64,000 bases of DNA from Amoebophrya sp. A120 (taxonomy: Eukaryota > Protista > Dinoflagellata): assembly GCA_905178155.1 (NCBI GenBank), contig CAJINV010000001.1, positions 15,934,142 to 15,998,141 of the forward strand, read 5' to 3'. Below the pieces are notes generated by a model. The model saw only the letters and a program-made list of their open reading frames with translations, did no database searches and was not told the origin of the DNA. Each line of letters opens with the position of its first letter. Positions within the stretch are counted from its first letter, which is position 1. This document shows, one piece after another, positions 1-64,000 of the stretch. The position numbers and the translations under genes are program-made.

Positions 1-3000
1 TGCTCCTCTTCCAGAGCGCGCTCGAGAAAGGAGTCCATGGTTGGGAAAGAAGAACTACTGTCGTCCTTCCCTTCCAACTTCCGCCGCTCCTCCGTCGCGA
101 GCTGCCGGGCGCGGACGAGCAAGCGCCGGCGGCGCCGGAACTGCATGCGCTGGCAGATCGAGTCGCCGGCGGACGCGCCTTTCGCAAATACGTGCTCGGA
201 AGCGCGCTTCGCCTCGGTTTCCCGGTGGCTGTGGTCCATCCGCTCCTGGTGCTCGCGCTTCTCGATGTCCAGCATCGGGGCGCGCTCCGCGCGAATCGCT
301 TGCGCCTCGGTTCCGGGCAGGTACAGAGCGTCCTTCGGAACGGTCGCCGCACCGCGCGACTGCTCGAAGAAGGCGTGCTCCATGCAGTCTGCGGTGACGC
401 AGCCGGATCCGCCGTGCATCAACTGCGAGCACATGTAATCCCCGGCCGCCATGCTCTCGCCCATCGGCATGCCGGGCTCGTGACCCGGCTCGACTTGCGC
501 GACTGCGAGCATCATCTCAGTACGGGACACCGTCGCGGACATTGGGATGTCGCTGTTCGGACTCATCTTCTGCATCATGATGTCCTTCACCTTGTCCAGC
601 AGCTCGCAGACCTCCACCGCCACGCCCGGCGGCCGCTGGGACTTCATGCAGTCCTCGTAGTACGATTTGATCTCGCCGAACGTCAAACTCGGGCTGGTCG
701 GGTCCCGACTCGCGTACCGCTTGATCTGGTCGAACACGTCCCCGCCCTTGTCCTCCGCCTTCGCGATCATGGGCATGATGTCCCCGGACGCGATCCCGAA
801 CGTGATCGCCTCCGCCAGGCTGTGCCCGCCGTACTTCTCTGCCGTTACAGCCGCGTGCGCACGGTCTTGGACGCCTGGGGAGGTCGACAACCGGGTCTGG
901 AGATGATGCAAGTGGGCCAGCAACCGCGGCTCCCGAACCTCCATCTCATTGAAGTGGCCTGGCTCTGAAAACGCGAGTTGCAGCTGGTGCAGCATCTGGT
1001 CGGCGATTGTTGGAAAACCACCACACGCGGTTTCCGGGCATTTTTCCGGACAGTAACAAACCTCGGTGAAGTGTTCGTACGCAAAGTTTTCGAGCTCCAT
1101 CATCAGGTCCGGGCCGAACGGGTTCGGCGCTTCGTGGCACACCTCATGCAGGACTTCGCCGGTGGTGTGGCGTCCACTCATCTCCTCTTCGTGCTCCTTG
1201 ATCGCGAAGTCCGGCATCACCATGCCCTCGAAGCACGCGTACCCCTCCGGGGTGTTCTGCATGAAGTTCGTCGCGCCTTCCGGCATGTTGGCCATGGACG
1301 CAGCGTAGGATGTGTCTGCGTACCCGTTGTCCGTTGGGCAGTGGACGGTACCCGCGTGGTGATCGTCCACCAAACTCGGGTGGTAGCCCATCACATCCGG
1401 CTCCCAGGGCATCGCGTTCATGCACTCGGTGACGGGGGCGTGGGTGGCCGAGTTTGCTTCGTAGGTGACGCAGATCTCCGTGTTGAAAGGGTCCGCGCTG
1501 GTGTTCATGGGCACGTGCGGACGCGGGTGCGAGTCCATGTAAAAGATGGGTTTGAACGTGCCGTCGCTGCCGTCGAACATCTGCTGGTCCATCACACTGT
1601 GGATCGTGACCGGGGTGGTTCGATTCCCCGCGAGCGGCGAAGCCAGCGGCATCGGGGTGGTGGCATCCGTGGAGAGCGGAACCGGCTTTGGGGAGCTGGT
1701 TTGAGCTTGCCAGGCGGTCGCTAAACCGTGAACGTAGGACGGTGGCGGCGAAGCTGGAGCACCCGTGGCAGCTGGGGAAGGCATTGCGACAACGCCGGCT
1801 GGAACCTGTTGCAAGTTGCGTTTGGATCATACATTAACGGCAATGCAAAAGCATTTGCATTGTTCGCTTGGGCAAAACAAAAATGGCATGAACACACAAT
1901 GGCCACAAACAGCAAAGTATTTGGCAATACCGGCGTTCCCAAGTTGTAGTATCCGAGCGGAGTCGAGTGCACACCGCCCTGCAGCTGTCGACGCAGCACC
2001 CGACGCTTGCTCTCGTGAAACTTATCCACGACGTCCAACTGCCTGAATCGGTCGCCGGTGCGGCCCGTCAGCTTCCGAATGCTCTTGTGGCGGTTTCCGA
2101 AGCCCTTGTGGAAGGTGTGCTCGAACTTCTCCAACTTGTCCGCGTCGCCCGCCTTCAGCATGCGGCGCATCAGCGACCCGCGGTGCGCCGTCTTCATCTG
2201 CGCCGCGTGGTGCAACTTCTTCACGTCGAACTTGGTCAACCGCCGGAAGTTCCCGCCGCTCAACCGCGCCTGCCGCAGGTTCCGTCGGCGCCGGTGCCGG
2301 CGCTGCACGCGCGCGCGGCGGGAATCGTGGCCGCCCTCCGGTTTGGTGCCGCCGCGCTCCTCCCACGCCTGCATGATTTCGTCCATGCACATGCGCTTGT
2401 TGTGCAGACACTCGCAACGCATCTCCGCCTGGTAGTCACAGGTGTTCACCAGCACGTCCGTACCCGAAGTGGGGTCCAACGCCAGAAAGTGGCACCCGCA
2501 CTCCCGCATGCAACCAGGACCCATCTTGTCAGCCTCCAGGTTGAACGCCAGCGTGTGGTCGTGATTCAAATCGAAGTTCTGCGTCGCCGGGTCCATGGGG
2601 AGTGCGCGCTCCTCCGGGGGCAGGCGCTTGCAGCTGGGCAGTTCGTGCATCATGCGCCCGATGAAACCGACAAAGGTGACCGGCGCTGGCGGCTCCGGGT
2701 CCATGCGGGGCATCGGCTCGCCGCCGGAAGTAACATCCCGGTCGGGATTCTGCATTTGGGCCGGGTTCACGTGCTCGGTGACGCAAATCCCGGTGTGGCA
2801 ACAGAGATACTCCGTGTCCGGAAGGTTCGGGGACGCACAGATGCTTTGGCTCAGTACCGGCCACAAACGGCGTCCCGTGCCGTCGTACATCGCTTCCGCG
2901 GTATCGACGACGTCGCCCTCTTCCAATCGCCGGCGCCTCTGCCGCGCGAGCTCAGTCGCTTGCTCCCGACGCAGCTGCTTCGCGTAGGACACGGGCTTCG

Positions 3001-6000
3001 TCTTGTGCGCAAAGAAGTCGATGCTGGGGTTCTGGTTCGCGGTCAGAGACCGTCCCTTCGGACGTTCGTTCACATGCTGTTGCTGCAGGCGACGCGGTTT
3101 GCTGGCCAAAAGCAAATTCTCCGTATCCGTTTCGCGCAGAGACCGCCGCGGACTCGCACCAGCCTGTGCAGCGGTGGGGAACTGTGAGTCCGGAATGCCG
3201 GCGGCGGCGCCGGGTTGCAAAGGCGGAACGGCTCCGGCGCAAGTGTATGGATCCAACACGTCACCCGCAGCGGGCGCAACACCACCAGCGGCCATCATGT
3301 GGCCACGTGTCGGGGGATCTGAAATTCAATTTATTGTTTTTTGCAAAATAATTCGCGCCAATTGTAAAAACATTGTGTGTTCGTCCGCATCCACAATGAC
3401 AGCCACATGCAATGAAAAATAACAGCAGCTTCTTCGAACGGAAGCGAAATAAAACCATTTGCAATACTTGGAGCTCCCGGCGGCATCACCGGATCAGCAG
3501 CAAGGGTCATCGGGCGGTCAGTAGGGTACGTCGTAACCGGAGTTTGGTACACACCGGTCGACGCGTCCACAGTGGCTCCCATGCACACCGGCACATTGAT
3601 GGCCATGGCCTGCATGTCCTGAAACTGCGCAGCGCACCAGTGCGGGTTCCCCTCCAAACGCTCGGCGTGGTTCAACACCGCGTCCCGCAAGTGGTCCGGC
3701 GTGCCCCCGATCCCCGGCGCCGTGGCCATGGCACACGGCGTGCACGCGACCGGCTCCATTCCCGGCATGTGCGTCGCGTGGTGCGCATCGTCCCCCGCCT
3801 CCAACAGCTCGCGGCGCTCGGACGGCGTCAAGTCCAGCTGCTTCAACAATCGGTGCATCGACCGGGTCTGCGCCGCCTCCAGCTCCTTGTTTTCTCGGCG
3901 GCAATGCTCGTGCAGTCTCTCGACTTCCCGCTCGTCCATGGGACGCGCCGCGGCCATGCGCGCCACCTCTTCCGCGTCTAACACCCGCACTTCATCCGGA
4001 TCGTGGCGAGCCACGTCGTGCAACCGGCGGTGAAAGCTGTCCACTTTGTCGAGCAGAGCACGGCGGTTACTAGTACCAAGCTCACCTTCCTCTTCAGCCA
4101 ACGCCCGCATGCGGCGGCGCTCGCCGATCTCGACCAAAGCGCGGCGTTGGGAGCTGAGTCTGCGCATCCCGGGCACGACTTGGCCGAGGGTTTCACCTTC
4201 CGTGTCGTAGCGGCTGAAGTCCTGCGACTCGGGCATCACACCCTCCTCCCGCCGCATCTCGTGCGACTGGTCATCGTGCATGAACTGCATCAAGTAGCCG
4301 TGCACGCCCATGGCAATCTCGAAGGGCTTTTCCGATTCCGCAAGCAGCTTCAAGATCATCTGTTTGGGAAGCGCAACCCGCTCATTCTGCATTTGGTTGA
4401 CAGCCCAATTTTTCAGCCCCGCAACGTCATCGGCCATCAAAAAGTTCATCACGTTGTCCCCGATCTGATCGAGCGAAACCAAATTTCTCTTCCCAGCGTG
4501 TGTCAGCGTCATCAGCTCGCGCATCTGTCGCGAGGTCGGCTTCACGCCGTACTCCTTCGAATACACGTGCAGGTTGTTAGAAACGATGTGGCTTTCGTCG
4601 TCCAGCAAGTACCGCAAAGCCCGATCCTGCTCGTCGTCCTCCGCGACCAGGCGGCGCCCGGTCTTCTCCAAAACAGCGTAGTTATCCTGAGCAGCTGCGT
4701 CCGAAATTTCCCCCAAGCGTCGGTTGACGCGCTGCAGCCTGCGGTGAGTCTCCTCCGCGTCGTCAGTTTCCGGGTTGAATTCGAGCAAGATACGCCGGCG
4801 ACGCAACTTTTCGCTCGCTTTCAGCCGCCGCGACAAGATCCAGCTCTCGTACTGCGCAGAGCCGAGCAACTTCCGCCGCTGCTCGCGCAATTTCCGCTCC
4901 TGCTTCACGATCTTCGCTTCCAACTTGCGGGCGCGGGGGACGTTCACAAGCTTCTCGAAGACGTGAAAGTGTAACGGGTCCGAATCGCTTTCCTTTACCA
5001 ATGCAGACTCCTCCAACACCAAGTTTCCGAACCGATCACGCGTCCGCCGGCCGAACGCGAGCGTCGCGCGGAGTAACCGCGCAACGGAGGACGCGCTAGC
5101 CCCCGCCTGGCCGTAGCGCTGCAAGAGTTCCCCCAGATTCATGTTCGCCTCTTTGGCTGACAAGCCCGAGCGCTCGTCCATGAACGGACTCTCGAAATCC
5201 CGGATCCAGCACATCACCTCCGCAACGGGCTCTTCCAAGCTCTTCTCGCGCATGTAGTAGGCCTTGCAGGTCGGGAGTCCCACGCCGGTGTTCTCCACCC
5301 GGGATTTCATCTGCACGTCCCCGGCCGCCTGCATCTCGGCCATCTTGTCAAACGGCGTCGGCACCCGGCCGGCGTTCTTGCACTCCTCGTTCGTTAAAAC
5401 GCCGTCAGACCCAGCCGCGCGGGCGCAGAACGCGCGCTTGTCCGCCATGTCCTTCAGCTTCATCAAGTCACGCTCGTATCAAGTGCAAAAATGTCTGGGT
5501 CTGGAAGGATACAACCTGTGATGCTAATACTAATTTTGGAATCTACATAAAATCTGTATTGCATGAACAGCAAAAGAGGTGTCATTTGCGCTACGCGGAG
5601 AGGGCGTCTCTCATGCGGTATTAGCATCAGAAAGCTCTCGCAAAATCTCTGACGCTAGTGCATGCATCACAGACCTCATGGGGTATGCAAAATCTGCATG
5701 ACAAACTCCTGCATTCTTCCAGACCCAGACACTTTTGCAATGCATAGCTCGGAGCCGCAGTCGATACCGTCCCCCACGTCCGGCGTCACGAACATGGGGC
5801 ACACGTCGCTTTCCGGGCGATTCCCGGCAATGTCCATGCGGTTGCGAGCTTCCGGATCCATCGACGCCTTTTCGTGGATCGCCTCGTACTCGCGGGCCGT
5901 GACGCGACCGTCACCGTCCTTGTCCAAACCGCGCGTCATGGCGGGGGCGGACTCACAGAGCGCGTCGTTACCTCGTCGTTTATTTTGACATCAACAGCGA

Positions 6001-8247
6001 AATTCAAAATCCAAAAGATCAAAAAGGGCAACAAAGCAAAAAGTTGTGACATCTGACTAATCTTGTTCGTTGCCAGGGCCTTCTCTGAATTTCTGAAAAA
6101 AGAAACCAAGAAACCTTCGCACAACGCCTCCGCCAATTTGTCCGCTTCGATCGAGGATCCGCAGTGGATGTTCGAAACCATGCAAACCCGGGCCGCGATC
6201 TCCTGCAGACGCCGCGGGTCGCCGGCAGTCCACCACTGCGGCTTTTCGTACAGCACCCGCGTCTTCCCCGTGTTTTCCTCCAATAACTGCCTCCGCCGAA
6301 AAGTCCCCGCGAGCAATTCCGCCTCCATCAGGCGCCGCTGCGTCGTCAGACCGTTTTCCATGGCGTTCGAAACGTAGGTCTGCACCGCACTGGACTGCAT
6401 CATCATCGCACCGGCCGCGTCGGCGAATTCCGGCGCCGCCTGGCCCTGGCCCCGCTTGATCTCCATCTCGTCCACGAGCGTGTCGTTGTTTTTGTCCCAC
6501 TCGCTAAACACCTGCGCGACCGTCTTGCCCTGCGGCTTGCTGGGCAGCATGTTGTAGAAGGCGACAAAAGTCGTGGCGTTGCACCGCCCGGAAGGGCAGT
6601 ACGACTGGAGTTCCGGAACTGCGCCCATCGCGACGGGGAACGGCTTCTGCGCCTCGCACTGGACAACGAGCGTCGGCATGGTTGGCACGCAGGCAGCTTT
6701 CATCGGCATGCTGCTGTTGAACAGCGGTGTTGGGACCGTACAAGACGGGTTGGCCACCATCCCCGCGCCGGGCGGAGGGCAGCCGTTGTGCGCCAGAAAC
6801 GTTTCGGTCACGATGTCCCGCATTCCGGAAAAACCGTCCACGAACTCCATGCGCTTCTCCGGGTACTGAAAGCACGGGTCCGTGAAATTCGCTTTGGGTT
6901 GTGGGGGCGCCACCAGGCGCAATTTCGGGCCTCCGCCCTCCTGCGAAAACTCGCGCACCGCACCCTCGGTCACCGAGTACTTGTCGGAGACGGTAGCGGC
7001 CCCAAAGTTGAACACCTTCTGTCCCATAGAGGTGGGGACCGTCAAAGTCTGCAGCCGTCCGGCGGATTTCGGGTTGATCGTGACCAGAACCTGGATCACC
7101 TCCCCGAGCCCCTTCAACGTGTTTGTGCACATCGCGGTGCCCATGGTCACCCCGTCGTCCTGCAGCGTCCCGGGTTCGGACTTCATCATGCTGTCGTCAT
7201 TGTTGTCTTCCGCGTGCAGTAAACGCTTCCCGTACACCGCCTGCTCTTCCAGCAACGCGAGTTGCCGCCGGCCGCTGTGGTCCGCACTCGCGGGTTTGTA
7301 GTCCTTCGCCGCCTCCGCCGCCGCGTACCCCATCGCGAAGTTCATTAGGGCCATGATCACGATGATCACCCCCAGTGCGACTAAGGCGATCTTCATGTAC
7401 CGGTTTTCCTTTTCCACCTTATAACCTGCTCAGGTGTTACAATCTCAAACGTTACAATAGAATCTGGAATTTGTGTTGCATGAAGAGCATGAGGAACGTG
7501 CAGAGTGTTGCGCTTTCCGCAATACAAATTTCGGCAGATTCTAGTGCGGTTTGGCACTCCAGAACTTGTCATGCGCAAACCTATGCGAGTTGGGTAGATC
7601 ATGCACTTCTTGCATCACAGAATCCAGATTCTATTGTAACGTTTGAGATTGTAACGTCTGAGCGGGTCATACACCTTCTCGCAGGCCGCCGCCGCGGCCG
7701 CGAGCTCGGTGACGGAAACTTGCCCGTTGCCGTCCACGTCCCACTTCTCCATGACCTTTTTCACCTGGTCCGGAAAGTCGTTGTAGCAGATTTCCGCGGA
7801 GTTCGTCTCTTTCGCGTTCTTCATGCGCACCATGGCGTCGACCCAGTGGGTCACTTCGTCCTTGTGCAACTCCCCGTCGCCGTCCTTGTCCATGCGCGCC
7901 AAGCCCTCAGTCAGCCACTCCGGGAGGTTCTCATCCCGCATCATCTGCACGTTGATGGTGTTTGCATCTTCCCCCGTCCACATCTCCAGCGTCTTCTTCG
8001 GACTACCCGCTGCCCCGGGGGTGGTTTCCAGCGAGGTCGGCATCATCTTCTTAGCCCCGCCGGAATTTTTTCTCATCTGCAGCGACATCCTGGTGTTCGC
8101 GCGGTTGTCCGCAATGACGCCCTCAGAGGTGGTTTCGGCGTTCCCGTCTTCTCCGGCCGAGGAGGGTGGGGCGTCCGTGTCCGGGTTCACTTGAAGGTCA
8201 ATCGCAGCGGTGTCTGCTGGTTTAGACTCTGTGAACATACCAAACAT
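1..8247 (-). CDS. Giant EF-hand-containing type-II membrane protein with RR(x)L-rich spacers (putative polyprotein); 3' end lies outside the window
   Basis: Exons 8247-7675, 7417-6115, 5971-5748, 5472-3468, 3318-1931 and 1805-<1 join in frame (~2,430 aa, no stop before base 1; the last exon is missing from the ORF track because it runs off the edge). N-terminal EF-hands DKDGDGELHKDE and DVDGNGQVSVTE, TM helix IALVALGVIIVIMALMNFAMGYAAA, further EF-like loops DKNNDTLVDEME and DKDGDGRVTARE. GC3-rich codon usage. Confidence 0.85.
1806..1930 (-). other. Canonical GT-AG intron (125 nt)
   Basis: CCG|GTATTGC...CAACAG|GTT, phase 0; AT-rich; removal switches into the frame that stays open to base 1. 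Confidence 0.8.
3319..3467 (-). other. Canonical GT-AG intron (149 nt)
   Basis: CCA A|GTATTGC...TTTCAG|AT CCC, phase 1; joins ORF 3331-5466 to ORF 1721-3298 in frame. Confidence 0.8.
5477..5746. mobile_element. Introner (MITE-like intron-generating element), family A; best intron 5473-5747 is CT...AG
   Basis: TIRs tatcaagtgcaaaaatgtctgggtctggaag and (rc) tatgcattgcaaaagtgtctgggtctggaag; 5-bp TSD gctcg at 5472-5476 and 5747-5751; removing the element plus one TSD gives in-frame ...CGSE-RDLMKLK. Confidence 0.9.
5972..6114 (-). other. Canonical GT-AG intron (143 nt)
   Basis: GAA G|GTTTC...GACGAG|GT AAC, phase 1; gives in-frame LCEG-NDALCESAPAMTRGLDKDGDG. Confidence 0.8.
7420..7671. mobile_element. 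Introner, family B (~50-bp TIR); intron 7418-7674 is GT...AG using the TSD
   Basis: TIR 7420-7470 tataacctgctcaggtgttacaatctcaaacgttacaatagaatctgga vs rc of 7621-7671, ~5 mismatches; TSD cacct at 7415-7419 and 7672-7676 (AGGTG on the coding strand); splicing gives ...ACEK-VEKENRYM in frame. Confidence 0.92.
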
Positions 8248-9256
8248 CAGTAGCTACTTCTCCTGTGAAGAGGACCGTGTGTGATTCTATCTAAAAACTT
8301 TATGCAAATTTCGATTTCCTGTGTGAAGTATGTTCTCTTCGTCGATGGCCACACTTATAGAGCGATGTGTAGGCCACGATAATAGTGAAAACTCTGAGTA
8401 GAAGCGACCCGTGTAGATGAAAAAATGTACATGTGAATCTCTACGTCTGCACTTGGATTGTGTTCCTTGTGCTGTTCTTATGTCGTTTTATGTCTTTTTA
8501 GAAATTAAAATGGCTTATCCCAGAACCGGACGCCGCGGGTTGGTAGCAACACCGCAACGACTTATAAAATCTGGATTGTGCTGTCGTGGTTGAAACCCCC
8601 GGAAAAAACCACCGCCGCGACCTACTACTTTTATTAGTGAAGAAAGTAGGTGTAGAAATGTGACTGTGGCGCGCTTTCCGAATAGTTAACTGCCTGCGCT
8701 AGTTTGTCAGGTGCTGAATGTTACATATTTTATTCCTTGCCATGAAATGCTGGTGGACTTACAGTCTACCAAAGGCATTCATTCTCGTTTTTGAAGCAAA
8801 AAAACGAAGAAAACTACTGAAAAAAACTACCGAACAGGAGACCGACATCATGCGACAAGATGGACAAAACGGAGCTCGTGGAATACCACCACAGTGACTC
8901 AGACGCATCTTATTTGCAACTTTGAAAAACAAAAAAAAACGAAACCAAGAAACACCGAATGGCAGAATCAGTGATGACACCTGAGAGAGTCTGGTCGTGG
9001 TCTCTGACAAACTAAATGGGAGAGGGAGCATAGATACATTTATTAGAAAAAACGATGACCGACGAAGCGACTCTCCTTTTGATGGCAAGCAGCCAGACTT
9101 TTGTTGGTGTTCTGTCTCTTCGACTCGAACAAACCTATGTTTCTTGTGCAAGACAGCCCAGGCGTTCCTCATCTTACTTAACTTAACTGCACTCTCCTTT
9201 ACATCCGACTGAAACGCATGATCGTGATATCCACTTGTTCGTGTTCCATCTACAGA

Positions 9257-10678
9257 TTACATTCCGCTTGCGAAAAAGTTTGAATGTGGCCATAGAACGT
9301 AATCTAGGCAAAATGGGTATGCAAAGACTTGGTCTGTGAGAATGGACTGGCATTCAACATCCGTTGCGGATGAAGCGTCCGCTGAATGCAGCATTCTATG
9401 AACTTTCTTGTGCGTGTCCACATTTTTCGGATCAACAGAAACTACTGACATCGCTGCCTTATTCTTATTCTGCTCTAGAATCGTCCACACAACCCGACGC
9501 ACGTCCTTTTCCAGGCTCGAAGAAGCGAGTCGTTGCTTTCTATCCATATCTTCGGTAGATGGTGCAGCTGCGGCGGTGCCACTCTCTCGAGAAACTACGT
9601 ACTGAAGTAGAAGAACAAGCTCCGATTTGCCCACCGCACGGCTCCAGTTGATCCGAATAGAAAGAAGCTGGCAGTAGCGGTTGAAAACGCGAGCGTTAAA
9701 CTTGGTAACATTAGCTTTCCCACTGCATGATGCTCCTTCTACTTGGCCTTCGCCTTGGGCAGCCGCGGGTATTGACATTAACAACTTGAGCACACCGCGA
9801 TGAAAACGGAAGTGTGCTGGATGTAGCAACGGCACCGACAACGCTCCCCGGATCAAATGACCTAAATCGGAAGAAGAAATCATGGCAGCGATGCTTGCCT
9901 CCCCACGGCGTGGTGGCGGTAGTGGAGGAGCGCCTCGATGTATCATTGACGCTATTTTTCTTTGACTTTCAGATAGCTCCGCCAGCTCCGCAGTTTGTCG
10001 CACGATACACGCTTCCGCAACACCGCAAACTTGGGAAACAAGGTTGCGCTGTAACAGTAGCTCGGCATGTACTACTGCCTTCCACGATGCGCAAAGTTCG
10101 AGAAAACATGCCACTCGCTCGTGAGAAAAGAATTCCGCATCATCCCGAATTAAGTCCAATGCCTTTCGCAGGATCGACAAGGTCTCAGCGCCGTGGACAC
10201 GCTGCAGGAAGATTCCGTCAACAACACCGAGCCGCCACGCCGCAAGCAGACAATCACCGAAGCATTTTGAAAGTGTCCCTGGGTCCGGTATTTGCCTCCT
10301 CGTAGCTTCATCAATGTTTTCCTCTTCTCCGGGCGCAACACGACACGCAGACCGCTGCTTGCCAATTCCCGTCGCATCTCTGATTTTGCGAAGTCTGTCG
10401 TCCTCAGTCTGCTCATATATGACCCTGTAGTTCCGCGAAAAGAACTCTGCCCAAACCCTGCGACTGTCGTCGGCCGGATCCCTCTGCAAGTAGCTCTGCT
10501 TGTCTGCGATCAAATTCAGAAGCTCGCCCAAACTGACGAACGACTTGCACTCCAATACACGTGCAGCAGATTCCAGCTCCGGCCACCGCGCTCGCTGGTC
10601 CAAAAGCTCCCGGAGACGAACGCCCCCTGCTGAACTACAGCTACCGGCGCTGCTGCTTACGCGCTGCAGCCATCTCAT
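9257..10678 (-). CDS. Hypothetical protein (473 aa), helical; possibly organelle-targeted
   Basis: Single long ORF flanked by AT-rich DNA and on the same strand as its neighbours; Arg/Ser-rich N-terminus (MRWLQRVSSS); no confidently recognised domain. Confidence 0.65.
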   Translation of the reverse strand: MRWLQRVSSSAGSCSSAGGVRLRELLDQRARWPELESAARVLECKSFVSLGELLNLIADKQSYLQRDPADDSRRVWAEFFSRNYRVIYEQTEDDRLRKIRDATGIGKQRSACRVAPGEEENIDEATRRQIPDPGTLSKCFGDCLLAAWRLGVVDGIFLQRVHGAETLSILRKALDLIRDDAEFFSHERVACFLELCASWKAVVHAELLLQRNLVSQVCGVAEACIVRQTAELAELSESQRKIASMIHRGAPPLPPPRRGEASIAAMISSSDLGHLIRGALSVPLLHPAHFRFHRGVLKLLMSIPAAAQGEGQVEGASCSGKANVTKFNARVFNRYCQLLSIRINWSRAVGKSELVLLLQYVVSRESGTAAAAPSTEDMDRKQRLASSSLEKDVRRVVWTILEQNKNKAAMSVVSVDPKNVDTHKKVHRMLHSADASSATDVECQSILTDQVFAYPFCLDYVLWPHSNFFASGM

Positions 10679-11129
10679 GGCTATTTGGGAACGGGGGAGG
10701 CGTGCCTCTTGTTGCGCGACTTGACGACGATAAGACGGTTGCCAGTCTGGCTAGCAACGCGACGCAAACCTGTCGCACACTGGCTGCTAGAGATGCACGG
10801 CTTCATGATAGATCGCGCTTGTTGACAGGAGAGAGCTTCACGAGGAATGCAACCCACCTCTCTACCTTACGGTAAAACAAAGGCAGAAAAAGTGAACACG
10901 CATCCAGTCAGCACACAGGCCGGATAAAATGTTTTGCCCCGCTTCCATCGGCTGCGCTAGACGGAATGGATGCATCACTCGGCCCAGACATGAGTATGTT
11001 GATTGCTGGCCAATACGAAAAGCGTTAGACTTTCACCAGCAGCTGCCGAAATCTTTTTACGACATCGCGTCGGCTGCAACAGCTTGCGAAATACACTGCC
11101 GCGCAAGCACATTGACTGCCACAGCCCGG

Positions 11130-12290
11130 ACCTGGTAGCCCAAGCAAACAGCAACACACATGGGGCAAAGCAGGCAAGGCGGCCAAGGGTGCGGCGCCTG
11201 CGCAACAAAAAGAATAAAGCGCACGCACGCCGGCCGGCCACCGGGGCAACGCGCCGAGTTGGGATAAAAAAAAAGCCCCCGGCAAGCCGGCCCTCACTCC
11301 GCTCCCGCGAAGGCGGCCGGCTGCCCCTCGGCCTGAAGCAAGGCAGCAAGCGCAGGGGCCTGGCGGCCGAACCGCCGGCCCCGCGCGCCAGGGGGGGCGG
11401 GGCGGCTCAATAGGGGCCGACGAGGCCACTCCTGGGCGGCAAATGGCCGCGGGCGGGGCGGAAAGAGGACGGCGGCGCTGCCGAGCTAGGGAGAGCCGGG
11501 CGATTGGGCCTTTCTTTCTGGCAAGACTGTGCGCCGGCGCCGCTAGGGGCTTGGCCCGGGAAATTGTAGCAGAATGTTCTCTGGCGCCCCCCCCCGCCGC
11601 CCAAGGGCGCGGGGGGGCGAACCAAGCAAGAGGCGCGCGGCGGGCCCTGCGAGGAAGGGCGCAGGCCCCGCAAACCGCGGGGGCGCCGGGCCCAAGGGCC
11701 CCAAATGCTGCGGCGGGCGCGCCCGAATCCCCTCGCCAAAATAGAACGGCAGGACGCCGCGCGAGCGGCGACGAGCTGAAGCAAGCCGGCCCGCTTGCGC
11801 CGGCACAATCAACCCACCAAGAGAAGGGCCACGGGGCCGCTGCGGGAATACCATTGGCACCACACATTTCGGGGCCGCCGGGGAAGATCGCCGGGCCGCG
11901 CAGCTGGCCACCAAGAGGCTGCGGGCGGCCCAGCTAGTTCCTCCGTTGCCGGCTACAGCTGACGCGCGGACGCTTCGCCCCTCCATGTCGCCGATGCGCA
12001 CACACGCAGGCCACTTCAATGGCTACGGGGAGAAATACCGCCCGGCGCCTTGCGGATGGCCCGCGCAATGAATCACGCAGCGCCCTCGCCCTCGGTCACC
12101 GACCTGCGCGGCCACTCTCCGGCCAAAAAAGGCCAGGCGCATGCGCGCACTCCACCAACATGCCCGCCCGTCGCCACTGCAAAGCCGGCCCAATGGCACC
12201 GACGTCGCTCGTTTCTGCATCGTCGTCGGCCACCTCCTCAATGGGGTCGAACACCGCGGCGGGCTTGTTTTCCTTTTTTTCCCTCGAGGG
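11130..12290. other. GC-rich degenerate island (probably a decayed repeat or pseudogene)
   Basis: Sample lines are ~77-83% GC vs ~30% in a downstream flank line; many homopolymer runs; ORFs in all frames are A/R/P/G-rich noise. Boundaries approximate. Confidence 0.5.
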
Positions 12291-13234
12291 GCAACAAGAC
12301 TATGGCAGTAAGTTCACGCCTATGATATGGACCTTCACGTCAGGTTAAATCTAATTGCCATCGCCTTGCTTTTCAGGGCCGCCTTCTAGTGAACACATTT
12401 GATAGTGATGCTTGCGCTTTCAGAGACTTAGTAGCTCTCTCGATTCGCACGCAAAATTTCTAATGGGATTTTCCACGGTAGCTTGCTTTGTATTTTCTTC
12501 ATCAAAATTGGGTTTCGGGATTGGATTCTTATATGTCGCTTCAATGCCAGCTCCTTTACGTGGTCAACAAGAGTGGAAGTCAAGGAGTTGCAACCCCTGA
12601 ACTTTTCTTGCCGTGTTTCAGTGAAGAGACACTTAGATCAACACGATGCAGATGTAGACAGCTGCTACTACTTTCTGCACGACCTCAGAGCACGGCACTG
12701 ATCAATATTGCAGTAAATGGCAGTCAGCTCGTCGCATGTGCGACAGGAAGCAACATCGCGCTCGTGACATAGGCGTAACTCTACTTTATTCTCGATTAAT
12801 GCATGTGTAAGGCACGATATCAAAGAAAGAAATGAAAATTGTTTAAAGGTTAGCAGATATTCTCAAGGAGTCAAGAAATTTAGCGGGCAAAAGTACAACA
12901 GAAAGCGCATCCTGGCGCTGGCACTCCAAGGAAGTATATCTTTTGCAGAAAAAATGTGCACCTTTTTATGCCGAAATACTTTGAAAAACTATCCCACTAC
13001 TGGCTGCAAAACCGGTCTGATATTGGTTTGCAAAACTTTCTGAATTGACACCAAATGCCTTAGACGCATCTCCTTGCCACAAGTGTATTTCAAAAAGAAA
13101 AAACAACGCATTGCAAAATACCTTGTAAATCAAAAGGGAAAATAAAGGGAAATCAAATATCCAATTTAGCCGAATTCGTCGGCAGAACTTCGACCACTAA
13201 ATCTTCATTGCGGTGGCCGACCTAGGATTCTTTC

Positions 13235-16200
13235 CTAATAAAAGGCTTTTTTCAGTCCACGGTGGGCGGTAGCGGCGTAATCGAGAACGACGTAATCTAG
13301 GTCGCCTTTTAGCTTCTCCAGCGCAGTGAACAACTGCCCCACGTCGCCATCTGCCCGGAAGTGGAAGCAGCCCTGCAAAAAAGCATCTGCCGGATCCTTC
13401 GCGTCCTCGGAAGTAAGCGCGCCGCTTTGTTTGTAATTACTCTGGCCAGGAGTTCCTTCCGCGGCAACATCAGCTCCGTCGTTTGAAGACTTCCGTCCCG
13501 GCTTCGAAAGATTCGCTTGCAGGAAGTCATTGATTTCTGTCATGATCTGTCCGGCCACCAACTGTCGCACCCAGTTCTCCAACTGTTCTTCGTTTTCCTG
13601 AAAGTTCTTTTGGGACACAGCGCTGCACTCCGCGATCACGTCGTCTTCCCGAGAAAATCCATTATCACAACTGTGACGCAGCGCAACGCGCCACGCGCTT
13701 GCCGACATCGTATTCTTCGTAGTCCCGAGCGCCTTTTGCTCGACCGTCATTTTCCAACTCCACTTCTTGAAAAGGTAAAGCAGCACCGGGTGCCTTGCTA
13801 AGGAGAGTTCCACGCTGGTGCCCTGTGGTCCTTTTTTGCCCGGTGTTCTGTGTTGAAAATTGCTGTTATTTTGTTGTAGAAGCGCGTCACATTCTTCCGT
13901 CCGAGAAGAACTCCGAGCCTTCTCTGTACAAAAATCATCTTCTGTGCCATCGAAATTCATAAGCCCGCTCCTTCCCCGCATGCCGGATGTCTTCGCCGTA
14001 GCCCGGACATTCGTGAAACCGCCCCTCTCGCAGCTGCTTCCGAAGAAACCCTTGCTCGCCGAGATCATTTTATTCCCGGAAGTTTTTTCTTCTTCGGCGA
14101 AAGGAGCAAAAACGCCAGAAATGCAGTCGACGTGGACGATTTCTGGGCGGATGGTGACGGAGACGCGGTACGATGGCACCATGTTCAAATAGGCCGGCGT
14201 TCCCAGGTGCGTCCACCTCCCACCATCCTGAATCGCCACTTGGCTGCACAAAAGCTCCGCCTCCTCGAGCAGATGCGTGGTGAGGAAAACGAACTTCGAC
14301 TTCGGGAGGTTGTTGTCGCTACTGTAGTCCACCTTGGTCCCAGCTGGCTGATCGGATCGCCGTCGCACCAGTGCCTGCTGTTGGTTCATCAAATAGTTGT
14401 TGTCCTGGTTTTCATCTTTTGCAAACAACCCACTGCCGTTCGCAGAGATGAATTCCTCCAGAAAGGCCCACATCTCGCGCCTGCCCACCGGGTCGATGCT
14501 CGTCGTTGGCTCGTCGAGGAGGAGAATCTGCGGATCGTCCAGAAGCGAGACACACACCATCACCTTTCGCTGCGCTCCACCGGAGAGCTCTGAGGGAAAA
14601 TAATTCCGGTACTTTTCCAGCTTCAGCTTTCGCAGCAAAAATCGAATCTCTTCGTCGGCCGACTTCTGCCCCGGGCTGTTGTTCTGCCAAGTGTCCATAC
14701 AGTTGCTCGCGACGTTATTTTTCGCGGTTCCTGTTGTACTACTACGCTCAGATGAACTACTTCTCCACTTCGTGGAACTTCTTTTCTGGTTCGCGCGCTT
14801 CAAACTCTGGAAGAGCGCGAGATTCTCGTAGACCGTCAAGTCTGGATACAGCACCGAGTTCCGTTGCGGGCAATACCCCGTCAAGCGTCGGATCTTTTTC
14901 AAATCCCGATCCTTGGTCGCGTCCAGGCCGAGCATGTGAATCTGTCCCGCGGAAACCGCCTCGCCCCCGAGGATCATCTTCAATAATGACGACTTCCCAC
15001 TGCCGTTCTTGCCTAACAGCCCGAAAACAGTTCCTTGCTGGGTGGAGTTCGCATTTGATCCGGGCCCAACACCACTCATACTACCTCGGTCGAGCCCGAG
15101 ATTGCACCGCTCATCCACCGTGAGGCCGTCGTCCTCGAGAAAGCTTTGAACACTGTTGCTTGCCGCAGCAGGCTCCGCTTCGGCGCTCCACGTGACACCT
15201 TTGACGGCGTGGACCAGCCACTCCTCCGTGGCGGTTCCGCGATAAATCTTGTGGACGCCATTGAGGCAAAGAAACTGTCGGGACAGGAAAGACGGAGCAG
15301 TTGGCTCCTGCGCGGACGGGCACATGGCATTGACTTCGTTGCTTGCAATCTTCTTTTTTCCATTCCCCCCGGCCGGACCACACCTCCCCCCTCGTGCCAA
15401 CTGTGCGTCAATTGAAGGAACTCCTGCAAGAACGGCGGTGTTGTTTACTTCTTCGTTATTTTCCACAAATTCGTGGCGCTTCTGGTTTGCGAGGGCCGCC
15501 TTCTCTCGGCGATCGCGCTCGAGAGCGCGATTGACTCTTTGCTGTTCCTTCACAACTAGGACGTCGACCTCGGGGTCAACGCGGTTCCGCGACAAGGCTT
15601 CCTTGACCGCTATCTTCCGTAGGTACTTCGTCATCACGCACCGCTCCACCTCGGCTAGCGCCCTTCTCCTCCGCAGACAGCAGCAACAGCAGGCCCCCAG
15701 GGTGCTCAGCAGGCGCAGCGCGAACTCCTCGGTCCAACACGCGGAAAGGCAAGAGCGCAGAAAACCTTTCGGTCTCGTGTCCTGCTTCATGCGCGAATAG
15801 CTGCTCGCTCCTGGAAAAGTTGTGGCTGCCGTTCCTTGATTCGCTCTACTGTGCCCTGATCGAGGCTTCGAAACGCGCGCACCCGAGTGCAACAGCTCAT
15901 CGTGATCGTCATGGTCGCTGCCGATGTTCTCATCTTGATGCTCCAGCCCGTTTTTAGCGAAGTCAGTGGAGCCTTTTCTCGACGCACCCTTGCTGTTGCT
16001 TTTTGTCTTCTTCGTACCACCTTCCTTTGCCTTTCCATCATTCAAATCCACACTCCCGTACAGAAACGCGCGCAAAAAACGCGTTTCCCGTGCGGGTGCG
16101 CTCAACCGTTGGTTGTCTCGGCCGCATTTCTGGATCAGCAATCGATTTTGTTCCCGCAACAGCTGCCAGATGGTCACAATCAGGATCACCAGGGTGAAGA

Positions 16201-19200
16201 ACAGGAAGTCAAACGAACCCAGGAAAAACCGCAGCAGCGCAGGCTTGTACAGAAGAACCTTGTCCAGCAGCGTTGGCTTTTCATCTCCTGCCGAAGTCAG
16301 TTGCGTAGTCTCTGTACCTGAAGAGCCTTTATTTCCTCTCTTTCCGCTTCCCGTCGAGGTTACCGTGACGGACCTTTTCAGCATCTGCTCCTCCTCTCGC
16401 ATCAGGGCGCCCTCGTCTACTGCAGCCATACCGGCGACGCGAATCTCCGGTAGCAGCGAGAACGGCGAACCCTCCTCGATTCGCCGTGCCTCGGCGAGAG
16501 CCGCAGCAGATCCTCTTTTGCTTTCTCGGTCCGACAGAGTTCTTGCGCTTCGGTTCCTCGACCGAAGCCCCCGCGGAAGAGTTGTTGCACTGACGCTTGT
16601 TCCAGTTTCTTGTTCACTCGCTCCGGCAGTGCTAGTGGCCTGCTCCCCAACAGTAGACACAGCGCCACCATCCGGATGTTGACCGGAATCTGCAGTCGTG
16701 CTCGCAACTTGCAGCCTCTGTGGGTCCTTGAACACCGGAGGTGGCGAAATGAGGTCGGAACTCACCAAGTAGCTCAGATCGATCATCGCCGTGAGCAAAG
16801 CCTTGTTTTCCACGTGGAGAATGTCCTTCAGCATGATCTTGTCGTACAACAGCCCGTGTGCCGCCTGACGCTGCATGGGAGACCGAAGCTGGGCTTTCGC
16901 CGCGAGGTCGAGGCTCTTCTTCATCTCGTCGGCGGCTTTGCGCTCTTCAACTGCTTGTCTGGCCGCTTCCGCTCGTGCTTGCGCACTGTCACGGTTTCGC
17001 GGGGCTTCGTCACCGTTTCCAGATGTTGGGAGAAAGCCGGGCTGATTTCGGGAATTTTGGTGGGCACGCGTGAAAGCAGCAACAACAAAAGACGAAAACA
17101 TCAAAACAAAGTACTAGGCGAGTCTATACACTTCTTGAAAACATGAACAATGTGGCTTAAAAATACCGACGTAGAGCCCGTTGTTCCCGCTCCTGCCGGC
17201 CAGTCGGGCTGATCGCCGCCGTCCGCATCCCCTGTGGAGCTTGCCGCTCGCCCACGCCCCAGTACCCAATCCAGCAGAAACCGGGGCAAGGACCTGATCC
17301 AGAAAGACTTCACCGCCCGCCAACAGGACCACAGAAATCCCTCCATCGACACCGCACTTGCACCGTGGTCGTGCTGAAAAATGACCGAGGAGAGCAAATA
17401 CGCATCCCGGTCCACCTGGAGCAAGTCCCGCAGCCGCTCCGGCTCCTTCTCCTGCTCCGGCAACGGGGTCGCGTCCATCAACTTCAGCCGATTTCGTGCC
17501 CAGTTGGAGAAGTCTTCCTCGAACCTCTGCCGAAACTGTTTGGGGCGGTACCGCACGAGCACCTGGCGCTTGAAGTCCTCCCAGTGGAACTGCTTCACAT
17601 CGAAATCAAACCAATTCCAGGCTGCGGCCCACAGCTTCTTCCCTTTGTCCTTCCCGTACTTCTTGCACATCTCCTCCTTCGTGAAAAAGTTTCCGTTCGG
17701 CCCCCGGCGCCGCAGCGCCGCCTCCCACACCTTGGGCCAGTCCTGCCGGTAGTGCGCCATGAACTCCTCTTTCGACTCCAAAGGCGAGATCTTGATCACC
17801 TGTCGGGCGTCCAGAGCAACCGGCCGGCTCTTACCGATTTTGCGGAACTTCACGCGGAGTTTGGTCGATTTGTCCGCGTTCGTCGGCCGCACCCAGTACT
17901 GGAAATCTAGTTCCCGCACCGGGTCCGTTTCCCCGTAGTCCAACCGGTTCAACTCCACGGTGCCCTTCTCCGTCCGGACGGTGACGTCTTCGGCGAGCAA
18001 CACGCCGTTTTGGTTCCCTAAATAGGGCGAAATACGGGTCGTCTTGTCGTTCACGAAGGGGAGTTTGTTCCACGCCTCCTGGGCTTCCTCCTGTTCAAAC
18101 CGTAAATGCGCGGTCAGGTGCTCAATGAACTCCTCGTGGGTTAACAGTTGACGTCTCCGGTCCGCGATGTTCGGGAACCGCGGGTGTTGCACGTCCAACG
18201 GCTTCCGCTCCGTGTCGGTTTGCAACTGCATCTGCCGGATTTCCGCTTGATTCAGCGTGTTCAGGTAGAACCGCATGCCGCACCCAAACGCCAGCTCGTA
18301 GATCTGCTCCGAAGTCTTCTGCTGCACGCTGAACGCCCGCGCCCCTTGCTGCCCGTCCCACACGGAGGGCTCGGGGTAAAGCCAGCTCTTCGTCCACTCG
18401 AAGGCGTAGGTCAGCATCACCTGGGCTTGCAGCCAGCGGAGCGTCACGTGGTCGCGGAAGGTTGGCTCGCTGCGTTGCCTTGCTGTAGTTCCTGGACTAG
18501 CACCGGAAACGGCATCCAAAAGCGCTGCAGTTTGGGGCACCTGGCCATCGGAGCTGCCGGTTGTGCCGGGGGTGTCACGACCTCTGCGAATCCCACGGAT
18601 GTCTGGTGCAGTTGTTCCTGCAGGTCGTGTTGGGCTTGTCATTCCTGCCAGCGCATTTCCACCGCTCCGCGCACGTCCCGTGCGGATCGACGTTGTTCCG
18701 GCGCTATCTCCGGCCCCTGCCGCATCGGGGCTACTATTACTTTCCTGCTGCTGCCCACCGGGAGTCGTTTCTCGGATGGGCGACAACGCACCATAGGACG
18801 ACAACCCGAACCAGTTCTGCATGTACCGCGAGAAATTGAACCCGGCGTTGCCCGCCCGTGCCGTCGAATCTGTTGCGCCAGCATGATCCCGCCGCGTTTG
18901 GCGGCCTGCAACACCCCCTTCGTCGCCGCTGTTTTCCGCACTGTCTACGGCGCTCCCGTCGAGCTCGTCCGTGCTCTCACTCAAAAACTGCGGGTTTTCC
19001 TCCCCTTGCGCCGCCTGGAGAATGTCGAACGCGCGGTTGGCTTCGTCGATCCACTCCTCAGCGGTGGCGTTATCCAAATCGTCGTTCTCTCCGTCCTCGT
19101 CGTCTCCGAACACAAACGCGTTCCGCCGCGCAAAGCTGTCACTGTTACCAGTCGGTGTCGCCTGCCGCAATCCGGCCGCGAACCGATTGTGGTTTCGGTC

Positions 19201-22200
19201 GTCCGCACGCTGCGCCCTCGCCCGCGCCAGTGCCCACTCGTACAGCAGCTTGCGCTGCGTGCTCGCGTCGTGCCGCCACAGCATGGAGAGTTGCTCCGCG
19301 CGCACACCCATCTCCGTCGCCAGCTGCTCGATCTGGCCCGGGTGCATGTCTTCGAAATTGCGGGTCGACTGCTCGCGCAAAATCTGCTCCTGCTCGACGA
19401 CGACGTTGTCCATCAGGTAATTCGCGACCTTCCGCTGCGCCTTCTCGATCTGCCGGTCCTGTCGTCGTTTTTGGATCTCCCGCGCGACGTGGCGCTCGCG
19501 CGCTTGCGCCGCCGGGGTGCTGGGGCCGCTCGGCTGCAGCACGACGTTGTGCACGAAAATGGTCACGAACAGATGGGCCAGAGACGCAATGGGGACGAAC
19601 GCGTAGAACACCCCGCACGCCACCCGCGCAGCCAACTGCTTCAGATACGCCACGCCCCAAAACCCGTCCTCTCGGACGGTCCTCTCCAGGGCGATTTCCG
19701 GGGGCTCCGGCTCCGCAAGCATCATGGCGGATTTTTCCTCCTCGGGAGTGAGTTTCACGACGCGCTCCCGCTGGTGGTCCATCTCGACGTACTCGTCCAG
19801 CAAATCGTCGTGCGAGAAGAACTCCTGCGGCATTCCGTCGTCGTGCACGATCCAGTTTGTCGCGGTGACGTCCGTGTAAAATCCCCCCTCGTCATCCCAC
19901 AGCAGATCAGGCCGGGACGTGGGTGTCGCAGGCATGTCCTCCGAGAACTGGTTCCTCACACTCGGCGGTCGCTGCGGCGTCCCACTTGCACTACTTGTTC
20001 CACCCGGCGTGTCCGGGCCCCCGCCTCCGCGCGTGATCAGAGTGCTTGTCCCTGCCGCAGTTCTGGTGAGACTCCGTGTCGGGGCCGCAGGAGTGGCCCT
20101 TCCAGATGTTGTCCCCTTGTTGAGAATTGCCTCCGGTCGGCTCACACCAATTTTCAGACGCACGCTGCGCCTCTGCTCCTCGGATTGGTACTGCACGTGG
20201 ACGGATTTCATGAACGCCTGGTAATACTCCTCCCGCGTTTTGAAATCGCCTCCGTAGAAGGTCGCCTCGCCCATCACCCCCAACGCGTAAATCAAATCCC
20301 CCTTGCGTAAGCGTCGCGGATCCGGTATCGACTCCCCCTCGTATAGGGAGAGCGGATTGCTGTTCATCGAGGAATTATTACCCGTCGGTCTCATGGGCTG
20401 CTGCCGAATCTCCAATTCACTTCCATCCGCGGCGAGCATCACATCGGGAACGACCGCTGTCGTGTCACCTCCACCTCCAGCGGCTGCAACTCTGTGTCCT
20501 TGCTGCAATTGCTGCTGGCGCTCCCGACGGAGTTCCTCGCGGCTCACGTGCCAGAGGTTTTTCGTCACGCGCACATACTGCTGCTGAAAGTCGAGCGCTT
20601 GGCGATTTTTCAGTAAAGTCAAATCCTGGAGTGGAATGCTGAGCTCCTTCATCGTGTCCTGTGTCTTCGGCAAGGGCTGCATTGCCTCAACAAACTCGGT
20701 GCGCTTGAGTTCGCGGGTTACAGCCAGAGCGGACTTTGGGTCTAGCGTGTTGAAAAACGGCACAATGCCTTGGACGGAAAGAAACACCGAGCAGGTCCCA
20801 ATCACAACAATCACCAGGAGGGCAAAAAGCGACATGTCATAGGCGTACTGCGCTTTCGAGTTGGTGTGTTTCGTGTTCTCCTGCTCAAAGTCGTCGTTGT
20901 GTTCCCCTGCAGATATTTCGCTTGCTTGTAAAGCTGTTGATGAATCGCTGCACAAAGCTTGTTCGTTTTCCAATTCATTTGCCGTTCCAAAGGCCACGGA
21001 AGAAGTAGTCTTCCCTCGTTTGTTCTTCCCGCCATTCAATAGTTTCCTGTTTTGCCACCACGCACTGCAGCGTTTCAGACACTCCTGCGGCCACCACGTC
21101 CCGTCGCGGACCGCCCGCCGCTCCTGCGCCAGAGCCTCCTGGCGGACAGGCGCTCGATAGAAGGTCACGGTGAGGAGCAGAAGCCAGAGGTAAATGGAAA
21201 CGAAAAACACGTTGTTATCCTTCAGATCGAAAAAGCAACTCTGCCGCAAGAGTTGTAGAAAGGGCAAACAGTCCGCGATACCGCCGGCGAGCAGAAATTT
21301 GAAAACGAAAAACAAGCAGAGAAAAACGACAATCGCGTCGGCTAGAAAGTGCGAGGCCCAGTAAGCCTTACCGCTGATGCCGTTCATGAACAGAAACTCC
21401 TTCACGCCGCGCCCATGCTCCAGTTTCACGTTGCGGATCAAAGCCGTCGGGATTTTCAGCAAAACCAAAACAAAAATCAGAAACTGGCTGCACAGGTCCA
21501 CCCCGAGTAAAAAAGCGCCGCGCAATTGGTCGTTGGTCAACACCGGAAAGTACACTTTTTTCTTCAGACCCGACTGCATTATCGAGTCGGATAACGCCAG
21601 TCCCCGCCTGTTCCCGCCGAGCCCGAACGAGGCCGCCAACGGCGAGGCTCCGTGCCGGTTGCGGAGGTGGTAGGGAGGAGAATTGCTGTGCTTACCCCCG
21701 TAGCCCTGGGATGGACCGTTGAAGGACGAATCCAGGTCGATGGCAAAGGGGGACACTTTTTGATTCAACAATTGGTGCGCGTTGCCAAACATGTCGAACC
21801 CGACGTCACTCCAGCCGCCGAAGCGATGGAGGAAAAAAAAGGTCGCCAGGCCGAACAAAAGCACCGCCGCAGCGTCGTGATGCAACACGAACGCCGTCGC
21901 CCGCCGCTTCCGCCGATCCTTCCCGAACACGGGGACAAAGAAACTGGAGAAGACCGTCCAAGCGAGCAACAACCAGCCGTAGAGCAACCGGGCGTAAAAC
22001 TTCAAGCAGCCACAGACGCTCGGACCTGCCTTCCGGGTATTTTTTCCAGCATCGTAGCTGTGGCTCTTCGCAAGCGCATGTTCCGCGCTCACCGGTTTAG
22101 AGAAACGAAAAATGTTGGCGTCGCGCTGCATCCGCGACAGCGTGAACAGGGCAAAAAACTGCAGGAAGAAACGGCGCATAGCTGAGAACCATTCTTTCTC

Positions 22201-25200
22201 TGCTTTCGACAATTTCAACCACCCGCTGCGTTTTAATCGGTCGAGTAAAGGAATTAGCGGTCTATTTGCCTCAGCCGGGAGTTCCAATGCCCCTTGCGAA
22301 GAAGATGTAAGTCCTGGATCCAGTCCTGGCTCGCCAGAAGGAAGTGGCTGCTGGTGTTTCAAGGCACTTTTCCTACCCGTGGTTCTAGGAGTCTTCATCG
22401 CAGCGCCCGCGACTTCCTGCAGTTTACTCGCATCTTCCAGTGCTAGTTCCTCCGTGGATGGCCCGTTTGACTTCGACAGGTCGATGTCAACCAGGTTATG
22501 CGCATTCTCCAGTGCAGCAGCTGTCTTTGGCACGGGCGAGATAGAAGAGGACGAATTGCCGTCGGGCGAAAGGCGGTTGGACTCAGACGTTCTACCGGTG
22601 TGCCTCTGTTTAGAGGCAAAAGAGCCGACTAGATCATCATCCAGCCGATGGTCCACGAGATCATGCGAACTTGCCACCATGGCATCGTAGTCGAATTCTG
22701 CTTCGAACGCGTCGCCAAAGCCGAAGCTTACCACATCATCTCGCTGCTCGAACCCCAGCAGGCGGAACTCTGACCGCGCGTAGGTCAGTTCCGCACCCGA
22801 AGCGACTTTGAGAAAAATCTCTTCGAGGTTCGAGGTGTTCAACGCAAAAGAATGAATCACCGGCACGGCAGAGACGAAGACTTTGCGGCTGCGCATATTG
22901 TGGTGGTCTCCGCTGGATTTTTTGTTGCCCTTTTGCTGTCCTGTGTTGACCTCCTCGTCGACCAACAGGTCCAGGTTCACAAGGTTCACGCTTTCCAATG
23001 CCCCTGCAAATCTCTTCACCTCGTTCAACACCTCCGCCAGAATTTTGCCGTCCTTGACAAGCGGAAATTTCACGCAACAGCGGTTGCCCTGCGTTTCGCT
23101 GCGGATGTAGGTGCTCCACCAAGGCTGTTCCTCCTTTGCAGCAGCACTGGGAGTTGCATAACCTCCTCCACCAGCGGTGCTTTTTGCTAAACAAACCTCT
23201 GTGGCACTTGCGTTCGTCCTGGACGCTGCCGCATTCTCCTGCAAGACGTCCTCTCGAATCCATTGCTGCCAGAAGTCGCGGATTTCCTTGTCGCTTTGCT
23301 CTTTCGCGGGCTGATGTTTCTGCTGATTGGAAGAAGAATGGTTTCCGCTTCCAAGCACGGCACCAATGCGGTTTGCTACCAGCCGCTCCAGTTCTTTGGC
23401 AACTTTCTGCGTGATCAGTCCCCGCCTCTCGCCAATGCTGTTTAATTGCCGCTTCACGTGCTCTACTGGAGCATTCAATACGTCCTCGGTAGAATCCAGT
23501 ACATCATCACCTCTCGCTTTATTCATCGCACTCGTCCTCTTGTACCGCACGGGGACCCGCATCACCGATCGGCCGAGCGCTGCCAGATGCTGCTGCTGGG
23601 ATGATTTTCGGTCCTTGTCGAAACCGTCCTTATTTCCATCTCCGCTCGTACCGACGTCCTGTCCAGTAATCTTTTCCATGTGGTCGACCGCACCGAAGCC
23701 GATGTACTCCTGCAACAGAATGCGGGCGTCGTCAGACAATTGGTCCACATCCGTAGCTTCCTCGAGCACGCGCACCTCGTCTTCTCCGCCCGGCGTACTC
23801 TGCATCCTACTGGCGTAGGAACTCTCGTCGCAGCTGCTGTTTTTCTTCTCCAAACGGCGGAGGTTGGCCGCAGTTAGTTTGCTTTTATTCGAACTGCTAT
23901 TGTTGTTCGGGCTGCTGGGGCTGTTCGTCGTGCCAGTCGTTCTGCCATTATCCCCTGCCGCGACGAGACCCGTCGCACGACTACACTCGTCGTCGATATC
24001 CGAAACGTGCATATCGTCCTCCTGGTTCAAAATGTTGTCACTGCTTTCTTGCGTTTGTTGCTTACGCAGCCTGTTGCTGTTTCTCCTGCCATCCTGATCG
24101 CACAGAGGTCGCTCATGATCTACTTGATCACGCTGCTTGTTAATACAATTCTTTTTTCCAGGAGATGCCCGGACCGCTAATTGCTGCATCCTCCACAGCA
24201 GTCGTTTCTCGCGCAGCTGGACCTCCAGAACAAAACCGGTGCCGAAAATCGTTTTCAAGTACTCCACGCTGCCCCAGGTTTTCACTACCCCGTCCTTCAA
24301 GATCGCAACCTTGTCTGCGACCACCTCAGCTTCCTCCATCAAGTGTGTGGTGAAAAGGATTACTCTGCCAACCTTTCTTTTCCTCAGAAACTTCTGGAAA
24401 GTGCGGCGATTTTGCGGATCCATCCCCGCAGTGGGCTCGTCCAGAATGACGAGCTTCGCATCGCCGAGAAAAGCCGAGGCGCAGCAGATCACGCGGCGCC
24501 ATCCCCCGGACAACTCGCTGCAGCGCTTCTTCGCAACATGCGCGGGCACCTCCAAGTCGCGCAGGAGCGCGTCCGTCTCTGCCTGGACGGCGGCTTCCAG
24601 ATACTCTGCGAAGGTCGGGACGTAGGCGGCTAGTTGCTGCTGGTGCTTCTCAGACAGCACGCTGTCAAGCAGCGGACCACCTTCCTCGGTCATAAGCAGA
24701 CTTGTCGCACTAGAAGCTCCATCGTCATAGCGCAGCTCGCTAATCCCGACCGGCTTCTCGATGTAGTTTTTATCCTTGCTACTCATCAACATGTCTTGCG
24801 CCGACAGGGAGTCGTCGACTTTGGTGGACCCTGAGGACTTTTTCAGCAGCGCCGGATTCAACGGGGAAGTCTCGCGATTCGGCAGTTTGTTCGTGAGTCC
24901 ACTGGAAACATTTCCGGTCCTGGAGCGAAATGTGAACTTTTCGAAAGCCCTTACCGACGCGGAACCCGCACTCAACCTGCCGGCGCGCATTTTCTCCCAC
25001 TCTTCGTAGAGAAACTCCACAGAGCGAAGCTTGGCAATGAAAGTCAGTTGCTCCCGCACGGTGAGCTCGGAGAACAGATTGTCCGTTTGCTCACAGTACG
25101 TCGTGCTCGCGGAGGGACTGGCTTTCGAACTGCTTTTGCTCCCGTCGGTGAAGGAACTACTTCCCACTTTCCGAAAAAAATCCGCAGCCGGGAGGTCGAA

Positions 25201-28200
25201 ATCCGACTGCGTGAGACATTCGCTATCTCGTGCTTGCTTCACCGATGGGGAAATGTTGCCCCGCTGGCCACGAGAAGTACTAGAGGTGCCGCTCTTTTTA
25301 TTCTTGGAATGATTCATCTCCGTCATGTAGTTCCGTGTTGCACCTATTGTACTTGGCGAGGCTAGTACACCGTTTCCTGTGCTCTTGTTTTGACCGGCAT
25401 AAGTAGTTGAACAAAGCTTCCCACCGCCATGCTCCGCCTTACGAAAAACCGGTTTGCCGAACACGTGCAGCTTCTTGCACGCCGACGGCTTGAGAACTCC
25501 CGCGAGGCAGTTCATGGTTGTGGTTTTTCCCGCGCCGTTCTCGCCGAGCAGACCAGTGATTTCGTTTTCGAACAATGTCAAGTCCAGATTTTTCAAAACC
25601 GCCGGCCCGGTGTCGAACTGTACATCCAGGCCGACGATTTCCACGCACCGCTGCTTCTCCCACAACTGCTTCTCCCTCGCGTCCCAGGGCTGGAACAGCA
25701 ATTCGCTCTGCTGGCCCCCCGTGTGCCCATCGGTCGAAATCCGGCCCCGGTTGGCGGCTGGCCGCAAGTACTCCTCAAACAAGCCATCGTTTGTTTCGGC
25801 AAACATGACTGAAGTTGTGTTGTAGTCCAACCCCGAGCAGGGGGCACTCGATTTATTTCTCTCCACACCAACACCCACCTTGTTGTTTCTGTTGCTGGTA
25901 CCACCGCGGTGTAGCCCCGGATTGCTTGCAGATGCATCGTAGTTCTCTACTGCATGGCCATTTGCTGTCAACATCTTATTCCCGTTCGCGCTCTTCTGCG
26001 CCTCTTTCTTTTTCCAGAAGCACGAACAGCACAGAGTCTTACAGGCCGTGACCTTCCCGGCCAGATCGACACCCTGCAGCAGCTCCGCCCAGATCATCAG
26101 TACGGAAAGGAAGCAAAGCGCAATGAGTTGCCACGAGAAGAGCACGAGGAGTGACTGGACATGAAAAGTGAAATCGTTTAGCGGCAACCGGATGTGCTTG
26201 TTCACTTTCATCAAATTTTCCGCGATCGCCACATTCCGCTCTTCCTCCTGCTGCTCAACGTCCCCGGCCGTGCTGTCACGAGAAGACAAAACACCCGCCT
26301 TGCTCCTGCTCCCCCCAGTACCAAAATCCGTACCGGCACTATCCGCGCCTGTGTCCAACCGATTCACCAAGTCCCGGAGGAAGGAGAAGTACCGTGCCGT
26401 CTCATAGGTGTATTCGAGTCTGTTATTGGTGCTAAGCTGGGTCAAAATCCGGTAGAACAGAAAATGCGGCGCGATGACAGCGGAAAACGCCTTTTGGAGC
26501 CATGGGAATAGAAAATAACTGTTGGAGTCGTCAAGTAACAAAACTGGCTCCGACTCCGCATCAATTGGCTCATCTAAATCGTGATGGTCCGCGTTGGATA
26601 TAATCAATCCACCACCATCGAGATTTCCGCGCCGGGTTGCGATCGGCAGCTGCATGCTCGGAACGAACCCGGCACTACTAGCGATCTCTTCTCGTCCACG
26701 GCGGTCCACACTTTCTGAAGACATACTCCGATTAGCTCTCCGCCTTTGTTGGTGCTGCTGCTGCAACCCCCGGGCGGTCCGCAGTCCGTTCGCCTGCTCT
26801 CTTTTTTCCCGCTCCGCCGCGGCAAGGTCCTCCCGTTCCATCGGAGACAAGCTTGTGTAGTGCGACCGCGAGAGAACCCGGCTGCCGTCATCGGACTCGA
26901 GCTCCCAGATGTTCAGCTTTCGGTTGAACTGGATCCAGGGAGCCACTTCTGGACGGCGCGTAAAAATGCGCACGTAGGCGGTCTGCGTGTCGATCGGGTC
27001 CAAGTCCGCCCGCACATAGTTGACTTCCGCAAGTTGCTGCATTTCCCTGACCTTTTTCCGTTCCTTCTCGGCCTGCCGTCGCAACGCCGCCTCGTCCTCG
27101 TCGGTGAGAAGTTGCAGGGGTGAACCGAGACTTGCTTTCGTCGAGTCGTCGTCATGCGGCTGGTTGTTTGCCCCGGCGCCCCCAATGGAGCCCGTGCTGC
27201 TCCGCAGCCAGGTGTACACGGAGCTCTGTGACTGCTCTAGACTGTTCGCGTTGGTCGTGGAGGCCGCTAGATGTTCCTTCCACACGCCGGACCCGCCTAG
27301 CAGTTCCTTCTCGAGGAATCGCGAATGTTCGTAGAGGAAGAGAAGAAGCATCAGCAGGTAGAACAGCATTTTCCGGCCGTAACTCTCGGGCTCCGCGACC
27401 CCGCCATCTGCCGCATCCATGTCCTGCATCTTACTGGTCTCGGCGTCAAATCCAGCACGAAACGTCGCGGGCGGTAGGCGCGCTTGCTGCGGTTGGTTTT
27501 GATGTAGTGCGGCTTGCTGGTGCGCCACCGGCCCGGACACCGCACGCACGACCAGATCGTCGCCCGAGGAACTGTCCTCCTTGTGGTCATTTGTCACGTT
27601 GGCCGCCAGGTCGTACCAGGAAAGCGCGCCGGTTGTACTGTTGTTGCTCCCAGAATTTTTATCTCTTTTGTCACACCAGGGACAACACGAGCCGAACCAG
27701 GTCAGCGACTTCGTGTCTAGCTTACCGCTTTTGCTTCGTGTTCTGTTCCGGGTATTCAAAGTGTTCGCGAGCTGGTCCTGGGCCCCCGCGTTAGTGTTTT
27801 CGCCGGTATTCTTGGAGATGACACCTGGTGCGGATCCATCATTGCGATCTTCAATCTGCAATGAACGCGGTGCAGTAGTTCCGGAGCCAGCATTCCGATC
27901 GGTTTCCTTTTTTCGCTTGCAACAGGAACAGCAGAAGATGGAGGACAGGGTCGAGGCAAAAGCCAGCATGCTCGGCAGCGCGTAGACAAACAATAGTGTG
28001 CCAACCACGCAAATGGTCCAGACATAAACCAGTCCCGCCGCAAATGCAACGGCTCCATTAGTGGATATTCGCAATGCGCACTGCAAAAAGTACAGTAGCT
28101 TCTGCCCGAAAGAACTTTCTTTCCCGTCGGGCTCTTCGCCGTTCTGCCTCGGGAGTTCGCTTTGCGCCTGCAGCAAATTGCTGCCGTCAACATGCTCGCC

Positions 28201-30290
28201 TGGTGGTCGTGTCCGCCCTAGTTCTACCTGCGAAGTAGACGGGTTTGCAGGACCAGTCGCAGCGGAGGTTTCATCAGCACCGCGATTTTCTCCCGCGCTT
28301 GTAGTTTCCTTTGCCGCATCTATTTTGTTCCGAATATTGCTTTGCAACTGTGTCAACCCAAACTCATACGTCCGATCGCGGCGGACCGGCTCACGGGAAG
28401 ACGCTCCGCACGCTGCTGGGGACAGGCGGAAGTAGTCCCATATTTGCCAGAATTTTCGCTGCGGGAAATCCAGCAATGCCAGCTCCTGCTCGCGCAAAAA
28501 TGGTCGCACATCCAGGCTCTGGGATTGCGGCAGCACACCGAAGGACAGAGCGCCGGGGGCCAGGCGCAACGCGTCCAGCTCCGACACGCCTACCTCTATT
28601 CGTGACATCAAGTGCGCCGACTCCTTCAAGTGCTGGGCCGGCATCTCGCGCGGCATGCGCCAAAACTTCTCGCCCGGGGCGAGGTTTCCCTCGCCCGGGT
28701 GATGGTACCCGCCACTACTGCTCCCGGAAGTAGATAATTGGCACGTACAAACCGCTTGGTAGACATTGATGAGCACGACAATGACCGAACAGCCGTATGA
28801 AATGCAAAAGTGTCTGGGTCTGGATCTGGAAGAGTCGTGCTGTTTTTGCATGAGACAGAAGGGCTGGCATGGAAGCTCTAACGTCACAGGTTTCGAGAAG
28901 CTTCCGCAATGCCGAATCCGCATGACAGCTCCCCCATTTTGGTGACAGAAAGTGCAAGTGGGCAGCTTTTGCTACCTATGCATGAGAGATTTTCCATTTT
29001 CTGTGTTCCGAAATGCGCATCGCAAGTTTGCAATCATCCAGACCCAGACGCTTTTGCATTAGATAAGCCGATCCCGAAGACAACCGCCCCGAGAAACGGG
29101 AAGGACATCAGCCAATGCACGGCATACAGAAACCGCACCAGCAAACCCCGACTGCGGTACTTACTCCGGACCCGGCTGCTCCGCGTCAATTGCGCCACCA
29201 GAAACGCCTTTTGCCCCTGCTGCTGCTCACCGTACACCAGACCCCCGACCATCTCCGCGTAGTACAGAGCGCTCAGAGTGAGTAGCAGCTCGAACCAGTG
29301 TCGGCCTAGAAACGGAAAGAGCACGTGGAACAACGCATCCTTCACGTACTCCAGCATGTTGACGTTCGCAAACAACCGCGTGGATAATACCCGTTTCTCC
29401 AGAGCCGCCAGTTTCTCGAACGAGGTCAGCGGAGGGTGCTGCGGGTCGTGCAGAGACCCGGTCGACGAGGACCCGCCGTTACCGTGAGAAGCGTGCCCGT
29501 ACAGACTGCGGCTGATCGACTGCTCATTGGAAGCCGCGTTCCCGACCAGCCAAACGGGAAGGTACTCATTCAGCTGCAGCGCGACGCTGAAGAAAGACGC
29601 GTGCTGAAAGTTTGCCTTAGAGTATTGCTTCTCCGAAGCTGACGCGGAGGAACCACCTGCATCTGGACGCTGCTGATCACGTTGCGCTTCATTCCGATAC
29701 TCGAGGAACAAGTGCCCCGCCGTGTCCCGCTCGGCAAAAGGAAATGTTTGTCGGAGATCCGTCCAGACCTGAAAGAGGCCTAGGTCGTCATCTTTCTCCT
29801 GCGCATGCTCGACTCCCGATTTGGGGGACGCCTCGAAATCGCCAGAGCGGTGCGTTTCTGGATTTTTCAGAGTGCAGTAATGTTTGAAGCACTCTCGGTC
29901 GTACGAATGCAGAAGAACTGGCAAAGAAGAAGTCACAGATGAAATAAAGCAAAAGAAATCGCGACGCACTAATGTTCAGCATATCTTTCCAAGGGAACAA
30001 ACCAAAAGAGAACGACAAACCGCACCATGCGTAGTACCAAACGGATCGAGCTTTGGCTTTCCACCAAGCGGTGCAGGCAGGTCTCGCAGAACGTCGCGTG
30101 AGAACAGGTGGTCGATGCATCGGACACCAAACAGAAACGCAACCAGCACGCCGAGCAGGAGAAAGGGAACAGATACTCGACGAATGAACGAGTCATCAAA
30201 CAGAGTTTTGAAGTTTTTCCAAAGCAAAACCTCCAACACCGCAACCTTCCCACCTTGCAAAACGCACGAAGGCGTCGTTCGGGACCTCAT
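13235..30290 (-). CDS. ABCA: Full-size ABC transporter, subfamily A (~5,500 aa)
   Basis: Exons ~30290-30026, 29917-29066, 28790-17131 and 17068-13235 (16,611 nt, in frame). N-terminal ABCA motif VLLWKN + TM. NBD1: GENGAGKTT (~25530), LSGGWRR, VILDEPTAGMD, FTTH; R1 motif TSNLEEIFLKV. TMD2 with GISGKAYWASHFLAD. NBD2: GKNGSGKSS (~15000), LSGGAQRK, LLLDEPTTSID, LTTH; C-terminal DYAATAHRGLKKAF. Confidence 0.9.
17069..17130 (-). other. Short intron in the ABCA gene, boundaries uncertain (possibly non-canonical)
   Basis: Frame change between ORF 17101-28923 and ORF 13235-17104 over a T-rich stretch; AAG|TG...CACG|CGT restores the frame, but other GT-AG solutions exist. Confidence 0.5.
28796..29065. 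mobile_element. Introner, family A; non-canonical intron in the ABCA gene
   Basis: TIRs tatgaaatgcaaaagtgtctgggtctggat and (rc) tatctaatgcaaaagcgtctgggtctggat; TSD agccg at 28791-28795 and 29066-29070; removal gives in-frame VVFGIG-CSVIVVL within a TM helix; same length (270 bp) and TIR as the element at 5477. Confidence 0.92.
29918..30025 (-). other. GT-AG intron (108 nt) in the ABCA gene
   Basis: CAT G|GTGCGG...TTGCCAG|TT CTT, phase 1; removes the in-frame stop that ends ORF 29976-30290. Confidence 0.7.
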
Positions 30291-31452
30291 TTCGTAGCCC
30301 GAGAGATGAACGGGGAAGAAATCAGTCTAGGAAGAGTGTGAAGGAGTTCTCAGCCGTGCGTCAGACTCCATTCGGCACAATGGTGCTGTCGTATTTCGAG
30401 AACGGAAGTTCTGCTTCCGCCCACATAGAGGATGAGGAATGTTGACGAGTTGGCTCAGAATATTCCTCATGGTCGACTATGCACGACCATCGCAATCTGG
30501 AGGAAAGTCTCCCGCAAGGGAATCAAGTTCAACAAAAAGAATAGCGAAGGGACAGATCGACAACCCGTAGCAAGAGACGAGAGGACCGAAAATATCGATG
30601 TTGTTTGACCATGACGCCATCGAGGTGCAGATGCGCCGAGGATTTGAAGCACGGAGGCACTTGAGCATCACACTGACGCCATGCAGAGCTACCACATCCA
30701 CCCATGGAAAGAAGCCCGATGTCACAAAAGACGCTCCGGCGGCGCCCTGTTCTCGTCTAGAAGGCATTCGTAATTCAATTCATTCTTCGCAAAAATACAT
30801 TACCAAGCAGAGTTTTTGCAGTCGTCACGAAATGGTGGGCACAAGTTCGACTTCAATCTGAAAAGTATTCCGCAAGCAGAATGCATTCAAGAAAGGCAAA
30901 TCTACACTGTGCTTTGCGTTTCGGCAACTGGTGAAAAGTCAACGGTACTTACAACGGCGAAGCCGCACTTACAGTGATGAAGTAGCAATTGTTTCATTCA
31001 AACAGGAGGTAGCAGGAAAGTGACATCATGTTCATTGTGAAATCAAAAGGTAAAATTCTCGTACCTAGCGGAGCAAAAATCGGTTGTATACAGTAGGTAA
31101 GGAGTTGCTAGTGGCACAAGTACCTCAATGAAAACCAAAATACCACGAATGGCAATACAGGTGTATCATCACCAAAAAGTTCTAGACATCATCCAGAGAT
31201 CACGCTCGCATCGCCCCGCTGCATCAACCGTCAAGTAACTGCTCGTCCACATGTTCTCGGTCACGGAATCTGGTTCAAAAACCCTCTGCATCAAGTGCAC
31301 CACGCGACTCGGCGCGAATCACATGCCGGAGAGAGAACTCGGCACCTGGTGGAATTTTATTTTTCGCGAATCATTTAACCACGTACGCAATGATGTGTGC
31401 TAGTGTCACAGACAGACGAAGACAACGGCATTCCGATTCCTACTCCTTCTCC

Positions 31453-31501
31453 TCGTCACAGAGAATATATTTTGCAATGTAAAATCGTCACAGAGAATAT
31501 A
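31453..31501. repeat. 17-bp direct repeat tcgtcacagagaatata, two copies
   Basis: Copies at 31453-31469 and 31485-31501, downstream of the SSMKK gene. Confidence 0.7.
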
Positions 31502-31660
31502 CACAAATCGTCGATCACCTAGAATCACAACGGGAAAGCACCTGCGCAGTCTTTAGAGCGGACGACCATCGGGTAGACATCGTGGGGCAGCAACTCGCGT
31601 GACTTCTTCGTCAACCCCAGGAGGTTCACATCGACTGTTGTGACCGTGACGCCCACCCGC

Positions 31661-32110
31661 TTACTTCTTCTTCATAGAAGAAGCCTTCATGACCTGTGAT
31701 TTCAAAAAGACACAGCTTTTTTGACAATACTTGCGCATCAAACATGCCAAGAGCAAAACCAAACACATCCTGCAACAATAACATTGCCACTGAGTAGACA
31801 TGCTTGGATCATCATGTCGGAAGATTCAATGTACTTTGTAATTTTCCGTCACAAGTAGTAGACAGGAGTTATATCGTACTGATGGACCGTCTTCAAAAAA
31901 GGAAAATGTTTTGCGACTTACCGTCTTCTTCATGCTGGACTTCTTCATGACGGGGGCGGCCTTCTTCATGGAGGACATCTTCTTCATGGAGCTGGCCATT
32001 TTCTTCATGGAGCTCTTCATGGCCTTTTTCATGCTCGACTTTTTCATGCTGGATTTCTTCATGCTCGACTTCATAGCCGGAGCAGCTGGGGCAGCGGGAG
32101 CGGCGTCCAT
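31661..32110 (-). CDS. 73-aa highly basic SSMKK-repeat micro-protein (DVNP-tail/protamine-like)
   Basis: Exons 32110-31922 and 31693-31661 flank a GTAAGT...CACAG intron (31694-31921). Product MDAAPAAPAAPAMKSSMKKSSMKKSSMKKAMKSSMKKMASSMKKMSSMKKAAPVMKKSSMKKT-VMKASSMKKK. The repeat continues across the intron; Lys codons are almost all AAG. Confidence 0.85.
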
Positions 32111-33089
32111 CTTGATGCTTTGTTTTGTCGTGAGAGCGACAAAAACGTGTTTGCTTCGAGAGAAAACTCGAAAGAAAAGTTGATGTGCTGCAAAGTTGTA
32201 GCGCAGACTTGTAGACTGTTCTTGCGAAGTTGGAGTAAACCGTTGTAAGTTGTTTCACTTGTTTTCGAGTGTCGCGGCAGTTACCTCTTAGGAAAAAAAT
32301 CCAAAAGCCACTGAGCAAAAAGAATCAAAAACGCAGCAGCAAAAATCACGCTCGAGTCAGATCTTTGACACAGAAAGGAGCGGATGAAAAACCAAGAACG
32401 CAGAGATAATTATATGCACCACCTAGATCCAAAAAGAAAAGACCTGCTTTGGCGTGAGTCAACATAGCGCACAACTACTGATCCGCAGAGGCGAAAATGC
32501 TATACTTAAAGCGTTGATCTTGTTCCTCTGTGGCACTACTGCCATGACGCCGTAAGCACTGTCGCAGCAGTCAGTCGCCGCCACAGTGTGTACGACTCTT
32601 ACGGTCGCCCGCTTCGCGGGAACAAACCGCATGCCTCCACGAACAAGCACGCGTGAAGTCCAGGAAATGGTCACCCTTTGAGTTGCACTGTTATCCTCAA
32701 GTTGATTTGTACGTGTAGCTGTAGGCTTAAATGGAGAAGAGGGCATGAAGTTCCGCACATGTTTTGAATGAAGTGTCGCACAGCAGGGGAAAGCAGCAAG
32801 ACCGCGTCGCCTTCGGAAAAATACCAGTGTAAGGCATTTTGTGACGAGGCACACAGCTTCTTTGACTAATGCCACTGTAGAGCCGTTTCGGTCGGCAACT
32901 TTACCCTCATTCCTTCTTGCTGATATCATACATACATCCGACGGGCATATTACGTAGAGTGCTTCATCGTCTGTGAAGGTCTGGTTTTATCCGCGTGTGC
33001 CAAATAGACTGATTATACTGTACAGTGTGTTGAGTGATTGTCGCTAGTCTATGTCGATATGATTCTTGTTGCTGTTCATCAAATCTGTG

Positions 33090-36000
33090 CTACCTCTCTT
33101 GTACTTCATTTTTCATCGCACCAAAACCGTCATTGTCTTCCTCGGCTATTCCTTCCAGGAGGGCCGGATTGTCGCTAGTTAGTTCTTCCTTTTGGTCTCG
33201 CAGAATGATGTCGTCTCCCGTAAAGTAACTCTCGGGCGTTTCCACAGCGGGTAGAATAGTGTCGTTCACGAGCTGCTTTTTCTGCCGCTTTTGTCGTTTC
33301 TCTTCGGCTTTTTGCCTCGCTTTCTGTCGCTCTTGACGTTTTCGCAACTCCCGGATGAGTACGATAGTGAGTACAATTGCGACGAGGAGAAGCACCCCGG
33401 TGAGGACGCAGCAGATCATCAGCCGGGTAATCATGCCATCTGATGATCCAGTAGGCTGCGCGTCTGGATCCAGTGCCTCCGCTGGACCCTGAAGCACGAT
33501 GTCTATGCCGCCGACGCTGAAGTAGCTCTGCTTCAACTTCTCGTATCCCCCTATCTTCTCGATGACCAGCTTGCGCAGATCCGGACCTGATAATGGTAAT
33601 GCATGGATGTGCAATTGATTCAATTTCACAGTATTCACAAGACAAAAAATAAATAGTCTCGCGTATTAACTCGATCCTCCAACGACGAGCCTCACAGTGA
33701 AGATTGCGGCCCTCGACGTCACATGAATGTTCGTGATGAGAGATCCTAAGTGGACAATCAATTATTCGGGTTCGTTCGCGGGCTCAACGGCAGTCCAATA
33801 CAAACAAAGAAGCCAATTTCTAGTACCGAAAAATGGAGGCGCCAATGGCTGTGTCGTCTTTCCATCTGCACTCGCTTCGTCGAGGATTCGGTCCTCGGGA
33901 TTGATTCTTGTTTTCGTGTCCAGCAGCATGTGCAGAATCTCGTGGTTGACCGCAGTCTTGTCCACGTCGTCAAACTGCGCGTCCGGAAACTTCACCGCCA
34001 ATTCCCCAACCAGTTGCGACGCCGTGTTCGGGGTGATGGCCGTTCCCGTGTAGACGGCATTGGGAAACTGGAAAAAGCGCGCACCGATATTCGTCCCGAG
34101 CTGGCGCCCACTGGCGAAGGCCGGGAGCTCCTCGCGCCAGAGCGGCCGCGAAGTTGTCCAGCGCGCGAGCGCCTGGATCTTCTCGTCGCGCGTCAGCCGG
34201 GTTGCCAGCTCGTAGGGCACGACGAACGGCTTTACTGCCACACGTACATCGCCATCTATCGGCACTCCCCGATCGTGGCTGCGGACCCAACCGACCAAGC
34301 GGGAGAGCCCCGCCCCGAGGACCCGCCAGAAAAGCATTTCTTCCTCGACGTCAAACACAGCGATGGGTACGTTTGTGCCCGTTGCAGCAGGCAAGGTAAT
34401 GCATTTCTGCAAGACTGTGAGTACATCCCGCAGATCGCGCGCATCGGCGCGGTTTTCACGGCGCAAATTCTGGTCGTCCGGCGGCGGCAGAAGCCCGGTT
34501 CGGACCAAAGCCGCGTCGTTCAGGGTCAAAATTCGCACGCGGAGGTCCTTCTCGCGCTGCCTCCGCTGCGCGTCGCTCATGGCGTACAAGGCGATTGCGA
34601 ACTCGTTCCAAACTTCCAACGCGAGGACCGAGCGGAGAAATTCCGTCGAACTCCCGTTTCCGCCACTGAAGACCCAAAAAGGGGCCTTCTGTACCTCGTT
34701 CCGAACCTCACTGGCTTCCAGACTGAAGCTTTGCGCGTCGTGCTGTCCGGTCGCCGTGAAGGCCGCGCGCTTCTCCATCTGGCGCACCAAATGCACCGCC
34801 TGTAGGTAGGCCCAGTGTTTCGTCAGTGACAGGCTCTCTGCGGTGTGGAGGAGCTTCCCGCCTTCCGTGCGCAGGATCGTGTCCGCCTCAAGTGAAGGGT
34901 CCTTCGCCGCGTTCCATTCCCGCACCTCCGCTTCAGTTGGGCACTCGCGCAAAGCCGGCCCAGTTTGTTGCTGTTGCATGTTCATGTGTCCTCGGGCTTG
35001 GTTGATAGATTGCGGTTGGCTGTCGCTGTCACCAGGGGTAGCAGCCCCATCCTCCTCGCTGTCGGGGTCAGGAGAAATTGGTGGAGGACTGCCCGCGGGG
35101 GACAGCAACGTAGGTGAACCACGGTTGCTGGAGGTGGCGGTCGCTACTGGTTGTTGTGCACCGGCATGCACGTGGAGGGGTGTTGGCGGGGACGCACGCA
35201 TTCTGTAAGGTGAGAGTGCGCCTTGCGGTGGACTGGACGGGGCACCTCCCACCGGGTGTGAAATTTCCGGAACTGTTCCTCCCGCCGGAGGCAACGGCGC
35301 ATTTTCCCGAGGCGCAGTCTCCGGCCCTGCTGGCCGCAGTCCACTTCCCATCGATGCTTCGTGTCCTGCACGTGGAGCCTCTCCATACGTGTGGGCAGCA
35401 GGATAATTTGGAGTTTCAGGGTTCGCCACAAAACGCGAAGGGGAGGAACTGAGCGTTGGGTCCGGAGTATTCGACTCGGATCTAGCGCCCGCATTTGCCG
35501 CGCCGGCTACAGGTGTTGTCAAGGTCTGAGTCCCGTGAATCACTTGTTCGTAGTCTGGTGAGGCACCGATCGTGCTGGCCCTGTTGTACGCCGACGGGAG
35601 CTCACGAATAGTTGTTTCCTGTGTCACTTCTCCGTGTTGCGATCTGATCACGCGCTCACTCATAGGGGCAGCGCCTTCTCCACCCGTGGATTGTGCTATA
35701 CCTGCGGCTGCGGCCCGTGCCGGATATTGCGCGATCGCCTCGGGGGCGAATAACCCGCCTGGGGGGCAAACCACCCGAGGGGCGACGCCGATGAGACCAC
35801 TGGAAGAAACCGCGCCACCGGAAGATGCCGCGCCACCAGAAGAAACCGCAACACCGGAGGGGACTGGAGACACCGAAGAGGACCTGGCAGATCCGGCAAC
35901 GACGACCTCCGTAGGTAGTTCTGCCGTTACCGTTCCAACCGGAGCAGCAGCGCCCGCGGTTCCTTCGTAAATAATTGTCCTTTCTTCTATGTCTCCATCT

Positions 36001-39000
36001 TCTCCCCCACTGCTGCTGTCACCGTCTTGTCTGCTCAGTAACCGTGGTGGAGAACTCAACATGACACTCCGACTTTCCGACTCAGGTAGGGCACCACCTG
36101 GCGATGGAGATTCCGATGCCAGGTACTCAGGTCCTGTGTATAATGCAACCGGCTCTTCTCTCCCTTCTCTTCGGCCGGTGTCGCTGTTGTCGGCTCCTCC
36201 ACTCGGAGACCCTCTATCTTCGTCGTCCTCTTCGCCCTCGTCATCTCCGTCCTGCGGCATTGCGTCGTCGGTGTAAAATCTTTCTTCCCCGCTACTGTCG
36301 CTGCCGTCGGCTCCTCTGCTCGGAGACGTCGCATAGCGACGTCGTGGCGGTGTACGAGCCCATCGGCGTTCACCTGCAGATAAGGCTACATCATCTGGGC
36401 TTCTGCCCAGCTGAGCTTCGTGGTGTCTGCGCCGCTGAGCTTCGTGGTGTCTGCGAGCTTCGTGGTAGTCTGGAGCAGTAGACGCAACCTGTGGTGTCTG
36501 CGCAGCATTGCGGCCGGCTGGATGCGCCAGTTCATTAGGAGCAGAAACTGCTTCCGCCCTGTGACGAATTTCTTGCTGGTGGCCGGGAGCCAGTGTGCGA
36601 GCCGCCATGGCTAGGTGTTTAGGCTGAGGTGGTTCTAGCAAACTACTGGTACGTTGCGTCAAGCCAGAGCCATTGCTTCCCGGAGAATCTTCTGCCGCCG
36701 GCTGCGGCACGGGCTCCCCACTGCTCCCTGCAGGTATTCGCTGGCTTGGAGCCGCTGTTGAAGGTGGTCCCATCGCACTTCTGTCACGTTGCGTCGAGCC
36801 TGAGCTTGCGGAAGAATTATTGGTTCCCGAAGAACCCTCTGCCGCCGACTGCGCTGTTCCTCCCACAGCGACAGACGGAGGCTCCTGCTCTTGCTCCGAG
36901 CGCACCTCCGTGTGCCCCCTTTGCGACACACTGCTGTCACCGGCTCCGTCTTCTCCATCAATACTGCTGTCACCGGCTTCTCCGCTCAGAAACCGTGATG
37001 GAGAATTCAACATTACACCCGGACTTTCCGATTCAGGTAAGGCACCACCTGGCGATGGAGATTCCGATGCAAGGTACTCAGTTCCTGTGTGGGGCTGTAA
37101 CTCGCCATCAATATAGTAACCAGGTTGAAGCAAACCACGTTGCGTCGAGCCTGAGCTTGCGGAAGAGGAATTGCTTCCCGGATAATCTTCTGCAGCCGAC
37201 TGCGCTACTCCTCCCACACTGATAGACGGAGGCTCTTGCTCTCGCTCCGAGCGCAATTCCGCAGCAAACTGAGCCGCGGCGTGCCCCTGTGGCGACACAA
37301 ACGCATCCTCACTTCCTGCAGCCAAGGGGCCTTCATTTTGACTTTCTGTATCAAAGGGGACCATAATTCCACCTGCTGCGCCACTCCCGCTGGCGGGAGC
37401 CGCTGCGGCACTGGCTCGACGGCCTCGGCGAGCCGCGGCTCGGTGGCTCGGTCGCAACGGCGGTGCCGGTGGCTCGGTGGTTCCCGTAATCGGTGGAGCG
37501 GCCACATTCGTCGCAAAGGAACCTTCCGTAACAGCCCGGGGCTCGCCGTGCAGGCGTTGAAATGACGGAGGCGTCTCAGGTGCTGGCGCATCCGCATACG
37601 CATTCCAATTTCTGTATGGATTTCTGTATGGCGATGCACGGTATGCAGAGGTCTCGGACCCGGCGACGGTTGTCAAGGGATCAACTGCGTGTGTTGGTGT
37701 GATCGGATCAGCCTCTCGCCGTGGCTGCCCTAACCCCGAGTCATCCCACTCTGCTGGCCAGCCACTCATCTCCGCTGCGCCATCCCGATGGACCAAAGAG
37801 TCGTCAGATGAAGCGCGAGTTGGTGCCGTCAGCGGAACCGATTCCTGAGACGAAGAGAGGCGCCCCGCTTGCGGGGAACTCGTTTGTGGTACGGCTCGCG
37901 ACGAATTAATGTCACCGTCCCCACCACTGTATCCCGAAAAGGGGGGTTGATGTTGTTCCCCCGGGGCATAGAATCCCGAAGTTGCGGTGGCGGACGCAGA
38001 GGACCCCCCAGGAAATTGCTGATTTGACTGAGGGCTAGCTGGGGTCGCGTACGCGCTGCTCTGCACGTAGTTGTTCTGTGCGGGAGGTGAAGATGGAACG
38101 GCTCCCTCGGCGTCCCCGCCGCTGCTAGTTTGCTGGTAGCCCGCCGAAACACCACCTGCCGGATCTCTACTACCGGAATGGGTTTGCCCTTGCTGCGAAG
38201 CGGAGATCATATAAGGGGCTCCGGGATGCGGTGCTACTGTTGGTGTTGGAGCGGCATCTGCACCCCCGGCGTCCCCACCGCTGCTATTTTGCTGCTGGTA
38301 GCCCCCTGCCGAAACACCTCCTGCAGGGTCTCTACCGGGATTGGTCATGGTTTGCCTTTGCGGTGAAGCCGAGAAATAAGGACCTCCAGGTTGCGGTGCT
38401 GCAGAAGCTGCTGGTGCTGGAGCGACATAGTTATTATCTCCTCCCCCATAAAAATTACCAGTGTGGGGGGGCGGCGCAATGCTTTGACTTTGCCCAACTA
38501 AAGCCGCCGCTTGATCGTCGTCTCCTTGCGGAGGTGCAGCTGCCTGAGTCACAGGAGCTGGTCCCTCCCGCTGCGGGGCCACGGGCGGTCGCTGGAGCAC
38601 GGCGTCGAGATTGTGGCCCCACACCTCGTCGTGGCCGTTGGCAACATCCCTCGCCGTGCTGGGCGGCGAGTACTGAAGATGTTCCTCGTAGTACTTCACC
38701 TCCTCCTCGACCACGTGGGTCATCACCTGCTCGATAGCTTCCGCACGCGCGTTCATGTCCACCGGTTGCATGGTCAAGAAGCTGAGCAGCATGGTTACTG
38801 GATCAAGAGCACTTGATGCGTCGTCCCCATTTGAAGATGTTCCGGATGTTGAAAAGTGGTGGACCATTCCCTTGAACAAATCGAACAGTTGTCGAATCTC
38901 CGGCTGCCGCAAAACTGTCATGAATTCCCCCACGGCGTAGTGTCGCTCCGGTCTTTTATTTTTATAGGAACTGCTCGCCTGCTGGTTACTCTGCTGATAG

Positions 39001-39935
39001 AGCTTGTTCCTCCGGCCGCCGTTGTTCCGTGGGGGCGCCCCTTTCTGCTTGCTCCGGTGCGCGGCGGGAAGGAGCCCTTCGTCCGCGAGATACTCCATCA
39101 GACGCTCCACAACGTCCTCTATCTCCCCGCCCTGCTTGATTTCCTCAACAATGAGTTTGCAGAACTGGCTTAAAGTTTTTTGGCTCGTCATGCTGCTTGG
39201 CAATGCGGGAAGCGGCGACGAGGGCGGAGAGCGGTGGGAAGGGGGAAGCCGAGGTGCCTGTCCGGGCGACGTGTTGGGGAAATTGCTATCCAAGAACTCG
39301 AGAATCTTTTGCTGCCCGGCAAGAAGCAACTCTTTCGGGGTGCGATGATGTGATGCTGGCAGCGCGCTAGGGTCGTTGGAGGCACTGGGACCCCCTCCCG
39401 CGAGGTATTGCAGACTCGTCGCTCCGGCCGGGACCAGTCCATTACCACTGGGACGATTGGCAGAGGATCCAGTAGGAGGAATGTTGGTAGCAGCTGCGGC
39501 ATTTCTTGCAACAACGATGTTGGGGCCAGTACCCCTATTTCCGGTGCTGGCTGCGTTCAGCGAAGCTGCGTGCATCGGCTCCTCACCTTGGCTCGGGGTC
39601 AGCAGCGCGGATCCGGGTGTCGGAAATCTAGTTGAAGTAGAAGTAGAAGGAACATCATGGGCAGGGATGGTTGCAGCTGTAGTGCTCAGGCGAAATATTA
39701 TCGCCGGCAGCAACAGCCGCAAGAGGAACAGATGGCTGCTTGTAATTCGCCGAAGAGGACTTCTGTTGGTTTTTCGACCACGATAACATTGGTGGCCAGA
39801 CGAACATTCTGCAGCTCCCTCCGTGATGGTCCTTCCTTTGAATATTAGCTGAGAAATTTTCGTGCAGGCTGGCGCTCGTCGTTCTACTACTGGTAGAAAC
39901 GCTGTTGTTTTCGAAAGCTTATGTCCGGCGTACAT
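33090..39935 (-). CDS. Large mucin-like type-I membrane protein (~2,200 aa)
   Basis: ORF 33762-39935 joins the 33090 frame through a phase-1 GT-AG intron at 33587-33826 (FFG-PDLRKLV). Signal-like stretch LFLLRLLLPAIIFRLSTTAA, long S/P/G/A-rich region, globular C-terminal part, TM LMICCVLTGVLLLVAIVLTIVLI, basic stop-transfer and acidic tail. Start codon uncertain. Confidence 0.8.
36010..38345 (-). repeat. Interleaved intragenic duplications in the mucin-like gene
   Basis: EYLASESPSPGGALPESES x2 (~36010-36140, ~36965-37090); RSEx EQEPPS...SSASSGSTQR x2 (~36785-36905, ~37135-37255) plus a partial copy (~36630-36700); RDPAGGVSAG x2 (~38105-38175, ~38265-38345); HEAQ/HEAR repeat (~36412-36467). 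Confidence 0.85.
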
Positions 39936-42166
39936 TTCGTGTTCTGGCTACTTCGACGACTTCGTCCGAGTGCATGAGGCAGCAGCTGTCCGCGATGCTT
40001 GTCTCCATGCAGCTCGACACGCGAAGCCCGTAGTGACCTACTGCTAGAAGTAGGCAAAGATCTTATAAACCAGGTTAGGTCGTACAGTCGTCATTTCAAG
40101 GTTGCAATACGAGGCTACTTTAAACCAAAACAAAGAACTTTAAACCAAAACAAGGATAGTATCAAAACGTACAAAATTATTACTTAACTATATGCTCGTC
40201 AGATGAGCGGTTCACAGATACAAAAAAAAAAAAATCGTAAAACAATACTACTACGTAGCAGAACATAGGCATAGCATACCCTACAAGCCACTGAAATTGA
40301 ATTCAAGGAGCGAATACTCAACATCGATAACGAACCAATGCTCGGTAAGCCGTTCGGTTCGGTTGTCGGATCATTCCTTTATTTCAGTTTCTTTCTGGCT
40401 TCTCGCATCAAGGTTTAAAGAATTTTCGTAGCTGCAGGGGACACTCGTTTCCAACCGAAACAGGAAACCGATTCCGAACCGATGTGAAGAAACCAAAGTC
40501 AAAGGGAAGTCCGATCTGATTTCGGAACTTTTTATTTTCTTCCACCCAGGATCAACATTCATCAAGTGGAAGGGCTTTGATCCTAGTTGTCGGATACGAC
40601 TTTTTTTCTTCTATTTGCAGCTCCGGTTTCGACGGAACCACAGTGGTGCAACTCACAAAGCCGATCTGTAAAGTACTGATTTGCACTTGACGCACACCAC
40701 GATCAGTGGCTCTTACTTTATTTAGATCTTTTGGTGCAATTATGTTCTGGTGTTCAAATTTGGGAACGGAGAATATTTTTCGCGATCTTTGCGTGGGCTA
40801 CTCCATGCAACGAATATTCGTATCTTCGATTTATTTTTTCCTTCGATCTGAAAACAGCTGCGGCGCTCGTGAGTGTTATTAGACGCTGCACCTGTTTTAC
40901 TTCGAGCACCGAGGAATATGTTTTCATTTTCATTTTCTCACCAGTTGGGGGACCGAAAATAAAAGCAAGACCGATGATTGAACACACAAGCAAATGATTT
41001 GTTGCCTTCGCAAAAGATTATAGCAACTCGCAGTTTACAGCGGTGTCAGACAGAATGGCGTAGAACTGAATATACGTCAGAGAGGAGAAAACATATCTTG
41101 GTCTACTTTATCGCTTTATTACTCTTCTGGGACCAGCGCTTGACAGAGGTGGTGGTCTGGGGAGACCGTGGGACATCTGTGTGTGATCGCAACAGCAGCG
41201 TAAGAATGCAACATATGAAATGTGTTCTGCTTCTGGTAGAAGCTCGGCGGCGCGGTGCAACACGATTTTCTGCTTACCGTGGTATCTATTTGCTTCAAAC
41301 AACGACAAGACGCATGCTGTGCGACTAATATATGAGGCGTGACCGTGCTCGTTATTTGCTGTTGTTACTATTTTGGACCAGGCACGCAATGCTCCGATTG
41401 AAAAGCAAGGCAGCTGTGCCTCAACCTCCGAGAGTCTGCTGCGATACAGAAGTGCGGGACGAAGTATACTGGATGACGTTTTGCAGCTGCATACTAACTA
41501 ACAGTCTCCGAGATACTTTTTTCGTTTTGGGCATGATCGCAGTCGCAGCGAAACTCCGGAGTACATACTGAGTGGCGCGTAGTATTATGATAAAATTTAT
41601 TTTCCTCGAGCAACGGTCGCGGCTAGGTCAAGCGGACGAAATTAATAATGTCATCAATTCTAAGAATAGAAATGGTACGATATTAATTTTCGATGGATAA
41701 AGTAGCTAGTCGGCGGGGATGGAGAGAAAAATATAGCATGTTTAGTGTAACAAATCAAGAAAAAGAAAAAATGCGAAACCTATCGAAAAACACGAATGAA
41801 CGCAATAAGACACAAAGACCTCCTAGAATTGTCGCGACCGAAGCCGCGAAATTCCTTGTTCCTGGCTGTAAACATAAAATAAAAAAACTCGTTTGAAAAA
41901 ATCGTGTAAAGTAAACTCGTAGATAAAAAAAAATTGGATGAAAAAATAGTTCGTGTAATGTAAAGAATTCAAAGCTAAAAAACGCTTGAGAGCTACTGTT
42001 TTTGTTATTGTTTATATTTGTGATTACAAAGAAATTGAAGACGCTACGTAAATGATTTATGCATGATGATTTGAATCCATGTTGTATGAGAAATTTGCAA
42101 TAATATTAGAAAGCAAAAAAAAAGGCACACGGACGGCACCCCCTTTCTTTAGTATGCCCCGTGAGC

Positions 42167-45100
42167 TCAAAACATGGCATCGAGCGCGCGCAGTTTCGCT
42201 TGTTTTCTGTGATCCACCGTGGCGAGCGGTACTGAAGCAGACGCGTGGCTTACTATTACTTCTGCATCGTCCTGTCGTGCGGAGGGGGGCGATAGAAACT
42301 TGATCTGCGGCGCAGCTGCTGCAATGCCGGACGCTGTCCTCCTTCTCGGTTCTCCTGTCGCTCTCGAAGTTCGTGTGAAGGGAAGCAACGGCACTCGTGT
42401 CAGCATAGACGTGAAAAAGGTCCCAAAAAGCGAGGAAGACTTCTTCGACGGCATAGCTGCGAGATTAGAGGACCGACCGGAAGACAAAGGGGAGCCCGAT
42501 GGAGTAGACCACTCGTCGTTCACAAATACGGCTCCTGGGTGCATTGCACTAGTCGTATTCGTCTTCTTCACCGGGCTACTGCCGTTAGACGTGGAAAATT
42601 TTGCGGGGCTGCGATCCTTGCTCTTCCGAGACAAGTCCACGAGCGACATGCGATCCTTCGCGCGCTGCTGCCGCAGCAACTCTTTACGTTCTCGCTCCTC
42701 AAAAATGCTCGAGAAGTCTAGTCGCAGCTTCGTTCTGAAGTCTAGTCTCGTCACGAGGGAAGGTACAACTACCGGTGCTGATGCAGTTTTCGTCTTGGCT
42801 GCGGAAAGGACAGTCTTCTGGTCGACAAGTGCTGGCAAAGGCGTAGCTGACACCCCCGCTGACGCTTTTACCGCGCCGACCTCCTGCTGTTGTTGCTGCG
42901 AGGACACTATCACCTCCGCGACCGATCTGCGTCCGCGCGCACGCGAGCTCGATTGCGGTCGCTTGGAGCTGACGGTAGTCACGGTCGCTTCGCTGGCCTG
43001 GTCCACATCGGTGCTCGCCGCCGCGCTGTCTGCCGTGGTTCTTCTGGTGGTCGTGAAAGAAGACGCGTCTGGCTCGGTGGGGGAAGGCACACTGCCGGGG
43101 AGCAGGTGTCGCTCTAGACGCTGCTGCTGCTGCTGCAACGCTTTTTGGTCTACGGCCTCCGTTTCTATTGCTCTGGACCTGAAGGACGCTGTCCGAACAC
43201 TTTGGTCTTGTTGCGCTCGAGGTCTCTCGCCGCGGGGAGCGTAGAGAACGCGCTCAGAGGACGCCCCAGAAACGACGGAAACAGCATCCGTCTCGTCGAT
43301 CACGCCGCCCGTTTCCATCATTCGCTGCACATACACGTCGTCATGTATTGCCGGAGTTATCAGCTGATTTCGTTGCGCAGCCTGTGAAATTTTCAAAATA
43401 AAAGGTTGATTTTTGGTTTTCAAAAGAACTACTAGTACACATCTTTTATTTTTTTTTCGTTGCAGCAAAAGGAATCATAAATCAGTAGTGATCGATATTG
43501 TCGCGTTCGACAATCTATGAGAATCGGACAGCCTCAAAGACCGAATCCGAAGCAATAACAAGAGTAGGAAACAAGAAAAAAACTTTGAATTTGATCAACT
43601 CGCAATCACGATGTCAATTATGCAAAATCGCTCCTACGAAATACCGATCCTGGACGGTTCCTTGCCGATGCAGAGTTTCGGGCGGTCGTGCTCTCGGAGG
43701 TGGTAGAATTGCGAGCGGATGCTTGCCTGTTTGAAGCGTCCCGCAACGTCGGGTTTAGCACCCGGCCCTTCGTCGCTAGTCTCTTCTGCATTTCGAGTTG
43801 GTGGTGGATCACTTCTTTTCGGCTTGCGATGGTTCGGACGTTTGGCTCTGAACTGCCGGAGGACGCTCCTTTCACTGGTGAGGGAATGTTCTCTCCTGGT
43901 TTTCGGGCCAACAATTCCGGGTCGATCCTATTTGCCGTGGCAACACTGGCCTTCGCCAGTCTGGCGTGTTCGGTGCGCTTTCCCGGAGACGAGAAAAAAC
44001 CCGCTGCAAGGGACACCAAATCCCTACTCACCGCGTAGTTCTCACCAGACGGAGAGGACGCATTGTGGCTACCCTCCTGTAGTCTAGCCGGAGTGGTTGC
44101 CGTTGCGTTGCTACCGTTATACTGTCCTTGTACAGCAGCTTCCTCGCACTCCTCAACCGGAAATAGCTGTACTTCTTCAACTTCCTCCTCTTCGTCAGAA
44201 TCGTTATCATCCCCACTGTAGAACAGAAAGCCGGGCCTTTGTGGACGAGCCTTGGATGAAGAATCCGGGGAAGTCCTTACATCCTCGATCTCCAATGGTT
44301 GCATGCTACTATGCTCGCCCTCGACGGGCTTGCTTGGTTCCTCTTCTTGTTCATCCGTCGCAGGAGGCGACTGGTGCTCTGCACTGCTGGAGGCTGCTGC
44401 ACCAGCCTCGGCGCTAATTGTAGTGGTCGTGGCTCCGTTGTTCCCCGCGGCCCCGTTTGAACTTCTCATTTTCGCCAGAAACGGATTGTCGCTCTTGTCC
44501 TTGTTGGTCTGGAGTATGGATACCACCGCGCCCTCGGGGCTCTGCGGTTCGCCGTTCTCCTCGGAGATAAATTGCCCCCGGGTCATCGCGCGCTTCAGGT
44601 GCTTGTGAAAGTTGGGCTCCCCCGGCTCCAGGACGCTCTGTTCCACCATGCTGATATCGCGCATCAGGTAGCTTCTTTCCTCCTCATCTTCAACACCGTA
44701 GAACATCACAACGCGGATGCAGTGCTGCACCACCGATAAGAACGTCAGCTCGCCATGCACATCCCCGCGAAGATGCAAGAATGCCTTTTCTCTTTCTGTC
44801 AGCTTGTTCGGGTCTGTAGAAAAAAGTTTGGGAATAATTTTGGAGGAACGAAGCGAGGGTTTTGAAGAGTGTACAGAAAGGTGAAGCTAGCTTGGGCGAG
44901 CCACGAGTTGTTCGCTGCAGCGCTTAAAGAACCATCACCTCCTTCCCTTGTTGCATAAAGCATCTTGTTCCCTCAGATTCATCATTGTTCCAGAACAAAA
45001 AAAAACCTGAACATCTTGGTTGCGCGTGTCCTACTCAAGGAACCGCGGCGCTGTGTTCATGATCTCAGCTAGTAAGTACATCAACTACCCACCCATCTAA

Positions 45101-48100
45101 AAAAAAATTCTATCTTCTATATAGGTGTTGTACCTTCCCCCGGCTCCTTTCCCTCGACTAGTGTGCGGCACTCGGTGACAAAGTCGGGCACTTTATGCAG
45201 TGATATTTTGAGCCGGAAGTTGGGGTCGTACTTTTTCCAGAGGTCAATCGCCTGATTGACGATTTCCTCCTCCGTTTTCTGCGTGGAGTCTTCGTAGCCC
45301 TCCAAAATGACCGCAACAACTAGGTTGAAAACCACGAAGGTTATCACCATGGTGTAGCTCACCCAGTACAAGTGCGACATGGCCTTGTTCCCGCACCCGA
45401 TAGGGTGCTCAATCAAGCACCGCTCGTTGACCATGTCGTACGCCGCTTTATTGGGCAAACCGAAGTCCGCCACGCACGGGGCCCCGTCGAATTTTCCGAA
45501 CGCGAACGCGCCCCGGCCCAGGTCGTGCATGATCTCGTTCCACGCTTCGCCAGTCATCGCGCGGACCAACGTCATAATCGACCGGTAGAACGAGCGAAAA
45601 TTCCCGCGTTCGTCGTGCGTCGCAGCGAACTGGACCTTTCCGAACAGCTGTATGCCCATTACGGCGAAAAGAAACAGCAGTAAGAAGCAGATGCAGGCCA
45701 CGTTCAAAAGTTTCGGGATCGACAACAGAAACGCCGTGAAGATCTTGTTCAACCCTTTCGCGAACTGCAGCAACCGCAGCAGGCGCGCCACGCGGAACAT
45801 ACGCATGATGGAGAGCAGGGGCCCGAGCTGGATGTCCAACGCGAACTCCAGGACCACCCCGACAATCGTCGATAACACCAGCATGAAGTCGAACACGTTC
45901 CAATAGTCGGAAAAGTAGTACAACCGGTGTGCGAAGAGTTTCATGATAGCTTCAATCACGAAGACCGCGGAGAACACGTAATTCAGCGCGAAGAGCGTGG
46001 AGTCGTACGTGTCCCAGTCGAAGCCCTTCCCCGCAGGGTCGTCGGGGAACACACTCATGGCCATGACGAGCGCGTTCAGCACGATGCAGGTCATGATGAA
46101 CCCCTCAAACCGGTCGTCGTTGACCAGGAAGAACATCTGCCGGCGGCGGAGGCTGTAGGTGTCCAGGTGCTTCAACGACAAGAAGATCTTCCGCGTGTGC
46201 AGCATCTTCTGCGTGTTGATCCACTTCTGCTGTGCGGGCGTGATCAGCAGCGACATGGCGGGGTGTTGCTGCGCCTTCTTCATCTCGGCGAAGGAATCGA
46301 CAATGACACCCACACAGAGGTTCAAAATCAGGAAGCACCCGACCAGCATGAAGAGAACGAAAAACAAAGTCCACACCTCCGCGTAATCGCGTAACGGCTG
46401 CCGGTCAATCCCGCGGGCGTCCACCGCGGAAAGCATGACGTCGACCCAGCCCTCGGTGGTGCTGATTTCTAGCAGCGTGACCACCGCGTCCCCTATGTTG
46501 TCGAAATTTTGGCTGATGCGCGGCATCCACTTGTAGGCCTGCTCGCCCGTGCTCGCGCCCTGTTCGACGCAGAGTGCCGCGTCCTGCGTCATGGCCTGGC
46601 AATTGTCCTCGCAGGCGCACGCGGATTTGCATTCGGTGCGGCAGGCCACGCAGGCCGCGCTGCCCGTGTTGTCTTTGCAGCTGTCGCTGCACTGGCCGAG
46701 CAAGTCGTCCTCGCAGAAATCGATGCACTGCTGCGAAATCTCCTTCTCGCTGCAGTACCGCGCCTTGCAACTGCTGCACGACATCAGATTGTACTCCAGG
46801 GCCGCCTGCCACGCGGGCGGCACCCCCGCGGCGAACTCGGGCTGCCGGACCGGCGCCGCCGCAGTGGACGTGGCGGCCGGGAAGTTGCAGCGATTTGGGA
46901 GATCGGACACCCGCACCCCGTTGTCGTCGAACCGTGTCACGCGTTTCAGTGCGGGGTACGATGCGCAAACGCCCGCGCCCGTCTCCTCGAGCGGACAGTA
47001 CGCTAAGCAGATCGGCACGTCCGGCGCCGGCCGCTGGTACGCCTGCTGTCCGGCGGCGCAACTCGCGCCCGTCTGCTTGATTAACCGCTTGCCCTGGGAG
47101 CAGTTTTCGGCCGCGGTGCAATCGTATTCGCACATCGCTGTGGTGGGCGTGGTCAGGTTGATTTCCATCTGTCGCCTCAGCGTGTAGACGTCCAACCCGC
47201 TGCACTCGTTGAAGGCGCCTTTCAGGTAGTTGATCGCGATCAGACCGATGATCAGGAAGAAGAGCATCATCAGCATCGCCAGCGTCCGCAGCTGCGGCAG
47301 GGACGCGAAGATCGTGTTCACCACGAGCTTCAGATTTGGGTTGCGCGAGATCACGCGCAGGGGGCGGAACGCGCGGAGGATGCGCAGGGTTTTGAAGAAG
47401 GACACGTCGGTATCGGAATCTTCGTCCATGGTGAGGCTGACAAAGTAGAACGCCATGTCAATTAAGGACACCGTGACGACGACGCCGTCCAGCACATTCC
47501 AGCCGCTGCGCCAGTAGGTCCGCCAGCCCATGGCCACATGCTTGATGGCCATCTCCGTGGTGAAGATCACCGTGAAGATGATGTTCATCACGGTGAGCGC
47601 GACCGCGCCGGGGTGCTGCGGGTAGATCAGCGGGTCGTCGAAGGCCATACCCATGCTGGACAGCACGATCATCACCAGAATGAACTGGTCGAACCGCTTG
47701 TGCTCGCAGATGGCGACGCAGATGGGGACCAACCAATGATCGTCCTTCTGCACCATCCGCGTCTCCTTCGCCTCCAGCACCACGGAGCCTCTGCGCAGCA
47801 TCCCGAACTTCTTCTTGTTCTCCTCTGATGGGGCGGAACCGGATGAATCTACCACAGCGGAGGTCTCAGCACCGCCTTCAACATCTCCGGGAGCGGGGGC
47901 TTCTGCGTCTTGCTCTGCTTTATTATCCGCGTCATCTGCCCCCTTTGCCGGGTCCTCTCCACCAAGGTTCGCGAGCTCGAGGCCGGCGCCGGTCGTCGTC
48001 TCGCCCCCAGCACCACTGGGAGTCGTTTTGCTCGCGTACTTCTGCGCTTGTTCCTGGCGCTGCTTCTTCATGTTCGCTTTCAGCTTCTTCAGGTCCGCCC

Positions 48101-51100
48101 GCTTCATGTAACTTTCGATCAACCCGCCGTCCGAGCGCTTGGAATTGTGGAAGTCGATGCGGCGGATGGTTTCTTCATCCACCACACCACCCTCGACCTC
48201 TTCCACAAACTCGTTTTCCTGGTTCAAGTCCCGCAAAAACTGCTCCCAGTTGATGCGGTCCTCGGGGGACACGCCGTCCTTGGCGTCCTGTTCTTCGCGC
48301 TTCTGCTCCTCCTCCGCGCGGACCGCCTCGGCGGCGTCTTGGAAGTTCGCCATCAGGATGGCCAAGAACAGGTTGAAGATGATGCACATACCCAGGACTA
48401 CCATGGCGAAGTGGAACATGAAATACGCAAACCTGATTGTATGCGTATAATTTTTGCACGTCGTAGTTAGACAGAGTTTTTGTGTACTAGATCTAGATGC
48501 AGATGGTACAACTCAATGACTCGAAGGAACTCATGAATCAACTGACATGCAATATGGAATAAATGAATCGACACCAAAAAAAAAGTTCTCTTTTCCAAAA
48601 AACACTGAATGAAAATCTTACCCCGCGCCGCGCATGCCGTCGTACATGAGGGCATTCCAGTTTTCGCCCGTTAGTCCTTGAAACACGGTGACCACGGACC
48701 ACAGAAAGGAATCAAAGTTGCTCCGCCGCACACAAGAATGATCCCAGTCGCTGGTCCCGCCCGGGCAGGCCTGGTCTTCCGGCACCGGCTCATCCGTATT
48801 GGGGTCGAACTTGAGCTTGTTCGCGAACATGATGCTGCCCATCAGCGCGAACACGAAGATCATCAGACAGAGCAAAAGCGTGAAGTGGCCCATGGACAGC
48901 ACCGTCTGCACGACTGCTTGCAACAGCTTCCGGAAGTTCTCGTTTTTCTTCGCGAGCTTGATGATACGGAGCAGCCGCAGCGATTTCAGCGCGCCGCCGC
49001 CGCCGTCGGAGAACAGTTCCGCGACGGAGAAGACGACGATGATACCGTCCAGTGCGTGCCAGAATTCCTTCACGTACGCAATCGGGCCGATGGCCGCGAG
49101 GACGATCACCATCTCGATCAGGAAGATGATGGTGAACACGGTGTTCATGCTGTCCAGCACGTTGGACAGTGGCGGCTTGATCGGCGGGTGCGCGTCCATC
49201 ATCATGATGATGATGTTCAAAATGATGCACGCCATCACGAAATTCTGGAAAAAGCCCGTCGACGCGAAGTCAAATGCCGCTTTCACCTTGTATTCGTCCT
49301 CGTACACAAGAAGGGCGCTGCTCTTCGCGCGTTGGAACTGGCCCGGTCGGGGACTGTCGCTCTCCTCATCCTCGTCGTCGTCCTCGTTTTCCGCGCCGGC
49401 GGAACTCGTGGCGTCAGCCGCGTGCGCGCCCTCCGCGTTATTTTCGGCGTCGTTTGCCGCAGGGGCTTCTTGGCTAACATCGACCAGGGCTCCCGGTTCT
49501 TGTTGCGCACCGGTCACTTCAGATGCCGGGACCATTTCCACGATGGCGCTAGACCCCACGTCTGGCAGCTCCTTCGAGGCGCCGTCGTTTTCGCCGGCTT
49601 GTTTTGCCGCTATGTCGGACGAGCTGGAATTCTCTTCCTCCCCCTCTATCGGCGCGGGCTCCTCTTCGTCCATCAAACCCTGCTCGAACTTCTTCGACAA
49701 CTCCTGAAAAGCGTCCCAGACCACCGCCAGGGCCACGTTCAGCAGGAAGAAACTACCAATCACCACGAGAAAGCAGAAGTAGATGAACGCAAAGTCGTTC
49801 GAGTGGGCGTCCTGTTAGGGCGAGAGGGGTCGAGTGTTTGATTTGCATTTGAGGTACTGATCACAAATGAGCAGAAACACGTAAAAACTTCTTGCAAAAA
49901 ATGCATTCTTGAAAAAACCTACCCCGCACGAAAAATCTAGAAAAAATTGAAACAAAAAAAAATCCCTTTCCATTTTTACCTGTGACATGTACATGATGTC
50001 GGTCCAGCCCTCCATGGTGATGCACTGGAAGATGACGATGACGGCGTTCAAGATGTTGTTAAAATTCGTGATGCCATACCCGTAATTCGGGTCGTTTTTC
50101 TTGCTGTACAAGCCCCCGGCGTTGATCAACTTGGAGTTTTCGCACCACTCCCCGAACTTCGCGGCGGCCTTGTTGTCGTCGCCGAACACATGGACTTGGT
50201 TGTCGACCGCGGAGGTGACTTGCGTCGGGAAGGACGGCCGGAAGTCCTTCTCCAGGTCGAAAATGCTGTTCGAGCCGCATATGTCGTCCCCGAAGTAGGC
50301 GTGCTGGATCAGGTCCTGGCACATGTAGCGGCCGCCGCAGGGCCGCCCAACGACCGCCCCGTCGTCGTCCAGCGCGAGCGGCCACTCCCAGCGGCCGTGC
50401 TCCCCGGGCAGGATGGCGCAGCCAGGTTTCGACGTGGTCACCCACTGGACGTCGGGCCGCGTGCGGCACCGGCGTTCGTAGATGCCCTGCCACAAGTTCA
50501 GACCCAAAACGCCGAAGATGAACAACTGGAAAATCGTCATGCTCAGCACCGACCCGAGCTTGGGGATGCTCTGCAGCACCGTGTTCACAAGGACTTTCAT
50601 CTCCGGCATGGTGGTCAGTGCCCGCAGCGGGCGCAGCACCCGGAAGACCCGGAGCATGGTGATGGTGCTGTTCACCGTTAAATTCTCGAGGAACCACCAG
50701 GCCACGCCGGTCACGACCACGATGAAATCGAGCCAGTTCCAGGAGTCGGATAAGTAGGTCTTCTTGCCCCAGAAAAACCCGTAGGCCACCATCTTCATCA
50801 GCATTTCCACCACGAAAATCGCCAAAAAGACCGGGTCCATGGTGTCGGACACGTTGTTGACCCAGTGCTTGTCGCGGCCGCACCCGAACGCGGGCGGGGT
50901 GGTCTGGCACTTGGGGTCCGACATGGGCTTGTTGTAGACCGCGCGGTGGTGGTAGGCGGCCAGACAGAAGCTGTTCAGCAGGATCAGCATCAAAATGAAG
51001 CCGTCGAAGAGCTGGGTCTCCACGATCTTCAGGCACCGCTGGCGGAAGGAGTTCTCCAGGGGGAACAGCCCGAGCGCGTTCGGCTCCAGGTCCAGGCCGT

Positions 51101-51311
51101 ACCGCGGCCGCCGGGTGGTGATCCGCCGGACGTACCGCCCCACGCGCCGCATGCACTTGCCGCAGGGCCCCCGGTCGGTGAGCGTCCGCGTGGCGCTGCG
51201 ACTACGGGCGAAGTTGCTGGCGGCATTCTTCGACGACGCCACCACCTCTTCGTCGCTATCGTCGTCGCCGCTGCGCCGGCTGCGCGCCGCCGTCACCGCC
51301 AATCGCACCAT
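42167..51311 (-). CDS. Four-domain voltage-gated Ca2+ channel alpha-1 subunit (Cav-like, ~2,730 aa)
   Basis: Exons 51311-49980, 49811-48622, 48432-45134, 44813-43645 and 43381-42167; four GT-AG introns (49812-49979, 48433-48621, 44814-45133, 43382-43644), all phase-compatible. S4 segments RVFRVLRPLR, KSLRLLRIIK, KTLRILRAFRPLR, RMFRVARLLR. Pore loops TMEGW, TGENW, TTEGW, TGEAW (EEEE). C-terminal EF-like WKKYDP, then a long disordered tail. Confidence 0.93.
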
Positions 51312-52602
51312 CGAGCGCTACTTCAAGCGATTCGTCGAAGGTTGTAGTTCGTTGTTGTGAAGACCGGTTCGAGGTTATTCGCCTTCAGGAATTGAAACGT
51401 CGTGCGGAATTTGCGGATTTGGATAAAAACACGGCGAGCAACAGTGACTACTTTGAATTATTATTTAAATTTCAAAACTGATAGATTACTGTACTTTAGA
51501 ATTAGATCAAAATTACTTGGTGTCAAAAGAGGTTGCGCTTTGATCATGCGAGAGACCGTTTATTTTTCGTAAGTTCGGTGTAAAAAATAAAGCGGAGTGA
51601 TAGTGTCGCGTTTTTTCTGCAAGAGCCACTGACGCCTCTTCGCGCCACTTTATGCAATTGAAGAAGTACGAGTATTTATTCAGCGTCATGGTGCACGTTT
51701 TTACTCGGAGGGGAAAAATACAATTGGGAAAAAGGGGTGCAAAAATGCTCACGTTCTTGAGAAGTAGGAGTTCACGGGGGAAATCCTCCTGGAAATGAAG
51801 TGGTTGGAAAAAGGAAATCACACAGAATATAATTGCTGTGCGAGAAAATAAGAGGGTGAAGCAGTACGATAGCAGTTCTACCAACATTCTCGTCGCCGCG
51901 AGAATACCGAGGCTGATTGATTCTGTTGCACGATAAGATAATGATTTGAGTACCAAGATGTTGAACGAGTGCAGCCATGGACGAAAAGAATCGTAGTAGT
52001 AGTTGTACCGACATCACATTTCCGTACCTGTTCTCTTTCTTGCGTCAGTTCATCAGACACATGCACGTACTGACCGACGCAGAGCGTATCTAGTGTTGTC
52101 GTCGTTCTATATTATTTCGCAAAGAAATCTTGTACGAAAAGGAATGCGCATGGAGGGCAAGCGCTGCACCATGACTGGTACGTATGTAATTGCTCTAATA
52201 GAATCAACGACCGAAATGAGCTCCTTCTTGTACTGCAAGCCAAAGTGAGCGTCGCATACATACCACTGGTAAGTCGTTGCAACTGTCAGTGCGCTAGGGC
52301 TTGGACCGATTCTGGCAATTTCGTGGCGTTTTTCGCTGCCTCGAAGAAGGCATTTGAAACAACGCAGTCGCAAGAGCTTGGCATCAGGCACGACACAGAC
52401 CGATCATCATTTTCGTGCCAACACACGAAAAGAGAATTTTTTGAGATACTGTATGTAATGCTAGCATCAAAATAATGTACTTTTTTATCATGGTCATCGG
52501 CTGTGAAATCTTCTCGTCCATCATGTGAGCTAAATGCTATTGATTCTTGATGCATGGTTAAGCCGTTGTGAGCTAGACATGGCGCTGTTGACAAAAGTGA
52601 AA

Positions 52603-53570
52603 TCATCATCATCATATTTGTGCGTGTCCGGGATAAACATTATCTTTTCTCATTCTAATGAGTGGACGGGCACCCAGTACTGCTGTGTGCGGAGTGACAG
52701 GAGAGTCACTCACTCTGCGTGCCAAGTGTTATCTTGGCCTTTGTAGAAGGAGACCCCGCAGACATACACTATTTCTCTTCCTGTGTTTTCGCAAAAATCC
52801 GTGTTGTCTGCTTCAAACACCACCTGGTCGCTTTCTTCTAGACGCCAAACCTCCCGTCTTTGGCCGGGTAAACGCACCCAGCTCTTGCCGCTGATCGTTT
52901 GAATTAGTTCCGCTCGCCCCCTTTCCGCTTCTTGCTGTTGCTGTATTCTCTTGCGCTGCTCCTCGCGCATTTTCTCGGTCTTCTCGGTTGCTGTCCTTGT
53001 TTGCTTGGGCCTGTTTCTTCTGCTCGTGTCCACTTTTCTTTTTTGCCGCATTGCTTCCTTCACTGCCGCTGCGTCTGGCGGCTGCTGCGCCATCTGTGCG
53101 GCATCGAAGCCAAAGTGCTGCAGGTCTTGCTCCACCAGCCTGCCCCATGGTGTTTTCGCCTTTATTTCGTTTGCTATCCACCACCCTGAGGCTTCTGTTG
53201 TGTCGCGGAATGCATGGGCAACCCATGCTACCCGCTTCTCCTGTAGCATCGTCTCTATATCGAGTATGCCTGCTCTTTTGCATAACTCGATGCGGCTGGT
53301 GTATTCTGCTTCCTCGTCTACCGGCCCCCCCTCTGCGTTCTGCTCCTCCTGCCTTTCCTGCTGCCGCTGCCACTCCCTTCGCTCCCCCGTCACTGTTTTC
53401 AGTGTCTGCATCTGGAAGTTACGCAAGACCTTGAGGTCGTGCTCGTGCGGGACCCAACACTCACTATTGTACAGCGCTACCGAGCTGCACAACGAGGTGT
53501 ATAGTTCCGCCTTCAGCTCCCGCGGGAGCCCTTTATCTGCCCAGATTTTTCGGAGTTGCTGCGTCGTTGC
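52603..53570 (-). mobile_element. 5'-truncated non-LTR retrotransposon (RTE-like LINE)
   Basis: Encodes the post-RT C-terminal region typical of RTE-like ORF2 (LRKIW...LKAELY...VALYNSECW...FQMQTLK...ELCKRAG...KRVAWVAHAFR), stop at 52710, short 3' UTR, (TGA)4 tail at 52603-52614, and a perfect 14-bp TSD tgacaaaagtgaaa at 52589-52602 and 53571-53584. Confidence 0.9.
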
Positions 53571-54170
53571 TGACAAAAGTGAAAAGGCATATGCAACTAA
53601 CATCGAGCACCGATATTTTTACTAATTAGTTCACCGTCCTGTAAACGATGTCAATGTCCTGTTTTCTTTTTTCACTACGAGCCAAAATATTTTGTGCAAC
53701 ATGGATGAGAGGAAAGAAAATGGTGGCTGCTCGTTTGAATGTCAACTTTTTTTCTTTCAACTACTTCTTACTCTTGGAAAGTTGGTTTTTCTTTTGCGGT
53801 AGGCGAAAAAAACGGTACGTTAAATGATGTGATGTGTATGTAATGTACTTTGCATAACAGATTTGATGAAAACGAATATTCGGATCGATTACCATTGATT
53901 GATGGATGGCTTGCAAAATAGTGTGAGGAGTGATTTAACATAAAAGTAGAAAAAACTAGTATACTCAGAAAATCAAGCTAGGCGCGGAGAAGTGCCGGTC
54001 GCTTGATGTTGCCAACAAACAACCAAGACTTCTCCAACTACTGTAAAAAGCAAAAGGCAAAAGACTTTCGTAAACGGAATATCATCATCTCCATGCACGG
54101 CCGGAATTAGGTAAAACTGATGAGCCGAGGCCGACGAGGAAATCTTATTTCAAGGTGTTGTACGGAATTT

Positions 54171-57100
54171 TCAGAAGTGCAAATCCTCCATGCACGTGAT
54201 CAAGGCGGTAGTTTCGTCGACATCAGCGATGCCTTTTTCTCCACTCTGGTCGTTCACCTCCCTCCCCAATGTGTTTTTCACTGTGTACGACCCGTCGGTT
54301 GGTCCACCACCCGGATGAAAAGTGAGTTTCTCCGCACCCTTCCAATGCTTGCACCAATTGTGATCAGTTCCGGTGGGAGCCAAGATGGAACAAACAGCAA
54401 TATCAAAATGAAAAACGATTTGTGAGTGTAACTCTTTTGATGCAATCATAGAATGAAGAGTGGCTCACCAAACCAGCAGAAACTTGTGACGCGCCGAGAT
54501 GAAAAAGAATGGGAAAAAACACTCGATGGTGTCGGTGGGTTATGATCTCTGGCATGACAAGTAATGCTGGTTTGTCGACCAATCTTCTCCTAGTAAACGA
54601 AGTACAGATTTACACTCAAACAGCAGGTGCTTCGCTTCGATACGCAATCCCAAGATCGAACTCGCATTGCGCACGATGGTGGTGGTGGTGGTGGTGATGG
54701 TGGTGCTGCTCGACCGGTCCTCCGCCTGCTTCGGACGCCCACAAGGTCTGGAACGCCCTTTCGACGTAGTCCGCGAAAATACCGTTGTCCATCATAATGC
54801 TGGGGTACTTATGATGAATAGCCCAAACGTCGATGATCACATGGGGATGAATTGTCTGCGAGCCGGAGGTGTGCGGGGGCCATGTGCTGGGATCATAATC
54901 GAGGAACATGAGGGGCATCACAGGCTGCAACAGTTCCCGCGTGGCGGCCATGGTAACAAGTGCTTTGGGCATCCAGCGCCCGTCACTGTGATAGCTGGGC
55001 ATGAAACGGACCCCCGGTCCGATTTTCTGCCGCCCATTAAAGGAACCAAACGAGTGCTACTATGCAGTGCAAATCTTTTCGATCGAACATTCAGGAAGAC
55101 GCAGAAAATGCAGGTGTATCTACACGGCGAAGATTCGGCGCAAAGATTTCATTCTTTCACTGGTGAGGCAAAAGCAGTAACAGCATGTGCTTTTTACTGC
55201 TTCAAAAGCATGCCTGCGAGAAACCGCAACAGTAGTTCGTATCGGAGATGCGCCACATAAGTGGAATACCAAAATTTTGCATTTTCCGTGCCCCTGACAT
55301 GTTCTTGCATTTTGATTTACGGTTGGTAAATGAGCAGCCTGCAGGACGACATCTGTTCCAGCGGGAATCATGTGATCGATTTTCATTTTCGTTTCAAGGC
55401 TTTCCGCGAGCAGAATCTATCACCCAGGAAAACGCTACCCAATCATTACTTATATTCGTACATGCATAAAAGAAATTGTGCGAAGACAAGAAACAGAAAA
55501 TCTGGCGTGGGCGACTCCACAGAGTGAGACCTCCAACCCCATCTCAGCAATAGAGAAATAAAGTTCTGTTAGGTCATATATGCACTCTGAACGTCAATTG
55601 CCATTCTTGCATTGGTATTTTCTTTAGCACAAGATGCAAATGTTGTCCGCCTGTGTAGAGTTTTCTTTTCTGGGATAAGTTCTGAGACGAGCCGAGCACA
55701 TTGGGCCCCTGCTTCGCAGGAGCATCTCCACGATCCCACTGGTGTGCGTGACCATTTCCGCCTGTCTCAAGCTCGTGCTTGCACATTGCCCAGTAAAGGG
55801 GAAAGAGGTCCTTTTCCAAAACTGTTCCGCTAGTTTCTTGGGGGACTTGTAAAGGGTTCAGCTGCAGGTGGTTGGCTAGCTTTTCCGTGCCTGGAGACTC
55901 ATTGCCAGACTTTGTCACACTGCTCACGGCGAAGGTAACACGGTACACCTCGATAGCCTATGCACGACAAAAAGTCTATCCAGTGCACCTTCCTCGCAAT
56001 TAAGCTGTTTCTCAACGATTCTTGGAGCAATTCTTGACAAGGAAAAGCAGCTCCGGCGACTCTTGCTCTTGGGAGCTAGCACGTATGTAAAGTCGATGCA
56101 ACGTTGAAATACAAGCAAGAGCAACAGCTGTACCCAAGGCAGGAAATAAAAAAGACCATCATAGATATAAAATTCACCCGCAGCTAAGATCCAAAACGCT
56201 AAATGGAAACTATGCTGAGATGAGAGCTTGGATATGCATCAAGATCTGCGAAGACAAAAAATGTTGTAAGTACACTGTCACACTATTTCGTCTTATTGGA
56301 TATTGTTCCTTCTTTATCAGGATTGTTTTCGTTACAGTTCTCGTACAAGCCACCGTAGCCACTGTAGCCCGACAGTTTGTCACGGCAGGTGTTTTCCAGA
56401 TCGTAAAGCTCCCGGCCGTATTTTTGCGCTTGTTCGTCGATATTCGGAGTTCCAGCCGCCCAGTTCTGGAGCCACGTCTTGAACTCGTGCCCCTCTGCGT
56501 GTCCCAACGCACATTGAACCCACGCGCTGACACCACTCCTGCGTGCATTCGTGTCCATTTTTTCAACGAAAACATCTGGAACCGAACAAGACTGTAGTAC
56601 GTACAGCTTGTTGTACTCACCGTGGTGGCCGCCGTTGTTTAATGGGCGGTGAGCACCCGCAAGAGTTCGGTCGTGTGGACCCATTCCAACTATGGTTGTG
56701 TGTTCAACGTCGGTGTGTTGAACAGATTGCGTCGCTGTGCCAGTTTTCATCTGCAGCTTCTTCGTCCTGGTCCGCTGTGTGAAGGCCTCCTTCTTTTCCG
56801 GTCGCGAAGCCATTGGCTTCCGCCCTGCCGTTGTGGTGCTCCGCTCTTTCAAGACGGCAGCGCGTTCCTTTGGTTGCATGAATTTCTTCGACGAAGCAAC
56901 TGAGTGCTCCGTGTCGGTGGCAGCGCGCTGCTGCGAATCAGTGTCGTCCCCGTCGTCCCTCACAGAGAGGGTAGGTCTTTTCCTCTTGCTGGGGACTTCT
57001 GTGAAAGAAGAGGACTGCTCGGTGGGTCCGGGAGCAGCTCCAGCTCCCTGAAAGTTTCTAGCTTGAACATCACCATGTCCAGAATCGTATTCTGCGGCCG

Positions 57101-58040
57101 CCTTAACGTCCTCCGGAAATTGTAGCAGACTTTCCAGCTGTCTCTGTGCCTGACGACTTTTGCTGTACATGTCCTCTGTCCGAGGAGGCGTGGACTGAGT
57201 GAGGGAATCCAGCAGCAATAGACTTCCAACATGCACAGTGACGTCAGGCATCTGGTCCCAGTCTTGGTTGATCAAGTGTGGCATGACGTGGTGCAGAATG
57301 TGATCCCCCTGTCCGCGGAATTCCGCTGAGGCCATCATCCGAAGCGTCGTGTCGGAAGACGGTCTCGCGGGTAATTGCATTCCTTGTTCGGACTGTAGCA
57401 GCTGCATGGCGCTTCCATCGTAAATCTGCGGCTCCGGGAGGTTGTCCGAGAAAAGAAACCTGAGGTTCAAACCACCAGACGGCTCATCTTGCACAGGTAA
57501 AGTGTAACGAGTCCTCAGACTTTCCCACTTGCCACCTTCCTGCACCAGTTGTTCGAGTAGAATATCCTGCTTCTGCTTGTCCGGGTTCAGCTATTCAGTG
57601 CAAATATTTGAGGGGCACCTAAATGTCTTTTCGTAGTCGCAGCTGCTACCTGCTACTCCCAATACATATTGCAACGAGAAAGCTTTCGGTCTCGCTGCGC
57701 TTTATCTACGAATCAATACCGCATATATAATTTTCCGCTGCTTCATTTTCGTATACTCATCCAAATCCATGACAAGAAAAGCAAAACTCCCATCGTGGCT
57801 ATGTAAAATGCACACCCTTCCTTTTGTTGCATTAAGATGAGGATCCAATACAGCCTGGAGAGTAGACTAGAGTTTTGCGGCGCTTCTCTTAACTCAAGAA
57901 CATAGCCCCTGCCTATGCTGAGACCATGACCCCCACATATTTGCCCTGCATATCGGCGTTCGAGATTTGTAAAGAGCTAATTTTAGATGTCGGTAGGTGT
58001 AGGACATGTAGGTCTTGACCTGAGCCGGCATACCCGCTCC
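54171..58040 (-). CDS. Multi-exon lineage-specific hypothetical gene (3' portion) containing a His10 tract
   Basis: Protein-like minus-strand frames at ~54171-54430, ~54620-55040, ~55320-55400, ~55630-55957, 56283-57590 and ~57957-58040, separated by AT-rich intron-sized gaps; the 57590/57957 junction is defined by an introner. Most other junctions are unresolved. Confidence 0.5.
54675..54705 (-). repeat. (CAC/CAT)10 repeat encoding poly-His
   Basis: gatggtggtggtggtggtggtgatggtggtg on the + strand; in frame in ORF 54616-55002 (EQHHHHHHHHHHRAQ). Confidence 0.8.
57592..57952. mobile_element. Older, diverged introner related to family A; best intron 57591-57956 is CC...AG
   Basis: TIRs tattcagtgcaaatatttgagg vs (rc) tatgcagggcaaatatgtgggg (18/22); imperfect TSD tcagc (57587-57591) / tcggc (57953-57957); removal gives in-frame LYKSRT-LNPDKQKQDILLEQLV, extending ORF 56283-57545. 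Confidence 0.7.
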
Positions 58041-58803
58041 ATTTTGTCAAAGCGAAAAAAAAAGCACATGATACCACAAAGCGCACCTTTGCAGCAGCGC
58101 AGGCTACCTACGAAGTTGGCACTTTGTTTTCTTTATGTTCGTATTTTGGTTTCTTCGGAAGCACTTGCCTGCTCCAAGCCGTGCTTCTCGATTACAACAA
58201 GTATAAACAAGAGCGTCCGATTTCACAGCCCTACTTTCGCATTCATGCACGTGGGCGTTGTGAACGAAGCCCACTCTCTTAAAAAAACTAACAGGCTACT
58301 CACGAAGCAGTGCGGCCGACTGGAGTGCTCCTTTTGATGCTTTTGTGCTAGCTGCAACTTTGTGGCCGTGCTTCTTGGCATTTTACAACCTCGTAAAGAC
58401 ATGATGCTGCTGGTCTCCTCCATCAACTCATTCAGGTTTAGGTAAATGCCATACACGTGTTTAGACATGTACCTGAGTTGGGTTTTTCTTTAGGGTGCCT
58501 GATAGATAAGATATCCTTGACGTCGTCGATCCGGAAGATATTTTGCCGATATAGTCCTACAACTGACTAGGTAGGAAAAAAAGAGCTCACATTCTGCACG
58601 GTCAAGGGCAGGAAAATACGACGAATGCAGCGACAATGTGATCACCGCGAAGTTACGCTAGCTACAAAACCCGCGCGTGTATAGTATGTACCGGGTGTTC
58701 ACTTTTACCAGTGTCGCCGCTGCTCGCTAATTCAGCCATAAATTTCCTACCCTTTGCCCCCTCCTCAAAATATATCTTGCGATTATTTCGTGACATTCAT
58801 GAA

Positions 58804-59150
58804 CTACCTTGCCATAAAGCCCCCACGGATGATCGCGGAGTAAACGTTGTTTTGCAGGAGCTCGGTCAGGGAGTTGAGCTGGAACCATTTCAACTGAAAA
58901 TCGAGCGACATCGGCTGCAAACCCAGCAACGCCTCCATCCCCTCCTCTTCCATGATGGCGGCGCTGGAATCAGTGATGAAGTCGAACCGCAGGCGCCCCA
59001 GCTGGAGACACACGTACTCGAAAAATGCGACCCAGCTTGCGCGTGTATACATCTCATCTACTGCAGTCTCAAAAGTGATCGGCTTCGGCGGATTTCCGCC
59101 CCCGACGTAGCGATTCCCGTTCTTATCAACCTGGACTGCAAGACCCCTGT
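58804..59150 (-). CDS. Probable internal exon of a hypothetical gene
   Basis: Protein-like part of ORF 58804-59439 (GLAVQVDKNGNRY...IIRGGFMAR) with a GT donor at the 3' end; GC3-rich. Confidence 0.5.
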
Positions 59151-60384
59151 TGCGAGGAAAATGAAAATGATGTTTCATACATGAAGGACAAGAACTACAA
59201 GAAGCATACGGCTCATCAATCACCAACAGGTCAGGCTTGCTGGAAGACGGCTCGGTACCACTATACTGGGCACGTTTTTCTACTGGTAAATTTACTGGTG
59301 AATGTGCACAGCATCGCTCCACATCTTCGCTATTTCTTTGCCATAATAATGATCGCCCAGAAGCGAAGGCTGTCGTGGGCATCGCAACATGATCACGGAC
59401 GATGGAAGCATGATTCATATATTTACTGGACCAAAGCATAGGCGAGAAGGTCTACTGCGACACAGCGACAGCGGTCGCCTCCAATATGATAATCTAGCTC
59501 TATCAGCGCCACACTATGCGCCGTGCGTATTGCAGCAGGACCAGGAGCAGCAGCCGAAAGGCGGGATAAAACCACTGTGCTGCAGTGAAAGTGGCACAGC
59601 ATGGTTAGCCGAAAGCGAAACAAGTCACCAACCATCAGTAACTTGCTCATTGTGTACTAACTAAAACATCAGAACTACACAAAAAACAGTAAGGACTTAC
59701 CAAGGATCTTTTAGGGTGCATTTCTGCTTGTCTGCATCTGCAAAAGCAAAACCTTGAAGAGAATTCTTCGGCTGTCGCGCTGCGTACGCCTGTTCACCCA
59801 TCCGCCGAGCCGCTTCCGGCTCACACCCGAACTCCTTGAGCAACAATTCTGGAAACTGCAATGGATTTTTTAATTTTCTTATCCCACACGGTGTACTTAA
59901 GTAATGGATTTTAGTTCTCGTAGTAAACAAGAGAATTTACTTTCTTATATATCCTCCATGCAACTGCAGAGGATTGTTTGAGATAATTCACTGATCCCGT
60001 ATGACACACTGATTGCGAAGAAGCCCCTGCGAACCTCGTATGCACTATAGAAGCAGGACAACTACATCTATTTCTTCATCAAGACGATAGACCCGATACT
60101 TGCAGGGTGACGTCGCGCAAGCCACGGAGGATATTTAGTTTCAGAAGCGTAAATCCAGAGATCCCGAACTCCATGTACAAATTAATACAACTCCTGCGTA
60201 TGGAGAAACAAGACACCGTAGTTTATCTGCCTCCGTCAGTTTTAGTTCGCAGCTACAACATGCAAAAAAAAGGTACCTGAGGCGTGCGGGGTTTGTCTTC
60301 CGCTTCCGGGAGTGGCAGGTATCATATTGGAAACAGTCCCGTCTCTCGGATTCTTTAGAAGTCTTTGCCATGCAATTGCAATAG

Positions 60385-60468
60385 CTTTCGTGGCATAAAT
60401 ATTATTCATGCCATGAGAGAAAAAAATATTTCATTAAATGAAATATTTTTTTCTCTCATGCACGAAAG
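60385..60468. repeat. Compound T-shaped palindrome
   Basis: Outer stem ctttcgtg (60385-92) / cacgaaag (60461-68) encloses hairpin 60393-60411 (9 bp, 1 mismatch) and perfect 24-bp arms 60412-60435 / 60437-60460. Confidence 0.85.
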
Positions 60469-60699
60469 GAACGGAGCTCGTTGCTGCTAATCACATAGAG
60501 CGAACTCGTCTGTATTCATCACGCTTTGCAGAGTTGCCACTGTCGTGTACTTGGACTTGCTTTCATACGGACAACACCGTTTATCAACATATTAGCATTT
60601 CTACATTTCTAAATGAAGAAAGAACGGACGCGAGGAGAAAGTACACAAACCCTCTCGAACAAATATGGATAGAGTAATGCAAACTTCAATTTTTTCCCC

Positions 60700-61815
60700 G
60701 GGTAAGTGGACTGTTTTTTGTTTGATAGAAGGTGATAATGGATCATGTCCCGCAAGGTCTGAAGCAAATTCTCAAAGTTCGACAGCAGGCCGAGGCGCGC
60801 GACTTGGTGAAACACTGCTTGCCCGTACTCCTCGAGCGCGTCCTGGTTGGTCATCCCCGTGGTCTTGGGGAACATGTCCAGCCATTCAAAACGCTCCAAA
60901 CGCGGCACTTGGTCCGGAAAGTGAGGCTGCGCCCACTGCGGATCCTTCCGGAGGTAGAGAACCTCCAGCGTGACGCCATGCCGCATCTCCTCATCCTCGG
61001 GCCGCAGAAAGGGCAGCAGAGTGGGAGACGTCAGGTCTCTACTTCCGAGCAAGTAGCTGTAGGCAGGCTCGCTGCTCCCACGCACACGAGGTTGCTGCGG
61101 CTCCCACCTCCCATCCTCGAGGTGGGCAACCTGGTTCACCGAAATTGTCGAGTCCGCCGTCGCTCTGCAAACAGAGTTCATCGTCATCTGATTGCTGCTA
61201 TGGATTGCAAACAAGTCTTGGTCTGGAAGGTCGGTGCTGCAACCTATGGTGCTAATTCTGGAACCCTGGAACCTAATTCTGGACAGCACAAGCACTCGTG
61301 TAGCATGAGCAGCCATAGTTCCTCATTTGTTCGCATGCAAGAACCGAATCTCTCATGCGGAATAGGCATTGAGTTTGAGTTGGAGAGGCCTTCGCATAAA
61401 CTATGCTTTTGCGTGCGTAGCAGGCCCTCTCTCCTCTGTCGCGGTCCACAAGATGCATGACAAACTCGCGCTCTTCCAGACACACACAGATTTGCGATTC
61501 ATAGCTGCCCGGAACCTGGACCTGCACCTGTTGGTCTTCACAGGGCCACTCGAGAAAGTAGCAGCTGCCGTCGCCGCTAAGCCCATTCGGCACACAGAAC
61601 ATCGTGGTCAGCACTTTATTCCCATGCTGCGTCAACCGCAGCGTTAGTGGCTGCAACGCCTTCGTGTACATTGTCATCGTCTCGTCGTAGACCTTCGCGA
61701 ACAGGGTCGCTGGGTAATCGGCAAAATATCGGTCGTTCTTGTACCCGTTTAGGGTTTGAGTTCGCAGCTGATAGGCGGCAGCGGGGCGCAACCAGAGGGT
61801 GCCGATGGCACTATC
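60700..61815 (-). CDS. Probable internal exons of a hypothetical gene
   Basis: ORFs 60609-61316 and 61273-61791 are protein-like with GC3 bias; acceptor TTTTCGGTAG at ~61816; an intron near 61270-61400 is needed to join them. Confidence 0.5.
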
Positions 61816-62141
61816 CTACCGAAAAGTAGAACACCCATACCGTATCAGACGACACTTTTGACGCAGTTTATTTAAATACCATGACTGATGGCGCTCGGCA
61901 TGAAAAGGGGGGCAGTCCTCAACATACGAGCAATTGACATTATTAATAGATCCAAATTAGGGGAGGGGACCCCAATACCCAATGGCAGTGAGAACAGTTT
62001 TTTTGTGTAAAAAGCGGCTTGCTTTTACTGTGGTGGTCTGTTCAGCAATACAAATCTTCTTGGTACCTCTCTGATCCCTTTTCCGCATGATCACAGTCTC
62101 TATATCTCTGCATGGCAGATAATGTTCGTCCTTCTTGCGGA

Positions 62142-63215
62142 TCAGCACCACAAACTTTTGTGTGCTGCCAGAAAAGCAGCAGCGCTAAGTATGTATTTTG
62201 ATTTTCGTCCAGTGTGGGTGTCCTTATTTTCTGCAGGATAGGGACGGCAGGCCTCACCTTGCGAATAGTCGTTGACGTACCAGCCCCGCAGCCGCAGAGA
62301 GCACTCCGCTGGCGCGAGCGGCTCATCCAGGCCATCCGTGTTTTGCGAGACCGGGTTCCCGCTGGCATCCATCTTGCGATACAGATTCAGCGGGGCACTC
62401 ACGTGAACTCGCACAAGCGAAGGCATCGAATAGCCTTTCGAGTATTCATTCTTTTCACGGAGGATCCTATCCAAGTCCCAGGGCTGCATTTCGGCTTGGA
62501 ATGCGGGCCCGGAAAAGGCTGCCCACCCGTCTTGCCACTGCCACGTTTGCACCAGGTTGGCGTATTCCTTGTAGCTCTCCCACGGCTCGTGCGTGTAGTA
62601 GTCATTCAGAAACGGTGCGGGGTCGGTGGTCTGCTGGGACGTGAAGCTGCTGCCCACGTGCAAATAGGACCCGGGCGGCACCATAAGGTAGCCTTGCGCT
62701 GCCGTTTGTTGGTTCGCATCGAATGCCATCAGCCCGCTCGCGGAGGTCCCCGCGGCGGCCCCCGCCACCGCCCGGCCGGAGCCCGTTCCGGTCGTAATCG
62801 AATCCTCGACGCAGCCGACGCACCGCTTCTGCACCCAGGACTCCGGCGGATCCTCGGTGTGTGGCGGCCGCATGGCAAACACGCGCGCCTTGTACCGCGC
62901 AAAGGCGGCAGAAGAGGCCGAGGTCGGCGAGAACGGCTTGTCGTTCTCCTCCTCAAGAAAAGCCCCCCCCGAGCTCCTGCTACTTGTGCGGTTATTTGCT
63001 GTTCCGTCAAGTAAACTGGGGAGCCCGGTCATTTCAACGTCCTCCTGCTCGTCCTCGCGAATGCCGGGGCGGTCGCTGTGGTAGTGCGATGTGGAGTACG
63101 CATCGGCGTTGTGCACACGAAGGCTCACCCCCAAAATCAGGCGGAGGCCAGCACCGACCATCAACACCTTCCGCAAGGGGGACGGAAATCTGTTGAAAGT
63201 AAGTCGCGTCGTCAT
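62142..63215 (-). CDS. Putative secreted hypothetical protein, probably the first exon of the 54-63 kb gene(s)
   Basis: ATG at 63215 (MTTRL...), hydrophobic VLMVGAGLRLILGVSLRVHNA signal-like segment, then a low-complexity pro-like region with AFLEEE and an aromatic-rich globular region. Confidence 0.65.
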   Translation of the reverse strand: MTTRLTFNRFPSPLRKVLMVGAGLRLILGVSLRVHNADAYSTSHYHSDRPGIREDEQEDVEMTGLPSLLDGTANNRTSSRSSGGAFLEEENDKPFSPTSASSAAFARYKARVFAMRPPHTEDPPESWVQKRCVGCVEDSITTGTGSGRAVAGAAAGTSASGLMAFDANQQTAAQGYLMVPPGSYLHVGSSFTSQQTTDPAPFLNDYYTHEPWESYKEYANLVQTWQWQDGWAAFSGPAFQAEMQPWDLDRILREKNEYSKGYSMPSLVRVHVSAPLNLYRKMDASGNPVSQNTDGLDEPLAPAECSLRLRGWYVNDYSQGEACRPYPAENKDTHTGRKSKYILSAAAFLAAHKSLWC

Positions 63216-64000
63216 CTTCGAGAGTTTACTTATTTTCAAGGTCGTCGGTACTGCCAGGAATTCAGCTACGCGCAACCGCTGTTCTACTTCGGTAGGCGAC
63301 CGACGGGAGTGTTAAATTCACTTGTCACTTGGCGTACTTAGTTCTCCTCCGCACGTAGAGACGCATGGATGATCGCTCCTCCATGTGATTGTGGTATTGT
63401 TCCATTTTCGTGCACACGCTGGCAAGTTGTAAGTTTGGGAACTAATGTTTAAAGTTATGGGGTAATGAAGATATCGAAAAAACTAAAAGTTGTTTTCAAA
63501 CTTTATTTACACTGAAAAAGTACTTCAAAGGTCGAAAGCGGGGAAGCAAACTTTTACTTTTGCTGTTGTGCGGGTCGGAAGGAAAAAAAAAATAGACATC
63601 CGAACGGGAAGAAGAGCGGCACTTTGAATCATGCTCGATGGGCTTTATGAACGATGAGGCGAGTGCCACGATTTTGCACGAATCAATAACAGTAAAGCGG
63701 TCGCACGGGCCTGTGTTGAACGACAAAAGCTATCATCTTCTTCATGCAAAAGGCAATTCAATGTGCCGTGGACTTCCAATCATCTGACGCACGTACGAAG
63801 CATTGCAACGTCCACCGAAGAGCGACAGCTAGTGCTGTGCGAGTGATGAAATCTGTTCGAATAAATCCAAATTTGTCAACCGACTTAACAGTAACGAGGC
63901 GCTAAACAGAGTTGCAAACTTCGACAGTATTTTCAGGACCGAGGAGCATCACAACTGCGGAGCCACGGAAATACCGACAGCTGGGTTGGATCAAAACCGA

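Follow-up and report, generated by a model that had tools for sequence, protein, structure and literature searches.

The question raised by this locus is what an Amoebophrya cell might make from a giant protein in which paired arginines followed by leucine recur in clusters. A first-pass annotation of the window (the whole 64,000-nucleotide stretch of DNA that was analysed) had described a membrane-anchored polyprotein of more than 2,400 residues with about 25 clustered sites. The gene was modelled as six exons on the minus strand (Table 1), with a spliced length of 7,298 nt that gives 2,432 stop-free codons. The open frame of 2,432 residues continues past the window edge and the C-terminus lies outside the window; the A120 orthologue extends about 130 residues past the point where this frame ends. 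Introns 1 to 3, for which no bridging contig was found among those listed, were placed from the reading frame, the alignment to Amoebophrya homologues and the element ends; a piece of an X7 contig stops at 5969, near the boundary of intron 2. The elements in introns 1 and 3 have inverted arms of 73 nt (88%) and 37 nt (84%), respectively, and a 5-nt direct repeat, which in intron 1 stands at both ends. Contig depth over the exons was low in the runs examined, which fits poorly with a bulk structural protein, though such depth is a poor measure.

Table 1. Features of the gene in window coordinates, listed in the direction of the protein.
Feature	Position	Strand	Remarks
Exon 1	7675..8247	-	Start codon, low-complexity N-terminus, EF-hand pair (predicted cytosolic)
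EF-hand loop 1	7855..7890	-	Residues 120-131
EF-hand loop 2	7705..7740	-	Residues 170-181, canonical
Intron 1	7418..7674	-	257 nt; introner-type element, multicopy
Exon 2	6115..7417	-	Transmembrane helix, first site, domain 1, site cluster 2
Transmembrane helix, single	7325..7390	-	About residues 201-222; predicted signal anchor, N-terminus cytosolic
First RRxL site	7259..7270	-	About 23 residues past helix
Domain 1	6338..7258	-	Residues 245-551; partly beta-rich, with 8 Cys and the EF-like loop at residue 499
Site cluster 2	6206..6337	-	3 sites
Intron 2	5972..6114	-	143 nt, GT..AG; placed by reading frame and by alignment to homologues
Exon 3	5747..5971	-	Part of domain 2 and EF-like loop
EF-like loop at residue 642	5889..5924	-	Exon 3, domain 2
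Intron 3	5472..5746	-	275 nt; introner-type element, multicopy, splice ends non-canonical
Exon 4	3468..5471	-	End of domain 2, site clusters 3 and 4, domains 3 and 4
Site cluster 3	4645..4929	-	6 RR(x)L sites and RKL words; basic
Site cluster 4	3805..4164	-	5 sites
Intron 4	3319..3467	-	149 nt, GT..AG; skipped exactly by run X3 contig
Exon 5	1931..3318	-	Site cluster 5, 12-Cys domain, site cluster 6
Site cluster 5	2864..3148	-	4 sites
12-Cys domain	2324..2863	-	Residues 1521-1700
Site cluster 6	1982..2287	-	5 sites; basic, predicted helical
Intron 5	1806..1930	-	125 nt, GT..AG; skipped exactly by run X3 contig
Exon 6	<1..1805	-	Open at window edge; most of 579-aa acidic domain and site cluster 7
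Site cluster 7	75..131	-	Within exon 6

Along the protein, two EF-hands are followed by a single transmembrane helix and then by 26 RR(x)L sites, every one of them beyond the helix. The EF-hands and the helix had been named in the first-pass annotation and both are borne out: the pair matches Pfam EF-hand_1 (E=6.5e-9), and the only hydrophobic helix found is the one at residue 201. The two EF-hand loops lie 50 residues apart; loop 1 has a His at position 9 and is shorter by one residue in five of the 12 anchors displayed. Two EF-hand-like loops after the helix had been overlooked, one at residue 642 (Pfam E=0.013-0.036, under the curated cut-off) and one at residue 499, recognised by eye; eight of nine giants have one to four such loops, for which Ca2+ binding is a prediction only. 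Bounded by these sites are 6-12 domains, acidic and rich in Cys, with short basic peptides between them. In all seven giants compared, segments of at least 100 residues carry a net charge of -75 to -181 and nearly all the Cys, and the short segments between sites carry +33 to +83. The acidic domain encoded mostly by exon 6 has 15 Cys, and of the lumenal domains the 12-Cys one is conserved best among the giant homologues. No internal repeats were found by self-BLASTP at E<=1e-3 or among DNA repeats.

The 26 sites result from merging overlaps among 13 RRL and 16 RRxL words (15 with x not L); the earlier tally was right for RRL and too low, at about 13, for RRxL. All the motif blocks then named are present, the fifth reaching 2872. 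For RRL and RRxL together, 1.9 words are expected from global shuffles and 3.6-4.1 from local shuffles over 30-100 residues, and none of 2,000 shuffles reached 28 words under any scheme. Read backwards, as LRR and LxRR, the words are present three times each, with no enrichment against local shuffles, and eleven other long open reading frames in the window hold seven RR(x)L words in 11,516 residues. Gaps of at most 30 residues separate 16 of the 25 neighbouring pairs, against 7.5 expected (0/5,000). Both the enrichment and the clustering are upheld by shuffling; among the seven giants, clustering is non-significant in one (P0016, p=0.27).

Pooled over seven full-length giants, the window's protein among them, which are mutually related so that the counts are not independent, RRL was observed 128 times (6.5-17 expected), RRxL 102 times (6-15) and RKL 36 times (5-8), with KxL at chance level (57 against 56-58). 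Glu is enriched two places past the Leu in RRL (23/128, 11 expected), RRxL (22/64, 5.5) and RKL (8/36, 2.6), and E/D/Q at this place is a statistical preference, not a feature of every site (RRL 41/128, 25 expected; RRxL 28/64, 12). Pro never directly follows the motif Leu. The motif in its general form is R-x-L with an extra Arg upstream and often Glu two places past the Leu. If the words were ordinary dibasic sites of the furin/Kex2 type, the Leu would be incidental; RxRR is indeed enriched alongside RR (75 against 6-25), and PCSK5-type convertases are among the expressed genes of Amoebophrya. Such a reading is very improbable, since RR is depleted where neither of the two following residues is Leu or Arg (31 against 63-84), lone RxL is still enriched when the other sites are masked (101 against 41; 0/300 shuffles), and the downstream preferences align on the Leu rather than on RR. 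Under the same masking, lone RxxL shows no enrichment (33 against 47).

The closest relatives are Amoebophrya proteins. The A120 orthologue (2,591 residues, 62% identity) has 22 sites, and five further homologues of 2,300-3,300 residues have 27-31 sites each at matching places; a partial giant homologue comes from Hematodinium, by accession prefix, and the giant members that bear a name are all from these two parasites. In the A120 orthologue, 19 of the 26 sites are strictly kept and 25 have an RxL nearby, compared with 24/110 Leu positions used as controls, and RRL, RRxL and RKL interchange freely between the two proteins. Conservation at the residue level exceeds the background only modestly (motif Arg 23/26 and Leu 22/26, against 103/136 and 97/140 elsewhere). 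The RR of the first site is invariant among nine aligned giant homologues, and the site clusters occupy matching places in alignment A2, where the homologues are about 20-25% identical. A profile built from five distant giants with basic runs masked hit the window's protein (E=2.5e-25), and 21 control sequences, shuffled or reversed, gave no match. Loss of the motifs in orthologues, which had been named beforehand as a ground for rejecting a polyprotein, was not found, and the proposal gains real support from the sites, which lie only beyond the helix, are kept in both A120 and distant homologues, and bound acidic Cys-rich domains. Some spacers between the domains retain their sequence in distant homologues, which exceeds the needs of a throw-away linker and counts against discarded spacers.

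The topology is predicted to be N-in/C-out, with the motif region in the secretory lumen. The helix flanks carry a net charge of +1 to +3 before and -1 to +1 after the helix in all seven giants, and Cys and N-glycosylation sequons lie nearly all C-terminal of it. Among 85 proteins with a near-complete anchor, five sites were found in 12,425 residues before the helix and 400 in 61,508 residues after it. Other members of the anchor family carry ShK, LNR, PAN, Spherulin4 and DUF1800/DUF1501 domains beyond the helix, all of which are known as extracellular or exported domains. A cytosolic RRL region, another ground for rejection named beforehand, is not supported, as charge, Cys, sequons and the relatives' cargo all predict a lumen. 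Judging from sequence, the EF-EF-TM anchor is a wider, previously undescribed algal and protist module, and R[RK]x?L occurs within 190 residues of it in 49 of 50 non-giant members (8 expected). Since the anchor is also found in free-living algae, it is not specific to parasite invasion.

In Plasmodium, export is licensed by a single PEXEL close to the N-terminus, which plasmepsin V cuts (part of PMC4764566). The words of the window's protein share its R-x-L core and the enrichment of E/D/Q two places past the Leu, but they are many and internal, with an extra upstream Arg and 25 more sites over 2,160 residues beyond the first. Type II membrane precursors are typical substrates of S1P, and every site in the window's protein fits the RxLx consensus of this protease. 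Part of PMC13082318 describes cutting by S1P/SBT6.1 at RxxL/RxLx, and the Golgi-cut sites RRIL, RRLR, RRAL and RRLM resemble the words of the window's protein; unlike in S1P substrates, however, lone RxxL is not enriched and Glu/Asp often follows the Leu. The Toxoplasma TEXEL/ASP5 substrates GRA16, GRA19 and MYR1 are likewise secretory alveolate proteins in which RRL is followed by xE-type residues. In the available portion of PMC4764566, ASP5 cuts after RRL, RKL is cut at 35-40% and REL is uncut; MYR1 is split in two by an internal cut, and each substrate that the portion describes is cut at one site, none of them being an anchored polyprotein with 26. Because ASP5 requires RRL (same portion of PMC4764566), the TEXEL label given earlier suits only the 13 of 26 sites that contain RRL; the other 13 are RRxL only and the motif is RxL.

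The window's protein is membrane-anchored and Cys-rich like the diatom silicanin-1, so far as excerpts describe the latter, and no sequence match was found between it and the diatom RXL precursors. We know of no silicification in Amoebophrya. In the diatom precursors (silaffin Sil1p, silacidins, cingulins and frustulins), the words RRIL, RRNL and RRL similarly bound precursor units, according to parts of PMC4557024, PMC5525289 and PMC9650480; RXL bounds the repeats of other diatom precursors, and mature silaffins are without RRIL/RRNL (part of PMC4557024). As described in such excerpts, the diatom precursors have a cleavable signal peptide, short or near-identical repeats and a biosilica role, whereas the window's protein has a predicted cytosolic EF pair and signal anchor, with 22-31 sites in the giants and non-repetitive domains of 150-580 residues.

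By analogy with these systems, cleavage at the RxL sites is likely. The protein might alternatively remain uncut, or be cut once near the anchor, with the RR(x)L-xE blocks serving as charged helical spacers or repeated sorting or binding motifs; helices are predicted over site clusters 5 and 6, R and E at i/i+4 spacing would fit a helix salt bridge, and many sites lie 4-15 residues apart, beyond what domain release requires. We consider this unlikely, as helix chemistry alone would not readily produce RRL rather than LRR order, Arg rather than Lys in first place or the depletion of RR lacking Leu, the first site and most sites in shorter family members have Gly/Ser-rich unstructured surroundings, and mature diatom proteins have the same words removed (part of PMC4557024).

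From the architecture, motif enrichment, clustering, conservation and family observed above, together with the predicted topology, we infer a single-pass membrane protein whose C-terminal 2,200 residues would face the secretory lumen. Cuts by a resident protease at the 26 R-x-L sites would shed the short basic spacers and release, in equimolar amounts, about six subunits, acidic and Cys-rich and in part bearing EF-like loops, which would likely assemble into a secreted structure. The cut would most likely fall right after the Leu, by a plasmepsin V/ASP5-like pepsin, as diatom, Toxoplasma and plant precedents suggest, or else one residue past the Leu, by an S1P-type subtilase. The first cut, 23 residues beyond the helix, would separate the cargo from the EF-EF-TM anchor, which would serve as a handle that can be used again for sorting or retention and may be sensitive to Ca2+ in the cytosol. 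In the weakest step, spacer removal might unmask the acidic domains for Ca2+ condensation into a dense-core or extrusome-type matrix or a spore coat. As a whole, this giant lumen-facing precursor, cut at RxL into acidic subunits of a secreted structure, is the best explanation and is held with evenly balanced confidence; given cleavage, a structural-matrix role of the products is slightly favoured.

The Grl/TMP precursors of ciliate extrusomes are soluble proteins of about 40 kDa without RxL clusters or a membrane anchor. No Grl/TMP match was found in Pfam, PDB or fold searches, the models being of low confidence (pLDDT 53-57). The likeness to the proproteins of Tetrahymena (Grl) and Paramecium (TMP) would lie in processing to acidic products and in Ca2+ binding, both of them predictions here; parts of PMC2133959 and PMC4142616 describe such processing, which in Tetrahymena involves an aspartyl protease, and Grl1p is an acidic Ca2+-binding granule protein (part of PMC2133959). 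Amoebophrya forms trichocysts in the sporont (PMC9478091).

The same motif evidence would also suit RxL-cut products that are mixed secreted factors (adhesins, enzymes, host-directed effectors, perhaps bioactive short peptides) with no structural matrix. TEXEL and PEXEL mark exported apicomplexan proteins (part of PMC4764566), the named giants come from parasites, enzyme-like or ligand-binding cargo occurs in other members of the family, and some spacers are conserved. This appears rather unlikely, since no enzyme or known effector domain was found by Pfam, PDB sequence or fold searches of the window's protein, the giants retain their domain order over long distances, unlike fast-evolving effectors, and the commonest named phyla among the anchor-bearing clusters are haptophytes, diatoms and chlorophytes.

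Syndiniales, abundant parasites of the sea, terminate algal blooms and infect crustaceans, and to our knowledge their secreted machinery is almost wholly uncharacterised. The family offers a concrete, conserved candidate for it, with exact predicted cut sites, and ties PEXEL, TEXEL and diatom RXL, which have been studied separately, to an undescribed algal-wide EF-EF-TM anchor. It is possible, though doubtful, that a syndinian organelle or spore structure is made from one giant precursor on a Ca2+-responsive anchor, a general sorting module of algae that keeps the chain within the secretory pathway until it is cut there 22-31 times by an ancient RxL protease from which PEXEL, TEXEL and diatom RXL processing all descend, with basic chaperone peptides discarded and a fixed set of new acidic subunits released in equal amounts. 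If true, it would give a first molecular entry point to the attachment or invasion apparatus of Amoebophrya and Hematodinium. With 20-30 natural candidate substrates per protein, the family should be useful for identifying the RXL protease. The Amoebophrya expression table in the supplements of PMC6176090, which covers regulated, KEGG-annotated genes only, has no 'site-1' or 'aspartyl protease' entry, and pepsin-family EC 3.4.23 and PCSK5-type labels are present in it.

On the minus strand, from position 8247 to the edge of the window, five long ORFs in shifting frames and one short ORF can be joined across five low-GC gaps to give 2,432 codons without a stop. Introns 4 and 5 are exactly skipped in contigs of sequencing run X3, the RNA nature of which is predicted. 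Introns 1–3 are bridged by none of the listed contigs; in that part the gene model is consistent with the alignment to homologues. Contig depth over the exons is low. The reading of the gene as an artefact is ruled out by the spliced contigs and the orthologues. In run X3, short pieces that share a depth of 75.6 and count as a single contig lie collinear over window positions 432–7967, nearly the whole gene; they were matched at the 85% setting and were gone at 96%. They point to a diverged and more abundant homologue in this run, either a paralogue or one from another strain.

Both intron 1 and intron 3 are multicopy elements that have inverted arms and direct repeats, an anatomy described for Amoebophrya introners in PMC7789003, although their arms are longer than the 8–20 nt given there. 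The summed contig depth on these elements reaches hundreds to more than 1,000, versus single or double digits on the exons, and the splice ends of intron 3 are non-canonical whichever cut is chosen. The raw reads of run X12 matched the intron-3 element only and are therefore uninformative on the gene itself. Estuary runs with a small share were left out as habitat evidence. The gene id of the A120 protein, sought for its expression stage, was absent from the supplements of PMC9478091 (five files) and PMC6176090 (ten files).

The protein carries 13 RRL and 16 RRxL words, which amount to 26 sites once overlaps are merged. The enrichment proposed in the first-pass annotation held against composition-shuffled sequence, as none of 2,000 shuffles, global or local, equalled the observed count, and so did the clustering, with 16 of 25 gaps at or below 30 aa (7.5 expected). 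Chance or composition is thereby ruled out as the source of the sites. Eleven further long ORFs in the window together have seven such words in 11,516 aa. When seven full-length giants (proteins of the 2,300–3,300-aa class with many sites) were pooled, RRL, RRxL and RKL were about 5- to 20-fold enriched, a figure that overstates independence because these proteins are mutually related. In the same pool, KxL was at chance and RR without a following Leu was depleted, whereas lone RxL was still enriched after the three site classes had been masked; RxxL was not enriched. In each of the three classes Glu was enriched at Leu+2, and no site had Pro directly after the Leu. Since lone RxL is enriched, RR without Leu is depleted and the Glu and Pro preferences align on Leu, the unit of the predicted cleavage signal is R-x-L, read from the Leu and usually with an extra Arg. 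That the sites serve dibasic convertases is very improbable; the depletion of RR without a following Leu and the enrichment of lone RxL over the seven giants speak against it, and the plain dibasic reading was rejected on these statistics. The TEXEL-like label suits about half of the 26 sites and, as a strict label for the whole set, is ruled out.

A word-index search with exon 2, which encodes the transmembrane helix, the first sites and domain 1, found a single Amoebophrya protein, P0001, at 64% identity (a cluster of Ameob2 and AT5.2 models). The same kind of search matched nothing with exon 5; with an alignment of giant homologues (A2) its matches were limited to P0001, P0004 and five multi-EF-hand proteins that are unrelated. 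A sequence look-up with exon 2 returned no similar stretch of DNA. The full HMMER scan that followed the exon-2 search yielded 130 clusters. One of them, the full-length A120 protein CAD7961469.1 (2,591 aa), is 62% identical to the window model over 2,397 aligned residues, and most of the remaining matches align within the EF-EF-TM anchor only. The motif is conserved in this orthologue: 19 of 26 sites are retained strictly and 25 of 26 have an RxL nearby, versus 24 of 110 in the control, with conservation of the site residues just modestly above background at such divergence. Sites often change class between the two proteins. Five further giants of 2,308–3,331 aa hold 27–31 sites each, where 0.9–2.3 are expected (0 of 200 shuffles). 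The giants are also related outside the anchor. Once basic runs are masked, BLASTP connects the 12-Cys domain among four giants, and a profile of these five further giants recovers the window protein (E = 2.5e-25) and misses all 21 controls; site clusters recur at corresponding positions. A quick anchor tree (130 columns) places all giants inside one 23-row clade (SH-aLRT 97), which includes non-giants too, the rest of the tree being poorly resolved. A partial relative with 15 sites has the accession prefix that a paper assigns to Hematodinium. Amoebophrya and Hematodinium are the two genera behind the label of a Syndiniales family. The public models P0001–P0003 (Amoebophrya Ameob2 and AT5.2) end at 1,080–1,118 aa with three differing C-termini, and one transcript contig is nonetheless 5,614 nt; truncation or a frameshift in the modelling of a full-length giant is the likely cause. 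P0008 (Amoebophrya A25, CAD7976772.1, partial) represents another anchor type that is more distant, at 45% identity to P0001, and has an RRL site of its own, so Amoebophrya probably has paralogues.

The window protein has an EF-hand pair and one hydrophobic helix at residue 201. The putative Ca2+-sensing role initially proposed is weaker than claimed, since several homologues have a degenerate EF-loop 1. Among 85 proteins with near-complete anchors (from 132 profile hits, after removal of fragments and of six duplicates), five sites fall in 12,425 aa before the helix and 400 in 61,508 aa after it. This sidedness, the positive charge ahead of the helix, the Cys and sequons downstream of it and the post-helix domains of other members (ShK, LNR, PAN, Spherulin4 or DUF1800/1501) together predict a type II protein with a lumenal motif region, the opposite of the cytosolic placement that would have spoken against processing. 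EF-like loops are present in the lumenal part of eight of nine giants. Cutting at every R[RK]x?L would give 6–12 segments of at least 100 aa, with a summed net charge of −75 to −181 and nearly all Cys, and 22–30 short segments with a net charge of +33 to +83. The lumenal domains gave no Pfam match beyond EF-hands, and a PDB sequence search matched calmodulin-like proteins alone. The AlphaFold2 models built for exon 2 and for exon 5 (site clusters 5–6 and the 12-Cys domain) are of low confidence (pLDDT 57 and 53). Foldseek gave them no match at E ≤ 0.001 and their best VIA-align Z scores (5.6 and 5.9) are background, a result that, with models this poor, is no proof of new folds.

Most likely, the chain would enter the secretory pathway via its signal anchor and then be cut at R-x-L. 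The first cut would separate the cargo from the anchor, and cuts at the clusters would drop basic spacers and yield equal amounts of acidic, disulfide-rich subunits. It is unlikely that the protein stays uncut with the sites as charged helical spacers, a reading with which the predicted helicity of clusters 5–6 agrees. For processing there are several precedents. Silaffins lack RRIL/RRNL ends in their mature forms, and RXL was put forward as a signal for endopeptidases in diatoms generally (PMC4557024); silicanin-1 has a pro-region with RRL, its protease being unknown (PMC5525289). ASP5 cleaves behind RRL and leaves REL uncut (PMC4764566); S1P/SBT6.1 cuts at RRIL, RRLR and RRAL sites (PMC13082318). 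A plasmepsin V/ASP5-like pepsin is slightly preferred over S1P as the candidate protease because the xE preference is anchored on Leu, though sequence cannot place the scissile bond. By analogy, the subunits would form a secreted structural matrix, which is favoured because ciliate granule proteins are likewise acidic and Ca2+-binding (PMC2133959, PMC4142616) and the Amoebophrya sporont makes trichocysts (PMC9478091). That the precursor is instead a package of effectors or adhesins is conceivable but doubtful.

The anchor family extends beyond the giants, with one named member from the free-living dinoflagellate Gymnodinium smaydae. An alignment-free lead comes from Atlas look-alikes of the A25 anchor, which are eukaryotic clusters with scores of 0.91–0.95; haptophytes, diatoms and chlorophytes are their commonest named phyla. 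An R[RK]x?L site lies within 190 aa of the anchor in 49 of 50 non-giants (each with at least 170 aa after the anchor), versus eight expected. P0022, P0031 and about 25 relatives of 800–1,340 aa, the G. smaydae member included, form another subfamily, likewise undescribed, that shares this anchor and has 3–7 RR(x)L sites, mostly without a Pfam domain other than EF-hands. P0024, P0070, P0036, P0108 and P0124 are fusions of the anchor with DUF1800+DUF1501, DUF7495/PAN, ShK, Spherulin4 or LNR. From such fusions to varied domains, the anchor is predicted to act as a mobile secretory module. That the beta-rich region after the anchor is common to giants and shorter members was considered but not borne out: a profile of the 50 non-giants did not pick it up in the giants (best E 2.3), so sharing is demonstrated for the anchor only.

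RxL processing of secretory precursors is already known, and the giant family likely works like PEXEL, TEXEL and silaffin-type precursors. However, PEXEL proteins have a single N-terminal site and silaffin-type precursors have a signal peptide and repeats, neither of which the window protein fits; half of its sites agree with TEXEL. Searches of the open-access literature gave no account of the window protein, the EF-TM-RxL family or the EF-EF-TM anchor, nor of a non-repetitive precursor with 22–31 sites. The family is real, conserved and undescribed in the open-access literature.

Coordinates of intron elements and neighbouring genes in the window
Feature	Position	Strand	Details
Intron 1, introner-type multicopy element	7418-7674	minus	inverted arms 73 nt, 5-nt direct repeats
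Intron 3, introner-type multicopy element	5472-5746	minus	inverted arms 37 nt, 5-nt direct repeats
ABC transporter gene, ABCA-like, two ABC_tran regions	13235-28971	minus	>5,000 codons, two ORFs
2,061-aa ORF	33762-39947	minus	signal-peptide-like stretch, Pro/Ser/Ala-rich internal duplications
Multi-domain voltage-gated cation channel	45117-51317	minus	four Ion_trans stretches, two ORFs scanned

Elsewhere in the window, the 2,061-aa ORF had no Pfam match, the ABCA-like gene has long low-complexity inserts and the extracellular loops of the channel are Cys-rich. The ORF at 52710-53618 on the minus strand bears a putative resemblance to the C-terminal portion of non-LTR retroelement proteins. Every ORF with a Pfam match and every ORF longer than 750 aa lies on the minus strand, a one-strand layout that matches the clusters of unidirectional genes described in Amoebophrya.
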